Origin: Gammaproteobacteria bacterium
Lineage (GTDB): Bacteria > Pseudomonadota > Gammaproteobacteria > UBA4575
DNA length: 64,000 nt
Assembly (NCBI GenBank): GCA_014075255.1
Contig: CP046178.1
Location: forward strand, 1,504,894 to 1,568,893
Reading direction: 5' to 3'
In this document: piece by piece, positions 1 through 64,000 of the stretch
Layout: the number at the start of each line of letters is the position of its first letter
Position numbering within the stretch: position 1 is the first letter of the stretch
Notes under the pieces: generated by a model
The model's input: the letters and a program-made list of their open reading frames with translations, nothing else
Database searches by the model: none
Told to the model about the DNA's origin: nothing
Translations under genes and position numbers: made by a program

Positions 1-1
1 C

Positions 2-454
2 GCAGAAAAGGCATTTGAATATTTTGACAAAGACGGTAACGGCATGCTCAATGAGAGCGAGAAAGCCTTAGCACGCCGTGCACATAATGTTATCGATTAT
101 AACGATGACGGCGCCATTAACCGTGCTGAATTTCATCGTGCTAGAAGAGTGCATAATGCCGCTGACTATAATAACGATGGTGAAATTGGTCCACGTGAAG
201 CAAACCGTGCAAAACGCTTCCATGAAGCTGCAGATTACAATGACGATGGGAAAGTCTCACGAAAAGAATATAAACGGGCCGGAAAGATTCATAATGCTGC
301 CGACAAAAATAACGATGGCAAAATAGGACCAAGAGAATATAAACACGCAAAGAAAAAGCATGATCGAATCGATGTTAACGATGATGGAAAAGTAAGCAAA
401 AGAGAATACAAGCACGCCAAGCGTCATAAGAAGCATCATGACAAACGCAACTAA
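2..454 (+). CDS. EF-hand calcium-binding tandem-repeat protein (5' end outside window)
   Basis: Frame is open from position 2. At least six ~23-aa repeats each carry a canonical EF-hand loop DxNxDGxIxxxE (DYNDDGAINRAEF, DYNNDGEIGPRE, DYNDDGKVSRKE, DKNNDGKIGPRE, DVNDDGKVSKRE). They alternate with a basic RAxRxHxAA segment. The C-terminus is His/Lys-rich. Confidence 0.6.
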   Translation, partial: AEKAFEYFDKDGNGMLNESEKALARRAHNVIDYNDDGAINRAEFHRARRVHNAADYNNDGEIGPREANRAKRFHEAADYNDDGKVSRKEYKRAGKIHNAADKNNDGKIGPREYKHAKKKHDRIDVNDDGKVSKREYKHAKRHKKHHDKRN

Positions 455-476
455 TGAGCACATGGATGCACGCTTA

Positions 477-510
477 AGAGTCGCACCAAGGAAGGTGCGC
501 TCTATTTTGC
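477..510 (+). terminator. putative intrinsic terminator after the EF-hand gene
   Basis: Imperfect stem agagtcgcacc / ggtgcgctct with loop aaggaa, followed by attttgc. Confidence 0.4.
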
Positions 511-683
511 TGTGTACATCCATTCCAGAAACGAGCAACCATTTAAACTGGTGTGTGGAAGATCACATTTATAACAACCTATTTGCCGCTCAGGGTGTAA
601 GTCAAACCTCTTGTTCCGTCTTCCATTTTATTCATGGAGGTAAAGCCTAATATTTACGCACATCTAATCGTTGGGTTTAGAAT

Positions 684-911
684 ATGTTACATACAGATAA
701 AAACTCTCAGACCACCAAGACTGAGAGCACTCAAATTAATCGAAGAAAAAATTCAGATCGCAGAAAATCTGATGAAGAAATTCGTTTTCCTTTCGTAGAT
801 GATGATAGCAAGCTTGTTATGAAAGAAAGAAGGAAATCAAGTCGAAGAACTACAAACTCTAAGATAATCAACAACCCGTTAAAAGCAGTTTCTAAGCTTT
901 TCAAGAAATAG
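684..911 (+). CDS. hypothetical small basic (R/K/S-rich) protein
   Basis: 75-aa ORF in an otherwise non-coding gap. No recognisable domain and a weak RBS. Confidence 0.25.
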   Translation: MLHTDKNSQTTKTESTQINRRKNSDRRKSDEEIRFPFVDDDSKLVMKERRKSSRRTTNSKIINNPLKAVSKLFKK

Positions 912-913
912 AC

Positions 914-1402
914 TTACGGAATAAAGACACATTCAATTCCAACTTGTTTGTCATTAGCGACCAGCTCATAAACAGGATAAGTTCCATCACCATCACCTGA
1001 TTTTACATATACTAATTTTTCATTATTAAATAAAATTTCACCTGAAAAATTAAGAGTTAACTCATCATCTAACTCCATCATGGTCCATTCCTCGTACGAC
1101 TCAAAGTCCTCTTTGATACTAGCTAAAAACAACTCGTAGTCAATGAAACCCACAAAAGCGTGATCGATTTCAACTGCGCCAATCTCATTACCAAGTTTTG
1201 GATCTGAATCAACTTTCCTCATCCTTACACGATGCGCATGAAATGGAACTGGAACGTAAATTTCTAATATGTATTCACCAGGCTCGCAGGTAATCGAAGG
1301 TCCTTCTGGTGTAATTTCATTATTGCTGAGCATCACCATTGCATCTTTAATGGCAAGTGTTTTTCCTTTAACTTCGATTCTAGTTACTTCATTCCATTTC
1401 AT
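914..1402 (-). CDS. hypothetical cytoplasmic protein
   Basis: 162-aa ORF with a GDGDG motif. No family recognised from sequence. Confidence 0.5.
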   Translation of the reverse strand: MKWNEVTRIEVKGKTLAIKDAMVMLSNNEITPEGPSITCEPGEYILEIYVPVPFHAHRVRMRKVDSDPKLGNEIGAVEIDHAFVGFIDYELFLASIKEDFESYEEWTMMELDDELTLNFSGEILFNNEKLVYVKSGDGDGTYPVYELVANDKQVGIECVFIP

Positions 1403-1588
1403 AGCAGTTCATAAATTTTGGGATTCTATTACAACATTACATAACTGCCTTAGGTCGTTAGCAGTGATTAAACTTCAACAATTTCTGATTTCAAACTAGT
1501 TACGAATGCGGCGATTTCTTCACATTCTTGCTGCGGCACACTTATCAAATTAATATTCATAATATCTGTTCAGAATCGAAAACAGTTT

Positions 1589-2053
1589 TTAACCAGGCAC
1601 CCTTGTATACACCCACCTATCTTCATTTTCTCGATAGTAACCTTTAACTAATTCCTTCTCAGAAAATCCCATTCTTTCTGCTAAGCATTGCATGGCCATA
1701 TTATTCGTATCTGTTGTTAATTGAACTGAAATTTTATTTTCATCATATTTTTCACATAGTACTTTCAGCAGTTTTCTACCAACACCTTGGCCGGTATAAC
1801 TTTTTGCCAAAAATACTTTATGTAAAAAATGAAATTTAGGTCGTGTAGATGCAAATGAAAGTGCAACCCCTGCTATTTCTTGATTCTGTTTTGCCACACA
1901 AACATAACCATGCTCCACCCAATGCCTCCACACATGCTCGCCATCAGGAATAAATTCCGAATTTCTATTATGCAACCAGGAGATTCTATCTAACTCTGCT
2001 ATTTCTAGAAAATCGTTAATAGCTGCCCAACTCACTACAAGATCAGACATCAC
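1589..2053 (-). CDS. GNAT family N-acetyltransferase
   Basis: Acetyl-CoA binding motif Q/RxxGxG/A is present (YTGQGVGRKLL). Length 154 aa. Confidence 0.8.
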   Translation of the reverse strand: MMSDLVVSWAAINDFLEIAELDRISWLHNRNSEFIPDGEHVWRHWVEHGYVCVAKQNQEIAGVALSFASTRPKFHFLHKVFLAKSYTGQGVGRKLLKVLCEKYDENKISVQLTTDTNNMAMQCLAERMGFSEKELVKGYYRENEDRWVYTRVPG

Positions 2054-2054
2054 T

Positions 2055-2564
2055 CTATTGCACCAAACCTTCCAAAACTAATTGTGTATACAAGCTAGAT
2101 TCGCGTTTAAAAAAACCTTCCGTGTGGTAAGAGTCTTCTAATTTATACAACTCATAATCTAGATGGTGGCAGACCTCATGAAACAAAGTGCGCATGTAGG
2201 TTTTAAAAGCGACTACTTGTTTACGTTTTGCAGTTAGCATCCATACAGAAATCTCGGCAACTTTTACTTTTTTCGACACAGGTTCATACAAACCGTGCAA
2301 TTCACCATAATTATTATGCGGCCGACTGGTAAGTACCTTTACTTTAATTGGCGGAATTGTAAGTTGGTGGGTGAGCTGATTTACTAATGCTTGGCTGGCC
2401 TGCAATACAATTCTTTTCTCTTTTGATTTTAGCGCTGATTGCACAGAGCGCACCAATGGCAATAATTCAGCTGAATCTTTTAGGCTCACATTAGAAATTT
2501 TATCGCTGGCGCGATAGATTTTTTTATCTTTGGCAGGCAATCTTTTGTAATAAGAATATGGCAT
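2055..2564 (-). CDS. hypothetical protein with HExxH...H zinc-metallopeptidase-like motif (YgjP/SprT-like)
   Basis: Motif FHEVCHHLDYE...H. Appears co-transcribed with the GNAT gene (1-nt spacing). Confidence 0.5.
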   Translation of the reverse strand: MPYSYYKRLPAKDKKIYRASDKISNVSLKDSAELLPLVRSVQSALKSKEKRIVLQASQALVNQLTHQLTIPPIKVKVLTSRPHNNYGELHGLYEPVSKKVKVAEISVWMLTAKRKQVVAFKTYMRTLFHEVCHHLDYELYKLEDSYHTEGFFKRESSLYTQLVLEGLVQ

Positions 2565-2628
2565 CGCTAACTTGTTGGTTGTGAAGCCAACAGTTTAACG
2601 TTTTATAAATCCTGAAACTATAGAGAAT

Positions 2629-3294
2629 TTAAAATTCGTTATGACTTAGTTTACTTAAATCTAAGGTGAATCTAATATCACTCGCTGCAACAGAGATTGA
2701 ATAATCTTCTAATCTTACTAAACCCTGATCGGTACGGTATGCACCATACCCACGCAACATTCCTGCCAAGACAAATTCACCTTGCTCGCAACTAAGCAAA
2801 CCACCACCTGATTCACCCGAATCTATCCCTGCACTGGTATGAATCGCTTCAGCCTTTTTGGAAACAAAGTTGCCTGAACTTGTATGCAAACTTTGTGCAC
2901 GTGGGTACCCAGCTGCCCACACTTCTTGGCTCTCATATAAGTCATTCTTACTTAAAGGAATTGGATAAAGATTTTCAGTCGATACGGATAGTAATGCGAT
3001 ATCGGATTCTTTATCTACCAACAATACTGATGCTAAATACATCGCATTATTAATTTCTACAGCGGTATTATAGTAATCTTCCAAAACATGCGCTGCAGTG
3101 ATTACTAAGTTACTTGACACAACGACGCCACTAGCGTGACTGTTCTCACCGCTTTCGATAGGAACAATAGAATTTAGAATTTGATTAGTAGGCCAATGAC
3201 AAGTGAGATCTGCAGCATAACCTGCCGTGGCAAATAAATATAAAAGAACAATTATAGTAAGGTGCTTCATCTTACGCTCCTTATAATGATGCAA
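2629..3294 (-). CDS. secreted trypsin-like serine protease (S1 family)
   Basis: N-terminal signal peptide. TAAHV catalytic-His motif and a GESGGG motif (a GDSGG variant). Confidence 0.75.
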   Translation of the reverse strand: MHHYKERKMKHLTIIVLLYLFATAGYAADLTCHWPTNQILNSIVPIESGENSHASGVVVSSNLVITAAHVLEDYYNTAVEINNAMYLASVLLVDKESDIALLSVSTENLYPIPLSKNDLYESQEVWAAGYPRAQSLHTSSGNFVSKKAEAIHTSAGIDSGESGGGLLSCEQGEFVLAGMLRGYGAYRTDQGLVRLEDYSISVAASDIRFTLDLSKLSHNEF

Positions 3295-3494
3295 GCATTG
3301 CTTGTGATTATTGTCTGCCTATATTTTATCTACTTATATAGGCAACTCTTAAGAGCAATTCATGCATGCGTATCGGCCTTTCTGCTAAACGGTGTGAAAT
3401 ATTTAACCCTTAGAGCTAATAAAATTAAAAGTTTGAACCTGTTCGCATTATATAATTTATAAGGGCTAATTAATAAAATTTATCACTCTGCAGC

Positions 3495-4409
3495 TTAATC
3501 TTTGCTATCTAGCTCTATAAAACACCAACCCACATCACGCAGCTGTGCTTTAATTTTTTTCTCTAACGCATTAATATTTTCAACTGATTCTTTTGTAGGC
3601 ATGGCATCAGGTAATTTAATTTTTGCTGCCAACATAATCCTTGAACCAAACTGAATAGTGATTACATTAAACAGCTGCTCGACATTTTTATCTTGTTGGA
3701 TAATTTGATTAATTATTTCTCTGACTTCAGGCTCGGCCGACGCGCCTATAATTAATGCTTTAATGCGCCATGCTACGAATATTGAAACTATGATCAATAC
3801 AATGCCAATACAGATAGAACCTATTGCATCATAGATAGGGTTATCCGTGAGTACACTAATGCCCACAAACACAAAAGCAATAATTAAACCTAAGATTGCA
3901 GCACTATCTTCTCCAAGGACAACCACTAACTCAGCATTACGCGTATGCTTTAGCCAATTAGCTAATGACTTTTCACCACGAACATCGTTAATTGCACTCA
4001 AGCAACCTAATAAACTAATTATTTCTATAATTATAGCTACACCTAAAACAAGCAAGCCGATCCACGCTTGATTTAGCGCCTCAGGATGTTGCAATTTATG
4101 CCATCCTTCGTATATAGAAAACAATCCACCTACACTGAACAACAATACGGCAACAACAAAACTCCAGAAGTAGCTATTTTTACCATAACCAAGCGGGTGT
4201 TTTTCATCTGGCTGCTTTTGAGATTGCTTTAAACCCAAATAAAGTAAAACTTGATTGCCGGTATCAGCATATGAATGTATTGCCTCCGCCAACATGCTAC
4301 CCGAGTTAGTATAAATCGCTGCCGCAGTTTTCATTAATGCAATCGCTAAGTTAGCACCGAACGCAAAGAAAATAGCTTTTAATGAAGATGAATGACCTGA
4401 AGCGCTCAT
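3495..4409 (-). CDS. cation diffusion facilitator (CDF) family metal efflux transporter
   Basis: Six TM helices, HSxxDxxN signature (HSYADTGNQ) and a C-terminal cytoplasmic domain. 304 aa. Confidence 0.85.
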   Translation of the reverse strand: MSASGHSSSLKAIFFAFGANLAIALMKTAAAIYTNSGSMLAEAIHSYADTGNQVLLYLGLKQSQKQPDEKHPLGYGKNSYFWSFVVAVLLFSVGGLFSIYEGWHKLQHPEALNQAWIGLLVLGVAIIIEIISLLGCLSAINDVRGEKSLANWLKHTRNAELVVVLGEDSAAILGLIIAFVFVGISVLTDNPIYDAIGSICIGIVLIIVSIFVAWRIKALIIGASAEPEVREIINQIIQQDKNVEQLFNVITIQFGSRIMLAAKIKLPDAMPTKESVENINALEKKIKAQLRDVGWCFIELDSKD

Positions 4410-4424
4410 AGCATTTCTATTCGC

Positions 4425-4886
4425 TTATTTTTTGCAGAAACCTGCAGGGACGACAAAGTCTGCGATGGGAATATCATCTGCATTAACGTAACGATAAGAT
4501 AATGATACTTCGCTATTTATATAACGTCTGGTATTTTTATTTTGACAAGCACTGGTTTTTACAGCAGCTTCGATTTGTTGAGCAAAATTATCCTCCTTAA
4601 CACTGATACCTGCTTGCTGTGTTGAGCCATCGGTTACCATAAATGAATATTCTATCTCCATTCTCCTTGCTTCAACATTTTGAAGCTCAGTATGCGCATC
4701 AATTTTTATCGGCAGCTGTTGTTGTAAGGATTGAATCTCTTGTTGCAGAGCAACTTGCGTGATTTCTGGCTGCTTTTTAAACATCAATGTAACCGTGATA
4801 CTTATGATTATAATTGTTGCGAACAACAAAAAGACTCGCATAGTCTTACTAAGTGACTCTTGTGTTAAATTCTCCCCTGAAGACAT
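4425..4886 (-). CDS. hypothetical membrane-anchored protein
   Basis: Single N-terminal TM helix followed by a soluble domain. Sits between the two CDF paralogs. Confidence 0.45.
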   Translation of the reverse strand: MSSGENLTQESLSKTMRVFLLFATIIIISITVTLMFKKQPEITQVALQQEIQSLQQQLPIKIDAHTELQNVEARRMEIEYSFMVTDGSTQQAGISVKEDNFAQQIEAAVKTSACQNKNTRRYINSEVSLSYRYVNADDIPIADFVVPAGFCKK

Positions 4887-4889
4887 TTT

Positions 4890-5804
4890 CTAATGCGTAA
4901 ACTTCCACGACTCTGCTTCGATAAACACGCGCTTAACATTTACAAAGCTTTGTTTAATATTTTTATCAATATGCGCAATAACAGATTCCATTTGTTCTGT
5001 ATGAATATCATCATTAAACTCAACGCTTAGATTAACCAATATATATTCAGGCCCCATATGCATGGTAAGCACTTCGTTAACGCGCTCTACACCTGTGAAT
5101 CCGTCAACCATTTCTCGTATTCCATCCACGACCTCATCATCTGCACTCTCCCCGATAAGCAAACCTTTAGTTTCATAAGCTAACAATGCCGCCACAAACG
5201 CTAAAATTATTCCTATACCAACCGAAGCAACACCGTCATAAATATAGTTGCCAGTAAGTTGACTGATTGCGATACCAATCATTGCTACAATAAGACCTAA
5301 AGTTGCAGCAGCATCTTCAAGAAGAACTACAAATAAACCAGGATCCTTTCCTTGTTGAATGGCTTGCAAATAATCTTTGGAGCCTTTTACTTTGTTGAAT
5401 TCTTTAATTGCTATGTAAAAAACCCACCCCTCTACAATTAAAGCAAAAGTTAATACGGCATAGTTTACAATTGGATCAGTGATAACTTGAGGATGCTTAA
5501 TATGCTCCAGGCCTTTAACAATAGACAAGCCTGAACCGACCGCGAAAATTAGAATCGCAACCACAAAGCTCCAAAAATACACTTCTTTTCCATGTCCGAA
5601 TGGATATCGTTTGTCAGCAGGTTTCTTTGCCTGCCTTAAGCCGAATAGAAGTAAGACTTGATTGCCAGTATCCACCAATGAGTGAATACCCTCAGAGAAC
5701 ATAGCAGAGCTACCTGTAAATACTGCTGCAGCAAACTTCATTATTGAAATAATTGCATTACCGATCAGCGCTGCAAAAATTACCTTTTTAGAAGAACCTG
5801 CCAT
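4890..5804 (-). CDS. cation diffusion facilitator (CDF) family metal efflux transporter (paralog)
   Basis: HSLVDTGNQ signature. Same architecture and length (304 aa) as 3495..4409. Confidence 0.85.
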   Translation of the reverse strand: MAGSSKKVIFAALIGNAIISIMKFAAAVFTGSSAMFSEGIHSLVDTGNQVLLLFGLRQAKKPADKRYPFGHGKEVYFWSFVVAILIFAVGSGLSIVKGLEHIKHPQVITDPIVNYAVLTFALIVEGWVFYIAIKEFNKVKGSKDYLQAIQQGKDPGLFVVLLEDAAATLGLIVAMIGIAISQLTGNYIYDGVASVGIGIILAFVAALLAYETKGLLIGESADDEVVDGIREMVDGFTGVERVNEVLTMHMGPEYILVNLSVEFNDDIHTEQMESVIAHIDKNIKQSFVNVKRVFIEAESWKFTH

Positions 5805-5867
5805 GTCGTTAGATTATAGAATCACTTACACAATGCAAATGTGTAGATTTGTTAAATATAATTAAAT

Positions 5868-7920
<2,053 letters not shown>

Positions 7921-8008
7921 TCTGTAATTTTAATTGAATCACGACTGCATTGATATGGTTAAGGGATCATTATTGGTATAAGAATTACTTGAATGTGTTG
8001 CTCAAACA

Positions 8009-9037
8009 GTGAACACACCGTACCCTTTTACATATTCTGATTTATTAAACTTATTTATGACTTTTAACGTGGCTATTGTCGGACCTGGCCGAAGCAAGCA
8101 AGGCACAGGCCCATTCATTGCGCGAACTTTTAAACAGCTGGGATGCGACGTCCAAGCTATAGTTAGCAGCTCGCTAGATTCTGGCCATCAGGCAGCCGAT
8201 GTTTTGAAAAATGAGTATGCAATTAATTGCACAGCTTATGAAAATCTTGAAGCGTTATTAAAAACTCACTCAATTGACATAGTCGTAATCAGTAGTCCAG
8301 CCAATACCCACCTTCAGCACCTAATCACAGCAGTCCAGGCAGGATGTCATGTGTTTTGCGAAAAACCTCTTTGGTGGTCTAATTTAGATTTTACTTCTGA
8401 AAGTGATATAAGAAAAATCACCAGTGAAGCTAAAGAGGTAGTAAATTTATGCCGTACCAACAAAGTATTACTGCAATTAAATACTCAATGGCCTTACACA
8501 CTGCCCACATACTATGAGCTATACCCACAACTAAAAAGCCCACAGGCTATCGAGTCATTTTCAATGTGGCTATCGCCACAAAGCCAAGGCAGCGCTATGA
8601 TCGTAGATGCTGTCCCGCATTTATTAAGCATGCTGTTTTCCATAGTCGGCAATGGAAAAATCAATAATATCGAATCAAATTATATTGCAGCAAATCTTGA
8701 TCAGGACTTACTGATTAAATTCGATTACTTACATGCATTCGGGGATACGCGAGTTTCGATCTCACTAACTTCTAGCAATACCTCCCCCAAACCAGCAGCC
8801 TATGCCATTAACGATCTGCGGGCTGATAGACATGTTGAACTCCCTCATTACCTGATATCATTACGCTCAGTTGAACATCAATTACCTGTAGAAGACCCTC
8901 TGGTTTGCTCTATCAAGAACTTTATAAGTACTATTCACTCTAAAGCCACATCTGATGAAGTCACATTAATTGACGGCATGACGCAGCTAGCGCAAATTTA
9001 TCAAGCGGCAACCCAACCAAAGAATACATTGGAATAA
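8009..9037 (+). CDS. Gfo/Idh/MocA-family NAD(P)-dependent oxidoreductase
   Basis: N-terminal Rossmann motif VAIVGPGRS and the conserved EKP motif (VFCEKPLWW). The predicted start is GTG. The stop overlaps the start of the radical SAM gene. Confidence 0.6.
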   Translation: MNTPYPFTYSDLLNLFMTFNVAIVGPGRSKQGTGPFIARTFKQLGCDVQAIVSSSLDSGHQAADVLKNEYAINCTAYENLEALLKTHSIDIVVISSPANTHLQHLITAVQAGCHVFCEKPLWWSNLDFTSESDIRKITSEAKEVVNLCRTNKVLLQLNTQWPYTLPTYYELYPQLKSPQAIESFSMWLSPQSQGSAMIVDAVPHLLSMLFSIVGNGKINNIESNYIAANLDQDLLIKFDYLHAFGDTRVSISLTSSNTSPKPAAYAINDLRADRHVELPHYLISLRSVEHQLPVEDPLVCSIKNFISTIHSKATSDEVTLIDGMTQLAQIYQAATQPKNTLE

Positions 9038-10422
9038 TGGAAAAAATACATACTGAAAGCGGCGAAGTGTTAATGACTCTTTCACCCCTCATTGATTTTA
9101 CTAAGCATAACTTTGAGGAAAAACAAGATTCTACTCCACTTCATGTGAAGACTGTTTCACACGAAGTCGTTAAGCAGACTGAGCTGTCCCCCATTCATGA
9201 CTTCATGGGCAAGCTACGCCAACCGGAAGTGCTTGGTAAATTAAAAGAATACGTCGAATGGCAAGTACAATGGCGCGAAGGTTACGCTAATAACTCTATG
9301 ACGCTTGATGAAGCCTTAGAAATGGCACCTATCAGCGCACCTATTTCTATTAACTTAGACGCTACCACCGTATGCAATTACAAATGTGATCACTGCGTGG
9401 ACATGGATATTCTAAATAAAAATATTCACTACGAGCATGAGAAATTAAAAAACTCACTCACTTATCTAGCAGAAAAAGGCCTACGCTCTGTAATCATTAT
9501 TGGCGGCGGCGAACCCACGGCTTACAAGGGCTTTGAAGATATTGTTCGCCATTTAAAGTCAATGGGCATTCAGATTGGTGTGGTAACCAATGGCAGCTTG
9601 ATGAAGAAAGTTGAAGCAGTTGCCGAAGTGCTAGATGAACGTGATTGGGTGCGACTATCTTTAGATTCTGGAACCAATGAAACCTTTCGCGCAATGCATA
9701 AGCCTGGCAGCAAGAAAGTTACTCTAGAATGGATTTGTAGCCATATTCCTCATATCAAAAAGGTTAACCCAAAATTTAAAATTGGTTTTAGTTTCATTAT
9801 TGTATGGAAAGACTGCGAAACCAACGATACAAAAATCATCGAAAACGTTGATGAGATGCTTGCTGCCGCCAAAATGGCGAAAGACCATCAATTCGATTAC
9901 ATCTCTTTCAAGCCTTTCTTAACGCGCGCAGAGGCAAACAACGCAGAAGTTATCGGCATTGATAAAGAACAAGAGCATGTTGAATCAATCATGAAAAAAA
10001 TTCGTGCTTCAGTTACAGAATCTATGCAATTAGAAGACGATAACTTTGCCGTGATTGAAAGCACAAATTTACGTGTGTTAGAAAATGGCACCTACATGAA
10101 CTACACTGAACAGCCACATAACTGTCATATGCAGTATTTCAGACAAGTACTAAGCCCACTTGGTGTATTCAATTGCCCAGTATATCGCCATGTACCACAA
10201 GCTTTATTAGGTGAAAAACATGCTTACGATACACAAGCTGGTGTTATCGAAACACAAAAAAATACATTGCGCCTTATTGAAGCTTTTGATGCTACAGAAG
10301 AATGCAAAGATGTGACCTGTTTATATAATCATGCAAACTGGTTTATTGAGGATTTAATCAATCATCCTGAAAAACTAGACTCATTAGATTCAAGTTTTGA
10401 TCGTGGCGACTTCTTTCTCTAA
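9037..10422 (+). CDS. radical SAM enzyme with ~100-aa N-terminal extension and Cys-rich C-terminal region
   Basis: CNYKCDHC is a CX3CX2C radical SAM motif. A GGGEP SAM-binding motif is present. Additional Cys residues in the C-terminal third. Translationally coupled to 8009..9037 (ATAATGG). Confidence 0.8.
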   Translation: MEKIHTESGEVLMTLSPLIDFTKHNFEEKQDSTPLHVKTVSHEVVKQTELSPIHDFMGKLRQPEVLGKLKEYVEWQVQWREGYANNSMTLDEALEMAPISAPISINLDATTVCNYKCDHCVDMDILNKNIHYEHEKLKNSLTYLAEKGLRSVIIIGGGEPTAYKGFEDIVRHLKSMGIQIGVVTNGSLMKKVEAVAEVLDERDWVRLSLDSGTNETFRAMHKPGSKKVTLEWICSHIPHIKKVNPKFKIGFSFIIVWKDCETNDTKIIENVDEMLAAAKMAKDHQFDYISFKPFLTRAEANNAEVIGIDKEQEHVESIMKKIRASVTESMQLEDDNFAVIESTNLRVLENGTYMNYTEQPHNCHMQYFRQVLSPLGVFNCPVYRHVPQALLGEKHAYDTQAGVIETQKNTLRLIEAFDATEECKDVTCLYNHANWFIEDLINHPEKLDSLDSSFDRGDFFL

Positions 10423-11430
10423 TAATCTCTGCGCACTTTCGTAGACTTTATCAACTTCGATATTATTCAAACAGTTGTAATGCCCGAAAGGGCATTGCTT
10501 CTTCCAGCAAGGACTGCACTCTAAACCTAAGTATTGAATTTCTTTCTTATCTGTTAATGGCGGTGTGTACTTAGGTGTTATCGCGCCATAGATAGCGACC
10601 ACTGGACTGCCTACTGCTGCTGCTATATGCATTAAGCCAGAATCATTTGTAACTGCCACTTTTACCAGTGAAAGTAAATCAATAGCTTCTTCTAGATTAG
10701 TTTGTCCGCACAAATTAACTGCATCGCCATTTGAAGCTTGAGCAATTTCTTCGCCAATTGGATTATCTTTTTGAGAACCATAAACATACACGTTATAACC
10801 TTGTTGCTTAAATCGAATAGCAAGCTCACCAAAATATTTTCCTGGCCATTGTTTAGATGGTCCAAATTCAGCACCAGGCATGAATGCTATCGAAGGAGTT
10901 AACTCATCAACTCCTACTTTTTTTGCAGTTTGGTGACGTTTTTTCTCGTCCACCATAAGTTGAGGATAGTAGATTTGCGGAGCCTGTTTTATTTTTTCTG
11001 GATCGGCTGCCAGATGCAGATATTTTTCCACAGCTTTATAGGTTAATTCTGTATCAAGCTCTCGCATTTCATTTACAACCCCGTAGCGCATTTCCCCTCG
11101 ATAGGCGATGCGTTTTGGGATTTTGGCAAAATATGGAATTAATGCAGACTTAAAGGTACGCGGCAGAATAATCGCCCGATCATATTCACCTCGCAAGCTT
11201 TTGCCTATTCGATAACGCTCAGCAATTTGTAGCTTACCGTGCTGGAGATTCACTTTTATAACCTGGCGCACTTCTGGCATCCGCGCAAGTACGGGTGCTG
11301 ACCATGCGGGCGCTACCACATCAATGATGTTGCCTGGATTTTGGCGTTTCAGAGCAATGAATAAACTCTGAACCATCACCATATCACCAACCCAAGCGGG
11401 GCCAATTACAAGTATCTTATTTGTACTCAA
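10390..11430 (-). CDS. waaF: ADP-heptose:LPS heptosyltransferase II
   Basis: Strong similarity to E. coli WaaF over the full length (ILVIGPxWVGDM, TNDSGLMHIAAA). Confidence 0.9.
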   Translation of the reverse strand: MSTNKILVIGPAWVGDMVMVQSLFIALKRQNPGNIIDVVAPAWSAPVLARMPEVRQVIKVNLQHGKLQIAERYRIGKSLRGEYDRAIILPRTFKSALIPYFAKIPKRIAYRGEMRYGVVNEMRELDTELTYKAVEKYLHLAADPEKIKQAPQIYYPQLMVDEKKRHQTAKKVGVDELTPSIAFMPGAEFGPSKQWPGKYFGELAIRFKQQGYNVYVYGSQKDNPIGEEIAQASNGDAVNLCGQTNLEEAIDLLSLVKVAVTNDSGLMHIAAAVGSPVVAIYGAITPKYTPPLTDKKEIQYLGLECSPCWKKQCPFGHYNCLNNIEVDKVYESAQRLLEKEVATIKT

Positions 11431-11552
11431 AAGCGATGAATAACCGTAGTAGATTTATAAATAATAATGCACGGATGTATTCTGATATTATGACGTGCAT
11501 ATAATATAAAACACACCACTAAACCAGATAAATCAGCTGGGTATAGAAACAT

Positions 11553-12218
11553 ATGGATATAGAGCAAGCAAGATTCAACATGATTGAACAGCAAATACGT
11601 CCTTGGGATGTATTAGATGTTGATGTTTTGAAGGTTATCGAAGATACACCACGAGAATTGTATGTGCCCACTCAACATCAAAAACTAGCTTTTTCTGATC
11701 TTGAGATTCCTCTCAATCATGATCAATTCATGATGTCGCCCAAATTAGAAGCAAGGATGCTACAAGCATTGCAATTACAAGCAGATAACAATGTTCTAGA
11801 GATCGGTACAGGAACTGGATTTGTTACGGCTTGCCTAGCAAAGCTCAGTAATCATGTTGACACGATAGAACTATACGAAGATCTAAGCGCACATGCCCAA
11901 ACAACGTTACACCAACAAAAAATAACAAACATTTGTTTTAAAACGGGTGACATTTTGGATAAAAGTTTTTTTAGCAGCCATATTAATAAAAAATATGATG
12001 TCATCGCTATTACCGCTTCAATGCCTATTTATAACGATATGTTTGAAGACTTTTTGACCGAAAATGGGCGCATGTTTGTAGTGACTGACAACGCACCGGT
12101 CATGCATGCAAAAATTATTACTCGCATCGATAATCATGGTTTTACCTATACAAATCTTTTTGAAACTAATCTGCAGCCCTTAATAGGCTTACAGGCAGCA
12201 CAGGTATTTGAGCTGTAA
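11553..12218 (+). CDS. protein-L-isoaspartate O-methyltransferase-like protein
   Basis: SAM-binding motif LEIGTGTGF. 221 aa. Overlaps the downstream rhodanese gene. Confidence 0.7.
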   Translation: MDIEQARFNMIEQQIRPWDVLDVDVLKVIEDTPRELYVPTQHQKLAFSDLEIPLNHDQFMMSPKLEARMLQALQLQADNNVLEIGTGTGFVTACLAKLSNHVDTIELYEDLSAHAQTTLHQQKITNICFKTGDILDKSFFSSHINKKYDVIAITASMPIYNDMFEDFLTENGRMFVVTDNAPVMHAKIITRIDNHGFTYTNLFETNLQPLIGLQAAQVFEL

Positions 12219-12558
12219 TGAGACTTTTTTTATTATGTTTAAGGAGTTCAGCCCCCAACAATTACAGGATCATCTCGAACAAGTAAGCAAACAACCGATC
12301 TTATTAGATGTAAGAGAGCCTTGGGAGTTTGAACGTTGTTATATAAAAAATTCAAAGTTAATTCCTATGAGGCAAGTACCCAGTGCATTACGTGAATTTG
12401 ATATAGATGAAGAGATTGTTGTGATATGCCATCATGGAATACGCAGTCGTGCGGTAGCAAACTATTTAGCTCAGCAAAATTATTCAAAAGTGATTAATCT
12501 ATCGACAGGTATTGACGGTTGGGCACGAGATATAGATACCACCATGCCCATCTACTAA
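12208..12558 (+). CDS. rhodanese-like sulfurtransferase domain protein
   Basis: Active-site loop CHHGIRS. 116 aa. Confidence 0.75.
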   Translation: MSCNETFFIMFKEFSPQQLQDHLEQVSKQPILLDVREPWEFERCYIKNSKLIPMRQVPSALREFDIDEEIVVICHHGIRSRAVANYLAQQNYSKVINLSTGIDGWARDIDTTMPIY

Positions 12559-12620
12559 TGAATTACTACCGATCATTCAATATTCCCTTAATACATCACG
12601 TAAATTACAGATACATAGGC

Positions 12621-13973
12621 ATGCAATTTCCAAGTAAAAAGACTCTTAATTTCCCTAATTTCATTCTGCTCAGCACAATATATATGCTGGTATTGTCGTT
12701 TTTTAACCCAGCACATGCATTCAGCCTAATGGATGTATACATGATGGCAAAACAACAAGATGCTGATATTCATGCTGCTGAATCGCGATACAACGCTGAA
12801 ATACTAGAAACACCCATCGCACGCGCCAATGTATTACCACAAGCCAGTATTAATGCCAATACAACAGATGTTAACCAAGAAACCGATGGCTCAACATTTG
12901 GTGTATCTGGCAGAGAAGTAGATTTTAATGATCACGGCTACACGTTAAGCATCACCCAAGCGCTTTACCATCATGATTACTATGTTCAATTACGCCAGGC
13001 GAAAACGTCAGTAGCAAGAGCTGGCATTGATTTAGACGCCTCATATCAAGAACTAATAACACGAACAGCGGATGCATACTTTAACGTTCTAGCCGAACAA
13101 GATAATGTAAATTTTCGAATATCTGAAAAAGAAGCCATTGAACGTCAACTTGAACAAGCTAAAAAGCGATTTGAAGTTGGACTTATTGCCATTACCGACG
13201 TTAAGGAAGCTCAAGCATCTTATGATCTAGCGGTAGCCAGTGAAATCGAAGCCCAAAATGCATTTGAGATATCTAAAGATTCGCTGGAAGTCATTATTGC
13301 TGAACGTGCCAGCGAACTAAATTCTTTGTCTGATCGTATGCAATTAATTACCCCTGTCCCTAATGATGTTGATGAATGGATCAACAAAGCTTTGAATGAA
13401 AATTTAACTTTACTATCCAGTGAACACACAAGAAAAATTGCGCAACAAGAAGTAAAGTTACAACAATCTCAGCACTATCCAAAACTTGATATTGTCGCTA
13501 CGCACACGGACACAGACACTGGCGGATTATCAGGGAATCGAGAATCTGAAGATTCACGTATAGGTCTTGAATTAAGCTTCCCTATATTTGAGGGCGGCCG
13601 CACACACTATCGCACCAAACAAGCACGCTACAGAGCAGAGCTCTCAACAAACGAGCATGAAAAAATACGCAGAGAAACCATAAAAAACACACGTGACGCG
13701 TACTTAAATGTCATTTCTGGCGTCAGTCGAGTAAAAGCGCTTGCACGAGCGCTTGAATCCACAGAAGCAGCAGCTCGCGCTGCAGAAGCAGGCTTTCAAG
13801 TAGGCACCAGAACATCGGTAGACGTCTTGCTAGCTCTACGAGAAACATTCCGTGCTAAACGTGATTATTCACGCGCACGCTATGATTATTTATTAAATAC
13901 ATTGAATTTAAAACAGGCTGTAGGTACTCTTAGTGTTGATGATTTAGTTCAGATTGATGGTTGGCTAAATTAA
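12621..13973 (+). CDS. tolC: TolC-family outer membrane efflux channel
   Basis: Signal peptide ending AHA. Two repeats of the TolC coiled-coil/beta-barrel architecture. The start is taken at ATG 12621 because the ORF-track start at 12519 would add a non-signal N-terminal extension. Confidence 0.85.
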   Translation: MQFPSKKTLNFPNFILLSTIYMLVLSFFNPAHAFSLMDVYMMAKQQDADIHAAESRYNAEILETPIARANVLPQASINANTTDVNQETDGSTFGVSGREVDFNDHGYTLSITQALYHHDYYVQLRQAKTSVARAGIDLDASYQELITRTADAYFNVLAEQDNVNFRISEKEAIERQLEQAKKRFEVGLIAITDVKEAQASYDLAVASEIEAQNAFEISKDSLEVIIAERASELNSLSDRMQLITPVPNDVDEWINKALNENLTLLSSEHTRKIAQQEVKLQQSQHYPKLDIVATHTDTDTGGLSGNRESEDSRIGLELSFPIFEGGRTHYRTKQARYRAELSTNEHEKIRRETIKNTRDAYLNVISGVSRVKALARALESTEAAARAAEAGFQVGTRTSVDVLLALRETFRAKRDYSRARYDYLLNTLNLKQAVGTLSVDDLVQIDGWLN

Positions 13974-15244
13974 TTTCAGATGCTAAAACATTGCACCCTA
14001 CAAGCACTCGATACAAACTTTCACTTCTAGCGCTAAGCCCTCTCGCACTGGCTCATGTAGCCTATCGCGCGTTCAAAGACGGTGGATGGCGTTTCTTCAA
14101 ACAACGATTTGGATTTGGGTATGTGCAAACTAGCTCACGCCCCATACACTTTCATTGTGCTTCGGTAGGTGAATTTATCACTGCAAAACCTCTAATACAG
14201 GTTATACATGCTAAATATCCTGATAAAAATATCGTTGTAACTACAAACACGCCTACTGCAGCAAAATTAGTAAATAAACTCGATCATAAGAATATTACTC
14301 ACCATTATTTACCTATAGACCTAGCCTTTTCTGTTAAACGCTTTTTAAACAAGATTCACCCACATTGCACACTCATTCTAGAAACAGAGATATGGCCCAC
14401 CTACTATTCTTCTGCTGCAAATAAACTAATTCCAATCATAATTATTAATGCCAGGCTCTCAAACAAAACTTCTGAAACAAACCAATTTATTAAAAGTGAA
14501 TATGCACGTGCACTCAAAAATATAAGCTTAATATTAGCCCGCTCAAAAGAAGACCATGATAAATATATAGAACTCGGCGCAATGACTGAAAAATCACACG
14601 CCGTTGGAAATTTAAAATACGCTATAACCGAAAGTGCACATAAAAAACTCGCATGCACCACCATCAAACGTCCTTTTTTCTTAGCCGCATCTACCCACGA
14701 AGACGAAGAAACGCAGATTGCCGAACATGTTGAGTTATTAAAAAGAAAAAACTATTTGCTTATTTTTGCACCGCGTTATCCAGATCGTTGCAAGCAACTT
14801 GCGCAACAGTTTCAAAACAGTGGAATGAAGGTTGCTGTGCGCAGCCAACGCGATGAAATTGTAGACGCAACCGATATTTATATTGTAGACACGTTAGGTG
14901 AATTAAATGTGTTTTTTAACGAAGCTGCGCTAGTATTTATAGGCGGCTCTCTTATCACTCGCGGCGGGCATAACATATTAGAACCAGCAAGTTTTGGGAA
15001 ATGTATAATTGTTGGTCCTCACACGGATAATTTTGCGCTAGAAACCAAAGAATTATTACAAGTAGATGCGCTCATACAAGTAAGAGGTAACCACCAGCTA
15101 GGCACTAAACTCATCAGCTTATTGAAAGATGACTTACAACGAGAACATTATGGAAAAAATGCTATGCATTTTATGGAAAAGCAATCAGGTGTTTTGTATG
15201 CCTACTTAGAGTACTTGCAACCGATCTTAGAAAAATCAAATTAA
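13961..15244 (+). CDS. waaA: 3-deoxy-D-manno-octulosonic acid (Kdo) transferase
   Basis: N-terminal similarity to E. coli WaaA (RFGFGY, HCASVGEF). 427 aa. TTG start overlapping the tolC stop, so the start is uncertain. Confidence 0.9.
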   Translation: MAKLISDAKTLHPTSTRYKLSLLALSPLALAHVAYRAFKDGGWRFFKQRFGFGYVQTSSRPIHFHCASVGEFITAKPLIQVIHAKYPDKNIVVTTNTPTAAKLVNKLDHKNITHHYLPIDLAFSVKRFLNKIHPHCTLILETEIWPTYYSSAANKLIPIIIINARLSNKTSETNQFIKSEYARALKNISLILARSKEDHDKYIELGAMTEKSHAVGNLKYAITESAHKKLACTTIKRPFFLAASTHEDEETQIAEHVELLKRKNYLLIFAPRYPDRCKQLAQQFQNSGMKVAVRSQRDEIVDATDIYIVDTLGELNVFFNEAALVFIGGSLITRGGHNILEPASFGKCIIVGPHTDNFALETKELLQVDALIQVRGNHQLGTKLISLLKDDLQREHYGKNAMHFMEKQSGVLYAYLEYLQPILEKSN

Positions 15245-15258
15245 CCACTTTCCTAGTC

Positions 15259-15987
15259 TTAATCTGCATAACCTTGCATTAGTGATGAGAAGTCTGTTGG
15301 ATGGTAATGAAAATCTTTATTGCTATTCGCTAATTTCTCTAGCGAGCGCTTGAGTCGGCCTAGATTTTGCATCTTCCATTTTTCTGATGAAGCCTTAATA
15401 ATCGATCTATCAAAATCGATCAGGTAAATCTCTTTTTGCTGATCCAGCATAATATTATGTGCATTTAAATCCGCATGATGACAATTATAATGGTGAAATT
15501 TTTTGATAATCTGACCCATTCTCTGCCATTCCTCACTAGAAACAGAATCTTCCACAAGCAGGGAACTAAGTGTTTTTGCATTGGGTATCAAAACTGTGAT
15601 GATGTCTGCTTGATACGTTAATCCATTTCTATGGATATGCGCTGCCGCAGGTATTGGCACAGGAAGCCCAGCTCCATGCATTGTTAACAATATTTCCATT
15701 TCCTGCATGGCTCTGGTTTTAGCCAAGGTCATCCATAAGTACTTATCATCAATGAATATAGCGGGAACACCACCACGCCGATAATGACGCAATACTAAGT
15801 TTATTTCATTATATTCAAAACCATAAATACCCCCTCTGCCATGCTGCAATTCTGCATTGTTAATACTTAGTAGCGAATTAGATTCTAGGAAATCAGGGTC
15901 AAATAACGCTTGCGGAAACCTTTCGAATAGTAATTTATTGTAGGCAACGATATCATCACCCTCATAGTTGACTTCAATATCTTTCAT
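15259..15987 (-). CDS. kdkA: Kdo kinase
   Basis: Kdo/WaaP kinase family motifs (HADLNAHNIM, IDFD). 242 aa. Adjacent to waaA, as in Haemophilus/Vibrio. Confidence 0.8.
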   Translation of the reverse strand: MKDIEVNYEGDDIVAYNKLLFERFPQALFDPDFLESNSLLSINNAELQHGRGGIYGFEYNEINLVLRHYRRGGVPAIFIDDKYLWMTLAKTRAMQEMEILLTMHGAGLPVPIPAAAHIHRNGLTYQADIITVLIPNAKTLSSLLVEDSVSSEEWQRMGQIIKKFHHYNCHHADLNAHNIMLDQQKEIYLIDFDRSIIKASSEKWKMQNLGRLKRSLEKLANSNKDFHYHPTDFSSLMQGYAD

Positions 15988-16061
15988 TACGTTATCTTGA
16001 ATATTTGTTTTTGACTCTAAATCTAATTCTACGTATTTGATTCTACTGATTTAACCCCACA

Positions 16062-17117
16062 ATGAAACATCCGCCAAACTCAATTTGCATACTGCGTTTA
16101 TCCGCAATTGGTGATGTAACCCACATGATCCCAGTAGTACATACCCTGCAAAAATACTGGCCCAGCACCAAACTTACCTGGGTTATTGGTAAAAGTGAGG
16201 CTAATTTAGTCAAGGACCTTCCTGGTATCGATTTCATCATTTTCGATAAATCCAATACTATTGCAAGCTACCGATCCATTGCTAAAGCGATGAGAAAGCA
16301 GTTATTTGATGTATTGGTTTGTGCACAAGTATCATTCCGAGCTAATTTTATCAGCACACTCATACCTGCCAAACTTAAACTTGGTTACGACAAAGCACGC
16401 GCAAAAGATCTACATACACTATTTATTGATGAAAGTATTTCAGATACGCCTGAACAACATGTTTTAGATAGTTTTTTTAGCTTTATTGAATATCTTGGCT
16501 TAAATGAACGCGAACTTAGTTGGAAATATGAAATTTCTGATGACGCTCAAAGTTTTGCAAGTCAACACATCGATAAAAATCGTTTTAATTTAATTATCAG
16601 CCCTTGCTCAAGCCACCCAAGACGCAATTGGAGTAACGCACGTTATGCTGCCGTTGCAGATTACGCAGCTCAAACATTAGATGCACATATAATGTTATGC
16701 GGCGGCCCATCCGATTTAGAAAAAACAGCAGGTATCGAGATTGAAAGATCTATGCAAGCTCGAGCAACAAATTTGATTGGCAAAGACACTTTAAATAAGT
16801 TTCTTGCGCTTTTAAAATATGCTGACGCCATTATCACACCTGACTCCGGCCCGGCACACATGGCAACCGGGTTTAACACCCCCGTACTTGGTTTACATGC
16901 AGCAAGCAATCCTAAACGTAGTGGCCCCTATCTTAGTCAAGATTGGTGTATAGATAAGTATAATGATGCAGCAATAAGATTTAAGAACAAACCTGCCAAT
17001 GAACTTAAATGGGGTACAAAATTAGAATATGATGGCGTTATGGATTTAATCACCGTAGATGACGTTACATGCAAACTAGAACAACTCGTAAAACGACAAA
17101 CAAAAGGCAATAATTAA
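16062..17117 (+). CDS. glycosyltransferase family 9 (LPS heptosyltransferase, possibly heptosyltransferase I)
   Basis: GT9 N-terminal motif ILRLSAIGDVTHMIP. 351 aa. C-terminal region shows the donor-binding motif TPDSGPAHMA. Confidence 0.8.
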   Translation: MKHPPNSICILRLSAIGDVTHMIPVVHTLQKYWPSTKLTWVIGKSEANLVKDLPGIDFIIFDKSNTIASYRSIAKAMRKQLFDVLVCAQVSFRANFISTLIPAKLKLGYDKARAKDLHTLFIDESISDTPEQHVLDSFFSFIEYLGLNERELSWKYEISDDAQSFASQHIDKNRFNLIISPCSSHPRRNWSNARYAAVADYAAQTLDAHIMLCGGPSDLEKTAGIEIERSMQARATNLIGKDTLNKFLALLKYADAIITPDSGPAHMATGFNTPVLGLHAASNPKRSGPYLSQDWCIDKYNDAAIRFKNKPANELKWGTKLEYDGVMDLITVDDVTCKLEQLVKRQTKGNN

Positions 17118-17127
17118 ATATACAAAT

Positions 17128-17514
17128 ATGGAAAACATTAACATACCAATCTCCCCCGGTGAGCTCTTAGACAAAATCACAATATTAGAAATTAAATCTG
17201 AAAATATTGAAAATGAAGAAAAACTTGCTAACGTTGCAATAGAACTGAATCTTTTAAGTAAAATTTGGGGAAATACATCGCAAGATTCAGATCTCGAAGC
17301 TCTAAAAAAAGAGTTAAAAGACAATAATAAAGCTCTATGGGAAATTGAAGATAAAATTCGTATCAAGGAATCTAATAAAGAATTTGATCACGTATTTATT
17401 GAATTAGCTCGCTCTGTATATATTCAAAATGACAAGCGCGCAGATACGAAGAAAAAAATTAACCTAAAGCTTGGATCGATGATCGTTGAAGAAAAATCTT
17501 ATGCGGATTACTAA
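17128..17514 (+). CDS. hypothetical cytoplasmic protein
   Basis: 128-aa acidic/coiled-coil-like ORF inside the LPS core locus. Confidence 0.5.
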   Translation: MENINIPISPGELLDKITILEIKSENIENEEKLANVAIELNLLSKIWGNTSQDSDLEALKKELKDNNKALWEIEDKIRIKESNKEFDHVFIELARSVYIQNDKRADTKKKINLKLGSMIVEEKSYADY

Positions 17515-17515
17515 G

Positions 17516-18208
17516 TTACTTGCCACTTACATTCCGATTGCGATACCAGACAGAAAGCGCATACATCATCATAAAGAGTGCGAGTAAACATTCTTTAGTT
17601 TCACCCGCACGTATATCCAAGACAACTGGGATATCTATTTCAAGCAGCCTATAGACTTTCTCATGCCAGCTTACTAACAAAGAAAGTAATGCAGCTGGCA
17701 AACAAACATAGGTCGGCAACAACCAATCATAAAATGACTCTTTATTAGGCATATGATGTTTATACCTTCTAAATATAGGAATTAACACTCCACCAATCAA
17801 AGCAGCTAGTGACAATAAAGTTCTGGGTATTTGATCAAATATAGCAGCAGTATTATGTAAATTGGTTTCTTGTTGATCGTTAAACTCAGTCCACTGTTGC
17901 GGAGTACCCCAGCCAAAAAAGTGCTGCCCCCAGCTCATTTCTTCGCCAGCATAATAAATAGCACCTAGTAAAAATAAAACCATCCAGATCTTCAAGCCAG
18001 AAAACTGTACTCTCTGTTTTGCAAATAAAAATAACAAACAGGCAATTATTGCAGTAAGTAAAAATAACACTGTAATATTTTCGATTATCCCCTTTTCTCC
18101 ATACATATATGCATCTGTATGCACGCCTATAAAACGAGCTATATAAGGCATCACCGCAACAACAATGGGTAACAACAACCAAACTATTTTATGTAAATCT
18201 TTACTCAT
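17516..18208 (-). CDS. hypothetical polytopic membrane protein
   Basis: About 6 predicted TM helices with a conserved-looking EEMSWGQHFFGW segment. Confidence 0.5.
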   Translation of the reverse strand: MSKDLHKIVWLLLPIVVAVMPYIARFIGVHTDAYMYGEKGIIENITVLFLLTAIIACLLFLFAKQRVQFSGLKIWMVLFLLGAIYYAGEEMSWGQHFFGWGTPQQWTEFNDQQETNLHNTAAIFDQIPRTLLSLAALIGGVLIPIFRRYKHHMPNKESFYDWLLPTYVCLPAALLSLLVSWHEKVYRLLEIDIPVVLDIRAGETKECLLALFMMMYALSVWYRNRNVSGK

Positions 18209-18223
18209 AAATTTTACGCAACC

Positions 18224-18853
18224 TCAATTTCTACCAATCCATTTTTTTTGCTTACCCCTTCTATCCCAGTTTCTTAAACTACGGTAGTCACGAAATGATT
18301 TTTTTCGGATACCTAGTTTAAATGCAAGCCCAACAATTGGATTAGGCGGGAAAAGATATTGCGGCATAATATTAAAATCATACAGCTTAGGAATCCATTT
18401 TCCACTTGCTTTATTTACAAGCACATTACCAACACTAATATCTAGATCGTGTATGCCATTTGCCTCTGCTTCGCGCACTATTTCGTAACCGGACTCCAAT
18501 ATTTCACTAGGTAAACAACCAAGCTCAACTATCACTTGTTTTAGTATTTGTCCCGTAACCCGCTCTTGAACCATACAGTGAGTAAACTCGCCATCCTGTG
18601 GAAATACTCTATAAGGCTTAGCAATATATCGCTTTATTTTCGGCAACTCATACAGAGCCACATTTCTACCATATTCATACTTAGCGATATCAACTTGATA
18701 TTTATGTGCATATTTTTGCGCCACCTCTTCATGGTAGATCTTTATAATTACCGGCTCGCTATCTACGTATGCGTTATATGCGTGAGCACGCCCACCTCTA
18801 CCAATATACTCAGCAATTTCAATATCATTCGGTAAATTTATTTTTGATTCCAT
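18224..18853 (-). CDS. small protein-kinase-like fold protein (putative LPS/sugar kinase)
   Basis: Glycine-rich loop GRGGRAHAY, VIIKIY lysine, catalytic loop HDLDISVGNVLV and DFN motif. 209 aa. Confidence 0.55.
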   Translation of the reverse strand: MESKINLPNDIEIAEYIGRGGRAHAYNAYVDSEPVIIKIYHEEVAQKYAHKYQVDIAKYEYGRNVALYELPKIKRYIAKPYRVFPQDGEFTHCMVQERVTGQILKQVIVELGCLPSEILESGYEIVREAEANGIHDLDISVGNVLVNKASGKWIPKLYDFNIMPQYLFPPNPIVGLAFKLGIRKKSFRDYRSLRNWDRRGKQKKWIGRN

Positions 18854-18905
18854 GGAACTTTTTCTTGTTAGGGATATGCGCTCATCCAGGCGATCTATTA
18901 TTACA

Positions 18906-19820
18906 CTAACGCAACACTAAACTTTTCATTAATCTTGGAAAATGCTTCAAATTTAATACCGCTCTTGGCTCAAGCTTGGCAGCATTTAAATAATTTTGTG
19001 ATGCAATTTTATAATCTTTATTGATACAAGATATTCTGCCAACTTTTAAATATCTTTTTACCAATACATGCTTTTTTAATTTTAATAGCTCGTTGCTAGA
19101 AGGCAGGCTCGCAAATAATTCCTCAACACCATGTACTCCAGTTTCTATAATTCGTTGATAGTTTTCGCGCAAGCTATCTGTATGCCTTGGCATCTCCACT
19201 AAGATGTCTGGAATAGAAACACATTTATAATGATACATAACATGGCTAAAAAACATAGTGTCTTCATCCACATGCACCTTTAAAGGAAATTTAATCTTAT
19301 CTAATACACATCGCTTTAACACTGATGAACTAGGTCGTAGACCAACCATCTTTCCATTCAGAAGAGTTATAACGTTTTCCAAATTGCTCTCTACTAATTT
19401 TACAGGCGTACGTAATCGCAATTCACCACTGTAGCTTACAGCTTGATAACCACCAAAGATCATATCTATTTCTGATCGATTACTAATTTCCTCATAAACA
19501 ACCTTCAAAGTACCCGGCAACAACTTATCATCCGCATCCAGAAATAGTAAATAATCCCCACTGGATCGTTTATATCCATAATTTCTTGCGGTGGATACAC
19601 CTTGATTATCTTGATAAAAGTAACAAATATTAGAATTAGAATACTTGCCCTGCAGAGCCTCTACTACCGTGCTTGTATGATCCGTTGAACCATCATCCAC
19701 AACGATGATTTCGTGAGCAGACATGGTTTGATCAATAACTGACTTGATCGCTACGTCAATATAGTCTGCATAATTAAAACTGGGAATAATTATAGATAAT
19801 TTTATATTGTGATTGGACAT
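18906..19820 (-). CDS. glycosyltransferase family 2
   Basis: LSIIIPSFN...VVDDGSTD and DADD motifs. Confidence 0.8.
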   Translation of the reverse strand: MSNHNIKLSIIIPSFNYADYIDVAIKSVIDQTMSAHEIIVVDDGSTDHTSTVVEALQGKYSNSNICYFYQDNQGVSTARNYGYKRSSGDYLLFLDADDKLLPGTLKVVYEEISNRSEIDMIFGGYQAVSYSGELRLRTPVKLVESNLENVITLLNGKMVGLRPSSSVLKRCVLDKIKFPLKVHVDEDTMFFSHVMYHYKCVSIPDILVEMPRHTDSLRENYQRIIETGVHGVEELFASLPSSNELLKLKKHVLVKRYLKVGRISCINKDYKIASQNYLNAAKLEPRAVLNLKHFPRLMKSLVLR

Positions 19821-19835
19821 GGTTAGTTTTTAATT

Positions 19836-20765
19836 TTGCCTTATAATCCAATACAAGAAATTGTTAAAACAAACATGATTTTTAAAAAACTACCTGTGAA
19901 ATATATAGATGGCAAAAGTGGCGTCTATGCAATTTCCCCTAATATATCAGATAAAAACACCTTGCTCAGTTGGATTCAAAACAAGAATTTCGAAAAATTC
20001 GTAAATGGTGGTAATCAATTACTTCGACACACCCGCAAACGAAACAAACTATATACTTTTCAACACCCAATTTTTGATAAACAAGTTATCCTCAAGGTTT
20101 CCGAAATAGACAAGCAATACAAGCTTACGAGAAGAGTTAACTTATATCTATCCACCTTACTTAATGATTATAATTTTCGTGCATTTTCTGGCGCATGCCT
20201 TTTGCGTGAAAATGATATTACTTGCCCAGAGCCGATAGCCTACTGGAACGAAAAGCATTATTTTTTAATTAAAAAAAGTTATTATCTTTATGAAATGATC
20301 GAAGCTGATAACACTGTACACAGCTTTGCTGAAAAGTTGAGCGCTAAACGTAAATCCAGCTTAGACGAAATACAGAATGTGCTCGCAAACAAAATAGTTC
20401 GCGTTGTGCAAAGTATACATAGCGCAGGCTACAGACAAGGCGACCCTCACCCTGGTAATTTTTTAATTTCAAACTTTACCAAAAAGATATCAGAGCTGAC
20501 TACTGATGAAATAAACCAAGCACAAATATCTATCATAGACCTAGATAAGTTCAGTAATGCTCGAATTAATGCTAGCCATATAAAGCTATTTTTTGATGTT
20601 CGCTGTTTTAGACGTTGCACACTAGGCAAACTAAACCAGCAAGATATGTTAAAGATTTATATGGGAAATAAACATTCTAAATTATGGGCTATAGTTTTAG
20701 AATTTTGGATGCTTGGTGGGTTTAATTTCACCAAGTGGTTTAAATTTGAGAAAAAAAGAAAATAA
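19836..20765 (+). CDS. lipopolysaccharide kinase (Kdo/WaaP/InaA) family protein
   Basis: Catalytic loop GDPHPGNFLI and IIDLD motif. 309 aa. Confidence 0.6.
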   Translation: MPYNPIQEIVKTNMIFKKLPVKYIDGKSGVYAISPNISDKNTLLSWIQNKNFEKFVNGGNQLLRHTRKRNKLYTFQHPIFDKQVILKVSEIDKQYKLTRRVNLYLSTLLNDYNFRAFSGACLLRENDITCPEPIAYWNEKHYFLIKKSYYLYEMIEADNTVHSFAEKLSAKRKSSLDEIQNVLANKIVRVVQSIHSAGYRQGDPHPGNFLISNFTKKISELTTDEINQAQISIIDLDKFSNARINASHIKLFFDVRCFRRCTLGKLNQQDMLKIYMGNKHSKLWAIVLEFWMLGGFNFTKWFKFEKKRK

Positions 20766-22190
20766 TTAACTAGTTTTTATTTTTGAAATAAGCTCAGAAG
20801 TTGACCTAGATTGAACATATTCAATAGTCTTAACTTCACCACCATTTGCAGTTACCGATTCACCACCAACAATATCTTCTATCTTATAATCTCCACCTTT
20901 AACCAGAACATCCGGCAATATTGCACGAATTAATTCTTCAGGCGTGTCTTGATCAAACTCTACTAGCCAATTTACAGCTTGCAAACTAGACAAAACGGTC
21001 ATCCTATCCTTAATTTTATTGATTGGTCTAGAACCACCTTTAATTTTATTCACCGAACGATCAGAATTAACGGCCACAATTAATACATCACCAAGTTCTT
21101 TTGCTTTCGACAAATATTCAACATGACCAGAATGCAGAATATCAAAACAACCATTGGTCATAACAATTTTTTTTCCTTCACCTCGAAGAGATTTTACTTT
21201 TTTAATCAAGTCATCTTGAGGAATTATCTTGCCTAAAATTTCACTAGATCTATTGAGTTCATGTTCAATTTCGTTTCTTGTTACCGTAGCTGCACCAAGT
21301 TTACCCGCCACAACGCTCGCCGCTGCATTAGCAATGTTCACAGCATCTTCGAATGAAGAATCTGCAGCATAAGAGGCCGCTAATACGGAAATAAATGTAT
21401 CGCCAGCACCGGTTACATCAAACACTTCTTTGGCTCGGGCTGGAATATTCACAGTTTTACCTGATTTCTCTATAAGCATAACGCCTTTTTCACTGCGAGT
21501 AATGATTAAAGCGTTTAGATTTAGCTCGCTTAACAAGCCTAATCCTTTATCTACTAATTCTTGCTCACTGGAAACTTGCCCAACTACAGCTGTAAACTCT
21601 GATTGATTAGGTGTAATTGCGGTTACATTTTTATATTTAGAAAAGTCACCCCCTTTAGGATCCACAAAGATACTAGTACCCATAGAGTTGGCTTTGTTAA
21701 TAATCTCAGCAATGTCCTTTAATGCGCCTTTTTTATAGTCTGATAAAATCAGAACATTGTGCCTTTCGATTTCATTACAAACCCTGCTAGTTAATTTACT
21801 GACACTATCTCCTGAAAACTCACCTTCAAAATCTAAGCGTATTAGTTGTTGGTGGCGGCTGAGAACACGTAGCTTAGCTACGGTTTTTGCTAACGGATCT
21901 TTTATGCAATGCAGAGCTACATCTTCCTGCTGCAATAATTTTTCTAAGTGCTCTGCAGCCTCATCTTCACCCAGCAATCCTGCCAGTGTGCACTGACCGC
22001 CTAATGCAGTGATACTACGAGCCACATTACCCGCCCCTCCAGGCCGCTCTTCAAAATCTTTGACCAACACCACAGGCACTGGTGCTTCTGGAGAAATTCT
22101 TTGTGTATCGCCATTCCAGTAACGATCTAACATTAGATCACCCGCAACAAGAATGTTAGCCTTTGAGAAATCTGGTAAAGAAGTTGGCAT
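20766..22190 (-). CDS. hldE: bifunctional D-beta-D-heptose 7-phosphate kinase / D-beta-D-heptose 1-phosphate adenylyltransferase
   Basis: N-terminal ribokinase-like domain plus a C-terminal cytidylyltransferase domain (TNGCFDILHSGHVEYL). 474 aa. Confidence 0.95.
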   Translation of the reverse strand: MPTSLPDFSKANILVAGDLMLDRYWNGDTQRISPEAPVPVVLVKDFEERPGGAGNVARSITALGGQCTLAGLLGEDEAAEHLEKLLQQEDVALHCIKDPLAKTVAKLRVLSRHQQLIRLDFEGEFSGDSVSKLTSRVCNEIERHNVLILSDYKKGALKDIAEIINKANSMGTSIFVDPKGGDFSKYKNVTAITPNQSEFTAVVGQVSSEQELVDKGLGLLSELNLNALIITRSEKGVMLIEKSGKTVNIPARAKEVFDVTGAGDTFISVLAASYAADSSFEDAVNIANAAASVVAGKLGAATVTRNEIEHELNRSSEILGKIIPQDDLIKKVKSLRGEGKKIVMTNGCFDILHSGHVEYLSKAKELGDVLIVAVNSDRSVNKIKGGSRPINKIKDRMTVLSSLQAVNWLVEFDQDTPEELIRAILPDVLVKGGDYKIEDIVGGESVTANGGEVKTIEYVQSRSTSELISKIKTS

Positions 22191-22207
22191 ATGTAAAATG
22201 TAAGTAA

Positions 22208-23020
22208 TTAATACTGTGACACGCCATTCTCAATACGTGTGACGTTTGATTGTATACGCTCTTTAAGCCTTTGCTCATTATCTTCAAGGTGTGAGCGATC
22301 ATTCAAAGAATGCCACAAATGTAGTACCGATACAGCATTAACACCCTCTTTTCTATATACACCATTATTGATGAGTCGAATTGCTAAATCTGCATCTTCG
22401 TGACCCCAACCAACATACTGCTCATCAAATCCATTTACAGCCATGAAATCTTTGCGCCACATTCCTAGATTACAGGTTTTGACCCCATACCATTCTTTCT
22501 TTTTTAGTTTTCTCAACCACCCAATTGGCAACCGTACTAATGGGAGAACTCGTTTAATGTCTTTGATTCTCCAAAGATTCAACAAGTCAGTAAATGTCAG
22601 CTTTGATGGAGCTAGCACAGAACCAACAAACTCTTGGGTATAACTTTCTGACATCATTACACGGCTTCCTCTTAGAAAATAATCCTGCTCCGCTAACTGA
22701 GCGTGCCGTTCTATAAAATCAGGGAAAACTACACAGTCACCATCAATAAATATCAGGTACTCTCCTTTTGCTTTTGCAACTGCTTTATTACGGATTTGTG
22801 CAGCGCGAAACCCATCATCTTCTTGCCAAACATGTTGAATTTTAAATCTTGCTATTTCTTGAAACCTGGCAACTATATCTTTCGTATCGTCGACAGAACC
22901 ATCATCAGCGATTATTAGCTCAAACGATAAGTTCATTTGATCATTCAAGGAATTTAATACACTTAGTAGTGCATCAGGTCGATTGTAAGTGCTAACTATT
23001 ACCGATATATCCACTGTCAT
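22208..23020 (-). CDS. glycosyltransferase family 2 (LPS core)
   Basis: ISVIVSTYNRP...IIADDGS and FIDGDC motifs. 270 aa. Confidence 0.75.
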   Translation of the reverse strand: MTVDISVIVSTYNRPDALLSVLNSLNDQMNLSFELIIADDGSVDDTKDIVARFQEIARFKIQHVWQEDDGFRAAQIRNKAVAKAKGEYLIFIDGDCVVFPDFIERHAQLAEQDYFLRGSRVMMSESYTQEFVGSVLAPSKLTFTDLLNLWRIKDIKRVLPLVRLPIGWLRKLKKKEWYGVKTCNLGMWRKDFMAVNGFDEQYVGWGHEDADLAIRLINNGVYRKEGVNAVSVLHLWHSLNDRSHLEDNEQRLKERIQSNVTRIENGVSQY

Positions 23021-23043
23021 TAATCAGAACATAACTTTTAAAT

Positions 23044-24312
23044 TTATACAGCTTTATTTTTTTGTATCAGATTAAATGCATTACTTAAAAACACTAAGTG
23101 AAGTAACAGAAATATAGAAACCGCGTTATTGATATTTATCCAGGTATGGAAAAAACCGAATAAAAGAAAACAAATAGAAGTGGTCACTCCTGATAATACC
23201 AAATAAGCTATTCTAGGGCTTTGACCATACTGCTTATATATTTTCCAGTAACAATGTATAGGAGCAATACAAACTGCCATAATAAATCCGACAAACCCTA
23301 ACAAGCCTGCTTCTGCCAAAATGCTTACATAAATATTATGCGGAGAAGTTAATAACCAACCATCTTTAATATACGTTCTGCCACTATCCATCAGCGCTTG
23401 CGCATCCAAGGCATAGTCACCCAAGCCTGTGCCAATAATTGGAGACTGTAAAAATATTAATACCCCGGTATGCATCATATGTGGCCTCAAGCCCCATGAA
23501 GAAGAATAATTTTCGCTCGGATTTTTAGCCATGTTTTGCAATTCATTTATACCCTGAAGAAATGACTGCGCAACTGGAGAAGACGGATGCAAAAATACTA
23601 CTGCAATCGCAACACCAAACAATGCAAAGACAAGGGCGGTCTTTTTATTAAATTTATTTATGAAATAAAAACCTAAAAGCCCAATAAATGGGACTACTGA
23701 AAGCATAGCTGCTCTAGTTTGATTTAGCTTGATTGCATATAAAATTATTACTGCTGAAATTAAACCCAAGACAAGAAATTTTGTTTTGCGGTACTCGAAA
23801 ATAATTGCCAGACTCAATAATAAAAATATACTTACCGCAGTCAAGCCATACCTAGACCAATGTCGCGCACCACCAGGTCTTGCCACATCCAACCAATGAT
23901 GTTGATAAATAGCCACCATACCAGTTACCGCACAACCCAGAACAAGTCCCCATGCAATCCATGGCCCAAGCTCAAGACTATATTTGCGGACAAACATATA
24001 CATAGGAATAAAGACTACGAATCTTAAAAATCTTTCATATGACCCAAACCCCTCATTCAAATCACTACTATTTATTAAGGAAAACCCAACCAGCAATACA
24101 TATAGCAAGAAACATGAAAGCAAAAACTTCTCTTCTTTAAATAATTTCTCCAAACTCATCCAAGCAAAAATTAGACTTGGTACTAAAATCAGCAAAAAAA
24201 CACTTGTAGCTCCTGACTTTACGCTTACCGCTACTGAAGGAAGTAAAAAAACTAACAGCCCGATAGGAATAAATTTCCAATTAGGCAAAATTAAATCAGA
24301 TTTTTCAAACAC
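23044..24312 (-). CDS. O-antigen ligase (WaaL/Wzy_C) family membrane protein
   Basis: About 10-12 TM helices. A large periplasmic loop carries the Wzy_C-like segment HNIYVSILAEAGLLG. Confidence 0.75.
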   Translation of the reverse strand: MFEKSDLILPNWKFIPIGLLVFLLPSVAVSVKSGATSVFLLILVPSLIFAWMSLEKLFKEEKFLLSCFLLYVLLVGFSLINSSDLNEGFGSYERFLRFVVFIPMYMFVRKYSLELGPWIAWGLVLGCAVTGMVAIYQHHWLDVARPGGARHWSRYGLTAVSIFLLLSLAIIFEYRKTKFLVLGLISAVIILYAIKLNQTRAAMLSVVPFIGLLGFYFINKFNKKTALVFALFGVAIAVVFLHPSSPVAQSFLQGINELQNMAKNPSENYSSSWGLRPHMMHTGVLIFLQSPIIGTGLGDYALDAQALMDSGRTYIKDGWLLTSPHNIYVSILAEAGLLGFVGFIMAVCIAPIHCYWKIYKQYGQSPRIAYLVLSGVTTSICFLLFGFFHTWININNAVSIFLLLHLVFLSNAFNLIQKNKAV

Positions 24313-24348
24313 GAAATAGAATACTATCTAGGCAAAATAACCAAAGAG

Positions 24349-25281
24349 TTAAGCTACTAGAGTTGCATAAGAAAGCCATGAATCATCGTAGTTATGACGG
24401 CCATACACAGAATCGAAATACATTGATTGAAGTTTTGTTGTAATTTCGCCTCGGACACCTTCACCTATCATGCGATTATCTAGTTCTCGAATGGGAGTGA
24501 CTTCAGCCGCAGTTCCAGTAAAAAACGCTTCGTCAGCGGTATACATTTCATCGCGAGTGATACGTTTTTCTATGACAGGAATATCGAGCAAACCTGCAAG
24601 TGTGATAATTGTTTTACGCGTAATTCCATCTAATGCTGAGGTTAGCTCTGGTGTATACAATTTACCTTTCTTAACGATAAATACATTTTCACCACTACCT
24701 TCAGCCACAAAGCCATCAACATCTAACAATAACGCTTCATCATAACCGTCATGCAATGCTTCGTTTAATGCCAGCATAGAGTTCACGTAATTGCCATTTA
24801 ATTTTGCTTTGCACATTGCAACATTTACATGGTGTCGTGAGTAGGATGATGTTTTTACTCGTATGCCATTCTTCATATTTTCTTCGCCTAAATATGATCC
24901 CCACTCCCATGCAGCAACAATGCAATGTGTCTTCAAATTATCCGCACGCAACCCCATACCCTCTGAACCGTAAAAACACATCGGCCGCATATATCCGTAG
25001 CTCAATTCATTTTTATTAATTACATCAATCTGCGCTTGATTGATTTCTTCTGCTGAAAATGGCATTGGCATGCCAATTATTTTTGCTGAATTGAAAAGTC
25101 TTTCGGTATGATCGTACAATCTAAATATTGCCGTCCCTTGTTCTGCCTTATAAGCACGAACACCTTCAAACACACCTGCTCCATAATGCAGGGTATGCGT
25201 AAGTACATGTGTAGTCGCTTCGCGCCACGGCACAAATTCACCGTCATACCAAATCCATCCATCTCTATCAGACATCAACAC
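24349..25281 (-). CDS. ilvE: branched-chain amino acid aminotransferase
   Basis: Full-length similarity to E. coli IlvE (HYGxxVFEG, EGxGEN, TAAEITP). Confidence 0.9.
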   Translation of the reverse strand: MLMSDRDGWIWYDGEFVPWREATTHVLTHTLHYGAGVFEGVRAYKAEQGTAIFRLYDHTERLFNSAKIIGMPMPFSAEEINQAQIDVINKNELSYGYMRPMCFYGSEGMGLRADNLKTHCIVAAWEWGSYLGEENMKNGIRVKTSSYSRHHVNVAMCKAKLNGNYVNSMLALNEALHDGYDEALLLDVDGFVAEGSGENVFIVKKGKLYTPELTSALDGITRKTIITLAGLLDIPVIEKRITRDEMYTADEAFFTGTAAEVTPIRELDNRMIGEGVRGEITTKLQSMYFDSVYGRHNYDDSWLSYATLVA

Positions 25282-25359
25282 CTGAGCTTAACTCCCTATA
25301 AATTACTCTAAATACAGCCAAGAAAACGTAATCACAAATATGCAGAATTGCATTGTAAA

Positions 25360-28298
25360 TTAAGTAGCATCTGAGTGTAACAGACTTGCCCAATTATTTT
25401 GCACCGCGATTCGCTCATTTTCAAATACATTCATACCCACAGTTTCAGGCAATAACCTTAAGCTTAGTTGATGCAAATACTTACGGTATTTTAGGTAAAT
25501 TTCTTTCAGCTCTTGTACATTCTGCTGCCCCAACAAATCTGCCTGCGCGCAGGCATCAAGAATTCTTATATTATCAGTATGCTCACAAATTTGAGGATGC
25601 TTATCAGAATAACTCAGCACAAGAAATTGCACGATAAACTCAATATCAATTACCCCTCCCACATCTTTCTTAATGTTAAAATCAGCTTCTGTGTTAACTG
25701 GATTCGCATCCAGCATTTTGTTTCGCATTTCTATAATTGAAGACTGAACGTCTCCAACTACGCGTGATTGACACAACACTCGTTGCCTGATTCTTAAAAA
25801 CTCTTTACTGAGCTTCTGACTGCTCGTTATGGCGCGTGCACGCACTAATGCCTGATGCTCCCACATCCAAGCATCATTAATTAGATAATTTTCGTATGCA
25901 TGCATCGAACTAACAATTGATCCCGACTCTCCATGCGGACGTAGTCGCAAGTCAGTATCAAAAACTTTGCCACCTGCTGTAACTGTAGACAAACTATGAA
26001 TAGACTTTTGCACAAGACGAGTAAAAAAAATATCGTTATGTATTTTTTTACTGCCTGCAGCTCCATCTCCACTTGTCTCACAATTTTCTCCCATACTGTT
26101 GTGCAAAAATACAATATCTAAATCTGAACCATAGCCCAGCTCCAAACCACCCAACTTTCCGTATTCAACAATTAACACCTCTGGCACGTAAGTCTGCTCA
26201 CCCAATACGCATTGTGGTTCACCATGCTGTTCTAGCAACATATTATAGGAATACTGGACTGCACTATTGATACAGGTTTCGGCTAACCATGACAAATGAT
26301 CACTTACTTTCATGATTGGATAATTTTCTACAATATCTGCAGCAGCTATTTGGATCATTTGCGTATGCTTAAATTCGCGCAAAGCTTCCATGTATTTTTC
26401 CAAGTCGGAATCGAAATTCACTAAACTTGCGGTTAGTTGTTGCTGCATTTCGAGCATGCCCGGTGGCTCGTATGCATCATCCATACTTAGTATTTCGTCA
26501 AGTAAAATAGGATGGGTTGCAAGATATTGCGAGACCCATGGGCTTGCATGTATAAGCTCAAAGAGTTTTGAAATCTTGTTTTTATTCTCAATCAGCAAAG
26601 AAATATAAGTAGAACGCTGTACAATTTTTTTCAATATATTTAAAAACCGATTAAAAATTGGCAACGGCTCTTCAAATTGCAAAAGTTGTTGCAAAAATAT
26701 TGGCATGAAGCTATCTAACCTAGTTCTTGCTACCGGAATAAGCTTTTTCACAAGACTGCTTACGGCAAAGTTATTCAGCTGCTCATAAATAAACTTTGCG
26801 TCACTAAAGTAATTTTTTGTTAAAACATTTAAACAATGCTGTTCATCGTCAATCTGAAGCCATACCTTTTCTAACTCTTCTTCATCATGTCCATCTTCAT
26901 TTGCAGATTCGTCGTTTCTAATAAAGATTGATATACAGTATTTACTATATTTGTATACTTTTTATACTCAACATAAAATGCTGGCCAATCTTGCACCCCC
27001 ATTAAATATGCATAGTGCGCCTGCTGTTGACGCTCAAACGGTAGCGCATGGATTTGCTGATCTTCACGAAGCTGCAAACCATTCTCCGCCTTACGTAAAA
27101 ATAAATAAGCATCTGTCAAATTCTCAGTCCACTCAGCACTAAGCAAGCTCTGCTCTTGCAACTGCTGCAAAGCTTTGAGTGTAGAACGAATGCGTAATGA
27201 CGAATCTTTCCCTCCATAGATAAGTTGAAACATCTGCGCAATAAATTCAATTTCACGGATACCGCCAAAACCAATCTTCAAATTTTCTTTTGCTGCATCT
27301 TGACGTGCTTTTGCATCCACCAAAGCCTTCATTTCTCGCAATGACTGTATCGTCCCATAATCAAGATAACGTCGATATATGAAGGGAGTGACTTCTTGCA
27401 GGAAATGTTCGCCAACTTGACGATCTCCAGCAATCACACGCGCTTTCATCCACGCATAACGCTCCCAGTCACGCCCATGAGCCTGAAAGTATTGATCAAT
27501 AGATAGAAAACTAGGAACAAGTGTTCCAGAATTTCCAAATGGCCTTAGTCTTGTATCAACACGAAACACAAACCCATCCTGAGTTGGCTCAGAAAGAATT
27601 TTTATAAATAACTGAACGACTTTAAGGTAAAACTCTATCGCCTTACCTGCTTGCTCTTGCCCAACTACTTGTTGATTATTTTCATCGTTATCAGAATAGG
27701 CAAAAACAATATCGATATCTGATGAAAAATTAAGTTCGCCTCCACCTAATTTACCTAACGCAAAAATAACAATGTTTTGCGGTAAAGTTTTTACAAAATC
27801 TTTGACAAGCGATTGTGACTGAAGCCAATCAAAACACCATTGCAATGTTTCTTGAACACAAATTTCTGCAAAAAAGCTTAATTCACTTAGTGTTTGTTGT
27901 ACTGTCGTGTTTTGCTGAAGATCCCGCCAAGCAATTCTTGCAAAGCAAGTTGCTCTTATCTGTCGTAATAGTTGTTGCAACCCCTCAACACTATTAGCCT
28001 CTGAAATGGCCTCACTCAACAAGTGACGATATACTTCTATATCGTAATCAACATGCAGTTCTCCACTGGCCAATAACTTTTTTAGCCACCCAGGATGGGA
28101 AATACAAACACGCTTTATAAAGGGACTCGCATACCAAACTGCGAACAGCTCGTCTCTATTCTCAAGAATATTTGAATCATTTTTGAGATCAACAAGAACG
28201 GTATCAAAATCTTGTTGAAACTTAGATATTGCGGTTTTAGGCGCAGGCTTAAGCATTGGTATATAACAACCTTCGAGACATCTATTCAAACCAGTCAA
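25360..28298 (-). pseudogene. glnE: glutamine synthetase adenylyltransferase glnE, disrupted by a frameshift (or sequencing error)
   Basis: The N-terminal half (26871..28298; KLGGGELNFSSDIDIVF) and C-terminal half (25360..26751; KLGGLELGYGSDLDIVF) are both intact, in adjacent frames, and collinear with E. coli GlnE. The downstream frame stays open across the junction. It keeps the acidic linker homology (NDESANEDGHDEEE). The switch maps to about 26910..26925. Confidence 0.7.
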
Positions 28299-28349
28299 TT
28301 AGCCAGCCTGTTGGCCAACCTGTGCGATTTAGATATTCTAAATGCTAAT

Positions 28350-28368
28350 GAGAATAGGTATCATTTAT
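28350..28368 (+). promoter_or_regulatory. putative Fur box upstream of the Fe3+ ABC transporter
   Basis: gagaataggtatcatttat matches about 13/19 positions of the GATAATGATAATCATTATC consensus. It lies about 40 nt upstream of fbpA. Confidence 0.35.
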
Positions 28369-28408
28369 ATTAAGTTTATCCATAATTATAGTATGGATTA
28401 TATCAACA

Positions 28409-29452
28409 ATGATCGGTGCATATATGAATACAAATATTCTACCTAAAATTTACTCAACCATCGCTCTAGGAATGTTGCTGTTAGCTGCAGTCGCCAGCGC
28501 CGCTGAAGTTAATATTTATTCTGCGAGAAAAGAAGATCTCATCAAACCCATTCTTGAAAAGTTTGAGCAAGACACTGACATTAAAGTTAATCTCATTACA
28601 GGAAAAGCGGATGCACTATTGCAGCGTTTAATTAGTGAAGGTAAAAACAGCCCCGCAGATATTTTAATTACCACAGATGCGGGTCGTCTATACCGTGCAA
28701 AAAATGCAAAGGTCTTACAAAAAATTGACTCCGAAACGTTAACAATCTCGATCCCAGAACAATATCGAGATCCAGAGGGCTACTGGTTTGGCCTAACACT
28801 ACGTGCACGGCCAATCGTTTACGCTACAGATCGTGTGCAGCCCGATCAACTCTCAACTTATGAAGCATTAGTTAATCTGAAATGGAAACAAAAAATTTGT
28901 ATACGATCCTCGGACAACATATATAACCAATCACTCGTCGCTTCTTTAATTGCGCAGTTAGGCGAAGAAGATACCTTTAAATGGACTGAATCATTTGTAA
29001 AAAACTTTGCTCGGCCGCCTCAAGGTGGAGATCGCGATCAAATTAAAGCCATTGCAGCAGGACAGTGTGATATCGCATTAGTAAACAATTATTATCTTGG
29101 CAATATGCTGACCTCTAAAAATGAATCGGAAGCTGAAGCAGCTAAAAAGGTAAAAATATTTTGGCCAAACCAAAAAGATAGAGGCACACATGTCAATATT
29201 AGCGGTGCCGCCATAACCGCTTCATCTAAAAACAAGGAAGCTGCCCTCCAATTACTAGAATTCTTAGTAAGTGATGCCGCACAACAATGGTATGCAGAAA
29301 AAAATCTTGAGTACCCTATCAAACCAGGGATACAACCTAGTGAGATCTTACAGTCATGGGGTGAATTTAAGGCTGATTCATTAAACTTGCATCATCTCGG
29401 CGAACATAATGCGCAAGCCGTGATGATTATGGATCGTGCCAAATGGAAATGA
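28409..29452 (+). CDS. fbpA: Fe(3+) ABC transporter periplasmic substrate-binding protein
   Basis: Signal peptide. Similarity to H. influenzae FbpA (VNIYS, SPADIL, ALVNNYY). Confidence 0.75.
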   Translation: MIGAYMNTNILPKIYSTIALGMLLLAAVASAAEVNIYSARKEDLIKPILEKFEQDTDIKVNLITGKADALLQRLISEGKNSPADILITTDAGRLYRAKNAKVLQKIDSETLTISIPEQYRDPEGYWFGLTLRARPIVYATDRVQPDQLSTYEALVNLKWKQKICIRSSDNIYNQSLVASLIAQLGEEDTFKWTESFVKNFARPPQGGDRDQIKAIAAGQCDIALVNNYYLGNMLTSKNESEAEAAKKVKIFWPNQKDRGTHVNISGAAITASSKNKEAALQLLEFLVSDAAQQWYAEKNLEYPIKPGIQPSEILQSWGEFKADSLNLHHLGEHNAQAVMIMDRAKWK

Positions 29453-29495
29453 GCTAGTGGAATTAGATAAATAAAAATACTTCTGTAACCATCCC

Positions 29496-31172
29496 ATGGA
29501 CGCAACTCACGAAATTGACAAGCAACACATTTTATTGCGCAATTTTTTGCAGCAAAAAAGCAACTTTGGATGGATTCTAGGCACAGTCGTTATTGCCTTA
29601 TTGATTAGCATTCCTGTTCTTACGGTCTTATCTTCAATAATTCTTCCAAGTAGCGATGTTTGGCAACATCTCAAAGCTACAGTACTAACAGAATACATAA
29701 AAAACTCACTCCTGCTAGTAATCGGGGTCAGCGTTGGCACGCTCACCATTGGAATAACAACGGCTTGGTTATGTAGCGTATGCGAATTTCCGGGACGTAA
29801 AATATTTAGTTGGTTATTACTTCTTCCTCTCGCCTTTCCACCCTATATCATCGCTTATACCTACACAGGCTTGCTGGATTTTGCTGGCCCAATACAAAGT
29901 ATCATACGCGAACAATTTGGCTGGGGATTTGGAGATTACTGGTTTCCACAAGTGCGCACTCTTAGCGGTGCAATCACGATGCTATCATTGGTGCTCTATC
30001 CGTATATCTATTTACTTACACGCACCGCTTTTTCAGAGCAATCAGCAAGCTTTCGCGAAGCCAGTCATATACTAGGTATAGGCCTAGGTAAAACATTCCT
30101 AAAAGCTGCATTACCTTTAGCAAGACCCGCGATAATTGCTGGTTTAACACTCGTGGTAATGGAAACTTTAGCAGACTATGGAACCGTACATTATTTTGGC
30201 ATTCCTACCTTTACCACAGGAATCTTTCGTACATGGTTTGGACTGGGTGATCGTGTTGCTGCTACACAATTAGCCAGCCTATTATTACTTTTTGTGTTTC
30301 TAGTAATAATTATCGAACGTTACAGTCGTAAATCAGAAAAATATCAGAATCTTTCTAACGCACAAAAAAAATGGCGCTACCCCTTATCAGGCACCAAAGC
30401 AACGTTAGCAATATTTATTTGCTCAATACCCATTTTGTTAGGATTTATTATTCCAGCACTACAGTTATTTTTCTGGGCCATCAAAACAGCACCGGATATT
30501 GTTAACAACTCGTTTTACGAATTGGTTTTTAACACCATTAGACTTGCATTAATGGTTGCAACACTCGTTGTAGCAGCTGCAACCTTTCTGGCCTATGGGA
30601 AACGCGTAAGCTCTCATTATATCGTCCCTTACAGTGTTAATATCAGCGCAATGGGTTATGCCGTTCCAGGAATTATTATTGCAGTAGGTGTCTTACTACC
30701 TTTTGCATGGTTCGATAATGCGTTGGATTCTTGGTTAGAAAACAACTTTGGAATATCGAGTGGCTTACTATTAACTGGCACACTTGCAGCACTGGTTTTT
30801 GCGCATGTTGTGCGCTTCATGGCAATCGGCCTTAACTCTGTTGATGCAAGTCTTGCTAAAATTCACCGCAATGTTGATGATGCTGCACAACTATTAGGGC
30901 ATAAAACTTTTGATCGTTTCTTCAGTGTGCATCTACCCTTAATCCGTAGCGGTGTGCTTACTGCAGCATTACTTGTATTTGTCGAAGTAATAAAAGAACT
31001 GCCTGCAACATTAGTATTGCGCCCATTTAATTTTAATACCCTCGCTGTTCGAACTTATGAGCTAGCATCAGACGAACGATTAGCGGATTCAGCTTGTAGT
31101 GCACTACTCATCGTTGCAGTAGGTATCCTGCCCATCCTAATCCTAAATCGCTCTATCACTAAGAATCAGTAA
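29496..31172 (+). CDS. fbpB: Fe(3+) ABC transporter permease (duplicated permease domains)
   Basis: 558 aa with two tandem permease modules of about 6 TM each, typical of FbpB/ThiP. Confidence 0.75.
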   Translation: MDATHEIDKQHILLRNFLQQKSNFGWILGTVVIALLISIPVLTVLSSIILPSSDVWQHLKATVLTEYIKNSLLLVIGVSVGTLTIGITTAWLCSVCEFPGRKIFSWLLLLPLAFPPYIIAYTYTGLLDFAGPIQSIIREQFGWGFGDYWFPQVRTLSGAITMLSLVLYPYIYLLTRTAFSEQSASFREASHILGIGLGKTFLKAALPLARPAIIAGLTLVVMETLADYGTVHYFGIPTFTTGIFRTWFGLGDRVAATQLASLLLLFVFLVIIIERYSRKSEKYQNLSNAQKKWRYPLSGTKATLAIFICSIPILLGFIIPALQLFFWAIKTAPDIVNNSFYELVFNTIRLALMVATLVVAAATFLAYGKRVSSHYIVPYSVNISAMGYAVPGIIIAVGVLLPFAWFDNALDSWLENNFGISSGLLLTGTLAALVFAHVVRFMAIGLNSVDASLAKIHRNVDDAAQLLGHKTFDRFFSVHLPLIRSGVLTAALLVFVEVIKELPATLVLRPFNFNTLAVRTYELASDERLADSACSALLIVAVGILPILILNRSITKNQ

Positions 31173-31217
31173 TACCAAGATGCGATTATGCCAAAGAATA
31201 ATAGTGAATAAAAAATT

Positions 31218-32264
31218 ATGACCACAAGACTGGATGTGCGCAACCTTAGTGTTGAACTGCAAGGCAGAAAAGTATTGCAGAATGTTTCGTTGCAATTACA
31301 GCAAGGTCAAATTGCTTCAATGTTAGGGCCAAGTGGCTGCGGCAAAACAACTTTATTGCGAACTCTTGCAGGGTTTCAGCCCGTTGCCAAAGGCGAAATT
31401 TATGTGCACGACAAATTGTTCGGCAAACCAGGTTATTCCTTAGCACCGGAAAATCGGAACCTGGGTATGATGTTTCAAGATTTAGCATTGTTTCCACATT
31501 TAACGGTCGAGCAAAATATTAACTTTGGCCTTAAATCACTTGTAAAATCAGCACAGCAGGCAAGAACTAAACATGTGCTCGAATTAACCGAACTTGATCA
31601 ACAAGAAAAAAAATATCCGCATCAGCTATCTGGCGGCCAGCAACAGCGCGTTGCCTTAGCGCGTGCACTTGCACCGAAACCAGAAATTCTTTTACTCGAC
31701 GAACCTTTTTCAAGCTTAGATCCTGACTTAAGAGAACAGGTTGCCACTGAAGTACGCAAGATTCTTAAACATGAAAATGTAACTGCAGTACTCGTAACCC
31801 ATGACCAGCTCGAAGCTTTTGCTATGGCCGATGAAATTGGAGTAATGGAAAATGGCAACATCGCTCAATGGGACAGTGCCTACAATATTTACCATAAACC
31901 TAAAACCCGTTTTGTCGCTGACTTTGTAGGTTTGGGGAGCATGGTTCCGGCTACAGTTGTAAATGATGAAACACTGGATACAGAATTTGGTGAAGTAAAA
32001 GGTGCGCTTAACGGTGAGCACGCTATTGGCGACACGGTAGACCTATTAGTGCGGCCCGATGACATTCCACATGACGATAGTAGCCATATTACTGCGCTGG
32101 TTGAAGAAAAGCGTTTTCGAGGCGCAGAATTCCTCTACAAATTACGTCTTCAAAGTGGCAATTTTGTACTCTGTTACGCGCCTAGTCACCACAATCATAA
32201 AATTGGTGAACCGATTGGTATAAAGCTGGATCTAGAACATTTAGTGGTATTCCCAAGGGCTTAA
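31218..32264 (+). CDS. fbpC: Fe(3+) ABC transporter ATP-binding protein
   Basis: Walker A GPSGCGKTT, signature LSGGQQQRVALAR, Walker B LLLDEPFS. C-terminal TOBE-like extension. 348 aa. Confidence 0.75.
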   Translation: MTTRLDVRNLSVELQGRKVLQNVSLQLQQGQIASMLGPSGCGKTTLLRTLAGFQPVAKGEIYVHDKLFGKPGYSLAPENRNLGMMFQDLALFPHLTVEQNINFGLKSLVKSAQQARTKHVLELTELDQQEKKYPHQLSGGQQQRVALARALAPKPEILLLDEPFSSLDPDLREQVATEVRKILKHENVTAVLVTHDQLEAFAMADEIGVMENGNIAQWDSAYNIYHKPKTRFVADFVGLGSMVPATVVNDETLDTEFGEVKGALNGEHAIGDTVDLLVRPDDIPHDDSSHITALVEEKRFRGAEFLYKLRLQSGNFVLCYAPSHHNHKIGEPIGIKLDLEHLVVFPRA

Positions 32265-32436
32265 TTGGCATTACTTTGGACATTGAACCTCTATTGGTCT
32301 CCCTTCGTGATGGATAGATATAATCCATTCATAAATGAGCATTCAAGGACTTAGAGGCCTATTATTAAATTGGACTTGACCTTAGGCGTATAAACCACAA
32401 CAATTATAAGGAAGATGCTAACTAGAGGAGTCAAGC

Positions 32437-32808
32437 ATGAGACTTAGTAAATCCATAATTTACCTTTTAATACTTTCATTTATTTTTGTACAAATTTCAC
32501 CCGCTTTTGCTGGCATCGTTGGAACGGATAGTTATCTATCTGAGCAAACTATCCAGCAAGACCGTGAAGACTTACGCGCACTTATGTCACGTGACGAGGT
32601 TCGTTTACTACTAGAAACCAATGGCCTGACTATGGAGCAAGCACAAGCGCGTGTGGATTCTCTGACAGATAAAGAAGTAAGCCAGATGGCGAAGAAATTT
32701 GATGAATTACCTGCAGCAGGTGACGCAGCAGTGGTTGTTCTTGTGATCGCTTTAGTTGTATTGGTCCTTGAACTTGCGGGTATTACCGATATCTTTACCG
32801 GCATTTGA
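32437..32808 (+). CDS. PA2779-family-like small secreted protein with hydrophobic C-terminal tail
   Basis: Signal peptide ending AFA, then a ~70-aa soluble segment, a conserved ELPAAG motif and a 30-aa hydrophobic tail. Paralogous to 50316..50677. TGA stop overlaps the TTG start of the next gene. Confidence 0.6.
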   Translation: MRLSKSIIYLLILSFIFVQISPAFAGIVGTDSYLSEQTIQQDREDLRALMSRDEVRLLLETNGLTMEQAQARVDSLTDKEVSQMAKKFDELPAAGDAAVVVLVIALVVLVLELAGITDIFTGI

Positions 32809-33815
32809 TCGCCCGTAAAATATTTTTCATACTTAATAATGCCCGCTGTATTGCGGGCATTTTTTTGTTCTTAATCTCGCTTTCTGCATGCGTTGCGCCT
32901 CAAACTAAGCAATTACAAATAGAGCGCCCGCACGACCTACCGACCAAAGCGTTTATAAAAAACGTACCCTTTTACCCGCAACAGCAATTTCATTGCGGCC
33001 CTTCTAGCTTAGCCATGGCAATGAATTTTTATAGTAAAAATGTAACGCCTGAAAATCTTGCTAAAGATGTGTTCACTCCAGGCCGCAAAGGCAGTTTTCA
33101 AGCAGAAATGAAAGCAGCGGTACGCAAACGCGGAATGATTGCATATGAGCTCACTCCTGAACTGGTCTATTTACTCGCCGAAGTTTCGGTGGGACACCCA
33201 GTTATTATTTTACAAAACAAATCTATTAAATATTACCCTGTCTGGCATTACGCTTTAGTTATTGGTTATGACTTAAATAAAAAACAAATTTATTTACACT
33301 CAGGCACAAATAAAAATTACGCGGTATCAATGAGTGTGTTTGAATTTACCTGGAAACGTTCGAAACGCTGGGCGATGGCAGTGCTGCCAACAGACACATT
33401 ACCCAATGACCGCAATCTTATAAATGTATTACAAGCGGCAGTAGACTTAGAAGAAGTAGGCCAAGTCGAAGCCGCAAATCAAACGTATCAAACCATTACA
33501 AAACGTTGGCCAGATAGTTTAGTTGCCGTAATGGGTACTGCGAATACGCATTTAACGTTAGACAATCCTGATAACGCTACTAAATTCTATTTGCGTGCTA
33601 TTGAATTGGAACCGCAACGGGCAGATATCTATAACAATCTCGCCTATAGTCTACAAGCACAATCTTGTTACCAGTCATCATTACGTTCAATTAACTGTGC
33701 AATTTCTTTAGATCCCAGTAGTGCTGAATTCCTGGACTCGCATCGCGAAATCACTCAGTCAACCAACAAATCAACCCTAAAGTCTTGCCCGAGAATCCGT
33801 TGTGGCAGCCCATAA
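32805..33815 (+). CDS. PA2778-family-like C39 cysteine peptidase / TPR-repeat lipoprotein
   Basis: Lipobox LSAC. Papain-like C39 active-site context QQFHCGPSSLAMAM plus a downstream His (VWHYAL). C-terminal TPR-like repeats. TTG start is coupled to the upstream gene. Confidence 0.65.
   Translation: MIARKIFFILNNARCIAGIFLFLISLSACVAPQTKQLQIERPHDLPTKAFIKNVPFYPQQQFHCGPSSLAMAMNFYSKNVTPENLAKDVFTPGRKGSFQAEMKAAVRKRGMIAYELTPELVYLLAEVSVGHPVIILQNKSIKYYPVWHYALVIGYDLNKKQIYLHSGTNKNYAVSMSVFEFTWKRSKRWAMAVLPTDTLPNDRNLINVLQAAVDLEEVGQVEAANQTYQTITKRWPDSLVAVMGTANTHLTLDNPDNATKFYLRAIELEPQRADIYNNLAYSLQAQSCYQSSLRSINCAISLDPSSAEFLDSHREITQSTNKSTLKSCPRIRCGSP
32838..32866 (+). terminator. GC-rich stem-loop plus T-run embedded in the signal-peptide codons of the peptidase gene (possible attenuator)
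   Basis: aatgcccgc-tgtatt-gcgggcat followed by ttttttt. It encodes NARCIAGIF of the lipoprotein signal peptide. Confidence 0.4.
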
Positions 33816-33982
33816 GTAATTATGGTGCGGGTTTACTCCCCTACAACCACTCTTGCCTAGGTCTGATTAGATACGTCCATGTAACGATAAATCGATAAAC
33901 CAAACATCGATACACATATGCTGACACCAGCAGTCGATTACATTTACACTATGCAGCCTGTAAATCTCTGCATGGTGTAAAA

Positions 33983-35677
33983 GTGGCCAAACAAAAAACT
34001 AAAAACAAAGCTAGTAGAAAATATTCCTCGATGGTGGTCGATGGGGTTGAGCGTGCGCCCAGCCGCGCCATGCTACGTGCAGTAGGCTTTGAAGATGCAG
34101 ACTTCAACAAGCCACAGATTGGAATCGCTTCTACCTGGAGCATGGTTACCCCCTGCAATATGCACATCGACAAACTTGCTGATGAGGCTGCAAAAGGCGC
34201 GAACCAGGCTGGTGGCAAAGCGGTAATCTTTAACACCATTACAATCTCCGATGGCATTTCGATGGGCACAGAGGGAATGAAGTACTCCTTGGTGTCTCGC
34301 GAAGTAATTGCTGATTCAATAGAAACGGTGGCAGGTTGTGAAGGTTTCGATGGCATCGTCACCATTGGCGGATGCGACAAAAACATGCCGGGATGTTTGA
34401 TTGCGCTCGCGCGTTTGAATCGTCCCTCAGTATTTGTCTATGGCGGAACAATCATGCCTGGCAATTATAAAAACAAAAAAGTGGATGTGGTTTCCGTTTT
34501 TGAAGCCGTGGGGCAGCACGCTAAAAAAGAATTAAGCGATCAAGAACTTAAGCAAGTTGAGTCGACAGCAATACCTGGCGCCGGCTCATGTGGCGGCATG
34601 TACACCGCCAATACCATGGCTTCAGCTATAGAAGCCTTAGGTATGAGTTTGCCTAATAGTTCCGCACAAAATGCCATTTCAAATGATAAGCAAAATGATT
34701 GCATCGCTGCTGGCGAAGCGGTGATGGATTTAATTAAACAAAATATTTTACCCAAAGATATCATGACTAAAAAAGCGTTCCAAAATGCTATTACGGTTCT
34801 GATTACTCTAGGCGGTTCAACCAATGCAGTACTGCACTTACTTGCCATGGCGCATGCTATGGGAGTGAAACTCACCATTGATGAATTCACTCGCGTGGGT
34901 AAAAAAGTACCGGTTCTTGCAGATCTACGCCCGAGCGGCAAATACATGATGTCCGAGCTGATAGAAATTGGCGGCATCCAACCGCTGATGAAAATGCTCT
35001 TGGACAAAGGATTATTACATGGAGATTGCCTAACGGTGACTGGCAAAACATTGGCGCAAAATTTAAAAACTGTTAAGCCTTATCCAAAGTCGCAAGATAT
35101 TATTCGTGATTTTGATAATCCAATAAAAAAAGACAGCCATCTAGTTATTCTATATGGAAACTTAGCGCCCGAAGGAGCTGTGGCTAAAATTTCCGGCAAA
35201 GAAGGTTTAAATTTCACCGGTAAAGCGCGGGTGTTTGCGTCAGAAGAAAAAGCTTTAGAAAAAATTCTAGATGGTGGAATTAAGAAAGGTGATGTAATCG
35301 TGATTCGCTATGAAGGCCCGCAAGGCGGACCGGGGATGCGCGAAATGTTGTCACCTACTTCTGCAATCATGGGAAAAGGACTCGGCAAAGACGTTGCTTT
35401 AATTACCGATGGCCGCTTCTCAGGCGGTAGTCATGGTTTTGTGGTCGGCCACATCACCCCAGAAGCTGCGGTTGGTGGGCCACTCGCTCTAGTAAAGAAT
35501 GGCGATCAAATCACCATTGACGCACAGAAGCGCGAAATCAACGTGAATCTATCTAAGAAAGAACTCGCGCTGCGTAAAAAGAAATGGACTGCACCTAAAC
35601 CCCGTTATAAACGTGGGGTTTTAGCTAAATATGCAGCACAAGTATCTTCCGCATCAAATGGCGCTGTAACGGACTAA
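33983..35677 (+). CDS. ilvD: IlvD/EDD-family dehydratase (dihydroxy-acid dehydratase-like)
   Basis: GCDKNMPG and SGGSHG motifs with N-terminal similarity to IlvD. 564 aa. GTG start. Confidence 0.8.
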
Positions 35678-35929
35678 CCTAATTGATGGCTCTATAAATT
35701 CGCTTTGATGCAGGGAAGCATCACTGATTTACCAGCACATAAGTGATTGTAAATCGTGAAAAAGATATCGCATTATCGTCTTTCGTCTCTGAAGAACTCA
35801 GAATGGCTTCATTCAGAGCTACTAAGTATCTATAAAGCATAAATTGTCAGGCGTGGAATAAGTAGATAGGATTGCCCGTTCTAATTATTACCACTTTAGT
35901 ATTACCACTAAAACTTTAAGGAGCTGTCG

Positions 35930-36568
35930 ATGGCGGAATTACTCACAGGTAAAGCACTAGAAGAGGTCATAGAGCGCAAAAACAAAATGCGTCGCGAAGC
36001 ATATGACCGCCGTGCTGCACAAGAAAATAAAGAAGAAGTTAGCGCAAAAGCATGTGCAAATTTTATGACACTTCCTGAATACCAAAAATCTAATGTTGCT
36101 ATGTGGTACATCGATTGCCGCTCAGAGACTCGCACTAAAGATGAATTAATTGCAGAAGTTAATAAAGGGGAAAAGAAAATTATTGTTCCTTATTGCACTG
36201 AAGACGAAAATGGCGATAACAAGCTTGGCCTGTGGTGGATGGAAAGCTTGGAAGAAATGGTTGTTGGCAAATGGGACATCCTAGAGCCACCTAAAGAATT
36301 ATGGGGCAACCCAGAAAAAGAAGTAACTCCTGAAGAAATCGACATCATTATGGTTCCAGGCACTGGCTTTGATAAGAAAGGTGGTCGCATGGGTAATGGT
36401 CAAGGCTATTACGATCGTTTACTCGAGCAACTTCGCGCAGATTGTCCTCTAGTAGCACTATGTTATGAGTCACAAATGTTTGATGAAATTCTTGTGGCGC
36501 CTCATGATGTATTCATGGACAAAGTGGTTACTGAAGATGCTGTGTACGAAGGCATCGGTCGAGGTTAA
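35930..36568 (+). CDS. 5-formyltetrahydrofolate cyclo-ligase (MTHFS) family protein
   Basis: Conserved VPGTGFDKKGGRMGNGQGYYDRLL block. 212 aa. Confidence 0.7.
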   Translation: MAELLTGKALEEVIERKNKMRREAYDRRAAQENKEEVSAKACANFMTLPEYQKSNVAMWYIDCRSETRTKDELIAEVNKGEKKIIVPYCTEDENGDNKLGLWWMESLEEMVVGKWDILEPPKELWGNPEKEVTPEEIDIIMVPGTGFDKKGGRMGNGQGYYDRLLEQLRADCPLVALCYESQMFDEILVAPHDVFMDKVVTEDAVYEGIGRG

Positions 36569-36573
36569 TTATT

Positions 36574-37497
36574 ATGGCTGCAAAAATTGATGATACTTAC
36601 GCAGAAGCGTTTAAAAGTCTCTATACAGAATTCTTAATCACTGCACGTGACCGCAAATGGCTAGACCACGCGGTTAATGCTGCAACGGGCAACGCATCAA
36701 GTTCAATCTTGTGTGATTGTGAAGCTGGAATGGATCGCTATGTCGGTCCTGGTGGTGATGAAAGTTTTGAGACTCCTGACGGTCGCCCAGGGGCTATCGT
36801 ACAACTTCACATTCCACGCTTTCGCAAAGATCGTGTAAAAGCGTTAGAAAAATCTGCATTAGTGCGTATCAGTCAAAACGTTATGACTTGCCCTACCGCC
36901 TCATGTTTCAACTTGGTTGATTCAGAAGAGTATTACCATATGGGTCGTAAAGTGGCTTACTTTGGTAACGGTTACCAGAAACGTATCGAACGATTTGGTC
37001 GCAAGATGTGGTGGATTCCAACCCTAGGTGGAGAATTCATTTTAGATCGTCGTCTTGGTTATGCAGATGGGCTCATGGGCGGCAACCTTTGGTTCTTCGG
37101 TGACAGTGTGGATTCTGCACTACTTGCTGCAGAAAAAGGCGTGGAAGCGATCCTACCAATGCCGGGTGTTATCTCAACCTTCCCTGGCGGTATTGCAAGC
37201 AGTGGTTCAAAAGCTGGAAGTAACTACGACTTTACCATTGCCAGCACGTACGAAAAATTCTGCCCAATGTTACAAGATGATCCTACGGTTGAAGCTGGAT
37301 TACCAGAAGGCGTTAACTGTGTAATGGAAATCATCATGAATGGCCAAGGTATGCAACCGATTATTGATGCCACGCAAGCTGCGATTAAAGCTTCGGTAGA
37401 CACACCAGGACTGATTATGATTTCTGCTGGCAACTACAATGGAAAGTTAGGTAAGAGCTTTATCTATCTAGATCCAAGTAAACAGCCTGCTGAATAA
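36574..37497 (+). CDS. formylmethanofuran:tetrahydromethanopterin formyltransferase (Ftr/FhcD) family protein
   Basis: N-terminal IDDTYAEAF...FLITA and ...ETPDGRPGAIVQLHIP match the Ftr family. 307 aa. Confidence 0.7.
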   Translation: MAAKIDDTYAEAFKSLYTEFLITARDRKWLDHAVNAATGNASSSILCDCEAGMDRYVGPGGDESFETPDGRPGAIVQLHIPRFRKDRVKALEKSALVRISQNVMTCPTASCFNLVDSEEYYHMGRKVAYFGNGYQKRIERFGRKMWWIPTLGGEFILDRRLGYADGLMGGNLWFFGDSVDSALLAAEKGVEAILPMPGVISTFPGGIASSGSKAGSNYDFTIASTYEKFCPMLQDDPTVEAGLPEGVNCVMEIIMNGQGMQPIIDATQAAIKASVDTPGLIMISAGNYNGKLGKSFIYLDPSKQPAE

Positions 37498-37516
37498 TTA
37501 AGTAGTACATGTTTAA

Positions 37517-37548
37517 AAAAAGCCGCTACTTCTAGCGGCTTTTTTTTT
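37517..37548 (+). terminator. intrinsic terminator after the Ftr-like gene
   Basis: aaaaaaa-agccgcta-cttc-tagcggct-ttttttttt, a bidirectional-looking hairpin. Confidence 0.6.
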
Positions 37549-37616
37549 GCGTAACCTAATTTAGGTATCACTTCCCCCACCTATCCTAAACACAAGTTCT
37601 AAAGCATAATATTCAA

Positions 37617-38507
37617 ATGACTACAGAATTTTCCAAACAATATGAAAGGACTCCTGGCGGCGCAATCCTTATGAATGGAAGCGTGGTTGCCGAAGCTGTT
37701 CAAAGTAAAATAGCCAAGCAGCTAGCACAATCTCCTAACGCAAAGGTAACGCTTGCCACCGTTCTAATAGGAGACGATCCCGCTAGCAAACTTTATGTGG
37801 GCATGAAAGAAAAACGTGCAGCCGCCATTGGCATTCAATCCAAGCATGTTGAACTCGCTGGCAATATATCCATGTCACAAGCCTGTGAAGAAATTATTAA
37901 GCTTGCGAATGATCCAAGCGTGCATGGAATCTTGATTCAGTTACCGTTACCCAAACAACTCGACACACATAAAATTATCGATTTATTGCCGCCTGAAAAA
38001 GATGTCGATGGTTTAAGTGAAAATAATCTGGGCAAACTAATTCGTGGTGTACCTGGATTAGTGCCCTGCACCCCTCTTGGCGTGATGCGCATACTCGAAC
38101 ACTATGAAATAGAAACCAGTGGCAAGCGCGCCGTGGTTATCGGACGCTCTACTTTAGTTGGCCTCCCTCAAGTTTTATTACTAGGCCGTAAAGGCACAGA
38201 TGCCACGGTAACTTTGGCTCATTCTCGTAGTGGTAATATTGGCAAATTTACAAAATCAGCAGACATTGTGATTGCCGCAGCCGGAATTGCCCATCTTGTT
38301 AAACAGGAACACATCAAACCAGGCGCTACTGTGATTGATGTAGGCGTCACTCGAACCGATGAAGGTATTCGCGGTGATGTAGATTTTGATGCCGTGCAAT
38401 CAATAGCGGGTGCCATCACACCTATGCCAGGTGGCACAGGACCTATGACGGTAGCTTGTTTACTAGAAAACACTTTGTATGCGGCCAAATTACAAAACAC
38501 CTTATAA
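37617..38507 (+). CDS. folD: bifunctional methylene-H4F dehydrogenase / methenyl-H4F cyclohydrolase
   Basis: Full-length FolD similarity (LIGDDPAS, HGILIQLPLP, VPCTPLG, VVIGRS, PMPGGTGPMT). Confidence 0.9.
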   Translation: MTTEFSKQYERTPGGAILMNGSVVAEAVQSKIAKQLAQSPNAKVTLATVLIGDDPASKLYVGMKEKRAAAIGIQSKHVELAGNISMSQACEEIIKLANDPSVHGILIQLPLPKQLDTHKIIDLLPPEKDVDGLSENNLGKLIRGVPGLVPCTPLGVMRILEHYEIETSGKRAVVIGRSTLVGLPQVLLLGRKGTDATVTLAHSRSGNIGKFTKSADIVIAAAGIAHLVKQEHIKPGATVIDVGVTRTDEGIRGDVDFDAVQSIAGAITPMPGGTGPMTVACLLENTLYAAKLQNTL

Positions 38508-38749
38508 GCAATGCTCACTGCAAATTGATACAACACATTCGCTAAAACCACTTTTATATCCCTATAATACCCAACTCGTAATATGCAAATGGCTTGAGCC
38601 ACTTTAGGGCTTATGGCAAGATGCTTGACCTTTCGCGCGACTTGTTTGCACGTAAATATATTGGCAGCTCTGGCCATCTCGAATAAAAACTATATATAGC
38701 GGAGCTACTTCTAAACTAAAAATTAATATCACTTATAAAGGTTCTCTTA

Positions 38750-40015
38750 ATGCCTGGACAAAAACTGTCTTATCCTGGAAAAAATTATTTATTCTGCCCA
38801 GGCCCAACACACATACCACAAGCAGTACAAAACGCAATGATCGTTCCTCAAGAAGATCACCGTGCACCAGATTTTCCGGAACTCGTTAAGCCTTTATTAC
38901 GCGACGTTAAAAAGATTTTCAAAACCACTAAAGGCACATGCTTTTTATTCCCAGCAACCGGTACAGCGGGTTGGGAAATTGCCTTAGCAAACACCATGTC
39001 ACCAGGTGACAAAATCTTAACTACACGTTTTGGTCAGTTCAGCCACTTATGGTACGACCTGGCTTGCCGCATCGGCTTGGAAGTTGATCTAATTGAAACT
39101 CCATGGGGTGAAGGTGTTCCTGTTGAGAAGTTTAAGAAAATTCTCCTAGCAGATAAGAATCATGAAATTAAAGCTGTTGTTTGTTGCCATAACGAAACTG
39201 CAACGGGTGTGACCAGTGATATTGGTGCAGTTGGCAAAATGCTAAAGCAAATTAAGCATCCTGCATTATTAATGGTGGACTGTGTAAGTTCTGTTGCCAG
39301 TATCGATTTCCAAATGGATAAATGGGGCGTTGATATCGCGGTAAGTGGTTCTCAGAAAGGCTTCATGCTTCCAGCAGGCATGGCTATCTTGGCATTCAGC
39401 CCACGCGCATTAGCAAAACGTAAATCTGCAAAATGTGCACGCTGTTTCTTGGATATTCAAGACCACATTAATACCAACAAAGATGGTTTCTTCCCTTACA
39501 CTCCATCTGTACCCATGTTACGTGGACTGCGTGCGTCGATTGATTTGATTTTAGGCGAAGGTCTTGATAACTGTCACAAACGTCATTACCGTCTTGCAGA
39601 AGGTGTGCGTCTTGCGGTTAAAGCATGGGGCTTAAAAACTTGTGCAAAATCTTCTAAGTTGAATTCAGATACCGTAACTGCAATATTGGTTCCTGAAAAC
39701 AAAAATGCGAATGAAGTAATCCATATTGCATACCATAAGTACAACATTTCATTAGGTGCTGGCTTATCTAAAGTTGCGGGTAAGGTTTTCCGCATCGGTC
39801 ACCTTGGCGATAACAACGAAGCGCGTATGATGGCAGCTTTAGGTACTGTAGAAATGGCACTGCTAGACGCAGGCATTAAAATTAAGCCAGGAAGTGGCGT
39901 TGCTGCTGCAGGTGAGTACTACCGCAAGACCGGCAAGAAAATTAAAAAGTTTGCTGCTCCGAAAGCAGCACCTAAGAAAAAAGCACCGGCTAAAAGAAAA
40001 GCCCCCAAGAAATAA
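38750..40015 (+). CDS. sga: serine--glyoxylate aminotransferase (class V aminotransferase) with K/A/P-rich C-terminal tail
   Basis: Class V fold with the PLP-lysine context SGSQKG. Serine-cycle gene neighbourhood. About 25 extra C-terminal residues: KKIKKFAAPKAAPKKKAPAKRKAPKK. Confidence 0.85.
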   Translation: MPGQKLSYPGKNYLFCPGPTHIPQAVQNAMIVPQEDHRAPDFPELVKPLLRDVKKIFKTTKGTCFLFPATGTAGWEIALANTMSPGDKILTTRFGQFSHLWYDLACRIGLEVDLIETPWGEGVPVEKFKKILLADKNHEIKAVVCCHNETATGVTSDIGAVGKMLKQIKHPALLMVDCVSSVASIDFQMDKWGVDIAVSGSQKGFMLPAGMAILAFSPRALAKRKSAKCARCFLDIQDHINTNKDGFFPYTPSVPMLRGLRASIDLILGEGLDNCHKRHYRLAEGVRLAVKAWGLKTCAKSSKLNSDTVTAILVPENKNANEVIHIAYHKYNISLGAGLSKVAGKVFRIGHLGDNNEARMMAALGTVEMALLDAGIKIKPGSGVAAAGEYYRKTGKKIKKFAAPKAAPKKKAPAKRKAPKK

Positions 40016-40060
40016 ATAACGAATAGAAAATAAATAGATAACAAATAGAAGGTACATACT

Positions 40061-41002
40061 ATGAGTTTTACACAACCTACACCAGCAAGATCAAGAGTAC
40101 AGCGATGTGAACTTGCTGTTCCTGCATCCAGCGTTAAAATGATTGAAAAATCAGCCGACTGCGATGCAGACTTCGTATTTTTAGATTTAGAAGATGCTGT
40201 TGCTCCTGGAGACAAAGTACAAGCACGCAAGAATGCAATCGAAGCCGTAAATGGTATCGACTGGGCAGGCAAAGGAAAAACCATTGTAGTGCGTATTAAC
40301 GGTCTTGATACTCATTTCATGTATCGTGATGTCATTGATCTTGTTGAACAAGCGGGTAGTAAGCTAGATACGATTTTTATTCCAAAAGTAGGTGACCCAG
40401 CAGACGTATACATGGTGGATGCACTTCTTACTCAAATAGAAGAAGCAAAAGGGTTTAAAAACAAAATAGCCATAGAAGCAATCATTGAAACCGCACTAGG
40501 CATGGCCAATGTAGAAGCCATTGCACAATCTAGCCCACGCCTAGAAGCCTTGCACTTTGGTGTGGCGGACTATTCAGCAAGTACTCGTGCACGTACGGTC
40601 AATATCGGTGGCTTAAATCCTGATTATCCTGGCGATCAATGGCATTCCGCTATTTCACGCATGGTGGTTGCATGTCGTGCATACGGATTGCGTCCTATTG
40701 ATGGTCCATTTGGTGATATCAAGGATCCTGAAGGCTACATGCTTGCATGCCGTCGTGGCGCAGCATTAGGTATTGAAGGTAAGTGGGCCATCCACCCATC
40801 ACAAATCGAAATGGCGAATGAGGTATTTTCTCCACCAGAAGCTGAAGTAGCCAAGGCGCATCGAATTCTTGAAGAACTCGAAAAAGCAGCTAAAGAAGGT
40901 AAAGGCGCGGCAACATTAGATGGCAAAATGATCGATGCGGCTTCTGCAAAAATGGCAGAAAATGTTGTTAGAGCAGCTGAGGCCATTGCTGCGAAGTCAT
41001 AA
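40061..41002 (+). CDS. mcl: malyl-CoA lyase (HpcH/CitE family)
   Basis: CitE/HpcH-like aldolase fold. 313 aa. Sits between sga and mtkAB. Confidence 0.8.
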   Translation: MSFTQPTPARSRVQRCELAVPASSVKMIEKSADCDADFVFLDLEDAVAPGDKVQARKNAIEAVNGIDWAGKGKTIVVRINGLDTHFMYRDVIDLVEQAGSKLDTIFIPKVGDPADVYMVDALLTQIEEAKGFKNKIAIEAIIETALGMANVEAIAQSSPRLEALHFGVADYSASTRARTVNIGGLNPDYPGDQWHSAISRMVVACRAYGLRPIDGPFGDIKDPEGYMLACRRGAALGIEGKWAIHPSQIEMANEVFSPPEAEVAKAHRILEELEKAAKEGKGAATLDGKMIDAASAKMAENVVRAAEAIAAKS

Positions 41003-41048
41003 AGTTAGAATTACCTAACTTTTATTGTTGTTATTTTTTATGTCCTAG

Positions 41049-41080
41049 GTGCCCGCATTGCGGGCACTTTTGTTTCTTCC
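41049..41080 (+). terminator. intrinsic terminator after mcl
   Basis: gtgcccgc-att-gcgggcac followed by ttttgtttctt. Confidence 0.6.
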
Positions 41081-41274
41081 TTTTAGAATTTCTATTTTTG
41101 CCCATCCTTATTGCTCATGAATTGAGCAATTACCCAACAAGAGAGTTTGTCCTTGGGCGTCAGAATAGGCTATAAAAGTCGTTTGGTCTGCCGAAATTAC
41201 AACGATCTATAAGGCGGCCTCCAAGATTAAGCCAATAAGATAAAAACGAATCATTTTCTCGGGAGGGAATTTTA

Positions 41275-42450
41275 GTGGATATCCATGAGTATCAAGCAAA
41301 AGAAATATTATCCGAGTGCGGCGTAGGCATAGCAGCAGGTGGACTAGCATATAGCCCTGAACAAGCAGTTTACCGAGCCAAAGAAATTGGTGGCAGCAAA
41401 TGGGCCATTAAAGCACAAATACACTCTGGTGCTCGCGGCAAAGCTGGCGGTATCAAGCTATGCAGCAATGACGAAGAAATTTGGAATGCAGCGGATGAAC
41501 TATTAGGCAAACGCTTGGTAACTCACCAAACTGGCCCTGCCGGCAAAGTGGTATATCGACTTTACGTCGAGCAAGCTACGGATATTTTAAAAGAACTTTA
41601 TTTAGCACTGGTACTTGATCGCGATAAGCAACGTGTTGTTTTTGTAACCTCAACTGAAGGTGGTATGGATATCGAAGAAGTGGCTGCAACCAAGCCTGAA
41701 GCGATTCACAAATTAGAAGTTGAGCCTGCAGTAGGTCTGCGTGACTTTCAAGCACGCGAACTTGCTTTCGCATTAGGCATAAAGCCTGAACTTACGAGCC
41801 AAGCCGTTCACACAATCAAAGGTGCATATCGTGCATTCCGTGATTACGATGCGACTATGGTTGAAATCAACCCTATGGTCATTACTAAAGATGATCGCGT
41901 ATTAGCACTCGATGCAAAAATGGGTTTTGACGACAACGCATTATTCCGCCGTCCACGGATTGCAGAACTGCGTGATAAATCGCAAGAAGATCCTCGCGAA
42001 ACAGCGGCGTCAGATCGAGGCTTAAGTTATGTAGGCCTAGATGGCGATATCGGTTGCATGATCAATGGTGCCGGTCTTGCTATGGCCACCATGGACATGA
42101 TTAAGCATAAAGGCGGCGAACCGGCCAACTTCCTAGATATTGGTGGTGGCGCTTCACCAGAACGTGTTACCAGTGCATTCAAATTAGTACTTGATGATGA
42201 AAAGGTAAAAGCAATATTAGTTAATATTTTTGCTGGTATTAATCGTTGCGATTGGATCGCCGAAGGTGTTGTACAAGCGTTTGAAAAATTAGAGGTGAAA
42301 GTACCGGTTATCGTACGACTTTCTGGCACCAATGTTGAAAAAGGTATGCAAATACTAAAAGACAGCGGTCAACCACTCATTACAGCGGATACTTTAGACG
42401 AAGCCGCACAAAAAGCGGTAGCCGAACGCAACCGTGTTGCAAAAGGCTAG
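41275..42450 (+). CDS. mtkA: malate--CoA ligase beta subunit (succinyl-CoA synthetase beta-like)
   Basis: ATP-grasp N-terminal [12 protein letters not shown]. Paired with an alpha subunit in the serine-cycle cluster. Confidence 0.85.
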
Positions 42451-42461
42451 GGAGAAATAAA

Positions 42462-43352
42462 ATGACAATAATGATTGATGAAAATACTAAAGTTCTTGTT
42501 CAAGGTTTTACTGGCAAAATCGGAACCTTTCACGCTGAAGAAATGATTGAGTACGGTACCAAAGTGGTGGGTGGTGTTACTCCTGGAAAAGGTGGTCAAA
42601 CACACATGGGATTACCTGTGTTTAATACAGTTAAAGATGCCGTAGCAAGCACCGGTGCCGAAGCTAGTATCGTATTTGTTCCAGGTGGCTATGCTGCAGA
42701 TGGAATTATGGAAGCTGCCGATGGAGGGATTAAAACTTGTGTTTCCATCACGGATGGAATTCCCGCTCAAGACATGATGCGTGTTAAACGTTATATGTAT
42801 CGCTACAAAAAAGAAGATCGTATGCGCCTAACCGGCCCTAACTGTGCTGGTAGCATCAGCCCAGGAAAATGTTTATTGGGCATTATGCCTGGCCATATTT
42901 ATGAAACCGGAAATGTGGGAGTAGTTGCGCGTTCTGGCACACTCGGCTATGAAGCTGCATCACAAATGAAAGCATTAGGCATCGGTATTAGCACCAGTAT
43001 TGGTATCGGTGGCGACCCCATCAACGGAAGTTCACACAAGGATATCTTAGAGTTATTTGAAGCGGATCCTGAAACCAAAGCGGTGATGATGATTGGTGAA
43101 ATTGGTGGCCCACAAGAAGCGGAAGCTGCCGAATACTTTAAAGAGCATATGACCAAACCTTTGGTTGCTTATATTGCAGGTTTAACTGCACCGAAAGGTC
43201 GTCGCATGGGTCACGCAGGCGCGATAGTTTCAGGCAAAGGTGAGAGTGCTGCGGAGAAAGTAGAAATGCTAGAAGAAGCAGGTGTTATTGTTGCGCCAAA
43301 TCCATCTGAGCTAGGCTCAACGATGGAAAGAGTAATGAAAGACATCTCGTAG
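42462..43352 (+). CDS. mtkB: malate--CoA ligase alpha subunit
   Basis: CoA-binding Rossmann fold with the phosphohistidine loop GHAGAIVSG. 296 aa. Confidence 0.85.
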   Translation: MTIMIDENTKVLVQGFTGKIGTFHAEEMIEYGTKVVGGVTPGKGGQTHMGLPVFNTVKDAVASTGAEASIVFVPGGYAADGIMEAADGGIKTCVSITDGIPAQDMMRVKRYMYRYKKEDRMRLTGPNCAGSISPGKCLLGIMPGHIYETGNVGVVARSGTLGYEAASQMKALGIGISTSIGIGGDPINGSSHKDILELFEADPETKAVMMIGEIGGPQEAEAAEYFKEHMTKPLVAYIAGLTAPKGRRMGHAGAIVSGKGESAAEKVEMLEEAGVIVAPNPSELGSTMERVMKDIS

Positions 43353-43377
43353 TTGAAGCTTGTAGGAGAGAATAATA

Positions 43378-44349
43378 ATGAGCAAATTAAAAGTAATCGT
43401 TTCACGCGCCTGGCCTGAAGAAGTTCAAGCCACGTTACGAGAAAAATATGACGTAACGTTGAATGAAAATGACGTGGCCATGTCCAAAGATGAAATGAAA
43501 GAAGCATTAGCTAACTGTGATGCATTTTTACCAACTGTAACTGATCCAGTAGATGCAGAAGTACTCAGTGCAGAACCATTACGCGCAAAGTTCATTGGTA
43601 ACTTTGGTGTTGGTTTTAACCACATCGATTTAGATGCTGCCAAAGCACGCGGCTTAACCGTTACTAATACACCTGAAGTATTAACTGCTTGTACTGCGGA
43701 TATTGCAATGACTTTGATGTTAACGGTTGCACGTCGCACCAGTGAAGGCGAAAGAGAATTACGCTCTAAGTCTTGGGCTGGATGGCGCCCTACTCACTTG
43801 TTAGCCACCAAAGTCACTGGCAAGACATTAGGTTTAATTGGCATGGGACGTATTGCACAAGCCATGGCACAACGCGCGCATCATGGCTTCGGTATGAAAA
43901 TCATTTTTTCTGATCCTTACCCACCTCCTGCTGACGTAATTAAGAAGTACAATGCGCAACAAGTAGACTCGATAGATGAAGTATTAGCCAATTCTGATTT
44001 TGTTTCTATTCACTGCCCAGGCGGAAAAGATACTTACCATCTATTAAATAAAGAAAGCCTTGCGAAAATGAAGCCTTCTGCATTTTTAATCAACTCTGCT
44101 CGTGGAGATGTAATTGATAATGATGCACTCATCGAAGCTCTTAAGAGTGGTGTAATTGCAGGTGCAGGCCTTGATGTTTTTGAAGGAGAACCCGCGTTAG
44201 ATGAGCGTTTTCTAGAACTTGAGAATGCTGTTCTACTTCCGCACTTAGGTAGTGCCTCTATCGAGACACGCGTAGCCATGGGCAATCGAGTGCTTGAGAA
44301 CCTAGAGGCATTTGAAGCAGGCGAAACTCCACGAGATAAGCTCGTATAA
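43378..44349 (+). CDS. hprA: hydroxypyruvate reductase / D-isomer-specific 2-hydroxyacid dehydrogenase
   Basis: GxGxxG motif LGLIGMGRIAQ. D-2-hydroxyacid dehydrogenase catalytic residues. Serine-cycle context. Confidence 0.75.
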   Translation: MSKLKVIVSRAWPEEVQATLREKYDVTLNENDVAMSKDEMKEALANCDAFLPTVTDPVDAEVLSAEPLRAKFIGNFGVGFNHIDLDAAKARGLTVTNTPEVLTACTADIAMTLMLTVARRTSEGERELRSKSWAGWRPTHLLATKVTGKTLGLIGMGRIAQAMAQRAHHGFGMKIIFSDPYPPPADVIKKYNAQQVDSIDEVLANSDFVSIHCPGGKDTYHLLNKESLAKMKPSAFLINSARGDVIDNDALIEALKSGVIAGAGLDVFEGEPALDERFLELENAVLLPHLGSASIETRVAMGNRVLENLEAFEAGETPRDKLV

Positions 44350-44423
44350 GCCAGTAGATAGGCCATCATCGGCCAATCTATGCCCATTCGGGCATATCAA
44401 AATGGCTAGATCAGTCCTATTAT

Positions 44424-44450
44424 GAAGAGGTCCTTTTTTGGACCTCTTTT
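44424..44450 (+). terminator. intrinsic terminator after hprA
   Basis: agaggtcc-tttttt-ggacctct followed by tttt. A smaller hairpin tatgccc-attc-gggcata lies at 44379..44396. Confidence 0.6.
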
Positions 44451-44487
44451 ACTATGTGTAGCTTAAAATTATTAATCTAAAACAAGT

Positions 44488-47265
44488 ATGACTGACAACG
44501 ACTCCCCGCTTTCCTGGACGCAACTTACCAAGGTTGCCACCGGCAGTATGATTATCAATCCTGCGGCATCCTATGAAGATGAATTAGTAGAGTTACTTTA
44601 TCAACAACTACTAAGTGTTATTCGAGCGCGTCAACCTGATATCGAAGCTTATTTTAATGGTCAGCAAGATATTCGCGACTGCCCTACTTCAAAAATTCTA
44701 TATGTCCTGCAAACCTATGGAATATGGTTCCAACTATTAAGCATTGCTGAACAAAATGCCATGGTGCAGCAACGTCGACAAATTGAAAAAGAATATAATC
44801 GTGATCGTGTACCTGGCACTTTTGCGTATTCCTTCTCAAGTGCTGAGCAAAAAGGTATTTCCGCAGAAGATATTCAAACCTTACTAAATAATAGTTTAAT
44901 CAGCCCTGTAATCACAGCGCACCCTACAGAAGCGAAACGTGTAACGGTATTAGAAGTACATCGTCGAATCTATGTATTACTTAAACAGTTAGAACTCGAA
45001 CGCTGGACCCCTAGAGAAAGAGATGACTTAGCTAATGAACTTCGCAACGAAATTGATTTACTTTGGTTAACGGGCGAAATTCGTTTAGAAAAGCCCAGTG
45101 TTGGACAAGAAGTAACTTGGGGCTTGCACTTTTTTGTTGAATCATTATTTGATGGTGTAAAAGAACTGTATGTAGAATTGGATCGCGCATTAGAACAAGC
45201 CTATCCTCATTATGAATTTAAAGTGCCTCCTATTTTCCGTTTTGGATCATGGATTGGCGGAGACCGTGATGGAAACCCAAATGTCACACATAAAGTTACT
45301 GCTTCCGCAATACAAACGAATGCTAAAGCATGCATTAAACGTTATCGGCAAGATATTTTTGAGCTTGGTTCTAAATTAAGTATTGCTAATCATTCAGTCA
45401 ACGTTTCAGAAAACTTTACTAAAGTTTTACAAGAAAAACTTGGAATGCTGGGCGAAACAGAAGCCTATTCACAACGCAATCCAGGTGAAATATTTAGGCA
45501 GTACTTGCGTTACATGTTGGCCAGAATTGATGCGACCTTGAAGCATATTAATGATCCAAGTAAGTCTAAAATTGCCTATCATCGTGCAGCAGATTTATCG
45601 GCGGACCTCTATCTTCTGGAACAAGGACTATCCGATGCCAAATGCGGACATTTAAGTGATGCAGATGTACGACCTCTGCGACACATGGTGGACACCTTTG
45701 GATTTAGAACGGTTAGCTTAGACATTCGAGAAAATACTACGGTAGTTAATAGTGTGCTAGCAGAGATATGGCAAGCATTGCACCAAAAAACTCATATAGA
45801 TTTACCTGATCCAACATCTGAAGAATGGAATAACTGGATTGTTAATCAATTAACGCAACCTCTACGTGTAGTTCCTCGTTTCGATAATTTATCCAAACAA
45901 GCGCAATCTACGTTGGCCATGCTCGAACAAGTTAAGTATTTCCAAAACAAACTAGATCGAAAAGCATTTGGTGTATGCGTATTAAGTATGACGCAAACCG
46001 CAACGGATGTGCTGGGTGTATATCTATTAGCAAAGTATGTAGGACTATTTACTGATTCTGATGGACTTGAAGCATGTCGCATTATGATTGTGCCACTGCT
46101 AGAGACTATTGATGATCTTGAAAACGGCCCAGCTGTATTAGAAGAACTTTTAGAACATGCATTTGTGCGACGCACGATTAAAAAATTCGGTGGCTCACAA
46201 GAGGTTATGGTGGGTTACTCAGATTCTAACAAAGATGGCGGCTTTCTTACCTCTAACTGGATTATCAGCAAAGCTCAATCAGAAATACATGCAGCTGGTG
46301 AAAAACATAAAGTACCGATTTCATTTTTCCATGGTCGTGGCGGCTCGGTGAGTCGTGGCGGTGCGCCGAGTGGTCGTGCGATTGCCGCGCAACCGGTTGG
46401 CACTATTGATGGCCGTATGCGAGTTACCGAACAAGGTGAAGTGGTTTCATATAAATACGCAAACCGTGGCTTTGCTGAAGAACAAATGGAAATTTTGGCT
46501 TCCAGTGTCATCACGCACTCACTTATGTCCGGCAAAGACCCTGCATACCAAAGCAATTCAGAATTAGATGAAGTGCTAGAAGCGCTTTCTGGAACCGCCT
46601 ATGTCGCGTATCGAAAATTAATTGAGCACCCGGGTTTAGTCGACTTTTATCAGCAAGCCAGTCCAGTTGAAGAATTAACCTTAATGAAAATTGGTTCGCG
46701 CCCTGCGCGACGCTTTGGTGCAGCCTCTCTAGATGATCTACGCGCTATTCCTTGGGTATTTGCATGGACGCAAAATAGACTGCTAGTCCCTGGCTGGTAT
46801 GGAGTAGGTAGCAGCTTAGAGCAAATCATCAAGATACGTGGTGAACTCGGCACAGATCTCCTTAATAAAATGTACGAGAAACACCCGCTGTTTAAATTAA
46901 TATTAGACGGTGCTGAAAAAACACTTTTACTAGTAGATATGGAAGTTGCTGAGAAGTATTGCGAACTGGTTACAAACGAAGAACATCGAACTCAGATATT
47001 CTCTGACATAAAAGAAGAATATGAACTGACGAAGAATAATATATTAAAAATTACTGGCGAAGACCAGCTCTGTGATCGCTTCCCTAATTTTAAACGCCAC
47101 TTCTATCGACGCATCGAATCACTCAATCAAGTGGGTATTGAACAGGTAGAACTAGTGAAGAAATTTCGAAGCGAAGGCGATGAAATCCAAAATATAGAAG
47201 ACGTGTTAGTTCCACTATTGTTATCCATTAACTGCGTAGCAGCGGGGATAGGCAGTACTGGTTAA
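44488..47265 (+). CDS. ppc: phosphoenolpyruvate carboxylase
   Basis: VTAHPTE and GRGGSVSRGG motifs. 925 aa. Confidence 0.9.
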   Translation: MTDNDSPLSWTQLTKVATGSMIINPAASYEDELVELLYQQLLSVIRARQPDIEAYFNGQQDIRDCPTSKILYVLQTYGIWFQLLSIAEQNAMVQQRRQIEKEYNRDRVPGTFAYSFSSAEQKGISAEDIQTLLNNSLISPVITAHPTEAKRVTVLEVHRRIYVLLKQLELERWTPRERDDLANELRNEIDLLWLTGEIRLEKPSVGQEVTWGLHFFVESLFDGVKELYVELDRALEQAYPHYEFKVPPIFRFGSWIGGDRDGNPNVTHKVTASAIQTNAKACIKRYRQDIFELGSKLSIANHSVNVSENFTKVLQEKLGMLGETEAYSQRNPGEIFRQYLRYMLARIDATLKHINDPSKSKIAYHRAADLSADLYLLEQGLSDAKCGHLSDADVRPLRHMVDTFGFRTVSLDIRENTTVVNSVLAEIWQALHQKTHIDLPDPTSEEWNNWIVNQLTQPLRVVPRFDNLSKQAQSTLAMLEQVKYFQNKLDRKAFGVCVLSMTQTATDVLGVYLLAKYVGLFTDSDGLEACRIMIVPLLETIDDLENGPAVLEELLEHAFVRRTIKKFGGSQEVMVGYSDSNKDGGFLTSNWIISKAQSEIHAAGEKHKVPISFFHGRGGSVSRGGAPSGRAIAAQPVGTIDGRMRVTEQGEVVSYKYANRGFAEEQMEILASSVITHSLMSGKDPAYQSNSELDEVLEALSGTAYVAYRKLIEHPGLVDFYQQASPVEELTLMKIGSRPARRFGAASLDDLRAIPWVFAWTQNRLLVPGWYGVGSSLEQIIKIRGELGTDLLNKMYEKHPLFKLILDGAEKTLLLVDMEVAEKYCELVTNEEHRTQIFSDIKEEYELTKNNILKITGEDQLCDRFPNFKRHFYRRIESLNQVGIEQVELVKKFRSEGDEIQNIEDVLVPLLLSINCVAAGIGSTG

Positions 47266-47305
47266 ATTTTAAAAACTAAAAATAATAAGACCTAAAATAA
47301 TAAAC

Positions 47306-48163
47306 ATGAAAAAACTTTTATACCATTTTGATACCGATGCTATACCTAGCGTATTTGACTCAGTCGTCGCTTACGATGGTGGCGCCGATCATGTAACTCA
47401 ACTAGGTGGCGTCAATGAAGAAAATTGTGGCGGCCTCGTAGAAGGTGCAATCTATACACGTGCCCCAAAAGACAAAAAGAATACTGCAATTTTTGTAGGG
47501 GGCAGTGATCTAATTGAAGGTCAAAGGCTTTTTCAACTAGTACATGATCAGTTTTTTCAAAACTTCCGTGTATCGGTTATGTTAGACAGCAATGGTTGCA
47601 ATACCACCTCAGCAGCAGGCGTTGCGCTGTTGAGCAAAGCAACTAATTTGCAAGACAAAACTGCAGTAGTGCTCGCTGGCACCGGTCCGGTAGGGCAGCG
47701 TGCAGCAGTGTTACTCGCTAAAAGTGGCGCTAAGGTTCGGCTTACCTCCCGCAAACAGTCCCGCTCAGTGGAAGCCTGTGATGAAATGCGCGAGCGCTTT
47801 GGCGTTGTAATGACGCCTATGCAAGCCAGTGACGATGAATCCATACAAGCTGCAATGGATGGCGCCCATGTCGTATTTGGCGCAGCAAAAGCGGGAATTC
47901 AATTACTCAATGCTAAACAGTGGCAAGATCATCCTACTTTAGAACTGATTGCGGATGTAGGCACCTCTAAAATTCTAGGATTTGAAGGCATTGATGTGAT
48001 GGATAAAGATACTGAACGCCATGGCAAGCGAGTGTTTGGTGGCATCGGCATTGGAGCACTAAAACTAAAACTGCACCGTGCATGCATTGCTAAACTATTC
48101 GAATCAAATGATATTGCATTGGATGCAGAAGCTATTTATAAAATAGCTCAGAGCATGGCTTAA
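47306..48163 (+). CDS. mtdA: NAD(P)-dependent methylene-tetrahydromethanopterin/methylene-H4F dehydrogenase
   Basis: N-terminal LLYHFDTDAIPSVFDSVVAYDGGADHV...IYTR...TAIFVGG closely resembles Methylobacterium MtdA. 285 aa. Confidence 0.8.
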   Translation: MKKLLYHFDTDAIPSVFDSVVAYDGGADHVTQLGGVNEENCGGLVEGAIYTRAPKDKKNTAIFVGGSDLIEGQRLFQLVHDQFFQNFRVSVMLDSNGCNTTSAAGVALLSKATNLQDKTAVVLAGTGPVGQRAAVLLAKSGAKVRLTSRKQSRSVEACDEMRERFGVVMTPMQASDDESIQAAMDGAHVVFGAAKAGIQLLNAKQWQDHPTLELIADVGTSKILGFEGIDVMDKDTERHGKRVFGGIGIGALKLKLHRACIAKLFESNDIALDAEAIYKIAQSMA

Positions 48164-48200
48164 ATAATTTTCTTATGAAGGCTTCCCCAAACTGCTCGAA

Positions 48201-49349
48201 ATGATCGAGCAGTTAATTGCCCTCCCCTCCGTTAGCAGCACCCAAGCTGAAATTGATACTAGCAATCAGCCTGTCGTCAACAGTCTTGCAAATTGGTTAA
48301 ATGACTTAGGTTTTCAAACTGAAATTGTTGCTAATTCTGATTCATCAGATTCTAACTGCCCTAAAGTAAATTTAATTGCCAGTATAGGTGATGGCGACGA
48401 TGGCTTAGTGTTATCCGGTCATACCGACACGGTAAACTTTGACCAAACTGGCTGGAATACCGATCCATTCAAAGCCACTCAAGTAGACGATAAATTATAT
48501 GGGCTAGGCACAGCGGACATGAAATCTTTCTTGGCTATCGCGATTGAGGCGGCAAAAGAGTTTACCAACAAAGATTTTAAGCAACGCTTAACCATCATTG
48601 CCACAGCGGACGAAGAATCCACTATGCAAGGTGCAAAAACGTTAGTTCAAACATTGGAGACTAATGGTCAAAAGCTTGGCAAATATTGCATCATTGGAGA
48701 ACCTACAGACTTAACTCCTATACACCAACACAAAGGTGTAATGATGGAAGCGATTAAAATTCATGGTCAAGCCGGACATTCTAGTGACCCTGGCTTAGGC
48801 AATAATGCATTGGAAGGAATGCGTGTTGTACTTAATGAGCTTGATCAATTCAAACAAGAACTTGCTAATAAATACATCAATCATGACTTTGTTGTACCGA
48901 TCCCGACCTTAAATTTAGGACACATACATGGTGGCGATAACCCGAACCGAATTTGCGGCGATTGCGAATTACATATTGATCTGCGCCCTTTGCCTGGTAT
49001 GCAGATTGATACTCTTAGAGAACAACTTTGCGAACGCGTTACAAAAATAACTGAACCACTAGGTTTAAAAATTGAATTTGAAGCTTTATTTGATGGCGTA
49101 CCTGCTTTTGAGACAGATAAACACTCAAAGATCATTCAACTCACCAAACAATTGAGTAAAAAGAAACCCACAAGCGTTGCTTTCGGAACCGAAGGTCCTT
49201 ACTTTAATGCAATGGGCATGGAAACCGTTGTATTGGGTCCTGGTTCTATAGACCAGGCTCATCAGCAAAATGAATATTTAACGTTAGATTCAATTAATCC
49301 TACGATTGAATTGTTGAAGAATGTGATTCACGAAGTTTGCATTAAATAA
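48201..49349 (+). CDS. argE: acetylornithine deacetylase (M20 peptidase family)
   Basis: M20 metal ligands (GHTDTV, ADEES). 382 aa. N-terminal similarity to ArgE. Confidence 0.8.
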   Translation: MIEQLIALPSVSSTQAEIDTSNQPVVNSLANWLNDLGFQTEIVANSDSSDSNCPKVNLIASIGDGDDGLVLSGHTDTVNFDQTGWNTDPFKATQVDDKLYGLGTADMKSFLAIAIEAAKEFTNKDFKQRLTIIATADEESTMQGAKTLVQTLETNGQKLGKYCIIGEPTDLTPIHQHKGVMMEAIKIHGQAGHSSDPGLGNNALEGMRVVLNELDQFKQELANKYINHDFVVPIPTLNLGHIHGGDNPNRICGDCELHIDLRPLPGMQIDTLREQLCERVTKITEPLGLKIEFEALFDGVPAFETDKHSKIIQLTKQLSKKKPTSVAFGTEGPYFNAMGMETVVLGPGSIDQAHQQNEYLTLDSINPTIELLKNVIHEVCIK

Positions 49350-49482
49350 ACACATGGACGATGTGTGAGTACAGGGACTATGTGCAGGATGCACAAGTGT
49401 CGTGTGAGATAGGATGTCGGAAGCGACCGTACGAATAAGAGGCGCATCCTAGACGATGCCTTCAAATTAACTCTTTTACCTA

Positions 49483-49510
49483 ATGTCCGCTTTCGGCCAA
49501 TAGCGGACAT
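49483..49510. repeat. palindromic hairpin element, copy 1 (atgtccgct-N10-agcggacat)
   Basis: 9-bp perfect inverted repeat with a 10-nt loop. Near-identical arms to the copy at 50273..50300. Confidence 0.5.
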
Positions 49511-49526
49511 TAAACATTCCTTAAGA

Positions 49527-49802
49527 TTAATGAATTACATGCACAGGTTTAAGTGCTTGCCTACCCTGAAACTCTATATAAATACAAAAAGCCCCTTGAT
49601 GGTCGTTTACGGTTCCAATAACTACGTCGCCATTTCTAATTGCACATAACATTGAAAGCTCTGACTCACAAAATGTGCGTGCGACTACATCTATATTTTG
49701 CTCTACAGCTGTTTTAATTCTTTCGTACTCATCAGGTTTAAAGTTCACTAATGTCCGATTTACCAAGGGCTCCTGTTCCAATGAATGTTTAGTTGAATCC
49801 AT
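49527..49802 (-). CDS. hypothetical protein (low-GC insert)
   Basis: 91-aa ORF in AT-rich DNA bracketed by the two hairpin copies. No recognisable domain. Confidence 0.35.
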   Translation of the reverse strand: MDSTKHSLEQEPLVNRTLVNFKPDEYERIKTAVEQNIDVVARTFCESELSMLCAIRNGDVVIGTVNDHQGAFCIYIEFQGRQALKPVHVIH

Positions 49803-49879
49803 ACATCACTCCTAATCTTTAATACTTGTAAATATTAATGAGAATGATTATCATTTGCAAGTAGGCTAATGGAGTATTT

Positions 49880-50263
49880 ATGACTTTTTTCCTCAATGCT
49901 TGGCTAGAACGCGAAAATCCTATTTTGGAGCTAAGAGAATCCATTACAAATAGAATGGTTTATCATATTGAAGGTGACGTGTTAAATGATTGGCTAAATA
50001 AAGGCGAACTTTGTGTGAATGATTTAAATAGCATTGAAGAAACAAGCGAAGTTATTAGAGACTTACTGCTAAAAAGTATTACAGAAGATGTTTCCACCAA
50101 ACAAAAGTGCGACTTCCCTATTAATAATGTAATTAAATTTCCTCGTAGGTTTAGAAGGCCTAGCAAAGGGAATTCTAGCTCTCGAAAAAGTAATAATGTT
50201 ATCTATCTGTATTCATTACTAAGTAAGAGAATTTTAAAGTATCTTGATAATGCTATTTATTAG
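49880..50263 (+). CDS. hypothetical protein (low-GC insert)
   Basis: 127-aa ORF with a basic C-terminus, divergent from 49527..49802. Confidence 0.35.
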   Translation: MTFFLNAWLERENPILELRESITNRMVYHIEGDVLNDWLNKGELCVNDLNSIEETSEVIRDLLLKSITEDVSTKQKCDFPINNVIKFPRRFRRPSKGNSSSRKSNNVIYLYSLLSKRILKYLDNAIY

Positions 50264-50272
50264 ACAGTCCGA

Positions 50273-50300
50273 ATGTCCGCTTTGGGTCGAAAGCGGACAT
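50273..50300. repeat. palindromic hairpin element, copy 2 (atgtccgcttt-N6-aaagcggacat)
   Basis: 11-bp perfect inverted repeat with a 6-nt loop. Its arms share atgtccgct/agcggacat with copy 1. Confidence 0.5.
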
Positions 50301-50315
50301 CACAAAGAAAAACGT

Positions 50316-50677
50316 TTATTTAGCGAGCGCCAAAATAATTACAAGCAACACTAATATCAAAATAGCAGCTGCACCACCTATTCCACCTGCCGCAGGCAGA
50401 TCTTCGAAATTCTGCGCAAATACCCTTATTTCTTCATCGGTTAAGGAGTTAATACGCTCTTGTGCTTGTTCTGCAGTAACGCCATGTTGCTCTAAGAGAC
50501 TGCGCGCTTCAGCTTGATATAAAATTTGATAAAGATTCTCTCTTTTCAGATCAGTATATTGCTCTTGCAATATTTCATTCGTTCCAACCATTCCTGCATA
50601 TGCAGGCATAGTGTGAGTAAATACGAGTGCAAAAACACAAACATAAACAATTGCTAAATGTGAAAATTTAGTCATGG
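50316..50677 (-). CDS. PA2779-family-like small secreted protein (paralog of 32437..32808)
   Basis: Start taken at ATG 50677 (RBS AAGGTGAG). Signal peptide ending AYA. Shares MVGT..L.EQ, LLE..G.T.EQAQ.R..SLTD.E, F..LPAAG and a hydrophobic tail with the other paralog. Confidence 0.6.
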
Positions 50678-50727
50678 GCTCACCTTTTAATGTAAAAATA
50701 CTTGCGGACCGCAAAGTACACCAATTC

Positions 50728-51150
50728 TTAATTAGTTTTCTTTTTCTTAAAACGCTCAAACTTTAATTTGAAAATATTACCTTGCGGTACCGCATCATCT
50801 TCTACAATTAGATCATCAGATACTGCTTGACTATCACGGGTGGAAATCACACGTGCAGCTTCTTCATCTTGACAGGCCACTGGATCAGTGTCTTGATTAC
50901 GGTAATCTTCAGTCGTACAAGGGCGGAAACCTGGAAACACTTTTGATTCATAAATGGTAACAGTTTCACTACCACTTGCCTCTTGTTTTACCGGTGACTG
51001 CGTAGGTGGCGGGGTATCAATAACAATTTCTGGCGGCGGTAGAGCTTCCGAAGTTTCTTCTGCATTAACAACTCCAACAACTAACCATACACACAACATA
51101 ATCCACAAGGTGGACCATAAAGATCTATACATTAATCTACTCATACCCAA
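50728..51150 (-). CDS. hypothetical secreted Pro-rich protein
   Basis: Signal peptide. PPPEIVIDTPPPTQSP segment and two Cys. 140 aa. Confidence 0.45.
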   Translation of the reverse strand: MGMSRLMYRSLWSTLWIMLCVWLVVGVVNAEETSEALPPPEIVIDTPPPTQSPVKQEASGSETVTIYESKVFPGFRPCTTEDYRNQDTDPVACQDEEAARVISTRDSQAVSDDLIVEDDAVPQGNIFKLKFERFKKKKTN

Positions 51151-51206
51151 CTCCTCAGTATAAAAAGATTAAGTCTACCTGCTTAACCTTAAAATTATAT
51201 TAAGTG

Positions 51207-51914
51207 TTATAACTCTGCTTGTTTTCGCTTTGATATTTCTTCGTCTATCGCAGCGATGGATTGTTCCAATTCATTCACAGAATAAATATTTTGAATTAGA
51301 TACTTATCATGCTCAACCATGGCATAAGATTCATCTAATTCTTTTCGGTAACCACCAATGGCCGTATCCGAATCTTGCATATCTGACACTAATCTTTTAT
51401 GAAACTCTGGATTTTCATTAAATTTAAACATCATGGACATATAAACTGCCGAAAAACGAAAATCATAGGATTTATAGTCGCCAATTGAATGTACATCCTT
51501 GCGCGCCTCACGCATATCTACATTAAAGGTATTGCTATAACCCATCAGTGAATCACGAAACTTGCCTTCTATCTTATAATCTTCAATCATCACTGGAATA
51601 ACTTGCGCGATCTTCAAACGCACATCATCGTGAGCCATGATGGTTTCTAACAACCGTTGTTTAGCGACTTCAGGTTCATCGCTAGCTTGGCGAATTACAT
51701 CGAGATCTCGCTGTCGTGTTTCTCGCTCAGCATGCAGCTGCTGCATACTAAGACCGCCTAGATTCTCTGGGACCTTATGCAGTACCTTTACTCGATCTAA
51801 GATAGGAGACTTAATGGTCTCGCCCCCAGCAAAACTGGTTGAACTGATGAAAAGCATCAAAGTTATACATATGCCAGCATTAATTAGCCGTATTTTTCGC
51901 ATTCTTGGTTCCAT
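51207..51914 (-). CDS. hypothetical secreted protein
   Basis: Signal peptide ending SFAGG. Charged helical segments. 235 aa. Confidence 0.5.
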   Translation of the reverse strand: MEPRMRKIRLINAGICITLMLFISSTSFAGGETIKSPILDRVKVLHKVPENLGGLSMQQLHAERETRQRDLDVIRQASDEPEVAKQRLLETIMAHDDVRLKIAQVIPVMIEDYKIEGKFRDSLMGYSNTFNVDMREARKDVHSIGDYKSYDFRFSAVYMSMMFKFNENPEFHKRLVSDMQDSDTAIGGYRKELDESYAMVEHDKYLIQNIYSVNELEQSIAAIDEEISKRKQAEL

Positions 51915-52106
51915 GTTTTTGATTAGATGTATAAAATTCGACCGGCTAGTGAAATAGCGCTACCGTAGGCAAATTCTCTTCACCTATTATAAGGTCCTAA
52001 TGAGGTCTAAGATAGCAAAAGATTAGTACCAATAATCTATGCGAATTCATAGACTTAACAAATACGATACCAATTAATTTTATAAAGTTTTAACCATAAT
52101 TTAGCC

Positions 52107-53420
52107 GTGCCAAAAGATTCCACATTTCAGCTAGAGAGTTTTCGACAAGCTACGCCATATATATATGCGCATCGTAGTAAAACGTTTGTGCTCTACATAA
52201 GTGATGCTTTATTAGCAAAAGACAACCGAGCTTCACTTATACATGATCTGGCACTCGTACATACCTTAGGCGTAAAGCTAATTTTAGTGTTAGGTCTACG
52301 CACGTTTATAGATAAAAAACTTGGCAAACAATCTGCTAGTTCATTTGAGAATAATTGGCGCATTACCAATGCAAAAACATTGGATACCATTAAAGAGGTT
52401 GCAGGATGCGTCAAAACAGACATAGAAGCACTATTTTCTATTGGTCTGGTCAATACACCTATGTCTGGAATGAAGCTGAATGTTGTCAGCGGTAACTATG
52501 TGCGTGCCAAACCGGTAGGTGTGCGCAATGGCACAGACTACCAACACACGGGCGAAGTACGCAGCATTGCCGCAGAAGAAATTCAGAAACAATTAGATGC
52601 AAACAATATTGTATTAATGTTGCCCTTAGGCTATTCGAAAACGGGAGATGTTTTTAATTTAACCAGTATGGAAGTAGCAAAGCATGCAGCGTGTGCATTG
52701 CAAAGTGAAAAACTGATTCTTATGCTAGATAAATTTAGCGTACCTGGAAAAAAGAAACAAAGTGACAATCACTTCAATGTAAATGAAGCTAAAGAGCTAG
52801 CTAAAAAATTACCGAATACCAAACAATTACTTAAAGACTATCTAGGTATAGCTGTGCAAGCTTGTTTAGAAAACGTAAAACGAGTGCATTTGCTAGATGC
52901 TTCTAAACCTGGCGCGCTGCTAGAAGAGCTCTACACCCTAGATGGTGTGGCTACCTTAGTAACTGCAGAAACCTATGACGAAATTCGACCGGCAACCATC
53001 AATGATGTCGGTGGAATTACTGAACTCATTCAACCACTCATAGACAAAGGTGCATTAGTGTCACGTACACGTGAGCAGCTTGAATTAGAAATTGAGAGTT
53101 TTGATGTCATTGAGAGAGATGGCATGGTGCTAGCGTGTGGCGCTCTACAAATTTATGCGCAAGAAAGTGCAGCAGAAGTAGCCTGCCTTGCCGTGCACCC
53201 AGAATACCAATCTAACGGAAGAGGCAGCAAAATGCTGACCCATTTAGAAAAAAAGTCCACAGCAGCTGGGGTCAATCTGCTCTTTGTGCTCACCACACAA
53301 ACCTCTCATTGGTTTCGTGAGCATGGCTTTAAAACCTCCAAAATAGAGTCCCTACCCATGAAAAAGAGGGCTTTATACAACTATCAGCGAAATTCAAAGG
53401 CCTATAGCAAAGCGGTATAG
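52107..53420 (+). CDS. argA: amino-acid N-acetyltransferase (N-acetylglutamate synthase)
   Basis: Full-length similarity to E. coli ArgA (amino-acid kinase-like domain plus C-terminal GNAT; RATINDIGGI, LFVLTT..SHWF). Confidence 0.9.
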   Translation: MPKDSTFQLESFRQATPYIYAHRSKTFVLYISDALLAKDNRASLIHDLALVHTLGVKLILVLGLRTFIDKKLGKQSASSFENNWRITNAKTLDTIKEVAGCVKTDIEALFSIGLVNTPMSGMKLNVVSGNYVRAKPVGVRNGTDYQHTGEVRSIAAEEIQKQLDANNIVLMLPLGYSKTGDVFNLTSMEVAKHAACALQSEKLILMLDKFSVPGKKKQSDNHFNVNEAKELAKKLPNTKQLLKDYLGIAVQACLENVKRVHLLDASKPGALLEELYTLDGVATLVTAETYDEIRPATINDVGGITELIQPLIDKGALVSRTREQLELEIESFDVIERDGMVLACGALQIYAQESAAEVACLAVHPEYQSNGRGSKMLTHLEKKSTAAGVNLLFVLTTQTSHWFREHGFKTSKIESLPMKKRALYNYQRNSKAYSKAV

Positions 53421-53526
53421 CCAGGACGGAGGGGCTTACGCCCAAGCGCTAAGTGACTATAATCAGCGCTGGAAACATACTCCAAACACCACAAAAATAT
53501 TTTACACCAGGGAGAGAGAACAGAAT

Positions 53527-53953
53527 CATGAAGATCGATTCAAAGATATTAATTAGCCTAGGTATTCTTTTAGGCGTCATCCTTACCATGTTTACTGAAA
53601 ATATGTCTTTTCAACCTATCAACACTGCTCTTAAGATTGCTGGCGGTTTATTTGCATTTGCGATCGTTTTAACTTTTATTAAGAATCTAGTCAGAAAAAT
53701 ATCAAGTAGACCAAGAAAAGAAAAAGCTACCACTTCGGGTCTGAGTTCAAATCAAACATCGGGCACGGTTAAATGGTTTAACTATAAAAAAGGGTTTGGC
53801 TTTATCGAACAAGAAAATGGTGAAGATGTATTTGTTCACCACCGTTCTATAATAGGCACGGGTAGAAAATCACTACGCGAAGGCCAAAAAGTTTTAATGG
53901 ATATTGTCGATGGAGATAAAGGCCTGCAAGCCGAGAATGTCAGCCCACTTTAG
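53527..53953 (+). CDS. membrane-anchored cold-shock-domain protein
   Basis: ATG at 53527 is preceded by GGGAGAGAG. Two N-terminal TM helices are followed by a canonical CSD ([20 protein letters not shown]). The ORF-track start at 53453 is probably too far upstream. Confidence 0.6.
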
Positions 53954-54180
53954 TGGCAAAAACTTCAAATATAATTCTAAATCCTATGTTATGGCTAGTG
54001 ATAGCCTTAACATTGGGTTTAGCACCCTTCTCCCCTGAACCTCATGTTTGGGAAAAATTAAAATGGGTTATCTCTGGCGCCGAAGGAATGCGACCGATTG
54101 ATTGGTTTGATTTCTTTTTACATGGCGCTCCATGGGCATTATTGTTTACCTCACTAATTAAAAAGTTTTTTTTCAGATAA
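53953..54180 (+). CDS. hypothetical small membrane protein (overlaps CSD gene stop)
   Basis: 75 aa with two hydrophobic segments. GTG start overlaps the TAG of the upstream gene by 1 nt. Confidence 0.35.
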   Translation: MAKTSNIILNPMLWLVIALTLGLAPFSPEPHVWEKLKWVISGAEGMRPIDWFDFFLHGAPWALLFTSLIKKFFFR

Positions 54181-54303
54181 CAATAAAACAACCCTAGATA
54201 ACCACATGGAAAACAAATTCCATGATATCGCTATAAGCACGTCATATTCTTGCCATAATTAAACTGTTTAATTCGAGGCTCACTAGTTACTAAGGAGTCT
54301 CGA

Positions 54304-54825
54304 ATGTTTTTGGCACATATGCCGGCTGGCTATCTAGCAAGCAAACTCCTAGTTGCGCAATTTTGTTTAGATCCACCTAAAACAAAATGGTTACTGTTCT
54401 TGGGTTTATTAGGGAGCATATTTCCAGACCTGGACATGTTCTATTTTTATTTGATCGATAATAGACAACATGGTCATCACAGTTATTGGACACACATCCC
54501 TTTTTATTGGGTTTGTTTACTAGCGGTTAGTTACACAATAGCAGCCTTTCTTAAATCACGATTTCTTGTAGCTTCTGCAACAGTATTTATTGGCTGCATC
54601 TTGTTGCATTTGTCACTCGATACATTTGCCGGTGGTGGCATCAAGTGGTTATACCCTTTTCAAAATTCATATATCAACATTTTTTCCATACCTGCTCGAC
54701 AAAACTACTGGGTGTGGAATTACATATTACATTGGACTGCATTAGTTGAGCTCAGCATCATTTTTTTTGCAGCCGTAACTTTCTGGAAAACAGATGGGCA
54801 GTCCTATCGACGCCTAAGGAGATAA
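54304..54825 (+). CDS. membrane-bound metal-dependent hydrolase (YdjM/DUF457 family)
   Basis: FPDLDMF and HGHHSYWTHIPF motifs. 4 TM helices. 173 aa. Confidence 0.7.
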   Translation: MFLAHMPAGYLASKLLVAQFCLDPPKTKWLLFLGLLGSIFPDLDMFYFYLIDNRQHGHHSYWTHIPFYWVCLLAVSYTIAAFLKSRFLVASATVFIGCILLHLSLDTFAGGGIKWLYPFQNSYINIFSIPARQNYWVWNYILHWTALVELSIIFFAAVTFWKTDGQSYRRLRR

Positions 54826-54827
54826 AC

Positions 54828-55253
54828 ATGAAAGAAGTATCCATTTTCTCATTCAAACCACAACCTGGTCCCTATGAAACATGGAGCTTATGCTCTGAAC
54901 TGATTTTGAATGGCAAACGTACTGGAAAATATGTGCCAGGTTTTGTGATTGGTGCACAGTACGCGTATAAGAACTTATATCTAATCGTAACTTCCTGGGA
55001 TTGCCCATACGAAGAATCACAAGAGTTTATATTGTTATCAAAAGACTTAACTGTTTTATGCAAAAAACATATTGGCCATATTTACTCAACCGTTTTACTA
55101 GAAAATCATGAACCCATTGCTGAAGATCAAGTGTTATTTCATTGCAGCAACGACACGGATATTTTGGTTACAGCAAAATCTGGTTTACTACACTCTTCTC
55201 CACCTTTTTTTACTACTAAAAAAATACAGCGCGAAATAATGTCTGTTGTGTAA
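54828..55253 (+). CDS. hypothetical protein
   Basis: 141 aa, adjacent to and co-oriented with the YdjM-like gene. Confidence 0.4.
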   Translation: MKEVSIFSFKPQPGPYETWSLCSELILNGKRTGKYVPGFVIGAQYAYKNLYLIVTSWDCPYEESQEFILLSKDLTVLCKKHIGHIYSTVLLENHEPIAEDQVLFHCSNDTDILVTAKSGLLHSSPPFFTTKKIQREIMSVV

Positions 55254-55269
55254 TTAATTTATATACCAA

Positions 55270-55719
55270 TTAAGATAGCCAACTCTTATATTGTTGTTTC
55301 ATTTCTTCAACCATGTCTGGAAGAGGCTGATTTATATCAATATTAAACGAATCACCAAAATATAATTTAAGGCGTACATTCATTTCATCCACACTTAGAT
55401 CAAAGCATTCATTCAAACTTTCTCCTAGTCTTTTAGGGCTAGGTTGAAATTTTGGATCAGGCTGAACAATATTGAATAAACATCGGATTTCACGCTGATA
55501 CTGATTCGCACGCACTTTTAGATCTTCTTTCTCTATTTCATCCTGCATAGGATCTTCGGACGGAAATAATCTTGCCAGTGCTTTCCCTACAACTGCAGTG
55601 AATATTGAAGAGATTAATAGCAATAAATAAATCGATCCGAGCTGATAATTCTCAAAAACAAATAACAACCCTATTGTTGTTGCTATAAATACGACCGCAT
55701 AGATTAAAACTGGATGCAT
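55270..55719 (-). CDS. hypothetical membrane protein
   Basis: Two N-terminal TM helices. 149 aa. Confidence 0.4.
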   Translation of the reverse strand: MHPVLIYAVVFIATTIGLLFVFENYQLGSIYLLLLISSIFTAVVGKALARLFPSEDPMQDEIEKEDLKVRANQYQREIRCLFNIVQPDPKFQPSPKRLGESLNECFDLSVDEMNVRLKLYFGDSFNIDINQPLPDMVEEMKQQYKSWLS

Positions 55720-55789
55720 AATTCCTGATAATTTAATATAGCTTAAATAGTAATTTTCAGTAACTAGAAACTAGCAGTGGAGGAAGTTC

Positions 55790-56224
55790 ATGGTCACACT
55801 AAAAAGAATCTTTATTATGTTTATTTTGTTATTTTCGCAATGCCTTTATGCAACATCACTAGATAAGTATGTAAAAGTTTGTACCGACAATCAAGCTAAC
55901 AAAATGGGCCCTGAATTATGTGAATGCATGGGCAGTAAAGGGAAAGAATTATCCGAAGAAGAGTTTGAATTTTTTTACGCTATAGCTGCGAAAGATCAAG
56001 AAAAAGTAAATAAAGGGCATACAACACTAGAGCCAAACCAGAAAATAAATGTAATGACATTGACTATGACGGGCCCAACTAAATGTGCGAATGAACTTGC
56101 AGCACAGCAAAATTCATCAGACGAAGCAGACAATTCTGATAGTGTGGCTGGTTCTGCTTCAGAAAGTACGAATGATACTGCTTTGGGAACAGTATCTGAA
56201 TCTGCAGATTCAGCAGCACAATAG
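55790..56224 (+). CDS. hypothetical secreted protein with acidic Ser-rich tail
   Basis: Signal peptide. 4-6 Cys. C-terminal low-complexity acidic region. Confidence 0.4.
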   Translation: MVTLKRIFIMFILLFSQCLYATSLDKYVKVCTDNQANKMGPELCECMGSKGKELSEEEFEFFYAIAAKDQEKVNKGHTTLEPNQKINVMTLTMTGPTKCANELAAQQNSSDEADNSDSVAGSASESTNDTALGTVSESADSAAQ

Positions 56225-56291
56225 CTAACCATTAGAAGAGCAGATAAAAATCTGCTCTTCTAATTTATGCTCATCTAATTTTATATTGGGT

Positions 56292-56840
56292 CTATGCTGC
56301 TTTTGCGGCGATATAGCCAGGTTTACCATTAATGGTTGCTGTTCCTGTAACTGGGATAGATCTCACCAAGGTATCTAGAATCGGACACTGCGCTTCAACA
56401 GCATCAACGAGCTGCCTTAGCTCCTCATCGCTTGCTGGACTTTCAATAATGGATTCAAAAGAAAGATCTTGAAAACCTGGCGGGATACCTTTATCCGCAC
56501 CCATACCAAATAAGCCATGCAAATCTAGGTTACCTTCAAGCTTTACTTTATATGATGTTAATTCAATTCCCATTGCAGAGGCTAAAGCTGCATACATAAT
56601 CCCTTGGCAGGTACCCAAAGCGGTAAGAATTAAATCTCCAGGACTTTGTGCAGCATCACCTCCACCAAAAGCTGCAGGCTCATCAACTGGAACAGGCGGC
56701 AAATTTCGAACTTGTGATGTGCAGTGAACATCGCCATCCCAAATTACTTCTGCACGATATTTTAATTGTGCAGATTTTGGATTATCAGTGATTGCTGCCG
56801 CTAAACTATCGACAGCGGTTTTTACGGTTGCTTGTGACAT
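56292..56840 (-). CDS. OsmC/Ohr-family peroxiredoxin-like protein
   Basis: OsmC-like fold with conserved Cys in TALGTCQGIMY. 182 aa. Confidence 0.8.
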   Translation of the reverse strand: MSQATVKTAVDSLAAAITDNPKSAQLKYRAEVIWDGDVHCTSQVRNLPPVPVDEPAAFGGGDAAQSPGDLILTALGTCQGIMYAALASAMGIELTSYKVKLEGNLDLHGLFGMGADKGIPPGFQDLSFESIIESPASDEELRQLVDAVEAQCPILDTLVRSIPVTGTATINGKPGYIAAKAA

Positions 56841-57019
56841 GGTGTCCCTCCTAAAATTTTAGATCTGGGTAAATCGGTATGTAGGTTTGTTTTATTTTCT
56901 TATCTCGTCATGTAATTATAACGCTTATAATATCGCACAAATGGTTTATCTTTATTATAAGACATATAAATTTCTGATAATTATTATAAATAATCCAAAG
57001 TACACAATAATTAATATAT

Positions 57020-57745
57020 ATGTTAACACTGTACCAATTCCCAATTTCTCATTATTGCGAAAAGATACGCTGGTCACTGGAATATAAAAATATTGAATAT
57101 AAAAAAGTAAATTTACTGCCTGGACTTCATACTAAAAAAGCAAAAAACCTTACCTCTACTTCCTCTTTACCGATACTTATTCATGATAAAATAGTAATCA
57201 ACGAATCTAGTAAAATTATTAGCTATCTTGACCAGGCCTTCCCTAACAACTCTCTTACCCCAAGTGACCAGTATTTAAAACAAGAAGCTACACAATGGGA
57301 AAAATTTGCAGACGAAGAAATTGGATCAGATGTACGTCGCATTTGCTATCACACCTTACTGAACCATCCAGATATCATCACTCCTTATTTTACAATTGAT
57401 GGCCCCTGGTATGGAAAGCTCTATATGAATGTCACTTTCCCTAAGTTATCTAAAACTATGCGTAAATTAATGAAGCTTGACGATACAACCGTAATAGAAA
57501 TTAACCAAAGACTCACTCAAACGATTGAAAAGATCTACGCTCATATAAAAGATAGAGAATTTTTTGTAGGCAATACTTTCAGCCGCGCAGACCTTTCAGT
57601 AGCATCATTATTGGCACCGTTATGTAGAACAAAAGGCTATGGCATAGAATGGCCTGAAAAGTTTCCAGAACCTTTACATAGTACTATCCGTAAATACGGA
57701 GATAAACTAGACTGGGTGCATCGCATTTATGAACAATATCGATGA
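57020..57745 (+). CDS. glutathione S-transferase family protein
   Basis: Thioredoxin-like N-terminal domain (LYQFPISHYCEKIRW) plus a helical C-terminal domain. 241 aa. Confidence 0.8.
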   Translation: MLTLYQFPISHYCEKIRWSLEYKNIEYKKVNLLPGLHTKKAKNLTSTSSLPILIHDKIVINESSKIISYLDQAFPNNSLTPSDQYLKQEATQWEKFADEEIGSDVRRICYHTLLNHPDIITPYFTIDGPWYGKLYMNVTFPKLSKTMRKLMKLDDTTVIEINQRLTQTIEKIYAHIKDREFFVGNTFSRADLSVASLLAPLCRTKGYGIEWPEKFPEPLHSTIRKYGDKLDWVHRIYEQYR

Positions 57746-58311
57746 AACGTTGCACTTGGGCTCAAACCAGTCCCTCAGAAGAAAAATACCATGATGAAGA
57801 ATGGGGTGTTCCACTCCACGATGATCGACTTTTATTTGAGTTCTTAATCCTAGAAGGTGCACAAGCAGGTTTAAGCTGGTCTACTATTTTAAATAAACGT
57901 GAAGGCTACAGAAAAGCCTTCGATAATTTTGAAGCTCAAAAAATTGCACGCTATTCAAATAATCAAATAGCAAAGCTACTACTGAATCCTGAAATTGTGC
58001 GCAATAAACTTAAAATTAACTCAGCAGTAACAAATGCTAAAGCTTTTATAGAAATACAACAAGAATTCAAAAGTTTTAATAACTATATTTGGCAATTTGT
58101 AAACGGTAAGCCGATTCAAAATGCATGGAAAATTTCATCTCAAGTCCCTGCTAATACAATAGAATCAGATGCCATGAGTAAAGACCTAAAAATACGCGGC
58201 TTCAAATTTGTTGGCACTACGATCTGTTATGCCTTTATGCAAGCTGTGGGTATGGTAAATGACCATACGGCTGATTGTTTTCGCTACAAAACCGTTAAAA
58301 AGCTAGCTTAA
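57742..58311 (+). CDS. tag: DNA-3-methyladenine glycosylase I
   Basis: Tag family motifs (YHDEEWGVP, FEFLILEGAQAGLSW, Zn-binding Cys/His). 189 aa. Confidence 0.85.
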   Translation: MKRCTWAQTSPSEEKYHDEEWGVPLHDDRLLFEFLILEGAQAGLSWSTILNKREGYRKAFDNFEAQKIARYSNNQIAKLLLNPEIVRNKLKINSAVTNAKAFIEIQQEFKSFNNYIWQFVNGKPIQNAWKISSQVPANTIESDAMSKDLKIRGFKFVGTTICYAFMQAVGMVNDHTADCFRYKTVKKLA

Positions 58312-58312
58312 A

Positions 58313-58624
58313 ATGTCTCTAACCATGCCATTAAGAATAATTGCAGTAATTTTAATTGTAGCAGCTGCATTACAGTTCTTTTTCTATAACCAACTTTTAG
58401 TTAAACCTATAGTAGTAGCGCATGTACTTTTCCTGCTCAGCATTTTTAGTGATCGACATACAAAACGCATTGCAGTAATTACCCTAGGACTAGCGATGGT
58501 GGTACCAATTGGAGCTTGGCGAATGGTAGAAGCCGGCACCGCTACATATAGTTTCTTTTTCATAAATGTTTTAATATTTTTATATATTGCTTTTATTGCC
58601 TTTCAAACATTAAAAGCGAGATGA
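58313..58624 (+). CDS. hypothetical small membrane protein
   Basis: 103 aa, 3 TM helices. Overlaps the downstream gene. Confidence 0.35.
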   Translation: MSLTMPLRIIAVILIVAAALQFFFYNQLLVKPIVVAHVLFLLSIFSDRHTKRIAVITLGLAMVVPIGAWRMVEAGTATYSFFFINVLIFLYIAFIAFQTLKAR

Positions 58625-58974
58625 AAAAACGTATTCTATATACGCTGTTATTTACAGTCATAATTTTACTGGCTATAGATCGAAGTGCTGCCTTTCTTTA
58701 TAAACCCAAACCCGGTTCTACAGATATTGTTCTTTACACAACAAAGTGGTGCCCATATTGCAATAGCCTGCGAATACACTTCCAGGCAAACAGCATCCCT
58801 TTCACGGAACATGATATTGAAAAATCACTTTCGGGCATCGCAGGTTTCTGGGCATTACGTGCTAGAGGGGTTCCAGTATCGGCCATCGGTCCAGAGGTAG
58901 TATATGGTTATGATATTAATACAATAAATAATGCCTTGATCGACCTTGGATACAGCTTAAAACTCATAGAATAA
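58621..58974 (+). CDS. glutaredoxin-like protein with N-terminal membrane anchor/signal
   Basis: CPYC active site in thioredoxin-fold context (VLYTTKWCPYCNSL). 117 aa. Confidence 0.6.
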   Translation: MKKRILYTLLFTVIILLAIDRSAAFLYKPKPGSTDIVLYTTKWCPYCNSLRIHFQANSIPFTEHDIEKSLSGIAGFWALRARGVPVSAIGPEVVYGYDINTINNALIDLGYSLKLIE

Positions 58975-59000
58975 ACTACACTCTATCTGAATACTTACTT

Positions 59001-59519
59001 ATGACATCTATTGTAATCATTGCAATTATTGTTGCTGTACTTATATGGGGGATATTAGTTTACAACAGCCTTGTGTATGACAGAAATACATCCTTTGCAG
59101 CCTGGAGTGACATCGATGTTCAGCTCAAACGTAGACATGATTTAATTCCAAAGCTAGTTGAAGCAATTAAACAGTATGCAGACTACGAGAGCAGCTTATT
59201 ACAATCAGTAACTGAATTACGCTCACAAGCAAAGTCAATTGAAAATATATCAGATCGCGAGAATGTAGAACGCGAATTGCAATCACAAGTGCATAAACTT
59301 ATCGCTGTAGTGGAAGACTACCCAGAATTAAAAGCAAATCAAAATTTTCTGGAACTACAAAAAGATATTTCTGACGTGGAAAATAACATCCAATATGCAA
59401 GACGCTATTACAATGGAGCAGTTCGTAATATCAATACGCGTATTGATTCTTTCCCAGATTTAATTATCGCTCGTTTTTTTAAATACAAATATCATGAATA
59501 TTTTCAATTAGATGATTAA
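59001..59519 (+). CDS. LemA family protein
   Basis: N-terminal TM helix. LemA-type coiled-coil region (RRHDLIPKLVEAIKQYADYE, ENNIQYARRYYN). 172 aa. Confidence 0.8.
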   Translation: MTSIVIIAIIVAVLIWGILVYNSLVYDRNTSFAAWSDIDVQLKRRHDLIPKLVEAIKQYADYESSLLQSVTELRSQAKSIENISDRENVERELQSQVHKLIAVVEDYPELKANQNFLELQKDISDVENNIQYARRYYNGAVRNINTRIDSFPDLIIARFFKYKYHEYFQLDD

Positions 59520-61455
59520 GCAACGCACAATACTTATATTTATAAATACTTTTCTAGCTTTAATAGTTACCTTTTTCTGCTTATCAGAACAGGCTTTTTC
59601 TGCCGAAGAAATCTTATTTTTTGATAGCCACATTCAAGTTCATGACGACTCTAGCATGTCTGTGACTGAAGAAATAACCGTACGCGCAGAAAACAAAAAA
59701 ATAAACCGCGGCATATACCGTGACTTTCCTACAAAATATAACGGAAAACTTGGTAATAAAATTAAAGTCGGTTTTGAAATAATTGAAGTATTGAGAAATG
59801 GTGTATTAGAGCCTTATCATACAAAAAAAATGAGCAATGGCATTCGCATCTATATAGGAGATAAAAATCGCTACATAAATAGAGGCGAACACAAATATTC
59901 CATTAAATATAAAACCAATCAGCAACTTGGTTTTTTTGGCTCACATGATGAACTTTACTGGAACGTTACCGGCAATGGATGGGAATTCCCAATTCTTGAA
60001 GCTAAGGCAAGCGTGCACTTACCAGACTCAATTCAAGCAAGCGAAGTTAAGCTTGAGGCATATACAGGTTTCACTGGTAGTCGTGGCCAGAGTTATGACA
60101 CTGATATAGGTTATTCTGGCAATTACTTATTTAAAACCAATAGACCCCTTGCAAATAGGGAAGGCTTAACTATCGTAGTTACCTGGCCTAAGGGCCATAT
60201 ACATCTGCCGAGTTTCACACAGAAAGCGATATGGTGGTGGCAAGCGAATATCGATAGCCCCATTAACTTACTCGGTTTTTTAGGATTATTAATTTTTTAT
60301 CTAAGTGCCTGGTGGCAATTAGGCAGAGACCCAAAACCGGGTATCATCATTCCCCGCTACCAACCACCTGCAGGTTTTCCAGCTGGCGGACTTCGTTATA
60401 TCAAAGAAATGGGCCACGACAAAAAAGCTTTTACTGCAGCTCTACTAAGTCTTGCAGTAAAAGGTTATTTGAAAATAGAAGAAGTTGGCAAAACATATAA
60501 ATTGCATAAATTAAAGAACACTGATCTCAGATTACCTCCTGGCGAACAAGCAATCCATTCTAGTTTTTTTGGTAAAGCTGATCACAATATAGAGTTAAAA
60601 AATACTAACCATGAAAAAATATCTAAAGCTATCTCGCAACACAAGGGCGCGTTAAAAAAAGAATATAGTCAAAGTTATTTCATTCATAACCGTAAAGTTC
60701 TTTATATAGGCATCCTTATCTCAATAATTATTGGCGCGGTTATTTTGTTCAATTTAAACAAAGGTGAAGATGCTGGAGCAGCATTATTTCTCATATTTTG
60801 GCTATCTATATGGACACCGGTAACCGTTTTTTTAATTCTTGCATGGTTCAACCTTTTTAAATCTCGCTTTACTATAGGAAAGGTGGCAGAACTACCTGTA
60901 GCCACCATTTTTGCAGGAGCATGGTCGGCAGGCGAAATTGGCGCCTTAGTAGCATTATGTTCAATAATAGGTATAGCAAATGGCTTAATGCTAATCTCAA
61001 TTTTTATCGTTAATACTATTTTTTATTTTTTACTCAAAAAACCGACACTGGAAGGAAGAAAACTATTAGACAAAACTGAGGGCTTTAAAAAATATTTAGA
61101 AGTCGCAGAGCAAGAAGAATTAAATTTGAGACACCCGCCCAGAAAAACACCAAAATTGTTTGAGGCTTATTTGCCTTATGCGCTCGCTCTTGGTGTAGAA
61201 AACGAATGGGCAGAACAGTTCACTAATGTATTTAGCATGCACGGCGAAAATAAAGACTATCATCCAGCGTGGTATAGTGGCAGTCATTGGAATAACAACA
61301 ACTTAGGTTCTTTCACTGATTCAGTAGGTAGCTCACTAAACTCAGCAATCTCATCATCCTCAACGGCTCCTGGCTCATCTTCCGGTAGCAGTAGTTTTGG
61401 AGGTGGCGGCTCCTCTGGAGGCGGAGGAGGAGGAGGCGGTGGTGGCGGCTGGTAA
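59512..61455 (+). CDS. DUF2207-domain membrane protein with C-terminal Gly/Ser-rich tail
   Basis: Signal peptide, a large extracytoplasmic domain and a multi-TM region. Ends GSSSGSSSFGGGGSSGGGGGGGGGGGW. Immediately downstream of and overlapping LemA. Confidence 0.7.
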   Translation: MIKQRTILIFINTFLALIVTFFCLSEQAFSAEEILFFDSHIQVHDDSSMSVTEEITVRAENKKINRGIYRDFPTKYNGKLGNKIKVGFEIIEVLRNGVLEPYHTKKMSNGIRIYIGDKNRYINRGEHKYSIKYKTNQQLGFFGSHDELYWNVTGNGWEFPILEAKASVHLPDSIQASEVKLEAYTGFTGSRGQSYDTDIGYSGNYLFKTNRPLANREGLTIVVTWPKGHIHLPSFTQKAIWWWQANIDSPINLLGFLGLLIFYLSAWWQLGRDPKPGIIIPRYQPPAGFPAGGLRYIKEMGHDKKAFTAALLSLAVKGYLKIEEVGKTYKLHKLKNTDLRLPPGEQAIHSSFFGKADHNIELKNTNHEKISKAISQHKGALKKEYSQSYFIHNRKVLYIGILISIIIGAVILFNLNKGEDAGAALFLIFWLSIWTPVTVFLILAWFNLFKSRFTIGKVAELPVATIFAGAWSAGEIGALVALCSIIGIANGLMLISIFIVNTIFYFLLKKPTLEGRKLLDKTEGFKKYLEVAEQEELNLRHPPRKTPKLFEAYLPYALALGVENEWAEQFTNVFSMHGENKDYHPAWYSGSHWNNNNLGSFTDSVGSSLNSAISSSSTAPGSSSGSSSFGGGGSSGGGGGGGGGGGW

Positions 61456-61481
61456 CTAGAGTCATTTGTCGAATAACAAAA

Positions 61482-62459
61482 ATGAATTCAGACCCTCGTC
61501 TCACTCAACTGCATGAGTGGATAAAAGAAATCTTTGGAAATATTGAATACTCGCTAAATTCTGTTTCTGGTGATGCAAGTTTTCGGCGTTATTTTCGCTT
61601 AGTCACTCCACATGCCCAGTACATTGCTGTGGATTCACCACCCGAAAAAGAAAGCAATGATGCATTTATAAATGTAACGCATTTATTGGGTGCAGAAGGT
61701 CTACCTGTACCACATATTCACTACAATTCTTTAGATTTTGGATTTTTTCTATTGAGTGACTTGGGTGACGACATATTACTTAATGTACTCACCACGGAGA
61801 ATGCTGAAAGATTATATCAAAAAGCTCTTAATGCACTGTTATTAATTCAAAAAACAGAGGCCACTAACTTGCCTATTTATGACGAAAAATTATTAGCGCA
61901 AGAAATGGAATTATTTAGAGATTGGTTCCTCATTAAAAAATTAAAATTACAAATCAGTGAAAATGAAAACACCTTACTTAGTGAAGCTTTCAAAAGCTTA
62001 ATTAAAAATGCCACTGAACAACCTCAGGTTTTTGTTCATCGTGATTATCATTCACGCAATTTGATGAATATTGATGGGAAATACCCTGGAATTATAGACT
62101 ATCAAGATGCAGTACTTGGACCCGTCACCTACGATCTTGTTTCTTTATTGCGTGATTGTTACATTAATTGGCCCGATGAGAAGGTAAAAGAATTAGCGTT
62201 AGTTTTCCATAAAAAAGCTATTTCTTGTGAAATAATTAACGAGGTAAGTGAGCAAAATTTTATACAATGGTTTGACTTAATGGGAATTCAACGACACCTT
62301 AAAGCAGTAGGTATATTTTCTCGCCTTAATATCAGAGACAACAAGCCAAACTATTTAGATGATATTCCTCGCACATTAAACTATATAAAATCTATCGCAA
62401 ATATTTATCCACAAACAAAGAGTCTAGCAAGTTTCATCAATAGCAAAGTGAACATTTAA
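61482..62459 (+). CDS. amgK: aminoglycoside-phosphotransferase-fold kinase (N-acetylmuramate/N-acetylglucosamine kinase AmgK-like)
   Basis: APH-like motifs (HRDYHSRNLM, IDYQDA). Located directly upstream of the MurU-like gene, as in Pseudomonas. Confidence 0.65.
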   Translation: MNSDPRLTQLHEWIKEIFGNIEYSLNSVSGDASFRRYFRLVTPHAQYIAVDSPPEKESNDAFINVTHLLGAEGLPVPHIHYNSLDFGFFLLSDLGDDILLNVLTTENAERLYQKALNALLLIQKTEATNLPIYDEKLLAQEMELFRDWFLIKKLKLQISENENTLLSEAFKSLIKNATEQPQVFVHRDYHSRNLMNIDGKYPGIIDYQDAVLGPVTYDLVSLLRDCYINWPDEKVKELALVFHKKAISCEIINEVSEQNFIQWFDLMGIQRHLKAVGIFSRLNIRDNKPNYLDDIPRTLNYIKSIANIYPQTKSLASFINSKVNI

Positions 62460-62466
62460 TATCGTT

Positions 62467-63135
62467 ATGAAATGCATGTTACTCGCAGCTGGATTAGGCA
62501 GACGTCTACACCCTATTACAGATAAAATTCCTAAACCTTTAGTTGAGGTCGCAGGAAAACCACTTATTGAATATCATTTAGAAAACTTAAAATCCGCAGG
62601 TTTCAAGGAAATCGTTATCAATCTTTCGCATCTAGGCGAAATGATAGAAGAGCATCTTGGCGATGGTTCTCGATTTGATTTAGCCATTGAATATTCTCAC
62701 GAAGGCGCAACTCCACTGGAAACTGCAGGAGGAATCATTCGCGCCTTACCATTATTAGGCAATAAACCATTTTTAGTACTCAATGCAGACATTTGGTGTA
62801 ATCACTCGCTGTCATTTGCAAACCTTACACACGGCAAGCTTGCCCATATAGTGCTAGTAGATAACCCAGCACATAACCCTGATGGCGACTTCGTTTATGA
62901 ATTTGGGAGAATATATAATACTGGAAGTAGCCACTTCACCTTTAGCGGTATTGGCATATACGACCCTAATTTATTTAAAGACTTCACAGTTGAAAAACGT
63001 GCTTTAGCGCCGCTTCTTAGAGATGCAATTGATCAAGAACTTGTGAGTGCAGAATATTTTACCGGTAAGTGGTTTGATATTGGAACACAAGAACGTTTGG
63101 TGGAAACTGAAGCTTATGTATCAAAAATTAACTAA
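62467..63135 (+). CDS. murU: N-acetylmuramate alpha-1-phosphate uridylyltransferase MurU-like nucleotidyltransferase
   Basis: Full-length similarity to Pseudomonas MurU (LAAGxGxRxxPxTxxxPKPLV, PLIEYHL, GDGSRF, LVDNP.H...GDF). 222 aa. Confidence 0.7.
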   Translation: MKCMLLAAGLGRRLHPITDKIPKPLVEVAGKPLIEYHLENLKSAGFKEIVINLSHLGEMIEEHLGDGSRFDLAIEYSHEGATPLETAGGIIRALPLLGNKPFLVLNADIWCNHSLSFANLTHGKLAHIVLVDNPAHNPDGDFVYEFGRIYNTGSSHFTFSGIGIYDPNLFKDFTVEKRALAPLLRDAIDQELVSAEYFTGKWFDIGTQERLVETEAYVSKIN

Positions 63136-63158
63136 CTCTTTACAATATTCTTTATTTC

Positions 63159-63923
63159 TCAATAACCAATATATTTATACCAAAACTTACCCACGTACTC
63201 ATGCAATGCATTGCTTGTTTGTTTTAGTGCGCCAGCGTTCGGAATATACTCTTTCAATTCTGAAGTAGAGGCACTGCGTTTATAGAATACAGTCGGCGCG
63301 GAGATTGGATTTAGCCCCACGTCTTCAAAACACCACATTGCTCTAGGCATATGATAAGCATGCGTAACTAACAAAACTTTACTTATAGAATTTTCATTTA
63401 GTATTTTCTTAGTGAACATTGCATTCTCAAAAGTAGTTTTACTTTTTTCTTCCAACCATTTCACTTCAACACCAAAATCTGTTTCAAGTGTCTTTTTCAT
63501 TAACTTAGCTAAAGAATCTCGTTCATCATTCACACTGCCGCCAGAAATAATTATAGGTAGCTGATGCACTTTCGAAAGCCTTGATGCATATCGCAAGCGT
63601 TCTAATGTGGCTGCATTTACCGTATCTAGATTTGCATATTCGCGGGCTATAGGAATTCGTCCCGCTGATAGAACCACTATAGCTTGAGTATCTTGAGGCA
63701 CTTCTTTTAGAACATCATATTCAAATTGCAATGGATCCAACAATTTATGCGCCATGAACGGTGTACTGGCAAAATACAACAGTACCGATGCTAACAAAAT
63801 ACTAAAAGCAGCTGTTTTACGCAGACGAATCAACCAGAAAAATAGGCCAATTGCTAATAAGACGATAAATCCGGATGGAGGGAGCAAAATGTCGCATACA
63901 ATGCGTAATGTTTCAGAGTTCAT
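63159..63923 (-). CDS. YdcF/ElyC (DUF218) family protein
   Basis: N-terminal TM helix followed by a DUF218-like domain (VVLSAG..., IISGGS). 254 aa. Confidence 0.65.
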   Translation of the reverse strand: MNSETLRIVCDILLPPSGFIVLLAIGLFFWLIRLRKTAAFSILLASVLLYFASTPFMAHKLLDPLQFEYDVLKEVPQDTQAIVVLSAGRIPIAREYANLDTVNAATLERLRYASRLSKVHQLPIIISGGSVNDERDSLAKLMKKTLETDFGVEVKWLEEKSKTTFENAMFTKKILNENSISKVLLVTHAYHMPRAMWCFEDVGLNPISAPTVFYKRSASTSELKEYIPNAGALKQTSNALHEYVGKFWYKYIGY

Positions 63924-64000
63924 AGCTTAAGAGTAACTCAATGCTTGCTGCGCTTGAAGGTCTGCATGATAAGAAGATCGCACTAATGGACCACTGGCCA

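Follow-up and report, generated by a model that had tools for sequence, protein, structure and literature searches.

The window, which is the whole stretch of 64,000 nucleotides analysed, contains an overlapping pair of genes that encode a Gfo/Idh/MocA oxidoreductase and a radical SAM protein in an LPS inner-core locus. On balance, comparison with related loci favors the view that this pair carries out a radical-SAM-plus-reductase tailoring step on the ADP-heptose/LPS inner-core pathway, with deoxygenation or epimerisation as the putative chemistry. The pair probably makes a still undescribed modified heptose, because it adjoins or is fused to heptose synthesis and transfer genes in many uncultured bacteria. 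To our knowledge, the textbook inner-core pathway (Kdo and heptose) involves no radical chemistry. A heptose-dedicated radical SAM step would extend this very well-studied pathway by a new reaction and probably by a new sugar. It would also assign a function to a family of thousands of proteins labelled merely "radical SAM protein" in databases. The features of the locus are as follows.

7800-7920, minus strand: TPP riboswitch upstream of thiC (context)
7998..8026, plus strand: promoter-like element of the two-gene operon (TTGCTC, 17-nt spacer, TACCCT)
8058..9037, plus strand: Gfo/Idh/MocA oxidoreductase, 326 aa (PF01408, 69.7 bits against a cutoff of 24; start taken from homologues)
8360..8368, plus strand: EKP motif of the oxidoreductase with the catalytic Lys, read from the sequence (E, K, and P 97-100% conserved, n=99 partners)
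9037..10422, plus strand: radical SAM gene, 461 aa (PF04055, 67 bits against a cutoff of 29.5; no specific family)
9178..9336, plus strand: N-terminal helical region HDFxxKLxQP..., residues 48-100, conserved family-wide in the alignments
9373..9396, plus strand: CX3CX2C motif CNYKCDHC, the radical SAM [4Fe-4S] site, residues 113-120 (C113, C117, C120), invariant in all alignments
9502..9516, plus strand: GGGEP SAM-binding motif, residues 156-160, invariant in all alignments
10123..10320, plus strand: C-terminal Cys-rich region, C363-X16-C380-X42-C423-X4-C428
10390..11430, minus strand: waaF, heptosyltransferase II (TIGR02195, 443 bits (442.7), equivalog cutoff 134.6)
16062..17117, plus strand: second GT9 heptosyltransferase-family gene of the core locus (top match heptosyltransferase I, 102 bits, sub-cutoff)
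20766..22190, minus strand: hldE, ADP-heptose synthesis gene of the same locus (PF00294 and PF01467; PfkB kinase and cytidylyltransferase-like adenylyltransferase)

Both open reading frames, 8009-9037 and 9037-10422 on the plus strand, were confirmed. They are regarded as real genes because homologues are found down to E = 0 and the family has approximately 2,000 members at E <= 1e-40. The junction of the two genes reads GGAATAATGGAA, in which the stop codon TAA (9035-9037) and the start codon ATG (9037-9039) have one base in common, in agreement with the overlap described in the first-pass annotation. The oxidoreductase frame proposed there exists, but its start is probably ATG 8058 (MTFNVAIVGPG...) and not the GTG at 8009 of the mechanical ORF, since close homologues begin at the former and the latter falls within the conserved promoter-like element. 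This element was recognised by its conservation in close relatives (alignment of 9 upstream regions and inspection), as it was too weak to score in a consensus promoter scan. The convergent waaF gene shares 33 nt (10390-10422) with the 3' end of the radical SAM gene, tail to tail as previously noted. The setting between the thiC riboswitch region and waaA, kdkA, hldE, and the GT9 gene was likewise confirmed. A thiamine link through thiC and its TPP riboswitch was rejected because this proximity is clade-specific synteny, confined to one gammaproteobacterial clade and absent at distant loci.

The radical SAM protein clearly belongs to the radical SAM superfamily, having the CX3CX2C motif, a GGE-type SAM motif, and a score that exceeds the HMM gathering threshold; both motifs were correctly recognised at first pass. 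The N-terminal extension of about 100 residues also stands, because the cluster motif begins at residue 113. Within the extension, residues 1-47 occur in the gammaproteobacterial clade only, and in distant members the profile match begins at approximately position 44-57. Searches against Pfam, NCBIfam, PADLOC, and PDB sequences placed the protein outside every curated family, with sub-threshold core matches only. The matches to viperin, the tungsten (W)-cofactor maturase, MoaA, NrdG, and RiPP maturases were rejected as family assignments. For prokaryotic viperin, the scores were 72.5 bits against a cutoff of 180 (NF038283) and 30.1 against 450 (TIGR04278), covering residues 103-272 only, and PADLOC pVip gave 73.7 bits. 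The W-cofactor maturase scored 63.8 against 380, and MoaA (TIGR02666) 49.6 against an equivalog cutoff of 284. Identity among the gammaproteobacterial radical SAM proteins is 64-97%. A further search with the mixed alignment A2 returned the close family again and gained little, and sister clusters found in a representative search (E 1e-26 to 1e-57) likewise lacked annotation. Judged by these comparisons, the protein defines a large and very conserved new family, and no publication describing it was found in the literature on radical SAM enzymes with ADP-heptose, heptose, heptosyltransferase, or Gfo/Idh/MocA.

The extra C-terminal cysteines (C363, C380, C423, and C428) are invariant in alignments of 24-52 diverse homologues. 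The SPASM domain has a 7-Cys motif (CX9-15GX4C...CX2CX5CX3C...C) that holds two auxiliary clusters. In agreement with the earlier remark that the cysteines do not fit this pattern, no PF13186 match was obtained, and there are only four invariant C-terminal cysteines with X16/X42/X4 spacing. In the alignments they may fit a four-Cys, "twitch"-like auxiliary-cluster pattern. The twitch module of the BtrN, MoaA, and SkfB type is a truncated SPASM domain, in which a Cys-flanked beta-hairpin followed by a helix binds one auxiliary Fe-S cluster. Together with the predicted secondary structure, the invariant cysteines suggest that the region is probably a twitch-like module that holds an auxiliary [4Fe-4S] site.

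An early structure prediction from 21 close homologues was poor (pLDDT 63), and a usable AF2 model (pLDDT 90.8) needed a diverse 52-sequence alignment. The helices 56-60, 63-84, and 90-95 were modelled at pLDDT 91-98, and the N-terminal region is thus predicted as helical and not as a Rossmann-type B12 domain. No B12-binding (PF02310) or HemN_C domain, as in class B or class C methyltransferases, was found by Pfam, which makes C-methylation, one of the reactions first suggested for the pair, unlikely. The folds nearest to the model are BlsE, SkfB, SuiB, MoaA, DesII, and viperin. Of the two sugar-enzyme types proposed earlier for comparison, DesII is therefore among the nearest folds and BtrN is not (nor is SpeY), and neither gave a family match at the sequence level.

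The partner protein is a member of the Gfo/Idh/MocA family, with a PF01408 match, the EKP motif containing the catalytic Lys, and a downstream D-x3-H. The residues E118, K119, P120, D200, and H204 are 94-100% conserved among 99 partner sequences. In the same set, the end of strand beta-2 lacks an acidic residue and reads V-[G/S]-[T/S]-[S/T], which by the usual Rossmann-fold rule points to the use of NADP(H). The EKP-bearing oxidoreductase of the first-pass annotation is thus retained, but its features are more those of an NADPH-type carbonyl reductase than of a dehydrogenase, and it probably serves the radical SAM enzyme as an NADPH-dependent carbonyl-reductase partner.

To compare the surroundings of the family, neighbouring genes were labelled by tblastn, and lineages were defined by clustering at 60% identity and counted when each side had 2.5 kb or more of flanking sequence (n=14). 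The gammaproteobacterial signal, which is largely inherited synteny, was counted as one lineage. In 64 of the 73 genome loci and in most metagenome loci, the gene directly upstream of the radical SAM gene encodes Gfo, and a reductase gene is adjacent in 12/14 lineages. The reductase is not always of the same superfamily: an adh_short SDR takes its place at four loci (L079, L081, L161, L162) and an aldo-keto reductase at another (L168). Moreover, the two proteins are fused in several lineages (P0122, P0126, P0136, P0147, and Planctomycetota ORFs of 650-726 aa), a stronger form of coupling than the gene overlap. These arrangements support well the view that the radical SAM protein and the reductase act as one functional unit.

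A heptose gene is located within 5 kb of the pair in 10/14 lineages, the other four including L159, L165, L070, and L090. The gene order HldC-GT9-Gfo-radical SAM recurs as a cassette (L086, L102, L106, L111, L119, L138, L146, L147), and L163 has the order GT9, Gfo and radical SAM, HldE. The waaF gene is a conserved neighbour of the pair, and its co-occurrence, which the first-pass annotation had proposed to examine, extends to WaaF-type GT9 genes in distant lineages. Six of the nine cassette GT9 proteins, from distant loci, exceed the WaaF equivalog cutoff with 150-186 bits. In one protein (P0125), an HldD-like domain (TIGR02197, 264 bits, just below the cutoff of 274.6) is fused to the radical SAM domain of the family, and its contig also carries an AKR, a GmhA-HldC fusion, a PfkB kinase, a HAD phosphatase, and a GT9 gene. 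One contig has a complete gmhA-hldC/hldA/gmhB set. An approximate search with E. coli GmhA detected no gmhA in the loci, where the sole sighting was a Pfam-annotated SIS-CTP_transf fusion in L168. In Planctomycetota and in L139, the gene directly upstream of the pair is a genuine hldD, which scores 370 bits and exceeds the cutoff. Since hldD adjoins or is fused with the family, the pair was rejected as a replacement for HldD. The LPS link persists at 40-50% protein identity and across differing gene orders. These data give good support to a radical SAM and reductase unit that would act on heptose and pass its product to a WaaF-type GT9 enzyme. They also support, and narrow to heptose, the initial idea of an undescribed dyad that modifies a core-LPS sugar; neither conservation in non-LPS contexts nor a full-length match to a housekeeping family, which would have spoken against it, was seen.

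A pairing of a radical SAM enzyme on a sugar diol with a dedicated NAD(P)H carbonyl reductase is known from apramycin C3' deoxygenation, where AprD4, a diol dehydratase of the radical SAM type, works with the NADPH reductase AprD3 (PMC5461906). In the present family, by comparison, the reductase is adjacent or fused and comes from three reductase superfamilies. The radical SAM protein was not classed as an AprD4-type diol dehydratase, for which homology to AprD4 and activity with a reductase partner are the defining properties. In the proposed scheme, the new-family enzyme, with its SAM cluster and probable four-Cys auxiliary [4Fe-4S] cluster, would work with an NAD(P)H carbonyl reductase (Gfo/Idh/MocA here, SDR or aldo-keto reductase in other lineages). 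The substrate would be a heptose, most likely nucleotide-activated ADP-glycero-manno-heptose; gene association fits ADP-heptose, heptose phosphates, and the lipid-linked core equally. The 5'-deoxyadenosyl radical would take a hydrogen from a heptose carbinol carbon, for which the exocyclic C6''/C7'' diol is an attractive site. The ketyl-type radical could then lose the adjacent hydroxyl, with the redox balance settled by the auxiliary cluster. The resulting deoxy-keto (or deoxy-aldehyde) sugar would be reduced by the NADPH-dependent partner and the product handed to the WaaF-type GT9 heptosyltransferase. A deoxy-heptose as net product, by analogy with the AprD4/AprD3 deoxygenation of paromamine, is a tentative suggestion.

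The same two proteins could instead perform an epimerisation, in which a twitch dehydrogenase of the BtrN/SpeY type oxidises a heptose hydroxyl to the ketone, the auxiliary cluster takes the electron, and the NADPH reductase reduces the opposite face to give an epimeric heptose. We regard this as rather unlikely: epimerisation of sugar nucleotides at a carbinol carbon normally needs one SDR, as HldD does at C6'', a turnover that consumes one SAM and one NADPH is difficult to justify, and the closest folds are other than BtrN and SpeY. It is more doubtful still that the pair serves LPS or envelope glycan assembly with a non-heptose substrate such as CMP-Kdo, Kdo, another nucleotide sugar, or the lipid-linked core after transfer. 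The pair does divergently adjoin waaA and kdkA in several clades (L048, L052-L054, L105, L141, L158), a nearby heptose gene is missing in 4/14 lineages, and L159 has GT4, Kdo-kinase-like, and ArnT-like neighbours and, up to 8 kb away, no heptose gene. However, the sole non-redox biosynthetic fusion partner found is the HldD-like domain, HldD being an ADP-heptose enzyme, and the compact cassettes hold HldC and WaaF-type GT9 genes and no Kdo genes.

If the neighbourhood were mere synteny, the enzyme might modify nucleotides (as a viperin/pVip-like antiviral protein), mature a cofactor (as MoaA or the W-cofactor maturase), or modify peptides (as a SPASM/twitch RiPP maturase). In sequence, the core does match prokaryotic viperin, the W-cofactor maturase, and MoaA best; in structure, SkfB and SuiB come out as strong neighbours; and one fusion with Ham1/RdgB (P0123) gives a hint of nucleotide chemistry. 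Nevertheless, such a role is highly improbable, as these matches lie far below the cutoffs and cover the N-terminal core only, the loci examined have no defence-island or RiPP-precursor context, phage and plasmid records and viral contigs hold no close family member, and the heptose association recurs across independent gene orders and in fusions. Viperins catalyse radical dehydration of nucleotide ribose and are not known to carry an auxiliary cluster. The present protein shares its best sequence similarity in the core with them, but it has 461 residues compared with about 300 and a context that is not defence-related.

Among the sugar enzymes, DesII of the desosamine pathway, which acts on TDP-4-amino-4,6-dideoxy-D-glucose, has 13-15% identity to the radical SAM protein and was not retrieved by the PDB sequence search; it works without a dedicated reductase partner, and the four cysteines as a set are a feature of the present family alone. 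BlsE, the cytosylglucuronate decarboxylase of the blasticidin S pathway, has 13% identity and decarboxylates a uronic acid, also without a reductase partner; its model TIGR04466 was matched weakly by the relative P0125 only (30 bits against a cutoff of 400). The protein thus has no sequence-level membership of a DesII or BlsE-type family. The aminocyclitol twitch dehydrogenases BtrN and SpeY and the GTP 3',8-cyclase MoaA also gave no family-level sequence match. The present family differs from them in its extra conserved N-terminal helical region and genomic context, and has four ligand cysteines against three in MoaA.

Returning to heptose tailoring, the distribution of the pair raises the possibility, to which we give somewhat less than an even chance, of a widespread unrecognised radical-SAM branch of ADP-heptose metabolism, in which a twitch-type enzyme and an NADPH reductase would make a new deoxy or epimeric donor for WaaF-type installation in the inner core. 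LPS core biosynthesis would then have its first radical SAM step, and modified heptoses would occur in many uncultured lineages, namely marine and sponge-associated Gammaproteobacteria, Planctomycetota, Thermodesulfobacteriota, and soil and groundwater bacteria. We know of no deoxy or otherwise unusual heptose reported from the carrier lineages. The comparative data provide a testable hypothesis, with ADP-heptose as the substrate, SAM and NADPH as cofactors, and known partner proteins. The pool of ADP-heptose would be altered as well. ADP-heptose is an innate-immune agonist sensed by the host ALPK1 pathway. Given that the carriers include several sponge symbionts, recognition between host and microbe could, speculatively, be affected by a modified heptose.

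All carriers from the genome scan are metagenome-assembled genomes, so that no cultured carrier was identified. Phage and plasmid records and IMG/VR contigs contained no family members, with only relatives of <= 30% identity over substantial matches, and a mobile or phage origin was rejected on this basis. Fragments of roughly 100 residues in the same collections reach up to ~35% identity.

The gene pair and the adjacent riboswitch were annotated as follows.

8009–10422, + strand: two co-directional ORFs, from ORF reading
First ORF of the pair: Gfo/Idh/MocA oxidoreductase (PF01408, 69.7 bits)
Second ORF of the pair: radical SAM protein, 461 aa (PF04055, 67.3 bits)
7800–7920, - strand: TPP riboswitch in the thiC leader (RF00059, 62.3 bits)

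The two ORFs meet at GGAATAATGGAA, where one base is common to the stop and start codons. The radical SAM protein contains the motifs CNYKCDHC (residues 113–120) and GGGEP (residues 156–160), and its gene is convergent with waaF (TIGR02195, 443 bits), the 3′ ends overlapping by 33 nt (10390–10422). The surroundings agree with those given in the first-pass annotation. Upstream are thiC and its TPP riboswitch, and downstream are genes for a PCMT-like methyltransferase and a rhodanese-like protein (labelled from translation and size only), tolC, waaA, kdkA and a second GT9 gene, followed by DUF6165, kinase-like genes, GT2 genes and hldE. The block at 17128–20765 comprises genes for DUF6165 (128 aa), a membrane protein of 230 aa with no annotation, a 209-aa kinase-like protein and a 309-aa protein resembling WaaY. 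It is kept beside GT9 and the pair in 30–40 related loci, and in one clade (L034-type) it immediately precedes the pair.

The oxidoreductase start initially placed at GTG 8009 was not retained. Since close homologues begin at the equivalent of ATG 8058 (MTFNVAIVGPG...) and GTG 8009 falls within a promoter-like element, TTGCTC-17 nt-TACCCT (7998–8026), the gene most likely spans 8058–9037. This phylogenetically conserved element carries a ‘CCGTACYCT’ core and looks like the operon promoter of the pair; it was too weak to be detected in a consensus scan. The 297-nt intergenic region (7761–8057) is common to the TPP riboswitch and this divergent element, and a search for a functional link between the riboswitch and the pair found none.

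The radical SAM family is large and unusually conserved, with about 2,000 proteins at E ≤ 1e-40 and 115 clusters at E ≤ 1e-30 in an exhaustive search of 1.84 billion cluster representatives. Full-length identity is 64–97% among uncultured marine Gammaproteobacteria and 54–67% to Planctomycetota; every carrier genome from the genome scan is a metagenome-assembled genome. In alignments down to 33% identity, the three SAM-cluster cysteines are invariant, as are Cys363, Cys380, Cys423, and Cys428 (spacing X16/X42/X4). Many polar residues are likewise invariant: Lys59, Asp108, Asp122, Asp203, Arg206, Asp210, His221, Lys292, Arg297, Arg384, Tyr430, and Asn434. A helical region (residues 48–100) is kept family-wide, while residues 1–47 are specific to the gammaproteobacterial clade. 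One contig deposited as ‘uncultured Mycobacterium sp.’ (L001, CAXMUG010000066.1) is 97% identical to the window over thiC-Gfo-radical SAM-waaF; because its gene content is that of a gammaproteobacterial LPS core, the label is almost certainly a binning error. P0271 (564 aa) had the top score in both profile searches (740–767 bits) yet just 63% query coverage, and may contain a partial duplication or be an assembly artefact (2-kb contig).

The radical SAM protein, called uncharacterised in the first-pass annotation, is not a member of any described family. Its best matches in NCBIfam all score below cutoff and cover the N-terminal core only: prokaryotic viperin (72.5 against a cutoff of 180 bits), the tungsten-cofactor maturase (63.8 against 380) and MoaA (49.6 against 284). 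PADLOC returned pVip (73.7 bits), and PDB sequence and profile searches gave matches confined to the core of viperins, YydG, MoaA, and SkfB. Source names in a 5.8-billion-protein collection are all generic (‘radical SAM protein’ or a COG-level MoaA/TYW1 label), and the family is undescribed in the June 2026 NCBIfam, Pfam, PADLOC, the 2026 PDB and the searched literature.

Structure prediction with 21 close homologues gave a poor model (pLDDT 63), and with 52 diverse homologues a confident one (pLDDT 90.8, pTM 0.91). The suggested structure-based search for a DesII-like match did place DesII first in Foldseek (E 7e-12, TM about 0.5), and this ranking points to a distinct member of the SPASM/twitch-related clade, which contains the known radical SAM enzymes for nucleoside- and nucleotide-linked sugars. 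The protein would work like DesII and BlsE, radical SAM enzymes acting on activated sugars, but is not a member of either family. In the model, Cys363, a β-hairpin, Cys380, a helix and Cys423/Cys428 follow in order; this region looks like a one-cluster ‘twitch’ module, and the four C-terminal cysteines may bind an auxiliary cluster.

Conserved adjacency and gene fusions indicate that the oxidoreductase and the radical SAM enzyme form one functional unit, in line with the dyad originally postulated. The Gfo gene is immediately upstream of the radical SAM gene in 64 of the 73 genome loci and in most of 80 distant metagenome loci, and natural Gfo-radical SAM fusions occur (P0122, P0126, P0136, P0147, and Planctomycetota ORFs of 650–726 aa). 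Where Gfo is missing, the radical SAM gene adjoins another NAD(P)H-dependent carbonyl reductase, either a FabG-like SDR (L079, L081, L161, and L162) or an aldo-keto reductase (L168). Because the non-orthologous displacement spans three reductase superfamilies, the role of the partner is probably to reduce a carbonyl that the radical SAM enzyme produces. Gfo partners retain the catalytic EKP lysine and D-x3-H. Their median identity to the window protein is 38%, and they evolve much faster than the radical SAM enzyme. Their strand β2 ends in V-[G/S]-[T/S]-[S/T] with no acidic residue, which by the usual Rossmann rule indicates NADP(H) as the probable cofactor.

Gene neighborhoods tie the pair to heptose. 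In P0125, an HldD-like domain (TIGR02197, 264 bits, just under the cutoff of 274.6) is fused to the family's radical SAM domain. An AKR gene follows immediately downstream, and the whole ADP-heptose pathway is present on the contig, which also encodes a GmhA-HldC fusion, a HAD phosphatase, a PfkB kinase and a GT9 protein. In Planctomycetota and L139, the gene immediately upstream of the pair is a bona fide hldD (370 bits, above cutoff), and hldD is also nearby in several gammaproteobacterial loci. HldC-type adenylyltransferase, GT9, Gfo, and radical SAM genes form a compact cassette of varied order in L086, L102, L106, L111, L119, L138, L146, and L147; the arrangement is GT9-HldC-radical SAM-SDR in L161 and GT9, Gfo + radical SAM, HldE in L163. 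Six of nine cassette GT9 proteins exceed the WaaF equivalog cutoff, in agreement with waaF beside the pair in the window. The 166 loci were collapsed into 21 clusters at 60% identity, of which 14 are flanked by 2.5 kb or more on either side. A reductase gene adjoins in 12 of these 14, and in 10 a heptose gene is no farther than 5 kb away. As a genome has only a handful of heptose genes, we estimate, rather than compute from a control, a chance expectation of a few per cent. For the most part, the gammaproteobacterial loci share a single inherited arrangement. Unlike the heptose link, the proximity of thiC is seen in one clade only.

What was observed directly is the anatomy of both proteins, their fusions, the replacement of the partner by other reductases and the association with heptose. 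Beyond this, the substrate would most likely be ADP-glycero-manno-heptose. The fusion to an HldD-like domain suggests that the two act in succession on the ADP-sugar, and the closest folds include enzymes of nucleotide- and nucleoside-linked sugars as well as peptide maturases. Kdo or the lipid-linked core is a conceivable substrate instead: waaA and kdkA adjoin the pair in some clades, and the L159 pair is without nearby heptose genes.

On ADP-heptose, the radical SAM enzyme would generate a carbonyl-containing intermediate, which the NADPH partner would then reduce. We tentatively favor a net deoxygenation, which follows the documented logic of AprD4/AprD3, a radical SAM diol dehydratase and its NADPH reductase (PMC5461906). 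The pair is alike in combining a radical SAM enzyme with a reductase, but is not a member of that system. Radical chemistry would be justified if the hydroxyl removed were out of reach of ordinary 4-keto SDR chemistry, for example the one at C7″ in the exocyclic diol. The other chemistry that fits, considered somewhat less likely, is epimerization through BtrN-type dehydrogenation and a subsequent stereo-inverting reduction. C-methylation, also raised earlier, is unlikely because Pfam shows neither a cobalamin-binding nor a HemN_C domain. On this comparative evidence, we regard the pair as probably representing a new family of radical SAM enzymes for sugar tailoring, one whose substrate class and pathway context are also new. 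Confirmation would give LPS core biosynthesis its first radical SAM step.

Several outlying loci were also recorded. The L159 pair (444–2558, Thermodesulfobacteriota-type contig) lies in a large envelope cluster with a second Gfo + DegT aminotransferase pair, presumably GnnA/GnnB-like, several PMT_2/ArnT-like genes, and GT2 and LAB_N genes; no heptose gene was found within 8 kb. The family member P0123 (L170:624–2762), which an unannotated 165-aa ORF precedes on its 3-kb contig, is fused to an N-terminal Ham1/RdgB non-canonical NTP pyrophosphatase domain. A remoter sister, P0265 (786 aa), matches the family profile at E 9e-27 and carries a fused AmgK-like anomeric sugar kinase domain, again hinting at a role of the wider clade in sugar 1-phosphate or nucleotide-sugar metabolism. 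A distant sister of 370 aa (29% identity) in Streptomyces sp. BHT-5-2 (L167:11911–13023, replicon NZ_CP081497.1) keeps the N-terminal KLxQP motif and, by eye, a C-terminal Cys-rich stretch. Its neighbors, read by eye from translations, resemble GHMP-type kinase, Nudix hydrolase, NAD-dependent epimerase/dehydratase, amidinotransferase-like and sugar ABC transporter genes, and may represent a natural-product or sugar cluster.

Follow-up and report, generated by a model that had tools for sequence, protein, structure and literature searches.

Two neighbouring open reading frames (ORFs) in the ORF list of a 64-kb bacterial window (the whole stretch of DNA analysed here) read, on the minus strand, as the N- and C-terminal halves of a single glnE, the gene for the bifunctional adenylyltransferase that acts on glutamine synthetase (GS). 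Are they two genuine genes, one gene broken by mutation in the organism itself, or one gene broken by an error in its published sequence? A sequence-only reading of this locus had decided against two genuine genes, placed a single-nucleotide frame switch between the halves, and named recent pseudogenisation or a sequencing error as its cause.

A single-nucleotide deletion interrupts glnE at a domain boundary

The N-half ORF spans 26871..28298 and encodes 475 aa when read from a TTG, or 461 aa when started at ATG 28256, whereas the C-half ORF (25360..26751) encodes 463 aa from a GTG (Table 1). ATG 28256 is the favoured start, as Prodigal-type calls and the GenBank record QMU61596.1 use the 461-aa form and relatives align from query residue 13-15. 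An exact look-up of the 475-aa form returned no match, which we attribute to gene callers starting at ATG 28256; an exact look-up of the PGAP 524-aa form of the C half was also without a match.

Three-frame translation placed the stop of the N-half ORF, a TAG, at 26871..26873 and showed that the C-half frame is indeed open across this stop, as had been claimed, extending upstream to 26961. Within the resulting zone of overlap, in which both frames are open, the N frame ends in ...NTVYQSLLETTNLQMKMDMMKKS* and the -1 frame reads ...IRNDESANEDGHDEEELEKVWLQIDDEQ... Base 26916 is common to the codons GAA (E, 26918..26916) and AAC (N, 26916..26914), and linking ...YQSLLE to NDESANEDGHDEEELEKVWLQ... 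takes one more base, which puts the shift at a run of A residues inside the interval 26910..26925 proposed beforehand. Repair by one A added to this run yields a protein of 965 aa (979 aa from the TTG). The run reads AAA in the window (TTAGAAACGACG; hereafter A3), AAAA in an intact allele described below (TTAGAAAACGACG; A4) and, among intact relatives, AAAAAA in the closest (TTAAAAAACGAT).

Table 1. Features of the glnE locus and its immediate neighbours, in window coordinates
Feature	Coordinates	Strand	Description
glnE 5' part	26871..28256	-	N-terminal adenylyl-removase (AT-N) half, 461 aa from ATG 28256; first possible start TTG 28298
Out-of-frame tail of glnE 5' part	26874..26915	-	Last 14 codons, TTNLQMKMDMMKKS, then TAG
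Nucleotidyltransferase motif G-X11-D-X-D, N domain	27711..27755	-	GKLGGGELNFSSDID
Frameshift site	26915..26917	-	A-run one A shorter than in the intact allele
Two-frame open zone	26874..26961	-	Any frame switch is confined to this zone
glnE 3' part, -1 frame	25360..26916	-	518 codons; acidic Q1 linker, regulatory region and C-terminal adenylyltransferase (AT-C)
Nucleotidyltransferase motif G-X11-D-X-D, C domain	26116..26160	-	GKLGGLELGYGSDLD
Downstream neighbour	24349..25281	-	ilvE-like class IV aminotransferase; S/T SNP at 25056 marks the lineage of one specimen
Divergent upstream neighbour	28409..29452	+	Iron-type ABC transporter component, periplasmic solute-binding protein; sets the limit of the glnE promoter region 28257..28408

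The repaired protein matched the NCBIfam GlnE equivalog profile NF008292 (PRK11072) with 976.7 bits where the cutoff is 487, and did so in one stretch that reaches from position 21 to position 944 of the 946 in the profile. It contains the tandem modules of the family, with two copies each of the Pfam domains GlnE (PF03710) and GlnD_UR_UTase (PF08335); the catalytic G-X11-D-X-D is kept in both modules, and the PDB chains 1v4a (AT-N) and 3k7d (AT-C) match the N and C halves, respectively. These profile, domain and structure matches to GlnE are far above chance and, judged from its sequence, the window copy is a disrupted allele of a GlnE family member, since the one unbroken ORF of about 950 codons expected of GlnE is missing here and present both in P0004, the protein of the intact allele, and in 16/16 relatives. 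The proposal that the two ORFs are halves of one GS adenylyltransferase is thus upheld by the full-length profile match of the repair and by the single ORF in relatives.

Aligned with GlnE of E. coli MG1655, the repaired protein showed 38% identity over 937 aligned positions, and the shift mapped between G437 and D438 of the E. coli enzyme. The break point therefore falls where the AT-N440 domain ends and the acidic Q1 linker, DDESETQEE, begins with its first residue. The same check against MG1655 GlnE confirmed the homology to the E. coli linker (DDESETQEE...WRELWQ) that had been pointed out from the junction.

Relatives carry one unbroken glnE under purifying selection

We scanned one genome per GTDB species, which returned 44 loci, and compared the 16 closest complete ones with the window. 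Every one of these 16 relatives (Thiotrichales or Gammaproteobacteria MAGs) has a single unbroken glnE ORF of 955-1000 codons, with 55-83% amino-acid identity. A split shared by close relatives, which the sequence-only reading had entertained as a sign of a functional arrangement, was found in none of them, and its view that these are not two genuine genes gains from the fused relatives and the 1-nt deletion in the A-run alike. The closest relatives read TTAAAAAAC at the position of TTAGAAAC in the window, and across the junction the repaired protein aligns with them free of gaps (SLLENDESANEDGH versus SLLKNDESVKEDGH). At the DNA level the window reads TTATTAGA-AACGACGAATC against TTATTAAAAAACGATGAATC in the loci L003 and L004, leaving a 1-nt gap within the A-run.

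For both halves dN/dS against the relatives was 0.07-0.21, and the same comparison revealed no further stops or indels in either half. The low dN/dS and the lack of any other lesion indicate that glnE has been under purifying selection for essentially its whole history.

A separate observation concerns the labelling of one of these relatives. L003 (CAXMUG010000083.1) is titled 'uncultured Mycobacterium sp.', and its glnE is 83% identical to that of the low-GC gammaproteobacterial window; its junction is nearly the same as that of L004, a Thiotrichales MAG, and L003 is probably mis-binned or the MAG mislabelled.

Broken and intact alleles in a near-clonal sponge symbiont

The window belongs to MAG 4, an uncultured gammaproteobacterial symbiont of Mycale hentscheli, and carries the broken A3 allele. 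According to Data Set S2 of Storey et al. 2020 (PMC7157528), MAG 4 is a single contig of 2,650,019 bp with 39.55% GC, placed in GTDB o__UBA4575. It came from MH-PAT, a specimen of this New Zealand sponge, and was assembled with MaSuRCA as a hybrid of Illumina PE250/PE150 and PacBio Sequel data (PMC7157528). Two other M. hentscheli specimens, Myc1 and Myc2, were sequenced by Rust et al. 2020 (PMC7196800) on a HiSeq2500 (2x250) and assembled with metaSPAdes, giving the deposits JAAHTG and JAAHTH. Allele presence was read from assembly consensus sequences such as these, from which frequencies and within-host coexistence are inferred.

Besides the MaSuRCA hybrid MAG of the window, the A3 allele lies on a Logan contig of SRR10987117 matching the window at 100% across 7.3 kb, on the metaSPAdes contigs JAAHTH010005957 and JAAHTG010000002 (648 kb), and on further contigs known by their size class, one of 50-200 kb and two of 0.2-1 Mb. 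In all, it occurs in four or more assemblies produced by two laboratories with three assemblers from two independent read sets, the data of the second laboratory being JAAHTG, JAAHTH and SRR10987117 (HiSeq2500 2x250). On JAAHTH010005957.1 (L002:2843-2938, about window 27835..27848) there is also a 10-N scaffold gap flanked by low-quality poly-G/poly-C sequence; it splits the N half of glnE again (182 + 232 aa calls) and is an artefact of assembly rather than a second mutation.

The intact A4 allele encodes P0004, a 965-aa protein exactly equal to the repaired protein and in the same 90% cluster. Two contigs encode P0004, one from the Logan assembly of SRR10987118 (L047, 96.5 kb) and one from an ENA re-assembly of specimen S3 of Storey et al. 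(L048; SAMN12718693). Both read TTAGAAAACGACG at the A-run, and A4 is thereby backed by two read sets other than those carrying A3. Compared with the window over 22.9 kb, L047 has 2 substitutions and 1 gap, and L048 has 8 substitutions, 5 of them G-rich contig-end noise, and the same gap; neither contig shows any indel there other than the one in glnE. The sequence-only reading had foreseen that resequencing might restore a single frame, and this is the case in the assemblies of SRR10987118 and S3 and not in those with A3. In JGI metagenomes the junction sequence had 0 matches, be it with the A3 or the A4 tract.

Since A3 and A4 each recur across read sets, and so short a run is not a hotspot of Illumina error, both alleles are probably real in nature, and the persistence of an otherwise identical intact allele implies that the deletion is very recent. 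The glnE of the window is a segregating allele rather than a fixed pseudogene, and the alleles probably segregate within single hosts. A private non-synonymous SNP in ilvE (25056-A, Ser/Thr) is common to JAAHTG (A3) and the Logan assembly of SRR10987118 (A4); this one shared SNP suggests that the two derive from one specimen in which both alleles coexist. A synonymous SNP in hldE (21174-G, GGA/GGG) is found in 3/3 contigs from the A4 read sets, namely L047, L048 and a third contig, from S3 (L052), and hints that the A4 contigs may be related by descent rather than by recurrent slippage.

Beyond these two positions, 21174 and 25056, the population contigs share no SNP. The specimens otherwise agree at 99.96% or more of positions across 22.9 kb, which is extremely low diversity for a symbiont from different specimens and two laboratories.

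Alternative explanations for the split

MaSuRCA builds its consensus from Illumina super-reads. The window nevertheless stems from a hybrid long-read/short-read metagenome assembly, the difference is one of homopolymer length next to an otherwise identical intact sequence, and one read set seemingly yields A3 by metaSPAdes and A4 by Logan; all this would fit a consensus or assembly error, with AAAA as the true sequence everywhere and glnE intact in the organism of the window. Against this, A3 recurs across laboratories and assemblers, a run of 3 versus 4 bases is not error-prone for Illumina, and the finding of a single indel in 22.9 kb against L047 or L048 means that the hybrid assembly is not indel-noisy here. 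An error is therefore unlikely, and of the two causes first proposed it is the recent knockout that stands, as a segregating and not a fixed lesion. The halves could also be genuine products, made as separate adenylyl-removase and adenylyltransferase proteins, with the split kept by selection: the lesion sits precisely on the boundary between domain and linker, the catalytic motifs of both halves are intact, the A3 allele is found in several specimens and, according to PMC9249168, citing Jaggi et al. 1997, AT-N and AT-C of E. coli GlnE both keep their catalytic activity when separated from each other, and adenylyltransferases (ATs) truncated to 'unidirectional' forms work in vivo. We consider such a functional split quite improbable, given that it is absent in all 16 relatives and that an identical intact allele elsewhere leaves no time for adaptation. 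In addition, a start at GTG 26751, behind a poor SD, would leave out the Q1 linker together with some 30 residues of the regulatory region, as far as the equivalent of E. coli K493, and an unregulated AT would shut GS off, which is likely deleterious.

Full-length GlnE could be restored from A3 by programmed -1 ribosomal frameshifting or transcriptional slippage, the shift needed being -1 and a U-AAA-AAG-like TAT AAA AAG (26966..26958) lying right where the two-frame overlap opens. A shift there would, however, swap the conserved 14-residue YTNIVNTVYQSLLE for VYKYSKYCISIFIR, the lesion itself (TTA GAA ACG) has no slippery heptamer, A3 is too short for transcriptional slippage, and the frameshift is missing in all 16 relatives and in the sister allele, which together make recoding scarcely credible. 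Reversible slippage of the A-run, switching glnE on and off as a phase-variable (contingency) locus, would account for both tract lengths in one near-clonal population, where they apparently share one SNP background (25056-A). Known contingency tracts have about 7 or more repeats. With a tract of only 3 versus 4 A the slippage rate should be near background, and the linked synonymous SNP 21174 in two A4 contigs favours descent over frequent switching, so that we hold phase variation to be very unlikely.

Predicted consequences of the A3 allele

We consider it likely that this is an ordinary bifunctional glnE in which a real and very recent loss of one A (AAAA to AAA) segregates with the intact allele in a near-clonal symbiont, the outcome being loss of glnE function. 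Translation from ATG 28256 would then yield a 461-aa product made up of the adenylyl-removase (AR) domain and a nonsense tail, the native sequence stopping three residues short of the AT-N440 boundary before the 14 nonsense residues begin. The C-terminal regulatory and adenylyltransferase half would be untranslated or poorly translated. Its frame holds no ATG, GTG or TTG before GTG 26751, which is 120 nt past the N-half stop, corresponds to E. coli K493 and has only a weak SD-like AAGCAG (AAGCAG-tctt) ahead of it; the next ATG in the C frame is equivalent to E. coli M508. A promoter and terminator scan found promoter-like sites at the locus no more than expected by chance.

As the C half has neither a good start nor a good ribosome-binding site, and as the locus carries no signal for recoding, it is probable that this half is not made, and the A3 deletion most likely abolishes the C-terminal adenylylating activity. 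Full loss of AT activity is less than certain, since truncated AT-C is active when artificially expressed (PMC9249168, citing Jaggi et al. 1997). Cells with A3 would be unable to adenylylate, and so to switch off, GS, which would be constitutively active. GlnE modifies Tyr397 of GlnA under the control of PII/PII-UMP and glutamine, and the window contains neither glnA nor glnB/K nor glnD. Such a glnE defect would probably be tolerated, and plausibly near-neutral, in the steady, ammonium-supplied interior of a sponge; the M. hentscheli microbiome includes ammonia and nitrite oxidisers (PMC7157528). It is also conceivable, if doubtful, that the glnE knockout stands at intermediate frequency by descent, both across several hosts and inside single ones, with GS shut-off selected against or under balancing selection, or with the AR-only product keeping a role. 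If this selection reading were true, regulatory streamlining would have been caught as it happens.

Annotation of the locus and the wider window

In GenBank the N half is QMU61596.1 (26871..28256, 461 aa, 'hypothetical protein GKR92_07755') and the C half QMU61595.1 (25360..26934, 524 aa), the latter named as the bifunctional enzyme and given a forced ATA start (MSIFIRNDES...). Neither is flagged as a frameshifted pseudogene; the two should be one frameshifted glnE, and the importance of the case lies mostly in annotation. The frameshifted glnE calls for a corrected annotation and is a minor curiosity of population genetics, and no new mechanism or system. It does offer a small, clean case in which a host-associated bacterium has a regulatory gene knocked out and the intact allele is still in circulation, and read-level data would let the frequencies of GS-regulation knockouts be measured across sponge individuals.

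A partial survey of adjacent same-strand ORF pairs in the window found no other split genes, the pairs belonging to distinct families or having no matches. To the left of the divergent intergenic region between glnE and the ABC-transporter gene (about 28300..28400) most genes are on the minus strand, and to its right most are on the plus strand; the GC skew flips sign at about 28-32 kb and is negative again past 48 kb, following the gene strand and carrying no mark of a replication origin.

Elsewhere in the window, positions 35930..48163 (+) hold a contiguous C1-metabolism cluster with a serine-cycle/H4MPT gene set. It comprises genes for 5-formyl-THF cyclo-ligase, an FTR-family formyltransferase, FolD, a serine-glyoxylate-type aminotransferase, a malyl-CoA lyase-like HpcH/HpaI protein, malate thiokinase/succinyl-CoA-ligase-like α and β subunits, a hydroxypyruvate-reductase-like 2-hydroxyacid dehydrogenase, PEP carboxylase and an MtdA-like methylene-H4MPT dehydrogenase. 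This gene content suggests that the UBA4575 sponge symbiont may be a methylotroph. A TPP riboswitch (RF00059, 62.3 bits) at 7800..7920 (-) lies directly upstream of thiC (5868..7760, -; ThiC radical-SAM), an ordinary arrangement. Two copies of a DUF6627 small protein were found, at 32437..33815 (+) and 50316..50759 (-), the first adjoining a Peptidase_C39-like/TPR protein downstream.

Comparison with known systems

Two classes of known system were considered for the split and set aside. Recoding of the dnaX or IS-transposase type involves an X XXY YYZ heptamer and a conserved shift, which this locus does not have, and the 3/4-A run falls short of the long tracts (about 7 units or more) of phase-variable contingency loci.

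The closest counterpart of the gene itself is E. coli GlnE (b3053, 946 aa; 1V4A, 3K7D), with which it shares the two-domain layout, both G-X11-D-X-D motifs, an acidic Q1 linker (NDESANEDG... in the window, DDESETQEE... in E. coli) and hldE close by on the same strand. Unlike the E. coli gene, the window frame is broken by a 1-nt deletion at the equivalent of G437/D438, whereas the intact sister allele encoding P0004 is normal.

Single-domain GlnE constructs (AT-N440, AT-C) are said to have been deliberately expressed by Jaggi et al. in 1997. Such engineered constructs are described in PMC9249168, together with 'unidirectional adenylyltransferases' in Azospirillum and Azorhizobium. The N product of the window ends within 3 residues of the AT-N440 boundary and so resembles a natural AT-N truncation; it differs from the constructs in that its truncation arose by mutation and that the C half has neither an engineered nor an evident natural start.

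Finally, the locus can be set beside the frameshift pseudogenes and loss-of-function polymorphisms of host-associated bacteria. While it departs from such cases in that the 64-kb window has a high coding density and no sign of genome-wide pseudogenisation, it is like them in its single homopolymer indel with no further decay, in the intact allele that is still extant and in the host-restricted life of its bearer.

Follow-up and report, generated by a model that had tools for sequence, protein, structure and literature searches.

The locus described here raises the question of whether a peptidase lipoprotein and the small exported protein encoded directly upstream of it form an enzyme–substrate pair. 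It lies in a stretch of 64,000 nucleotides (the window) from a gammaproteobacterium of the lineage UBA4575 (assembly GCA_014075255.1, contig CP046178.1, forward-strand positions 1,504,894 to 1,568,893). An initial annotation, made without database searches, had assigned the two genes, termed ORF A and ORF B below, to the PA2779 and PA2778 families and had suggested that the peptidase may process its neighbour.

A catalogued gene pair and its linkage

Both ORFs are present at the coordinates given in Table 1, and their scores lie far above the curated family cut-offs. Thus, the pair is not a chance finding. ORF A reached 96.7 bits against the whole-protein model NF033919 (cut-off 40) and 84.5 bits against PF20332 (DUF6627, cut-off 27), and it is 100% identical to an NCBI entry named 'PA2779 family protein'. 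ORF B scored 317.1 bits against the equivalog model NF033920 (cut-off 150), with a match that spans profile positions 2–255 of 255. Hence, the initial assignment proved right for both genes, and the Pfam matches of ORF B (Peptidase_C39_2, Peptidase_C39 and TPR_1) agree with it.

The two-gene unit is real and its families are already catalogued; for genome annotation nothing new is added. At the family level no difference from NF033919, NF033920 or DUF6627 was found, and the traits that set the clade of the window apart are a P-A-A-G-D motif, a tail ending in ELAGITDIFTGI without a basic residue and a Cys-rich C-terminal extension of the peptidase. For neither family was a paper on its function found under PA2778, PA2779, DUF6627, PF20332, NF033919 or NF033920, the literature giving passing mentions only. 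The start/stop overlap of the two genes is present as initially described and recurs in two close relatives (L002 and L004). In the majority of the remaining loci, the peptidase starts 0–20 nt past the stop of the small gene.

Table 1. Features of the PA2779/PA2778 gene pair, numbered by position in the window.
Feature	Position	Strand	Basis or remark
Promoter-like site TTGACC-17 nt-AACAAT, 5' of the small gene	32376–32404	+	consensus scan, 9/12 matches
Shine-Dalgarno-like GAGGAG, 6 nt ahead of the ORF A ATG	32425–32430	+	read from sequence
ORF A, PA2779-family/DUF6627 small protein, 123 aa	32437–32808	+	NF033919, PF20332, identical NCBI protein
ORF A Sec-type signal peptide, aa 1–25, ending A-F-A before G	32437–32511	+	basic n-region (R2, K5), hydrophobic core, A-x-A
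ORF A hydrophilic helical domain, aa 26–89, family-invariant T30, R43, R52, G63, R72, E80	32512–32703	+	alignments
Junction motif E-L-P-A-A-G-D, aa 90–96, candidate cleavage site	32704–32724	+	83-sequence alignment; AF2
ORF A hydrophobic C-terminal tail, aa 97–123, conserved acidic residue-x-x-G-x-T-D-I-F	32725–32805	+	hydropathy; tail motif conservation
TTGA overlap of ORF B TTG start and ORF A TGA stop (ATTTGA; TG shared)	32805–32808	+	read from sequence
ORF B, PA2778-family C39 cysteine peptidase/TPR lipoprotein, 336 aa	32805–33815	+	NF033920, Pfam, AF2
ORF B lipoprotein signal peptide and lipobox L-S-A-C29	32805–32891	+	Cys29 invariant in 25/25 aligned homologues
Intrinsic-terminator-like hairpin AATGCCCGC-TGTATT-GCGGGCATT and T-tract	32838–32871	+	terminator scan
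C39 papain-like peptidase domain, aa about 47–200	32943–33404	+	
Catalytic codon Gln59	32979–32981	+	
Catalytic codon Cys64	32994–32996	+	
Catalytic codon His148	33246–33248	+	
Catalytic codon Asp156	33270–33272	+	
TPR domain, aa about 205–317, seven helices	33417–33755	+	Pfam TPR_1, TPR_17, TPR_14; AF2 helices 205–317
Clade-specific C-terminal extension of ORF B	33756–33812	+	alignment

Among 80 peptidase-seeded loci drawn from Gamma-, Beta-, Alpha- and Zetaproteobacteria, Desulfobacterales and Geobacteraceae, a PA2779-like ORF was located directly upstream on the same strand in every case (80/80), and the pair in the window shows the same gene order and tight coupling. In the reverse direction, a peptidase follows downstream in 58 of the 73 assessable small-protein-seeded loci, a count that comes from a narrower alignment and covers the subfamily with the TDILG-TKVFPFT tail only. 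The initial annotation had regarded a frequently stand-alone small gene as evidence against the pairing. This is borne out in part, since the other 15 loci have no intact peptidase within 0.4–3 kb downstream. Consequently, the small protein is not strictly dependent on an adjacent peptidase. All 15 orphans retain P-A-G-G and the tail; retention of the tail is a selection effect of the query, retention of P-A-G-G is not. Locus L094 contains only a peptidase remnant, and L091, which has weak partial peptidase matches and was counted among the 58, may contain another; P-A-G-G and the tail are present in both. For the orphans this leaves two explanations, namely a function of the motif that does not involve the peptidase, or a peptidase gene at another site of the genome. 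The orphan small genes adjoin BON-domain and LapA_dom envelope and stress genes.

No conserved third gene was found around the pair, the next-largest clusters being artefacts from antisense or out-of-frame ORFs. In the window the flanks encode a binding-protein-dependent ABC importer (SBP_bac_1, BPD_transp_1, ABC_tran with TOBE_2) and ilvD; conservation does not extend from the pair to the ABC genes. The peptidase occurs in at least 595 species representatives, and the small-protein family comprises 3,463 clusters at 50% identity.

Architecture of the two proteins

Promoter-like sites near ORF A are no commoner than in shuffled sequence, so that the site in Table 1 is weak evidence for a promoter. 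An alignment with 82 homologues and hydropathy values reveal the PA2779/DUF6627 architecture of ORF A, that is, a signal peptide, a helical domain of about 65 residues, a P-A-G-G-type motif and a hydrophobic C-terminus. This confirms the layout first described, with the length of the tail corrected from 30 to 27 residues. Residues 6–25 have a mean Kyte-Doolittle hydropathy of 2.06, Ala25 is kept in 82 of 83 homologues, and the residue at -3 is small in most of them; the signal peptide is probably cleaved off. Residues 26–92 are hydrophilic (mean hydropathy -0.65), and the predicted mature protein begins with a conserved G-I-V-G-T-D. The AF2 model of this protein contains four short helices but is of low confidence (pLDDT 55.6), and a profile search of PDB sequences with the small protein returned nothing below E = 0.05.

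The 27-residue tail AAVVVLVIALVVLVLELAGITDIFTGI has a mean hydropathy of 2.49, with a value of 3.1 for the best 19-residue window. In most members the tail carries a strongly conserved motif, (D/E)-x-x-G-x-T-(K/D)-(V/I)-F-P-F, and ends in basic residues (FPFTRSVR), whereas a C-terminal basic residue is absent from the clade of the window. In 11 of the 80 loci it is exchanged for a generic Trp-rich hydrophobic segment, with soluble domain and motif retained. The release of a membrane-active peptide, which had been considered in the initial annotation, finds no specific support. Rare natural fusions of DUF6627 to OmpA place a domain that is normally periplasmic and peptidoglycan-binding after the tail; the short contigs on which they are located provided no further context.

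In ORF B the lipobox LSAC, the C39 cysteine, the downstream histidine and the C-terminal TPRs of the initial reading were all found, and the C39/papain fold on which that reading depended is confirmed. The sequence L-S-A-C29 conforms to the bacterial lipoprotein pattern [LVI][ASTVI][GAS]C, which makes ORF B a putative lipoprotein, and a lipobox precedes the peptidase motif in most loci. The active-site motif reads Q59-QFH-C64-GPSSLAMAM. Among the aligned homologues Gln59, Cys64 and His148 are invariant, and Asp156 is kept in at least 90% of them, Asn taking its place in some sequences. The papain-like fold and the conserved Cys, His, oxyanion Gln and Asp/Asn place the protein in family C39 (clan CA), and the domain is predicted to be catalytically competent. 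The AF2 model has a pLDDT of 91.6 and a pTM of 0.83. Its fold matches are dominated by TPR structures, including the peptidoglycan-synthase activator LpoP and YbgF, and a phmmer search of the PDB with the whole protein returned TPR proteins only. With the peptidase domain alone, LahT150 was the sole match among PDB sequences (E = 0.14). The peptidase domain of ORF B contains a Q-x4-C-G signature and is 23–28% identical to the peptidase domains of AMS/PCAT exporters. Four cysteines of ORF B are conserved, C328 and C333 in the extension and C288 and C298 in the last TPR helices; they may form disulfide bonds.

Junction motif, hairpin and proposed processing

The motif ELPAAG(D/G), initially described as conserved, is present at residues 90–96, but it is the version of this clade; the family-wide form is [LM]-P-A-[GA]-[GAQS]. 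Among 83 sequences Pro92 occurs in 79 and Ala93 in 81, position 94 is Gly in 70 and Ala in 13, and position 95 is Gly in 64, Ala in 12 and Gln in 4. The motif is located exactly where the last soluble helix gives way to the hydrophobic tail, and in the AF2 model the helix is interrupted at residues 91–97, with pLDDT values below 50. No pair of positions other than Ala93 and Gly/Ala94 has small residues in each of the 83 sequences. Peptidases of family C39 mostly cleave at GG, in some cases at GA (PMC5557850). Some members have Gln, Ser or Glu at position 95, which suits the P1 position of a canonical C39 site poorly. Cleavage behind residue 94, between ELPAA and GD, would agree with the conservation at least as well as the cut between AAG and D proposed initially. 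Measured against the canonical double-glycine leader pattern, the motif is in our own reading offset by one residue, with Pro at -4.

The second element is a hairpin located within the signal-peptide codons of ORF B (N-A-R-C-I-A-G-I-F-L-F), 30 nt past the stop codon of ORF A. Its 9-bp stem has 6 GC pairs and is followed by TTTTTGTT, with a calculated dG of -16.1 kcal/mol. A hairpin with U-tract is found in 56 of the 80 loci, compared with 4 of 320 random control windows, and the helix is 77% paired, compared with 40–56% in slid controls. All 9 pairs have changed on both sides, and the observed covariation was reached by none of 500 shuffles. With a GC-rich stem, a U-tract directly behind it and a conserved structure instead of a conserved sequence, it is predicted to be an intrinsic (Rho-independent) terminator. 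A search of Rfam gave nothing at gathering score; the weak matches (RyhB, Leu and Trp leaders, STnc50, Esr41) all align to the hairpin, and these models end in terminators. The arms are translated as Ala-Arg and Ala-Gly, and the signal peptide receives its Phe/Leu-rich core from the U-tract. The hairpin is thus an example of an RNA structure and a signal peptide sharing the same bases, and it may set the ratio of enzyme to substrate within the operon. It is likely that it keeps the peptidase scarce.

We propose a two-gene module of the cell envelope in which the peptidase cuts its small neighbour at the junction hinge and the hairpin limits the amount of enzyme. This reading is tentative, and we assign it a probability of about 0.45. 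The product of ORF A would be exported by Sec and lose its signal peptide, so that the helical domain of about 65 residues is exposed in the periplasm, with the hydrophobic tail as membrane tether. A role of the tail as tether is suggested because soluble domain and motif are kept where the tail has been swapped (11/80 loci). The product of ORF B would be a periplasmic lipoprotein in which a C39 (double-glycine-type) peptidase is fused to a protein-binding TPR domain. It would bind the small protein and, immediately outside the membrane, cut its exposed hinge Pro-Ala-(Gly/Ala)-(Gly/small). The cut would separate the soluble domain from the tether, with the peptidase in the role of a dedicated sheddase. 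Processing of the neighbour is consistent with the linkage, the invariant catalytic residues and the junction motif.

The hairpin probably ends most transcripts, which would result in a large excess of substrate over enzyme, and read-through may need ribosomes that re-initiate at the overlapping start codon. We propose this excess because hairpin and U-tract are conserved with covariation and because, in P. stutzeri, the PA2779-family gene belongs to a set of 39 genes whose expression places them within the top 3% under each of the four conditions tested (PMC10155442). The pair is widespread, and in P. stutzeri, the only organism with expression data, the gene of the small protein ranks with the most strongly expressed ones. 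If the proposal is correct, the pair offers a simple two-gene model of periplasmic C39 proteolysis and, for Gram-negative envelopes, a C-terminal tether-release signal of a new kind.

The membrane topology is uncertain, because the tail of this clade has no C-terminal basic residue and because OmpA is fused after the tail in the natural fusions. The latter is not accounted for by a simple N-out/C-in membrane anchor. The residue at +2 of the lipobox cysteine is Val or Ala, and according to the E. coli rule such residues direct lipoproteins to the outer membrane. By analogy, sorting of this kind would take the peptidase away from a site at the surface of the inner membrane.

Alternative readings and related systems

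The peptidase could also have another target in the envelope, such as peptidoglycan stem peptides, cross-links or a different periplasmic protein, with the small protein as an uncleaved, TPR-bound regulator, adaptor, inhibitor or localiser, in a manner similar to NlpI and MepS. We consider this unlikely but worth serious attention. The TPR matches to LpoP and YbgF, the rare fusions that join the small protein to a peptidoglycan-binding domain, and the orphans, which keep the motif beside BON-domain and LapA_dom envelope and stress genes, all agree with it. NlpI/MepS and NlpI/Prc provide precedents (PMC11211486, PMC5686067) for a TPR lipoprotein and a papain-like hydrolase in the periplasm. In the NlpI systems, however, the TPR protein and an NlpC/P60 hydrolase are separate, whereas in ORF B the TPRs are fused to a C39 catalytic domain. 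The profiles are specific for C39 and C39_2 and LahT150 is the sole PDB sequence match of the peptidase domain. Moreover, the Q-x4-C-G signature and the identity to AMS/PCAT domains point to a peptide cutter that prefers small residues, and the neighbour contains a motif of this type, while no conserved peptidoglycan-related gene is located nearby.

Alternatively, the soluble domain may be a long leader and the product a hydrophobic peptide of about 27–35 residues after the Gly motif, either membrane-active or membrane-resident. A conserved N-terminal and a more variable C-terminal part resemble C39-matured leader and core peptides, and the tail of most members contains a strongly conserved motif of its own. 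LahT150, the nearest peptidase with a solved structure, bears the annotation of a double-glycine-motif protease domain and presumably removes long leaders. Nevertheless, we regard this reading as improbable, since the family-invariant residues are located in the soluble domain, the neighbourhood contains no conserved gene for an exporter, a modification enzyme or immunity, and the constitutive top-3% expression in P. stutzeri better fits a structural or housekeeping envelope protein. A Nif11-type long leader was rejected; the profile TIGR03798 matched one of 25 diverse members (L010, E = 0.1, 12.9 bits, cut-off 32.3), amid similar noise matches. The C39 domains of AMS/PCAT exporters (LahT150, pdb entry 6mpz, ComA and PCAT1) are located in the cytoplasm, where they are joined to an ABC exporter in one protein and cleave off an N-terminal leader. 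In contrast, ORF B is a TPR-fused lipoprotein predicted to be exported by Sec and Lol, without transmembrane or ABC domains and without an exporter, the nearby ABC system being an importer. ORF A, unlike the AMS/PCAT substrates, has a Sec signal peptide and a candidate site before a C-terminal hydrophobic tail, with Pro at -4. Thus, the pair does not belong to these systems.

Cysteine peptidases form acyl-enzyme intermediates, and PA2778 might therefore act in a sortase-like manner on a single substrate, cleaving at P-A-G-G and transferring the small protein via a thioester to peptidoglycan or lipid, with the tail as a disposable signal. The layout of a short motif, a hydrophobic segment and a basic end (FPFTRSVR) in most members is that of a sorting signal, and one enzyme is linked to one substrate. 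This layout also matches the tripartite GlyGly-CTERM signal (PMC6219818), which likewise has a Gly-rich motif and a linked dedicated protease (PMC6219818, PMC3237569). Rhombosortase, however, is an intramembrane serine rhomboid with many substrates, whereas PA2778 has a cysteine peptidase in a soluble domain and a one-to-one relation. Neither ORF A nor any of 25 diverse members matched the NCBIfam GlyGly-CTERM model, and no other sorting-domain model matched, even at E up to 10. In addition, the basic cluster is missing from the tail of this clade and orphan copies exist. No C39 peptidase is known to us to catalyse transpeptidation, and we consider the transfer reaction very doubtful. We give just as little credence to the wider form of this idea, a sortase-like C39 enzyme outside the cytoplasm whose ratio to its substrate is fixed by a translation-sensitive terminator in its own signal-peptide codons.

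Hardly conceivable is a type VI secretion toxin with an immunity protein encoded by a small neighbouring gene: a P. aeruginosa TraDIS preprint (10.1101/733030) lists PA2778, upstream of a small gene that loses transposon insertions when H1-T6SS is active, as a putative enzymatic toxin not followed up there, but the invariant lipoprotein signal peptide and lipobox indicate Sec export rather than T6SS, the conserved partner lies upstream with no conserved gene downstream, and the six flanking genes checked (28409–37497), which include the ABC importer and ilvD, contain no T6SS genes.

For the proposed dedicated sheddase, two further systems are comparable. LapG and LapA are similar in the release of an anchored adhesin by a periplasmic papain-superfamily protease at a di-alanine, with a T-A-A-G-type site that is close to the P-A-A-G of ORF A. 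LapG differs from PA2778 in that it belongs to the transglutaminase-like family C93, is controlled by LapD and c-di-GMP and cuts a giant adhesin near its N-terminus. Furthermore, most PA2779 members contain P-A-G-G and not A-A. FapD, from the Fap amyloid operon of Pseudomonas, is an active periplasmic C39 peptidase (PMC5557850). It is likewise of the C39 family and exported by Sec, and its substrate is presumably encoded in the same operon. FapD belongs to a six-gene amyloid secretion operon and its source mentions neither TPRs nor a lipobox, whereas the PA2778 module consists of two genes. Both share the C39 clan.

Gene pair in the window

Both genes lie at the positions given in the initial annotation, which had described them as a PA2779-like small protein coupled to a PA2778-like lipoprotein. 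This assignment is correct: the small protein (ORF A) matches NCBIfam NF033919 (PA2779_fam) with 96.7 bits at a cut-off of 40, and the lipoprotein (ORF B) matches NF033920 (C39_PA2778_fam) with 317.1 bits at a cut-off of 150. In Pfam, ORF A matches DUF6627, and a 100% identical NCBI entry bears the name "MAG: PA2779 family protein [Gammaproteobacteria bacterium]". Since both family models match and the identical protein is already named, the pair is a member of catalogued families and, as annotation, already known. PA2779 is mentioned as a hypothetical gene adjoining bswR (PMC3985676), and in P. stutzeri, studied under four conditions, a gene of this family is one of 39 whose expression lay in the top 3% each time (PMC10155442). 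A full-text search for PA2778/PA2779 (DUF6627, PF20332, NF033919, NF033920) found three passing mentions only and no functional study of this very widespread and, judged by the P. stutzeri data, highly expressed module, for which a clear testable hypothesis can be offered.

Features of the PA2779/PA2778 pair, related orphan genes and OmpA fusions
Feature	Location	Strand	Details
ORF A	32437..32808	+	123 aa; ATG start, GAGGAG 6 nt before
ORF B	32805..33815	+	336 aa; TTG start, overlapping with the ORF A stop codon TGA (ATTTGA)
Terminator-like hairpin	32838-32871	+	AATGCCCGC-TGTATT-GCGGGCATT then TTTTTGTT; dG -16.1 kcal/mol
DUF6627-OmpA fusion P0408	L161:176-1036		PF00691, E 5.6e-18
DUF6627-OmpA fusion P0455	L162:57-887		PF00691, E 6.2e-10
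Orphan PA2779-like genes	L082, L088-L090, L094, L118, L125, L137, L138, L141, L147-L149, L151, L160		

The basic and hydrophobic N-terminus of ORF A ends in A-F-A|G, the predicted signal-peptidase site. Residues 26-92 are hydrophilic (mean hydropathy -0.65), and E90-L-P-A-A-G-D96 leads into a tail of 27 residues, AAVVVLVIALVVLVLELAGITDIFTGI, with a mean hydropathy of 2.49. The AF2 model, of low confidence (pLDDT 55.6), has four short helices, which a break at residues 91-97 separates from a helix in the tail.

ORF B contains the lipobox L-S-A-C29, the sequence Q59-QFH-C64-GPSSLAMAM, His148, Asp156 and C-terminal TPRs. The proposed C39-type fold is borne out by Pfam matches to Peptidase_C39_2 and Peptidase_C39, next to several TPR families, and by the putative C39-like peptidase 3erv as top PDB match of the model in Foldseek (E 4.8e-6); by sequence alone, LahT150 is the only PDB match of the peptidase domain (E 0.14). 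The AlphaFold2 model, built with 25 homologues, is confident (pLDDT 91.6, pTM 0.83). In it, a signal-peptide helix and a short linker lead to an alpha/beta domain (residues ~47-200), which is followed by seven TPR-type helices (205-317). Gln59, Cys64, His148 and Cys29 of the lipobox do not vary among 25 aligned sequences, and conservation of Asp156 is at least 90%. ORF B looks catalytically competent. As a lipoprotein it should be active in the periplasm. In E. coli the +2 rule after the lipobox Cys sorts lipoproteins to their membranes, and by this analogy ORF B would be bound for the outer membrane. Only the window's clade conserves the four cysteines C288, C298, C328 and C333 (33666-33806; SC...NC...SCP...RC), which are located in the last TPR helices and in the C-terminal extension and may form two periplasmic disulfides.

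Linkage and conservation

A scan of one genome per species yielded at least 595 loci that code for a peptidase relative. Of these, the best 80 were retained; they come from Gamma-, Beta-, Alpha- and Zetaproteobacteria, Desulfobacterales, Geobacteraceae and one bin labelled Verrucomicrobiaceae. All 80 carry a PA2779-like ORF immediately upstream on the same strand, in tandem copies in two of them, and clustering of their flanking ORFs gave no third conserved gene. In the reverse direction, a metagenome scan seeded on the tail motif of the small protein, the peptidase lies directly downstream in 58 of 80 loci; seven are cut off too early for a verdict, and in 15 the 0.4-3 kb downstream contain no intact peptidase. 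L094 keeps a peptidase remnant only, and L091, counted among the 58 on weak partial matches, may be another remnant locus. In the sampled loci the peptidase is never found on its own, but the small protein may lack a peptidase next to it. Such orphan genes adjoin genes for BON-domain, LapA_dom or DUF255-thioredoxin proteins, a hint that the small protein has a role in the envelope or in stress without need for the peptidase.

The small-protein family has 3,463 representatives at 50% identity (E <= 1e-3), nearly all of 120-140 aa. Across 83 sequences, Ala25 at the signal-peptidase site and the mature N-terminus G-(M/I)-(V/I)-G-T-(D/E) are conserved, R43, R52, G63, R72 and E80 are invariant or nearly so, and [LM]-P92-A93-[G/A]94-[G/A/Q/S]95 directly abuts the hydrophobic segment. 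The tail most commonly ends in (D/E)-x-x-G-x-T-(K/D)-(V/I)-F-P-F-T-R-S-x-(R/K), in the window's clade in ELAGITDIFTGI, and in 11 of 80 genome loci a generic hydrophobic segment, rich in Trp and with Lys as its last residue, takes its place.

The six residues after the predicted signal-peptidase site, G-I-V-G-T-D in ORF A (32512-32529), are among the most conserved of the family (by position G/A, M/I/L, V/I, G, T in 78 of 83 sequences, and D/E). Such conservation is unusual for a mature N-terminus; these residues could be a docking element, e.g. for the TPR domain. Tandem small-gene copies (L026:2907-3846, L069:3099-3961, and in L118, L128, L131, L140 and L151) either precede one peptidase gene or are found where contigs end. 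A second paralogue, ~57% identical, is present in some genomes (P0108-P0112, alongside P0090 and P0097).

The window encodes a binding-protein-dependent ABC importer before the pair, and ilvD, 5-formyl-THF cyclo-ligase and Ftr after it; all of these are outside the module. ilvD (33983-35677) directly follows the pair in the window and in eight related loci and directly precedes the orphan small genes of L149 and L160, probably by coincidental synteny. The genes for 5-formyl-THF cyclo-ligase and formylmethanofuran-tetrahydromethanopterin formyltransferase (Ftr; 35930-37497) suggest a methylotrophic gammaproteobacterium as host. Among the matches listed, the loci closest to the pair are MAGs labelled Gammaproteobacteria or Thiotrichales.

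Possible function of the pair

The best-supported reading, with a probability of roughly 45%, is a dedicated protease-substrate pair with tether release. The small protein would be exported, with its tail keeping it membrane-bound; the TPR-C39 lipoprotein would cut the exposed P-A-G/A-G hinge and thereby free the soluble domain. Ala93 and Gly/Ala94 are the sole position pair that is small in every sequence (n=83). Cleavage may take place at A94|G95 and not at G95|D96, if the peptidase needs small P2/P1 residues like other C39 peptidases, which usually cut at GG and sometimes at GA (PMC5557850).

The initial annotation had suggested that a hydrophobic membrane-active peptide or anchor may be released. 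We favour tether release over this reading because the family-wide invariant residues are located in the soluble domain, a generic hydrophobic segment can replace the tail, no exporter or immunity gene is linked to the pair, and a resemblance to Nif11-type leaders was not borne out (1 of 25 members matched, E 0.1).

The peptidase domain shares fold and catalytic residues with AMS/PCAT C39 domains, but ORF B would be periplasmic, lipid-anchored, TPR-fused and without ABC exporter, and the candidate site precedes a C-terminal tail. In compartment the PA2778 module is like FapD, an active periplasmic C39 peptidase whose target is likewise unknown (PMC5557850), and in signal layout the pair is like GlyGly-CTERM/rhombosortase, but it does not qualify as a member of either system.

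Less probably, the peptidase has a different target in the envelope, which may be related to peptidoglycan, with the small protein as adaptor or regulator as in NlpI-MepS. This rather unlikely explanation is kept alive by three features that count against tether release: P-A-G-G and tail are retained in the orphan small proteins (from loci selected by the tail motif), position 95 is Gln, Ser or Glu in some members, and the tail of the window's clade contains two acidic residues but lacks basic residues. The outer-membrane location expected from the +2 rule points the same way, as do the natural DUF6627-OmpA fusions of two independent clusters, in which a peptidoglycan-binding domain is placed after the hydrophobic tail. 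These fusions are rare, and their contigs are too short for gene context. Because the OmpA domain follows the tail, a simple N-out/C-in tail anchor is hard to reconcile with them. Both a sortase-like transfer of the small protein, which is improbable, and the idea of a T6SS toxin, for which PA2778 was named as an untested candidate (10.1101/733030) and which we regard as very improbable, are less likely than action on another envelope target.

Terminator-like hairpin in the signal-peptide codons

A terminator-like hairpin, absent from the initial annotation, starts 30 nt past the ORF A stop codon, within the lipoprotein signal-peptide codons N-A-R-C-I-A-G-I-F-L-F of ORF B. It recurs family-wide: at the equivalent position of other peptidase loci it is translated as A-R-x-x-A-G-(V/I/F)-(F/L). 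The arms GCCCGC and GCGGGC encode Ala-Arg and Ala-Gly, respectively, while the Phe/Leu/Val core of the signal peptide is encoded by the U-tract. A hairpin with dG <= -10 that is followed by a U-tract and lies no more than 100 nt from the stop codon of the small gene is present in 56 of the 80 loci; among 320 windows drawn at random from these loci, 4 contain one. When the 81 nt that precede the lipobox Cys codon were aligned (79 loci), 77% of cells were paired in the 9-bp helix versus 40-56% with a slid partner. All nine pairs have changed on both sides, and none of 500 shuffles matches the observed covariation. Rfam gave nothing above threshold at the hairpin, the weak matches being models that end in terminators. 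We know of no described case of such dual coding, and a terminator embedded in signal-peptide codons merits a direct test.

No Shine-Dalgarno sequence is visible for ORF B. Presumably, most transcripts would stop after the small gene, and read-through could depend on ribosomes that re-initiate on ORF B and melt the hairpin. Termination at this position would match the very high expression of the small gene in P. stutzeri and would suit a substrate-to-enzyme ratio.

What the first reader, a model, noticed from the sequence alone, without database searches (positions are those of the whole stretch)
33983..48163. Serine-cycle / C1-transfer gene island in a low-GC gammaproteobacterium, with a lone Ftr-like gene beside an MTHFS-like gene
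The gene order is: MTHFS-like, Ftr/FhcD-like, folD, sga, mcl, mtkA, mtkB, hprA, ppc, mtdA. All are on one strand. The intergenic gaps carry terminators, implying several transcription units. This is the complete glyoxylate-regenerating half of the serine cycle plus both H4F-linked and H4MPT-linked C1 dehydrogenases. The arrangement differs from the two-operon layout known from Methylobacterium. An Ftr-family formyltransferase without the other Fhc subunits, placed next to a 5-formyl-H4F cyclo-ligase homolog, is unusual. It may mark a distinct formyl-transfer step.
Basis: partly seen in the sequence, partly recalled or inferred. Interest (0 to 1): 0.5.

Follow-up and report, generated by a model that had tools for sequence, protein, structure and literature searches.

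The report
Serine-cycle island with orphan Ftr–MTHFS pair
An uncultured marine gammaproteobacterium carries a serine-cycle carbon-assimilation island that opens with a tightly coupled gene pair, a folate-repair-type ligase and a methanogen-type formyltransferase, which recurs in about 80 species apparently without that enzyme's usual partners and may be an undescribed way of loading formyl groups onto folate.

Summary
The gene list is correct, but the start coordinate belongs to ilvD; the island proper is 35930-48163. It reads MTHFS-like, Ftr-like, folD, sga, mcl, mtkA, mtkB, hprA, ppc, mtdA, all on the + strand, with three clear intrinsic terminators.

The serine-cycle part is ordinary and was recently reported for related cultured bacteria. 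The MTHFS-like/Ftr-like pair is not ordinary.
- The Ftr-like protein is full length and keeps the catalytic Glu.
- It forms its own long-branch subfamily: at least 78% identity within about 80 species, but only 45% to archaeal Ftr and 37% to FhcD.
- It is the most conserved gene of the neighbourhood across genomes of 31-66% GC.
- Its start lies -4 to +20 nt from the MTHFS-like stop in 77 of 77 loci.
- No fhcABC was found near it. No close Mch was found on 24 closed chromosomes that carry it.
- One relative (bin114) has a complete H4MPT/methylofuran island in which this trio occupies the place of fhcBADC.

Best reading (about 0.4): Ftr-like formylates N5 of H4F, MTHFS closes it to methenyl-H4F using ATP, and FolD/MtdA feed the serine cycle. 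The pair would replace FtfL and Fch. This is unproven, and the formyl donor is unknown in most carriers.

The parts
35844..35872 (+). Promoter-like site (TTGTCA-17-TAGGAT) in the 252-nt ilvD/MTHFS gap. Candidate promoter of the MTHFS-Ftr unit.
   Evidence: This is a consensus match only; promoter-like sites in the region are fewer than in shuffles.
35930..36568 (+). MTHFS-like gene (5-formyltetrahydrofolate cyclo-ligase family, 212 aa).
   Evidence: PF01812 at full length, 125 bits. TIGR02727 126 bits, cutoff 84.9. Aligns to PDB 1sou, 1ydm and 3hxt with the GxGxGYYDR motif kept.
36574..37497 (+). Ftr-like formyltransferase (307 aa), member of a distinct subfamily. Its start is 5 nt after the MTHFS-like stop.
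   Evidence: PF01913 and PF02741 at full length. TIGR03119 293.4 bits, cutoff 292.6. 232 bits to archaeal Ftr 1m5h and 167 bits to FhcD 6s6y_D. Separate long branch in the tree. Catalytic Glu (E252) kept; the near-invariant Arg at M. kandleri position 22 is Glu here.
37515..37548 (+). Intrinsic terminator AAAAAAAGCCGCTACTTCTAGCGGCTTTTTTTTT. It ends the MTHFS-Ftr transcription unit.
   Evidence: Sequence and RNAfold of the gap. Weak Rfam hits all centre on this hairpin.
37617..38507 (+). folD (bifunctional methylene-H4F dehydrogenase / methenyl-H4F cyclohydrolase).
   Evidence: PF00763 and PF02882. FolD NCBIfam models score about 297 bits, below their equivalog cutoffs.
38750..40015 (+). sga (serine-glyoxylate aminotransferase).
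   Evidence: 443 bits to SGAT 6pk1. The BhcA model scores 579 bits, below its cutoff of 650.
40061..41002 (+). mcl (malyl-CoA lyase).
   Evidence: 404 bits to 5ugr and 324 bits to 4l9y, both malyl-CoA lyases.
41047..41069 (+). Intrinsic terminator after mcl (10-bp stem, 7 GC pairs, T-rich tail).
41275..42450 (+). mtkA (malate-CoA ligase beta subunit).
   Evidence: NF010647 694.5 bits, cutoff 604.
42462..43352 (+). mtkB (malate-CoA ligase alpha subunit).
   Evidence: CoA_binding and Ligase_CoA domains. Succinate-CoA ligase alpha model 431 bits. Assigned as mtkB by its pairing with mtkA.
43378..44349 (+). hprA (hydroxypyruvate reductase / D-glycerate dehydrogenase).
   Evidence: 246 bits to 1gdh and 257 bits to glyoxylate reductase 6bii.
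44424..44453 (+). Intrinsic terminator after hprA (GAAGAGGTCC-TTTTTT-GGACCTCTTTT).
44488..47265 (+). ppc (phosphoenolpyruvate carboxylase).
   Evidence: NF000584 792 bits, cutoff 815. PF00311 in the identical locus L082.
47306..48163 (+). mtdA (NADP-dependent methylene-H4F/methylene-H4MPT dehydrogenase orthologue).
   Evidence: PF09176 Mpt_N. 317 bits to M. extorquens MtdA 1lu9/6tge over the full length.

Best explanation
The region is a serine-cycle assimilation island of an uncultured marine gammaproteobacterium. Its first transcription unit is a translationally coupled MTHFS-like/Ftr-like gene pair.

Proposed pathway (inferred, not shown):
1. The Ftr-like enzyme transfers a formyl group onto N5 of tetrahydrofolate. 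This is the chemistry Ftr performs on N5 of H4MPT.
2. The MTHFS-like enzyme spends ATP to close N5-formyl-H4F irreversibly to 5,10-methenyl-H4F.
3. FolD and/or MtdA reduce methenyl-H4F to methylene-H4F.
4. Methylene-H4F enters the serine cycle (SHMT, then Sga, HprA, Ppc, MtkAB, Mcl).

The pair would thus do the job of formate-H4F ligase plus methenyl-H4F cyclohydrolase (FtfL plus Fch) at the same cost of one ATP.

In the relative bin114, which has H4MPT and methylofuran genes, the formyl donor would be formyl-methylofuran or formyl-H4MPT, which would bypass the Fhc complex and free formate. In the majority of carriers, probably including this genome, the donor is not identified.

What is shown: gene identities, the operon structure, the conservation of the pair, the separate subfamily, the absence of Fhc genes nearby, and the bin114 arrangement.
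For: - Pairing: the MTHFS-like gene sits immediately upstream of the Ftr-like gene in every locus where the sequence allows (77 of 77). The stop-to-start distance is -4 to +20 nt, most often the TAATG overlap. In the window the pair has its own terminator.
- folD follows the pair in most lineages. Where folD is missing (L019-L030, L047), mtdA is still in the island. MTHFS yields methenyl-H4F directly, so no cyclohydrolase is needed in that case.
- The island contains no ftfL and no fch, which are the genes that feed the serine cycle in Methylobacterium (comparison from established knowledge).
- Distinct subfamily: at least 78% identity inside the clade, one 65% outlier (P0121), then 47% or less. 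Identity is 45% to archaeal Ftr and 37% to FhcD.
- Strong purifying selection: in the most distant tier the median identity is 79.7%, against 73.5% for ilvD, 53% for folD and 51% for ppc, across genomes of 31-66% GC.
- The catalytic Glu and 36 other family-invariant residues are kept. The near-invariant Arg at M. kandleri position 22 is Glu in 100% of the clade, and there are two clade-specific insertions.
- Some canonical Ftr/FhcD relatives occur as apparent fusions to FhcA-like or FhcC-like domains, and canonical fhcD lies inside fhcBADC clusters. The clade never does either.
- No H4MPT or Fhc gene lies within 10 kb in 79 of 80 loci.
- None of the 24 closed chromosomes over 1 Mb that carry the Ftr-like gene appears among carriers of the 120 closest Mch relatives or their cluster members.
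- bin114 (CP070821.1) has a full H4MPT/MfnB island. The position held by fhcBADC-fae in its nearest relatives is instead taken by an aminotransferase, hprA and MTHFS-Ftr-folD. No FhcA is found on that chromosome, although the same method recovers Mch and FhcA together on about 20 other contigs.
- The cultured relative IMCC57338 has the serine cycle with fhs and folD, and no ftr, mch or fwd KO is listed for it.
Against: - No biochemical evidence exists for any Ftr-family enzyme using H4F.
- The protein still just passes the NCBIfam FhcD equivalog cutoff (293.4 vs 292.6) and keeps most family-invariant residues, which fits an unchanged substrate pair.
- bin114 keeps MfnB and Mch, so at least there the enzyme may work canonically with methylofuran and H4MPT.
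It is not a whole-genome search. H4MPT biosynthesis genes and ftfL could not be searched in the carrier genomes.
- MTHFS next to folD and serine-cycle genes could be explained simply as salvage of the 5-formyl-H4F that SHMT makes as a side product.
- The formyl donor in genomes without methylofuran or H4MPT is unexplained.
Confidence: 0.4

Rival explanations
1. Canonical function. The Ftr-like protein is simply this lineage's FhcD/Ftr. It moves formyl groups between H4MPT and methylofuran in formaldehyde oxidation, and fae, mtdB, mch, fhcABC and the cofactor genes lie elsewhere in the genome. MTHFS sits beside it only because it salvages 5-formyl-H4F in a cell with a high SHMT flux.
For: - It passes the NCBIfam FhcD and PRK02114 cutoffs.
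- It shares 37 invariant residues with canonical enzymes, including the catalytic Glu.
- In bin114 it lies next to a complete H4MPT/MfnB island.
- A dual-specificity MtdA is part of the island.
Against: - No Fhc or H4MPT gene lies within 10 kb in 79 of 80 loci.
- No close Mch is found on 24 closed chromosomes that carry the gene.
- No FhcA is found on the bin114 chromosome. Without a hydrolase, formyl-methylofuran would be a dead end.
- Universal translational coupling to MTHFS is hard to explain by coincidence.
- The protein sits on a long separate branch and carries the Arg-to-Glu switch at M. kandleri position 22.
Confidence: 0.25
2. Folate damage control. Both proteins act on 5-formyl-H4F, the inhibitory side product of SHMT. 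MTHFS recycles it with ATP. The Ftr-like enzyme removes the formyl group to an amine acceptor, or hydrolyses it, in the way glutamate formyltransferase does. The two are parallel rather than sequential steps.
For: - The trio MTHFS-Ftr-folD also occurs without serine-cycle genes nearby, in Ca. Oxydemutatoraceae and some Ca. Porisulfidus loci. This suggests a general folate role.
- MTHFS matches the standard equivalog model.
- From established knowledge: 5-formyl-THF inhibits SHMT, and MTHFS is its main recycling enzyme.
Against: - Two enzymes for the same disposal job are redundant in streamlined genomes of 1.6-2.1 Mb.
- Operon partners with a translational overlap are more often sequential steps or a complex.
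- No acceptor can be named.
Confidence: 0.15
3. All-H4MPT module. The MTHFS-like protein is an ATP-dependent 5-formyl-H4MPT cyclo-ligase that replaces or reinforces Mch. Together with Ftr it would drive formyl-methylofuran to methenyl-H4MPT in the reductive direction, and MtdA would reduce that product.
For: - MTHFS homologues of unknown role exist in methanogens that lack folate, and a 5-formyl-H4MPT role has been suggested for them (PMC3087415).
- Absence of Mch in most carriers would then not imply absence of H4MPT.
- MtdA accepts H4MPT in M. extorquens, by homology.
Against: - bin114 has both Mch and the MTHFS-like gene.
- The H4F-specific FolD is the next gene in most lineages.
- The MTHFS-like protein fits the bacterial folate equivalog model.
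- No H4MPT biosynthesis genes were seen in any locus except bin114.
Confidence: 0.1

Closest known systems
Formylmethanofuran:H4MPT formyltransferase (archaeal Ftr: PDB 1ftr/2fhj, 1m5h, 1m5s; bacterial FhcD of the Fhc complex: 6s6y_D)
   Same: Same two-lobe Pfam architecture over the full length. About 45% identity to archaeal Ftr. The catalytic Glu (Glu245 in M. kandleri) and motifs such as ETPDGRPG, FPGG..SGSK.G and AGNY.G.LG are kept.
   Different: - Separate long-branch subfamily.
- The near-invariant Arg at M. kandleri position 22 is replaced by Glu, and there are two clade-specific insertions.
- It is never clustered or fused with fhcA, fhcB or fhcC. It is always preceded by an MTHFS gene.
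- Most carrier genomes show no close Mch.
Methylobacterium (Methylorubrum) extorquens serine-cycle gene cluster (sga-hprA-mtdA-fch and mtkA-mtkB-ppc-mcl) plus ftfL
   Same: The same serine-cycle-specific enzymes (Sga, HprA, MtkAB, Mcl, Ppc) and an MtdA orthologue are clustered on one strand.
   Different: The gene order differs. There is no fch and no ftfL in the island; FolD and the MTHFS-Ftr pair are there instead. There are at least four transcription units, delimited by three terminators. The Methylobacterium layout is taken from established knowledge and was not re-examined here.
5-formyltetrahydrofolate cyclo-ligase (MTHFS / YgfA; PDB 1sou, 1ydm, 3hxt)
   Same: Full-length PF01812. Above the TIGR02727 equivalog cutoff. 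The GxGxGYYDR motif is present.
   Different: Translationally coupled to an Ftr-family gene in every relative examined. It scores poorly against the E. coli-type YgfA model NF007661 (45 bits, cutoff 343).
Serine cycle reported in cultured Arenicellales UBA868 (IMCC57338; bioRxiv 10.64898/2026.04.01.715867)
   Same: A marine oligotrophic gammaproteobacterium with a complete KEGG serine pathway, read as assimilation of C1 units from methylated amines.
   Different: That genome (49% GC) lists fhs and folD, and no ftr, mch or fwd KO. The paper does not mention any Ftr or MTHFS module. The window has 35-45% GC and carries the pair.
Glutamate formyl/formimidoyltransferase (FT domain of FTCD, EC 2.1.2.5)
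   Same: From established knowledge, this is the one known enzyme type that moves a formyl group between an N-formyl compound and N5 of H4F, giving or using 5-formyl-H4F. That is the reaction type proposed here.
   Different: It belongs to an unrelated sequence family. No such domain is in the window. The analogy is functional only and was not tested.

Membership tests
Ftr/FhcD formyltransferase family | Full-length two-lobe architecture (PF01913 distal lobe plus PF02741 proximal lobe). | tested here: met
   Residues 4-149 and 153-299 of 307 match the full profiles. The protein aligns over residues 3-300 to PDB 1ftr, 1m5h and 1m5s. An AlphaFold model was too poor to add anything (pLDDT 52).
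Ftr/FhcD formyltransferase family | Catalytic glutamate (Glu245 in M. kandleri Ftr, Glu252 in FhcD). | tested here: met
   E252 in VMEIIMNG aligns to Glu245 and is invariant in the clade. Its role is described in PMC6926001.
Ftr/FhcD formyltransferase family | Score above the curated equivalog cutoff. | tested here: met
   TIGR03119 293.4 bits, cutoff 292.6. NF002554 311 bits, cutoff 297. Both are only marginally above.
Ftr/FhcD formyltransferase family | Genomic association with FhcABC/Fwd subunits and other H4MPT-pathway genes (mch, fae, mtdB). | tested here: not met
   None in the 64-kb window. None within 10 kb in 79 of 80 related loci. Canonical islands do show fhcB-A-D-C. The exception is bin114, which has an adjacent H4MPT island but no fhc genes there.
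Ftr/FhcD formyltransferase family | The carrier genome encodes H4MPT and methanofuran/methylofuran biosynthesis. | tested here: inconclusive
   No close Mch on the 24 closed carrier chromosomes, but only top-120 lists and cluster members could be inspected. mptG and mfnB could not be searched genome-wide. bin114 does encode them.
Ftr/FhcD formyltransferase family | Catalyses formyl transfer between formyl-methanofuran and H4MPT. | not testable with these tools
   This needs an enzyme assay.
5-formyl-H4F cyclo-ligase (MTHFS) | Equivalog-level profile match and the ATP/folate-binding GxGxGYYDR motif. | tested here: met
   TIGR02727 126.3 bits, cutoff 84.9. GNGQGYYDRLL aligns to the motif in 1sou and 1ydm.
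5-formyl-H4F cyclo-ligase (MTHFS) | ATP-dependent conversion of 5-formyl-H4F to 5,10-methenyl-H4F. | not testable with these tools
   This needs an enzyme assay. Activity on 5-formyl-H4MPT should be tested in parallel.
Serine cycle for C1 assimilation | Pathway-specific enzymes Sga, HprA, malate thiokinase (MtkAB), malyl-CoA lyase and Ppc are present. | tested here: met
Serine cycle for C1 assimilation | The remaining enzymes (GlyA, glycerate kinase, enolase, malate dehydrogenase) and a glyoxylate-regeneration route. | tested here: inconclusive
   Not in the 64-kb window. They need not be clustered. The rest of the genome could not be searched.
Methylotrophy (primary C1 oxidation module) | Methanol or methylamine dehydrogenase, the N-methylglutamate pathway, or methane monooxygenase. 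| tested here: inconclusive
   None in the window. The related cultured UBA868 strains use methylated amines according to genome annotation.

The most novel reading that the evidence does not exclude
The Ftr-like protein is the first folate-linked member of the Ftr family: an N5-formyl-H4F-forming formyltransferase, possibly accepting both H4MPT and H4F. Together with MTHFS it would form an ATP-driven route from a formyl carrier to methenyl-H4F that needs neither formate-H4F ligase nor the Fhc complex. In most of its roughly 80 carrier species, which are abundant marine and sponge-associated Gammaproteobacteria, it would work in cells that have no H4MPT or methanofuran at all.
Probability: 0.3. 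Interest if true: 0.8.

Novelty: new variant of a known kind. Interest (0 to 1): 0.6.

Why it matters
Ftr is regarded as an enzyme tied to methanofuran and H4MPT, the C1 carriers of methanogens and classical methylotrophs. A strongly conserved Ftr subfamily that is locked to a folate enzyme (MTHFS) and to FolD, in genomes that seem to lack the H4MPT pathway, would have three consequences.
- It would add a new entry point for formyl groups into the folate pool.
- It would change how C1 assimilation is reconstructed in widespread mesopelagic and sponge-symbiont Gammaproteobacteria, where automatic annotation currently calls this gene 'formylmethanofuran--H4MPT formyltransferase'.
- It would give a concrete pair of small soluble proteins to test.

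If the pair instead proves canonical, the finding is only a rearranged serine-cycle island, which is already known for relatives.

Tried and rejected
- Idea that the whole clade lacks H4MPT: rejected in that absolute form. bin114 (L050/L091) has a full H4MPT/MfnB island next to the trio.
- MTHFS-Ftr fusion protein (P0234): rejected. It is a frameshift-ridden translation of a high-GC contig.
- The gene upstream of the 65%-identical outlier P0121 (L085) as a hidden MTHFS: no similarity and no Pfam hit. That Ftr-like gene is an orphan in a contig with no C1 genes nearby (organism not identified).
- AlphaFold2 model of the Ftr-like protein: mean pLDDT 52 from a shallow alignment of sequences at least 78% identical. 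Not used, and no fold search was run.
- Riboswitch or leader upstream of the C1 genes (THF, ZTP, glycine): none. The only weak Rfam hits are generic matches to the terminator hairpin.
- Pattern scan for promoters and terminators: counts are no higher than in shuffles. Terminators were identified by folding the gaps instead.
- Identification of the window with the cultured UBA868 genus: unlikely. That genus has 49% GC and no ftr KO.
- Residue-level assignment of H4MPT and methanofuran contacts: the structural paper (J Mol Biol 2006) is not held, and the Fhc paper lists them only in a supplement. Only family-wide conservation could be compared.
- Literature searches for an Ftr/MTHFS or folate-dependent Ftr module found nothing relevant.

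Full report
**What is there.** The window has 35-45% GC. Apart from the island it holds housekeeping genes only: LPS core synthesis, thiC with a TPP riboswitch, glnE, ilvE, an ABC transporter, a PA2778/PA2779 pair, argE and argA.

The ORFs between 33983 and 48163 are all on the + strand. Profile and PDB searches identify them as follows.
- ilvD, 33983-35677.
- MTHFS-like, 35930-36568.
- Ftr-like, 36574-37497.
- folD, 37617-38507.
- sga, 38750-40015.
- mcl, 40061-41002.
- mtkA, 41275-42450.
- mtkB, 42462-43352.
- hprA, 43378-44349.
- ppc, 44488-47265.
- mtdA, 47306-48163.

These assignments rest. Its start coordinate is one gene too early.

**Transcription units.** A consensus scan finds no excess of terminator-like sites (17 against 15.5 in shuffles). 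Folding the intergenic gaps shows three textbook intrinsic terminators: after Ftr (37515-37548), after mcl (41047-41069) and after hprA (44424-44453). The likely units are [MTHFS-Ftr], [folD], [sga-mcl], [mtkA-mtkB-hprA] and [ppc-mtdA]. The Ftr start codon lies 5 nt after the MTHFS stop. No riboswitch or leader was found.

**The organism.** The exact Ftr-like protein occurs on MAG contigs that are colinear with the window. WLWG01000413.1 of GCA_012263365.1 differs by a handful of substitutions and one single-base indel over 20.9 kb. Related loci come from uncultured Gammaproteobacteria from seawater and sponges. Their record titles are 'Thiotrichales', 'Chromatiales', Ca. Porisulfidus and Ca. 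Oxydemutatoraceae, and many are closed chromosomes of 1.6-2.9 Mb. I infer a position in or near the Arenicellales/UBA10353-LS-SOB group from those titles and. This placement was not tested phylogenetically.

**The serine-cycle part is not new.** A 2026 preprint on the first cultured UBA868 (Arenicellales) strains reports a complete KEGG serine pathway and reads it as assimilation of C1 units from methylated amines. Its Table S9 lists fhs (K01938) and folD, but no module containing ftr, mch or fwd KOs. The text never mentions Ftr, formyl or methanopterin. That genome has 49% GC, so it is not the window's organism. It shows that a relative runs the serine cycle with the usual formate-H4F ligase and without an Ftr.

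**The Ftr-like protein.** It is not truncated. Both Pfam lobes match end to end, and it aligns over residues 3-300 to the solved archaeal Ftr structures at about 45% identity. Identity to FhcD of M. extorquens is lower (167 bits, 37%). It keeps the catalytic glutamate (Glu245 in M. kandleri numbering; role described in PMC6926001) and 36 other positions that are near-invariant in the family.

It is nevertheless a family apart.
- An exhaustive search of 1.84 billion representatives shows a clade at 65% identity or more, then a drop to 47% or less. The clade sits on its own long branch in a neighbour-joining tree.
- It only just reaches the FhcD equivalog cutoff (293.4 vs 292.6).
- The Arg at M. 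kandleri position 22 is present in 94% of canonical sequences but is Glu in 100% of the clade. The clade also has two insertions, GPGGDESF before ETPDG and PRFRKDRVKA. Whether these line a cofactor cleft could not be checked.

**Conservation of the module.** In 80 species-level genome loci the MTHFS-like gene is always the gene immediately upstream (77 of 77 loci where sequence is available). The stop-to-start spacing is -4 to +20 nt, most often the overlapping TAATG.
- folD follows in most lineages. It is absent at this site in one sub-clade (L019-L030, L047), where sga follows directly and mtdA is kept.
- In Ca. Oxydemutatoraceae and some Ca. Porisulfidus the trio stands without serine-cycle genes nearby.
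- The carrier genomes range from 31 to 66% GC. Even so, the Ftr-like protein stays 78-98% identical.
- In the most distant tier it is the most conserved gene of the neighbourhood: median 79.7%, against 75.8% for MTHFS, 73.5% for ilvD, 53% for folD and 51% for ppc.

**Partners that are missing.** Some canonical Ftr/FhcD representatives occur as apparent fusions to FhcA-like (P0142) or FhcC-like (P0165) domains. In ordinary H4MPT islands fhcD lies inside fhcB-fhcA-fhcD-fhcC next to fae, mptG, mtdB and mch. A tblastn search with 19 proteins of such an island against the window and all loci found hits in one locus only.

That locus, L050/L091, is the closed chromosome CP070821.1 (bin114, 2.6 Mb). 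It has the complete cofactor and oxidation island: mptG, mtdB, mch, fae, ATP-grasp genes, a pabB-like gene and MfnB for the furan cofactor. Where its closest relatives carry fhcBADC-fae, it carries a class-V aminotransferase, hprA and, divergently, MTHFS-Ftr-like-folD.

I searched with FhcA of its nearest relative and inspected the cluster members. No FhcA was found on that chromosome, although the same contig-length matching recovers Mch and FhcA together for about twenty other contigs.

I also searched with the bin114 Mch. Among the 120 closest relatives (down to 61% identity) and the members of the 20 largest clusters, none lies on any of the 24 closed chromosomes over 1 Mb that carry the Ftr-like gene. 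This argues, but does not prove, that most carriers, probably including the window's genome, have no H4MPT pathway.

**Interpretation.** The constant partner is MTHFS, whose only known substrate is N5-formyl-H4F. Ftr chemistry formylates N5 of a reduced pterin. FolD or MtdA follow, and both use methenyl-H4F, which is the MTHFS product. The island has neither ftfL nor fch.

The most economical reading has three steps.
1. The Ftr-like enzyme makes N5-formyl-H4F.
2. MTHFS pulls the reaction with ATP to methenyl-H4F.
3. FolD or MtdA reduce it to methylene-H4F for the serine cycle.

The overall stoichiometry equals that of FtfL plus Fch, by inference from established thermochemistry of these reactions. 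In bin114 the donor would be formyl-methylofuran or formyl-H4MPT, which would explain both the missing Fhc complex and the retained MfnB.

The weak point is the donor in genomes without those cofactors. I cannot name one. I put this reading at about 0.4.

Rival readings:
- An ordinary FhcD with its partners elsewhere, with MTHFS present only for salvage (0.25).
- A 5-formyl-H4F disposal pair (0.15).
- An all-H4MPT module with an ATP-dependent 5-formyl-H4MPT cyclo-ligase, as once suggested for methanogen MTHFS homologues (PMC3087415) (0.1).

**Novelty and verdict.** Ten full-text searches found no description of an Ftr/MTHFS module or of a folate-dependent Ftr. Public annotations call the gene 'formylmethanofuran--tetrahydromethanopterin N-formyltransferase'.

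The serine-cycle island is a new member of a known kind. The Ftr-like/MTHFS-like pair is a new variant of a known enzyme family with an unresolved and possibly new function. It is directly testable with two small soluble proteins and a genome census. Interest is 0.6.

Noticed in passing
window 25360-28298 (- strand), indel at about 26914: glnE (glutamine synthetase adenylyltransferase) is split into two ORFs (463 and 475 aa) by a one-base deletion in a T run, relative to the otherwise near-identical MAG contig WLWG01000413.1, where the gene is an intact 965 aa. This is probably a homopolymer sequencing error and not a pseudogene.
   Followed up: yes
window 7800-7920 (- strand): A TPP riboswitch (62 bits, above the gathering score) lies upstream of thiC (5868-7760).
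   Followed up: no
L050 / L091 (CP070821.1, about 2,021,869-2,051,135): A closed 2.6-Mb gammaproteobacterial MAG has a complete H4MPT/methylofuran gene island. The usual fhcB-A-D-C-fae block is replaced by a class-V aminotransferase, hprA and a divergent MTHFS-Ftr-like-folD. No FhcA was detectable on that chromosome by contig-length matching.
   Followed up: partly
L085/L086 10001-10939: The only member of the Ftr-like subfamily at intermediate identity (P0121, 65%) is a lone gene with no MTHFS and no C1 genes within 10 kb. It sits in a 52-kb contig of 56% GC; flanking genes include ThuA, FliD, a GntP permease and a HEAT-repeat protein. The organism was not identified.
   Followed up: partly
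loci L003, L036, L039, L041-L046, L063 (mcl gene) versus their neighbours: mcl identity to the window is out of step with the flanking genes. Examples: L003 has mcl at 80% but sga at 96% and mtkA at 97%. L039-L046 have mcl at 91-94% but sga at 77-81% and mtkA at 74-78%. This suggests recombination or exchange of mcl alleles between lineages.
   Followed up: no
window 8009-10422 (+ strand): A GFO/IDH/MocA-type oxidoreductase is followed, with touching stop and start codons, by a 461-aa radical SAM protein. The latter gives only weak matches to viperin-like and tungsten-cofactor maturase models. Both sit at the edge of the LPS-core gene cluster. Function unclear.
   Followed up: no
window 49350-49879: A 530-nt non-coding stretch after argE has a strongly negative predicted folding energy (-128 kcal/mol). 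It has no significant Rfam match; the only hit is a chance-level CRISPR-DR6 match at E = 0.73.
   Followed up: no
window 32437-33815 (+ strand): A PA2779-family protein and a PA2778-family C39-like cysteine peptidase form an overlapping gene pair just upstream of ilvD. The pair is also present in the near-identical MAG contigs.
   Followed up: no
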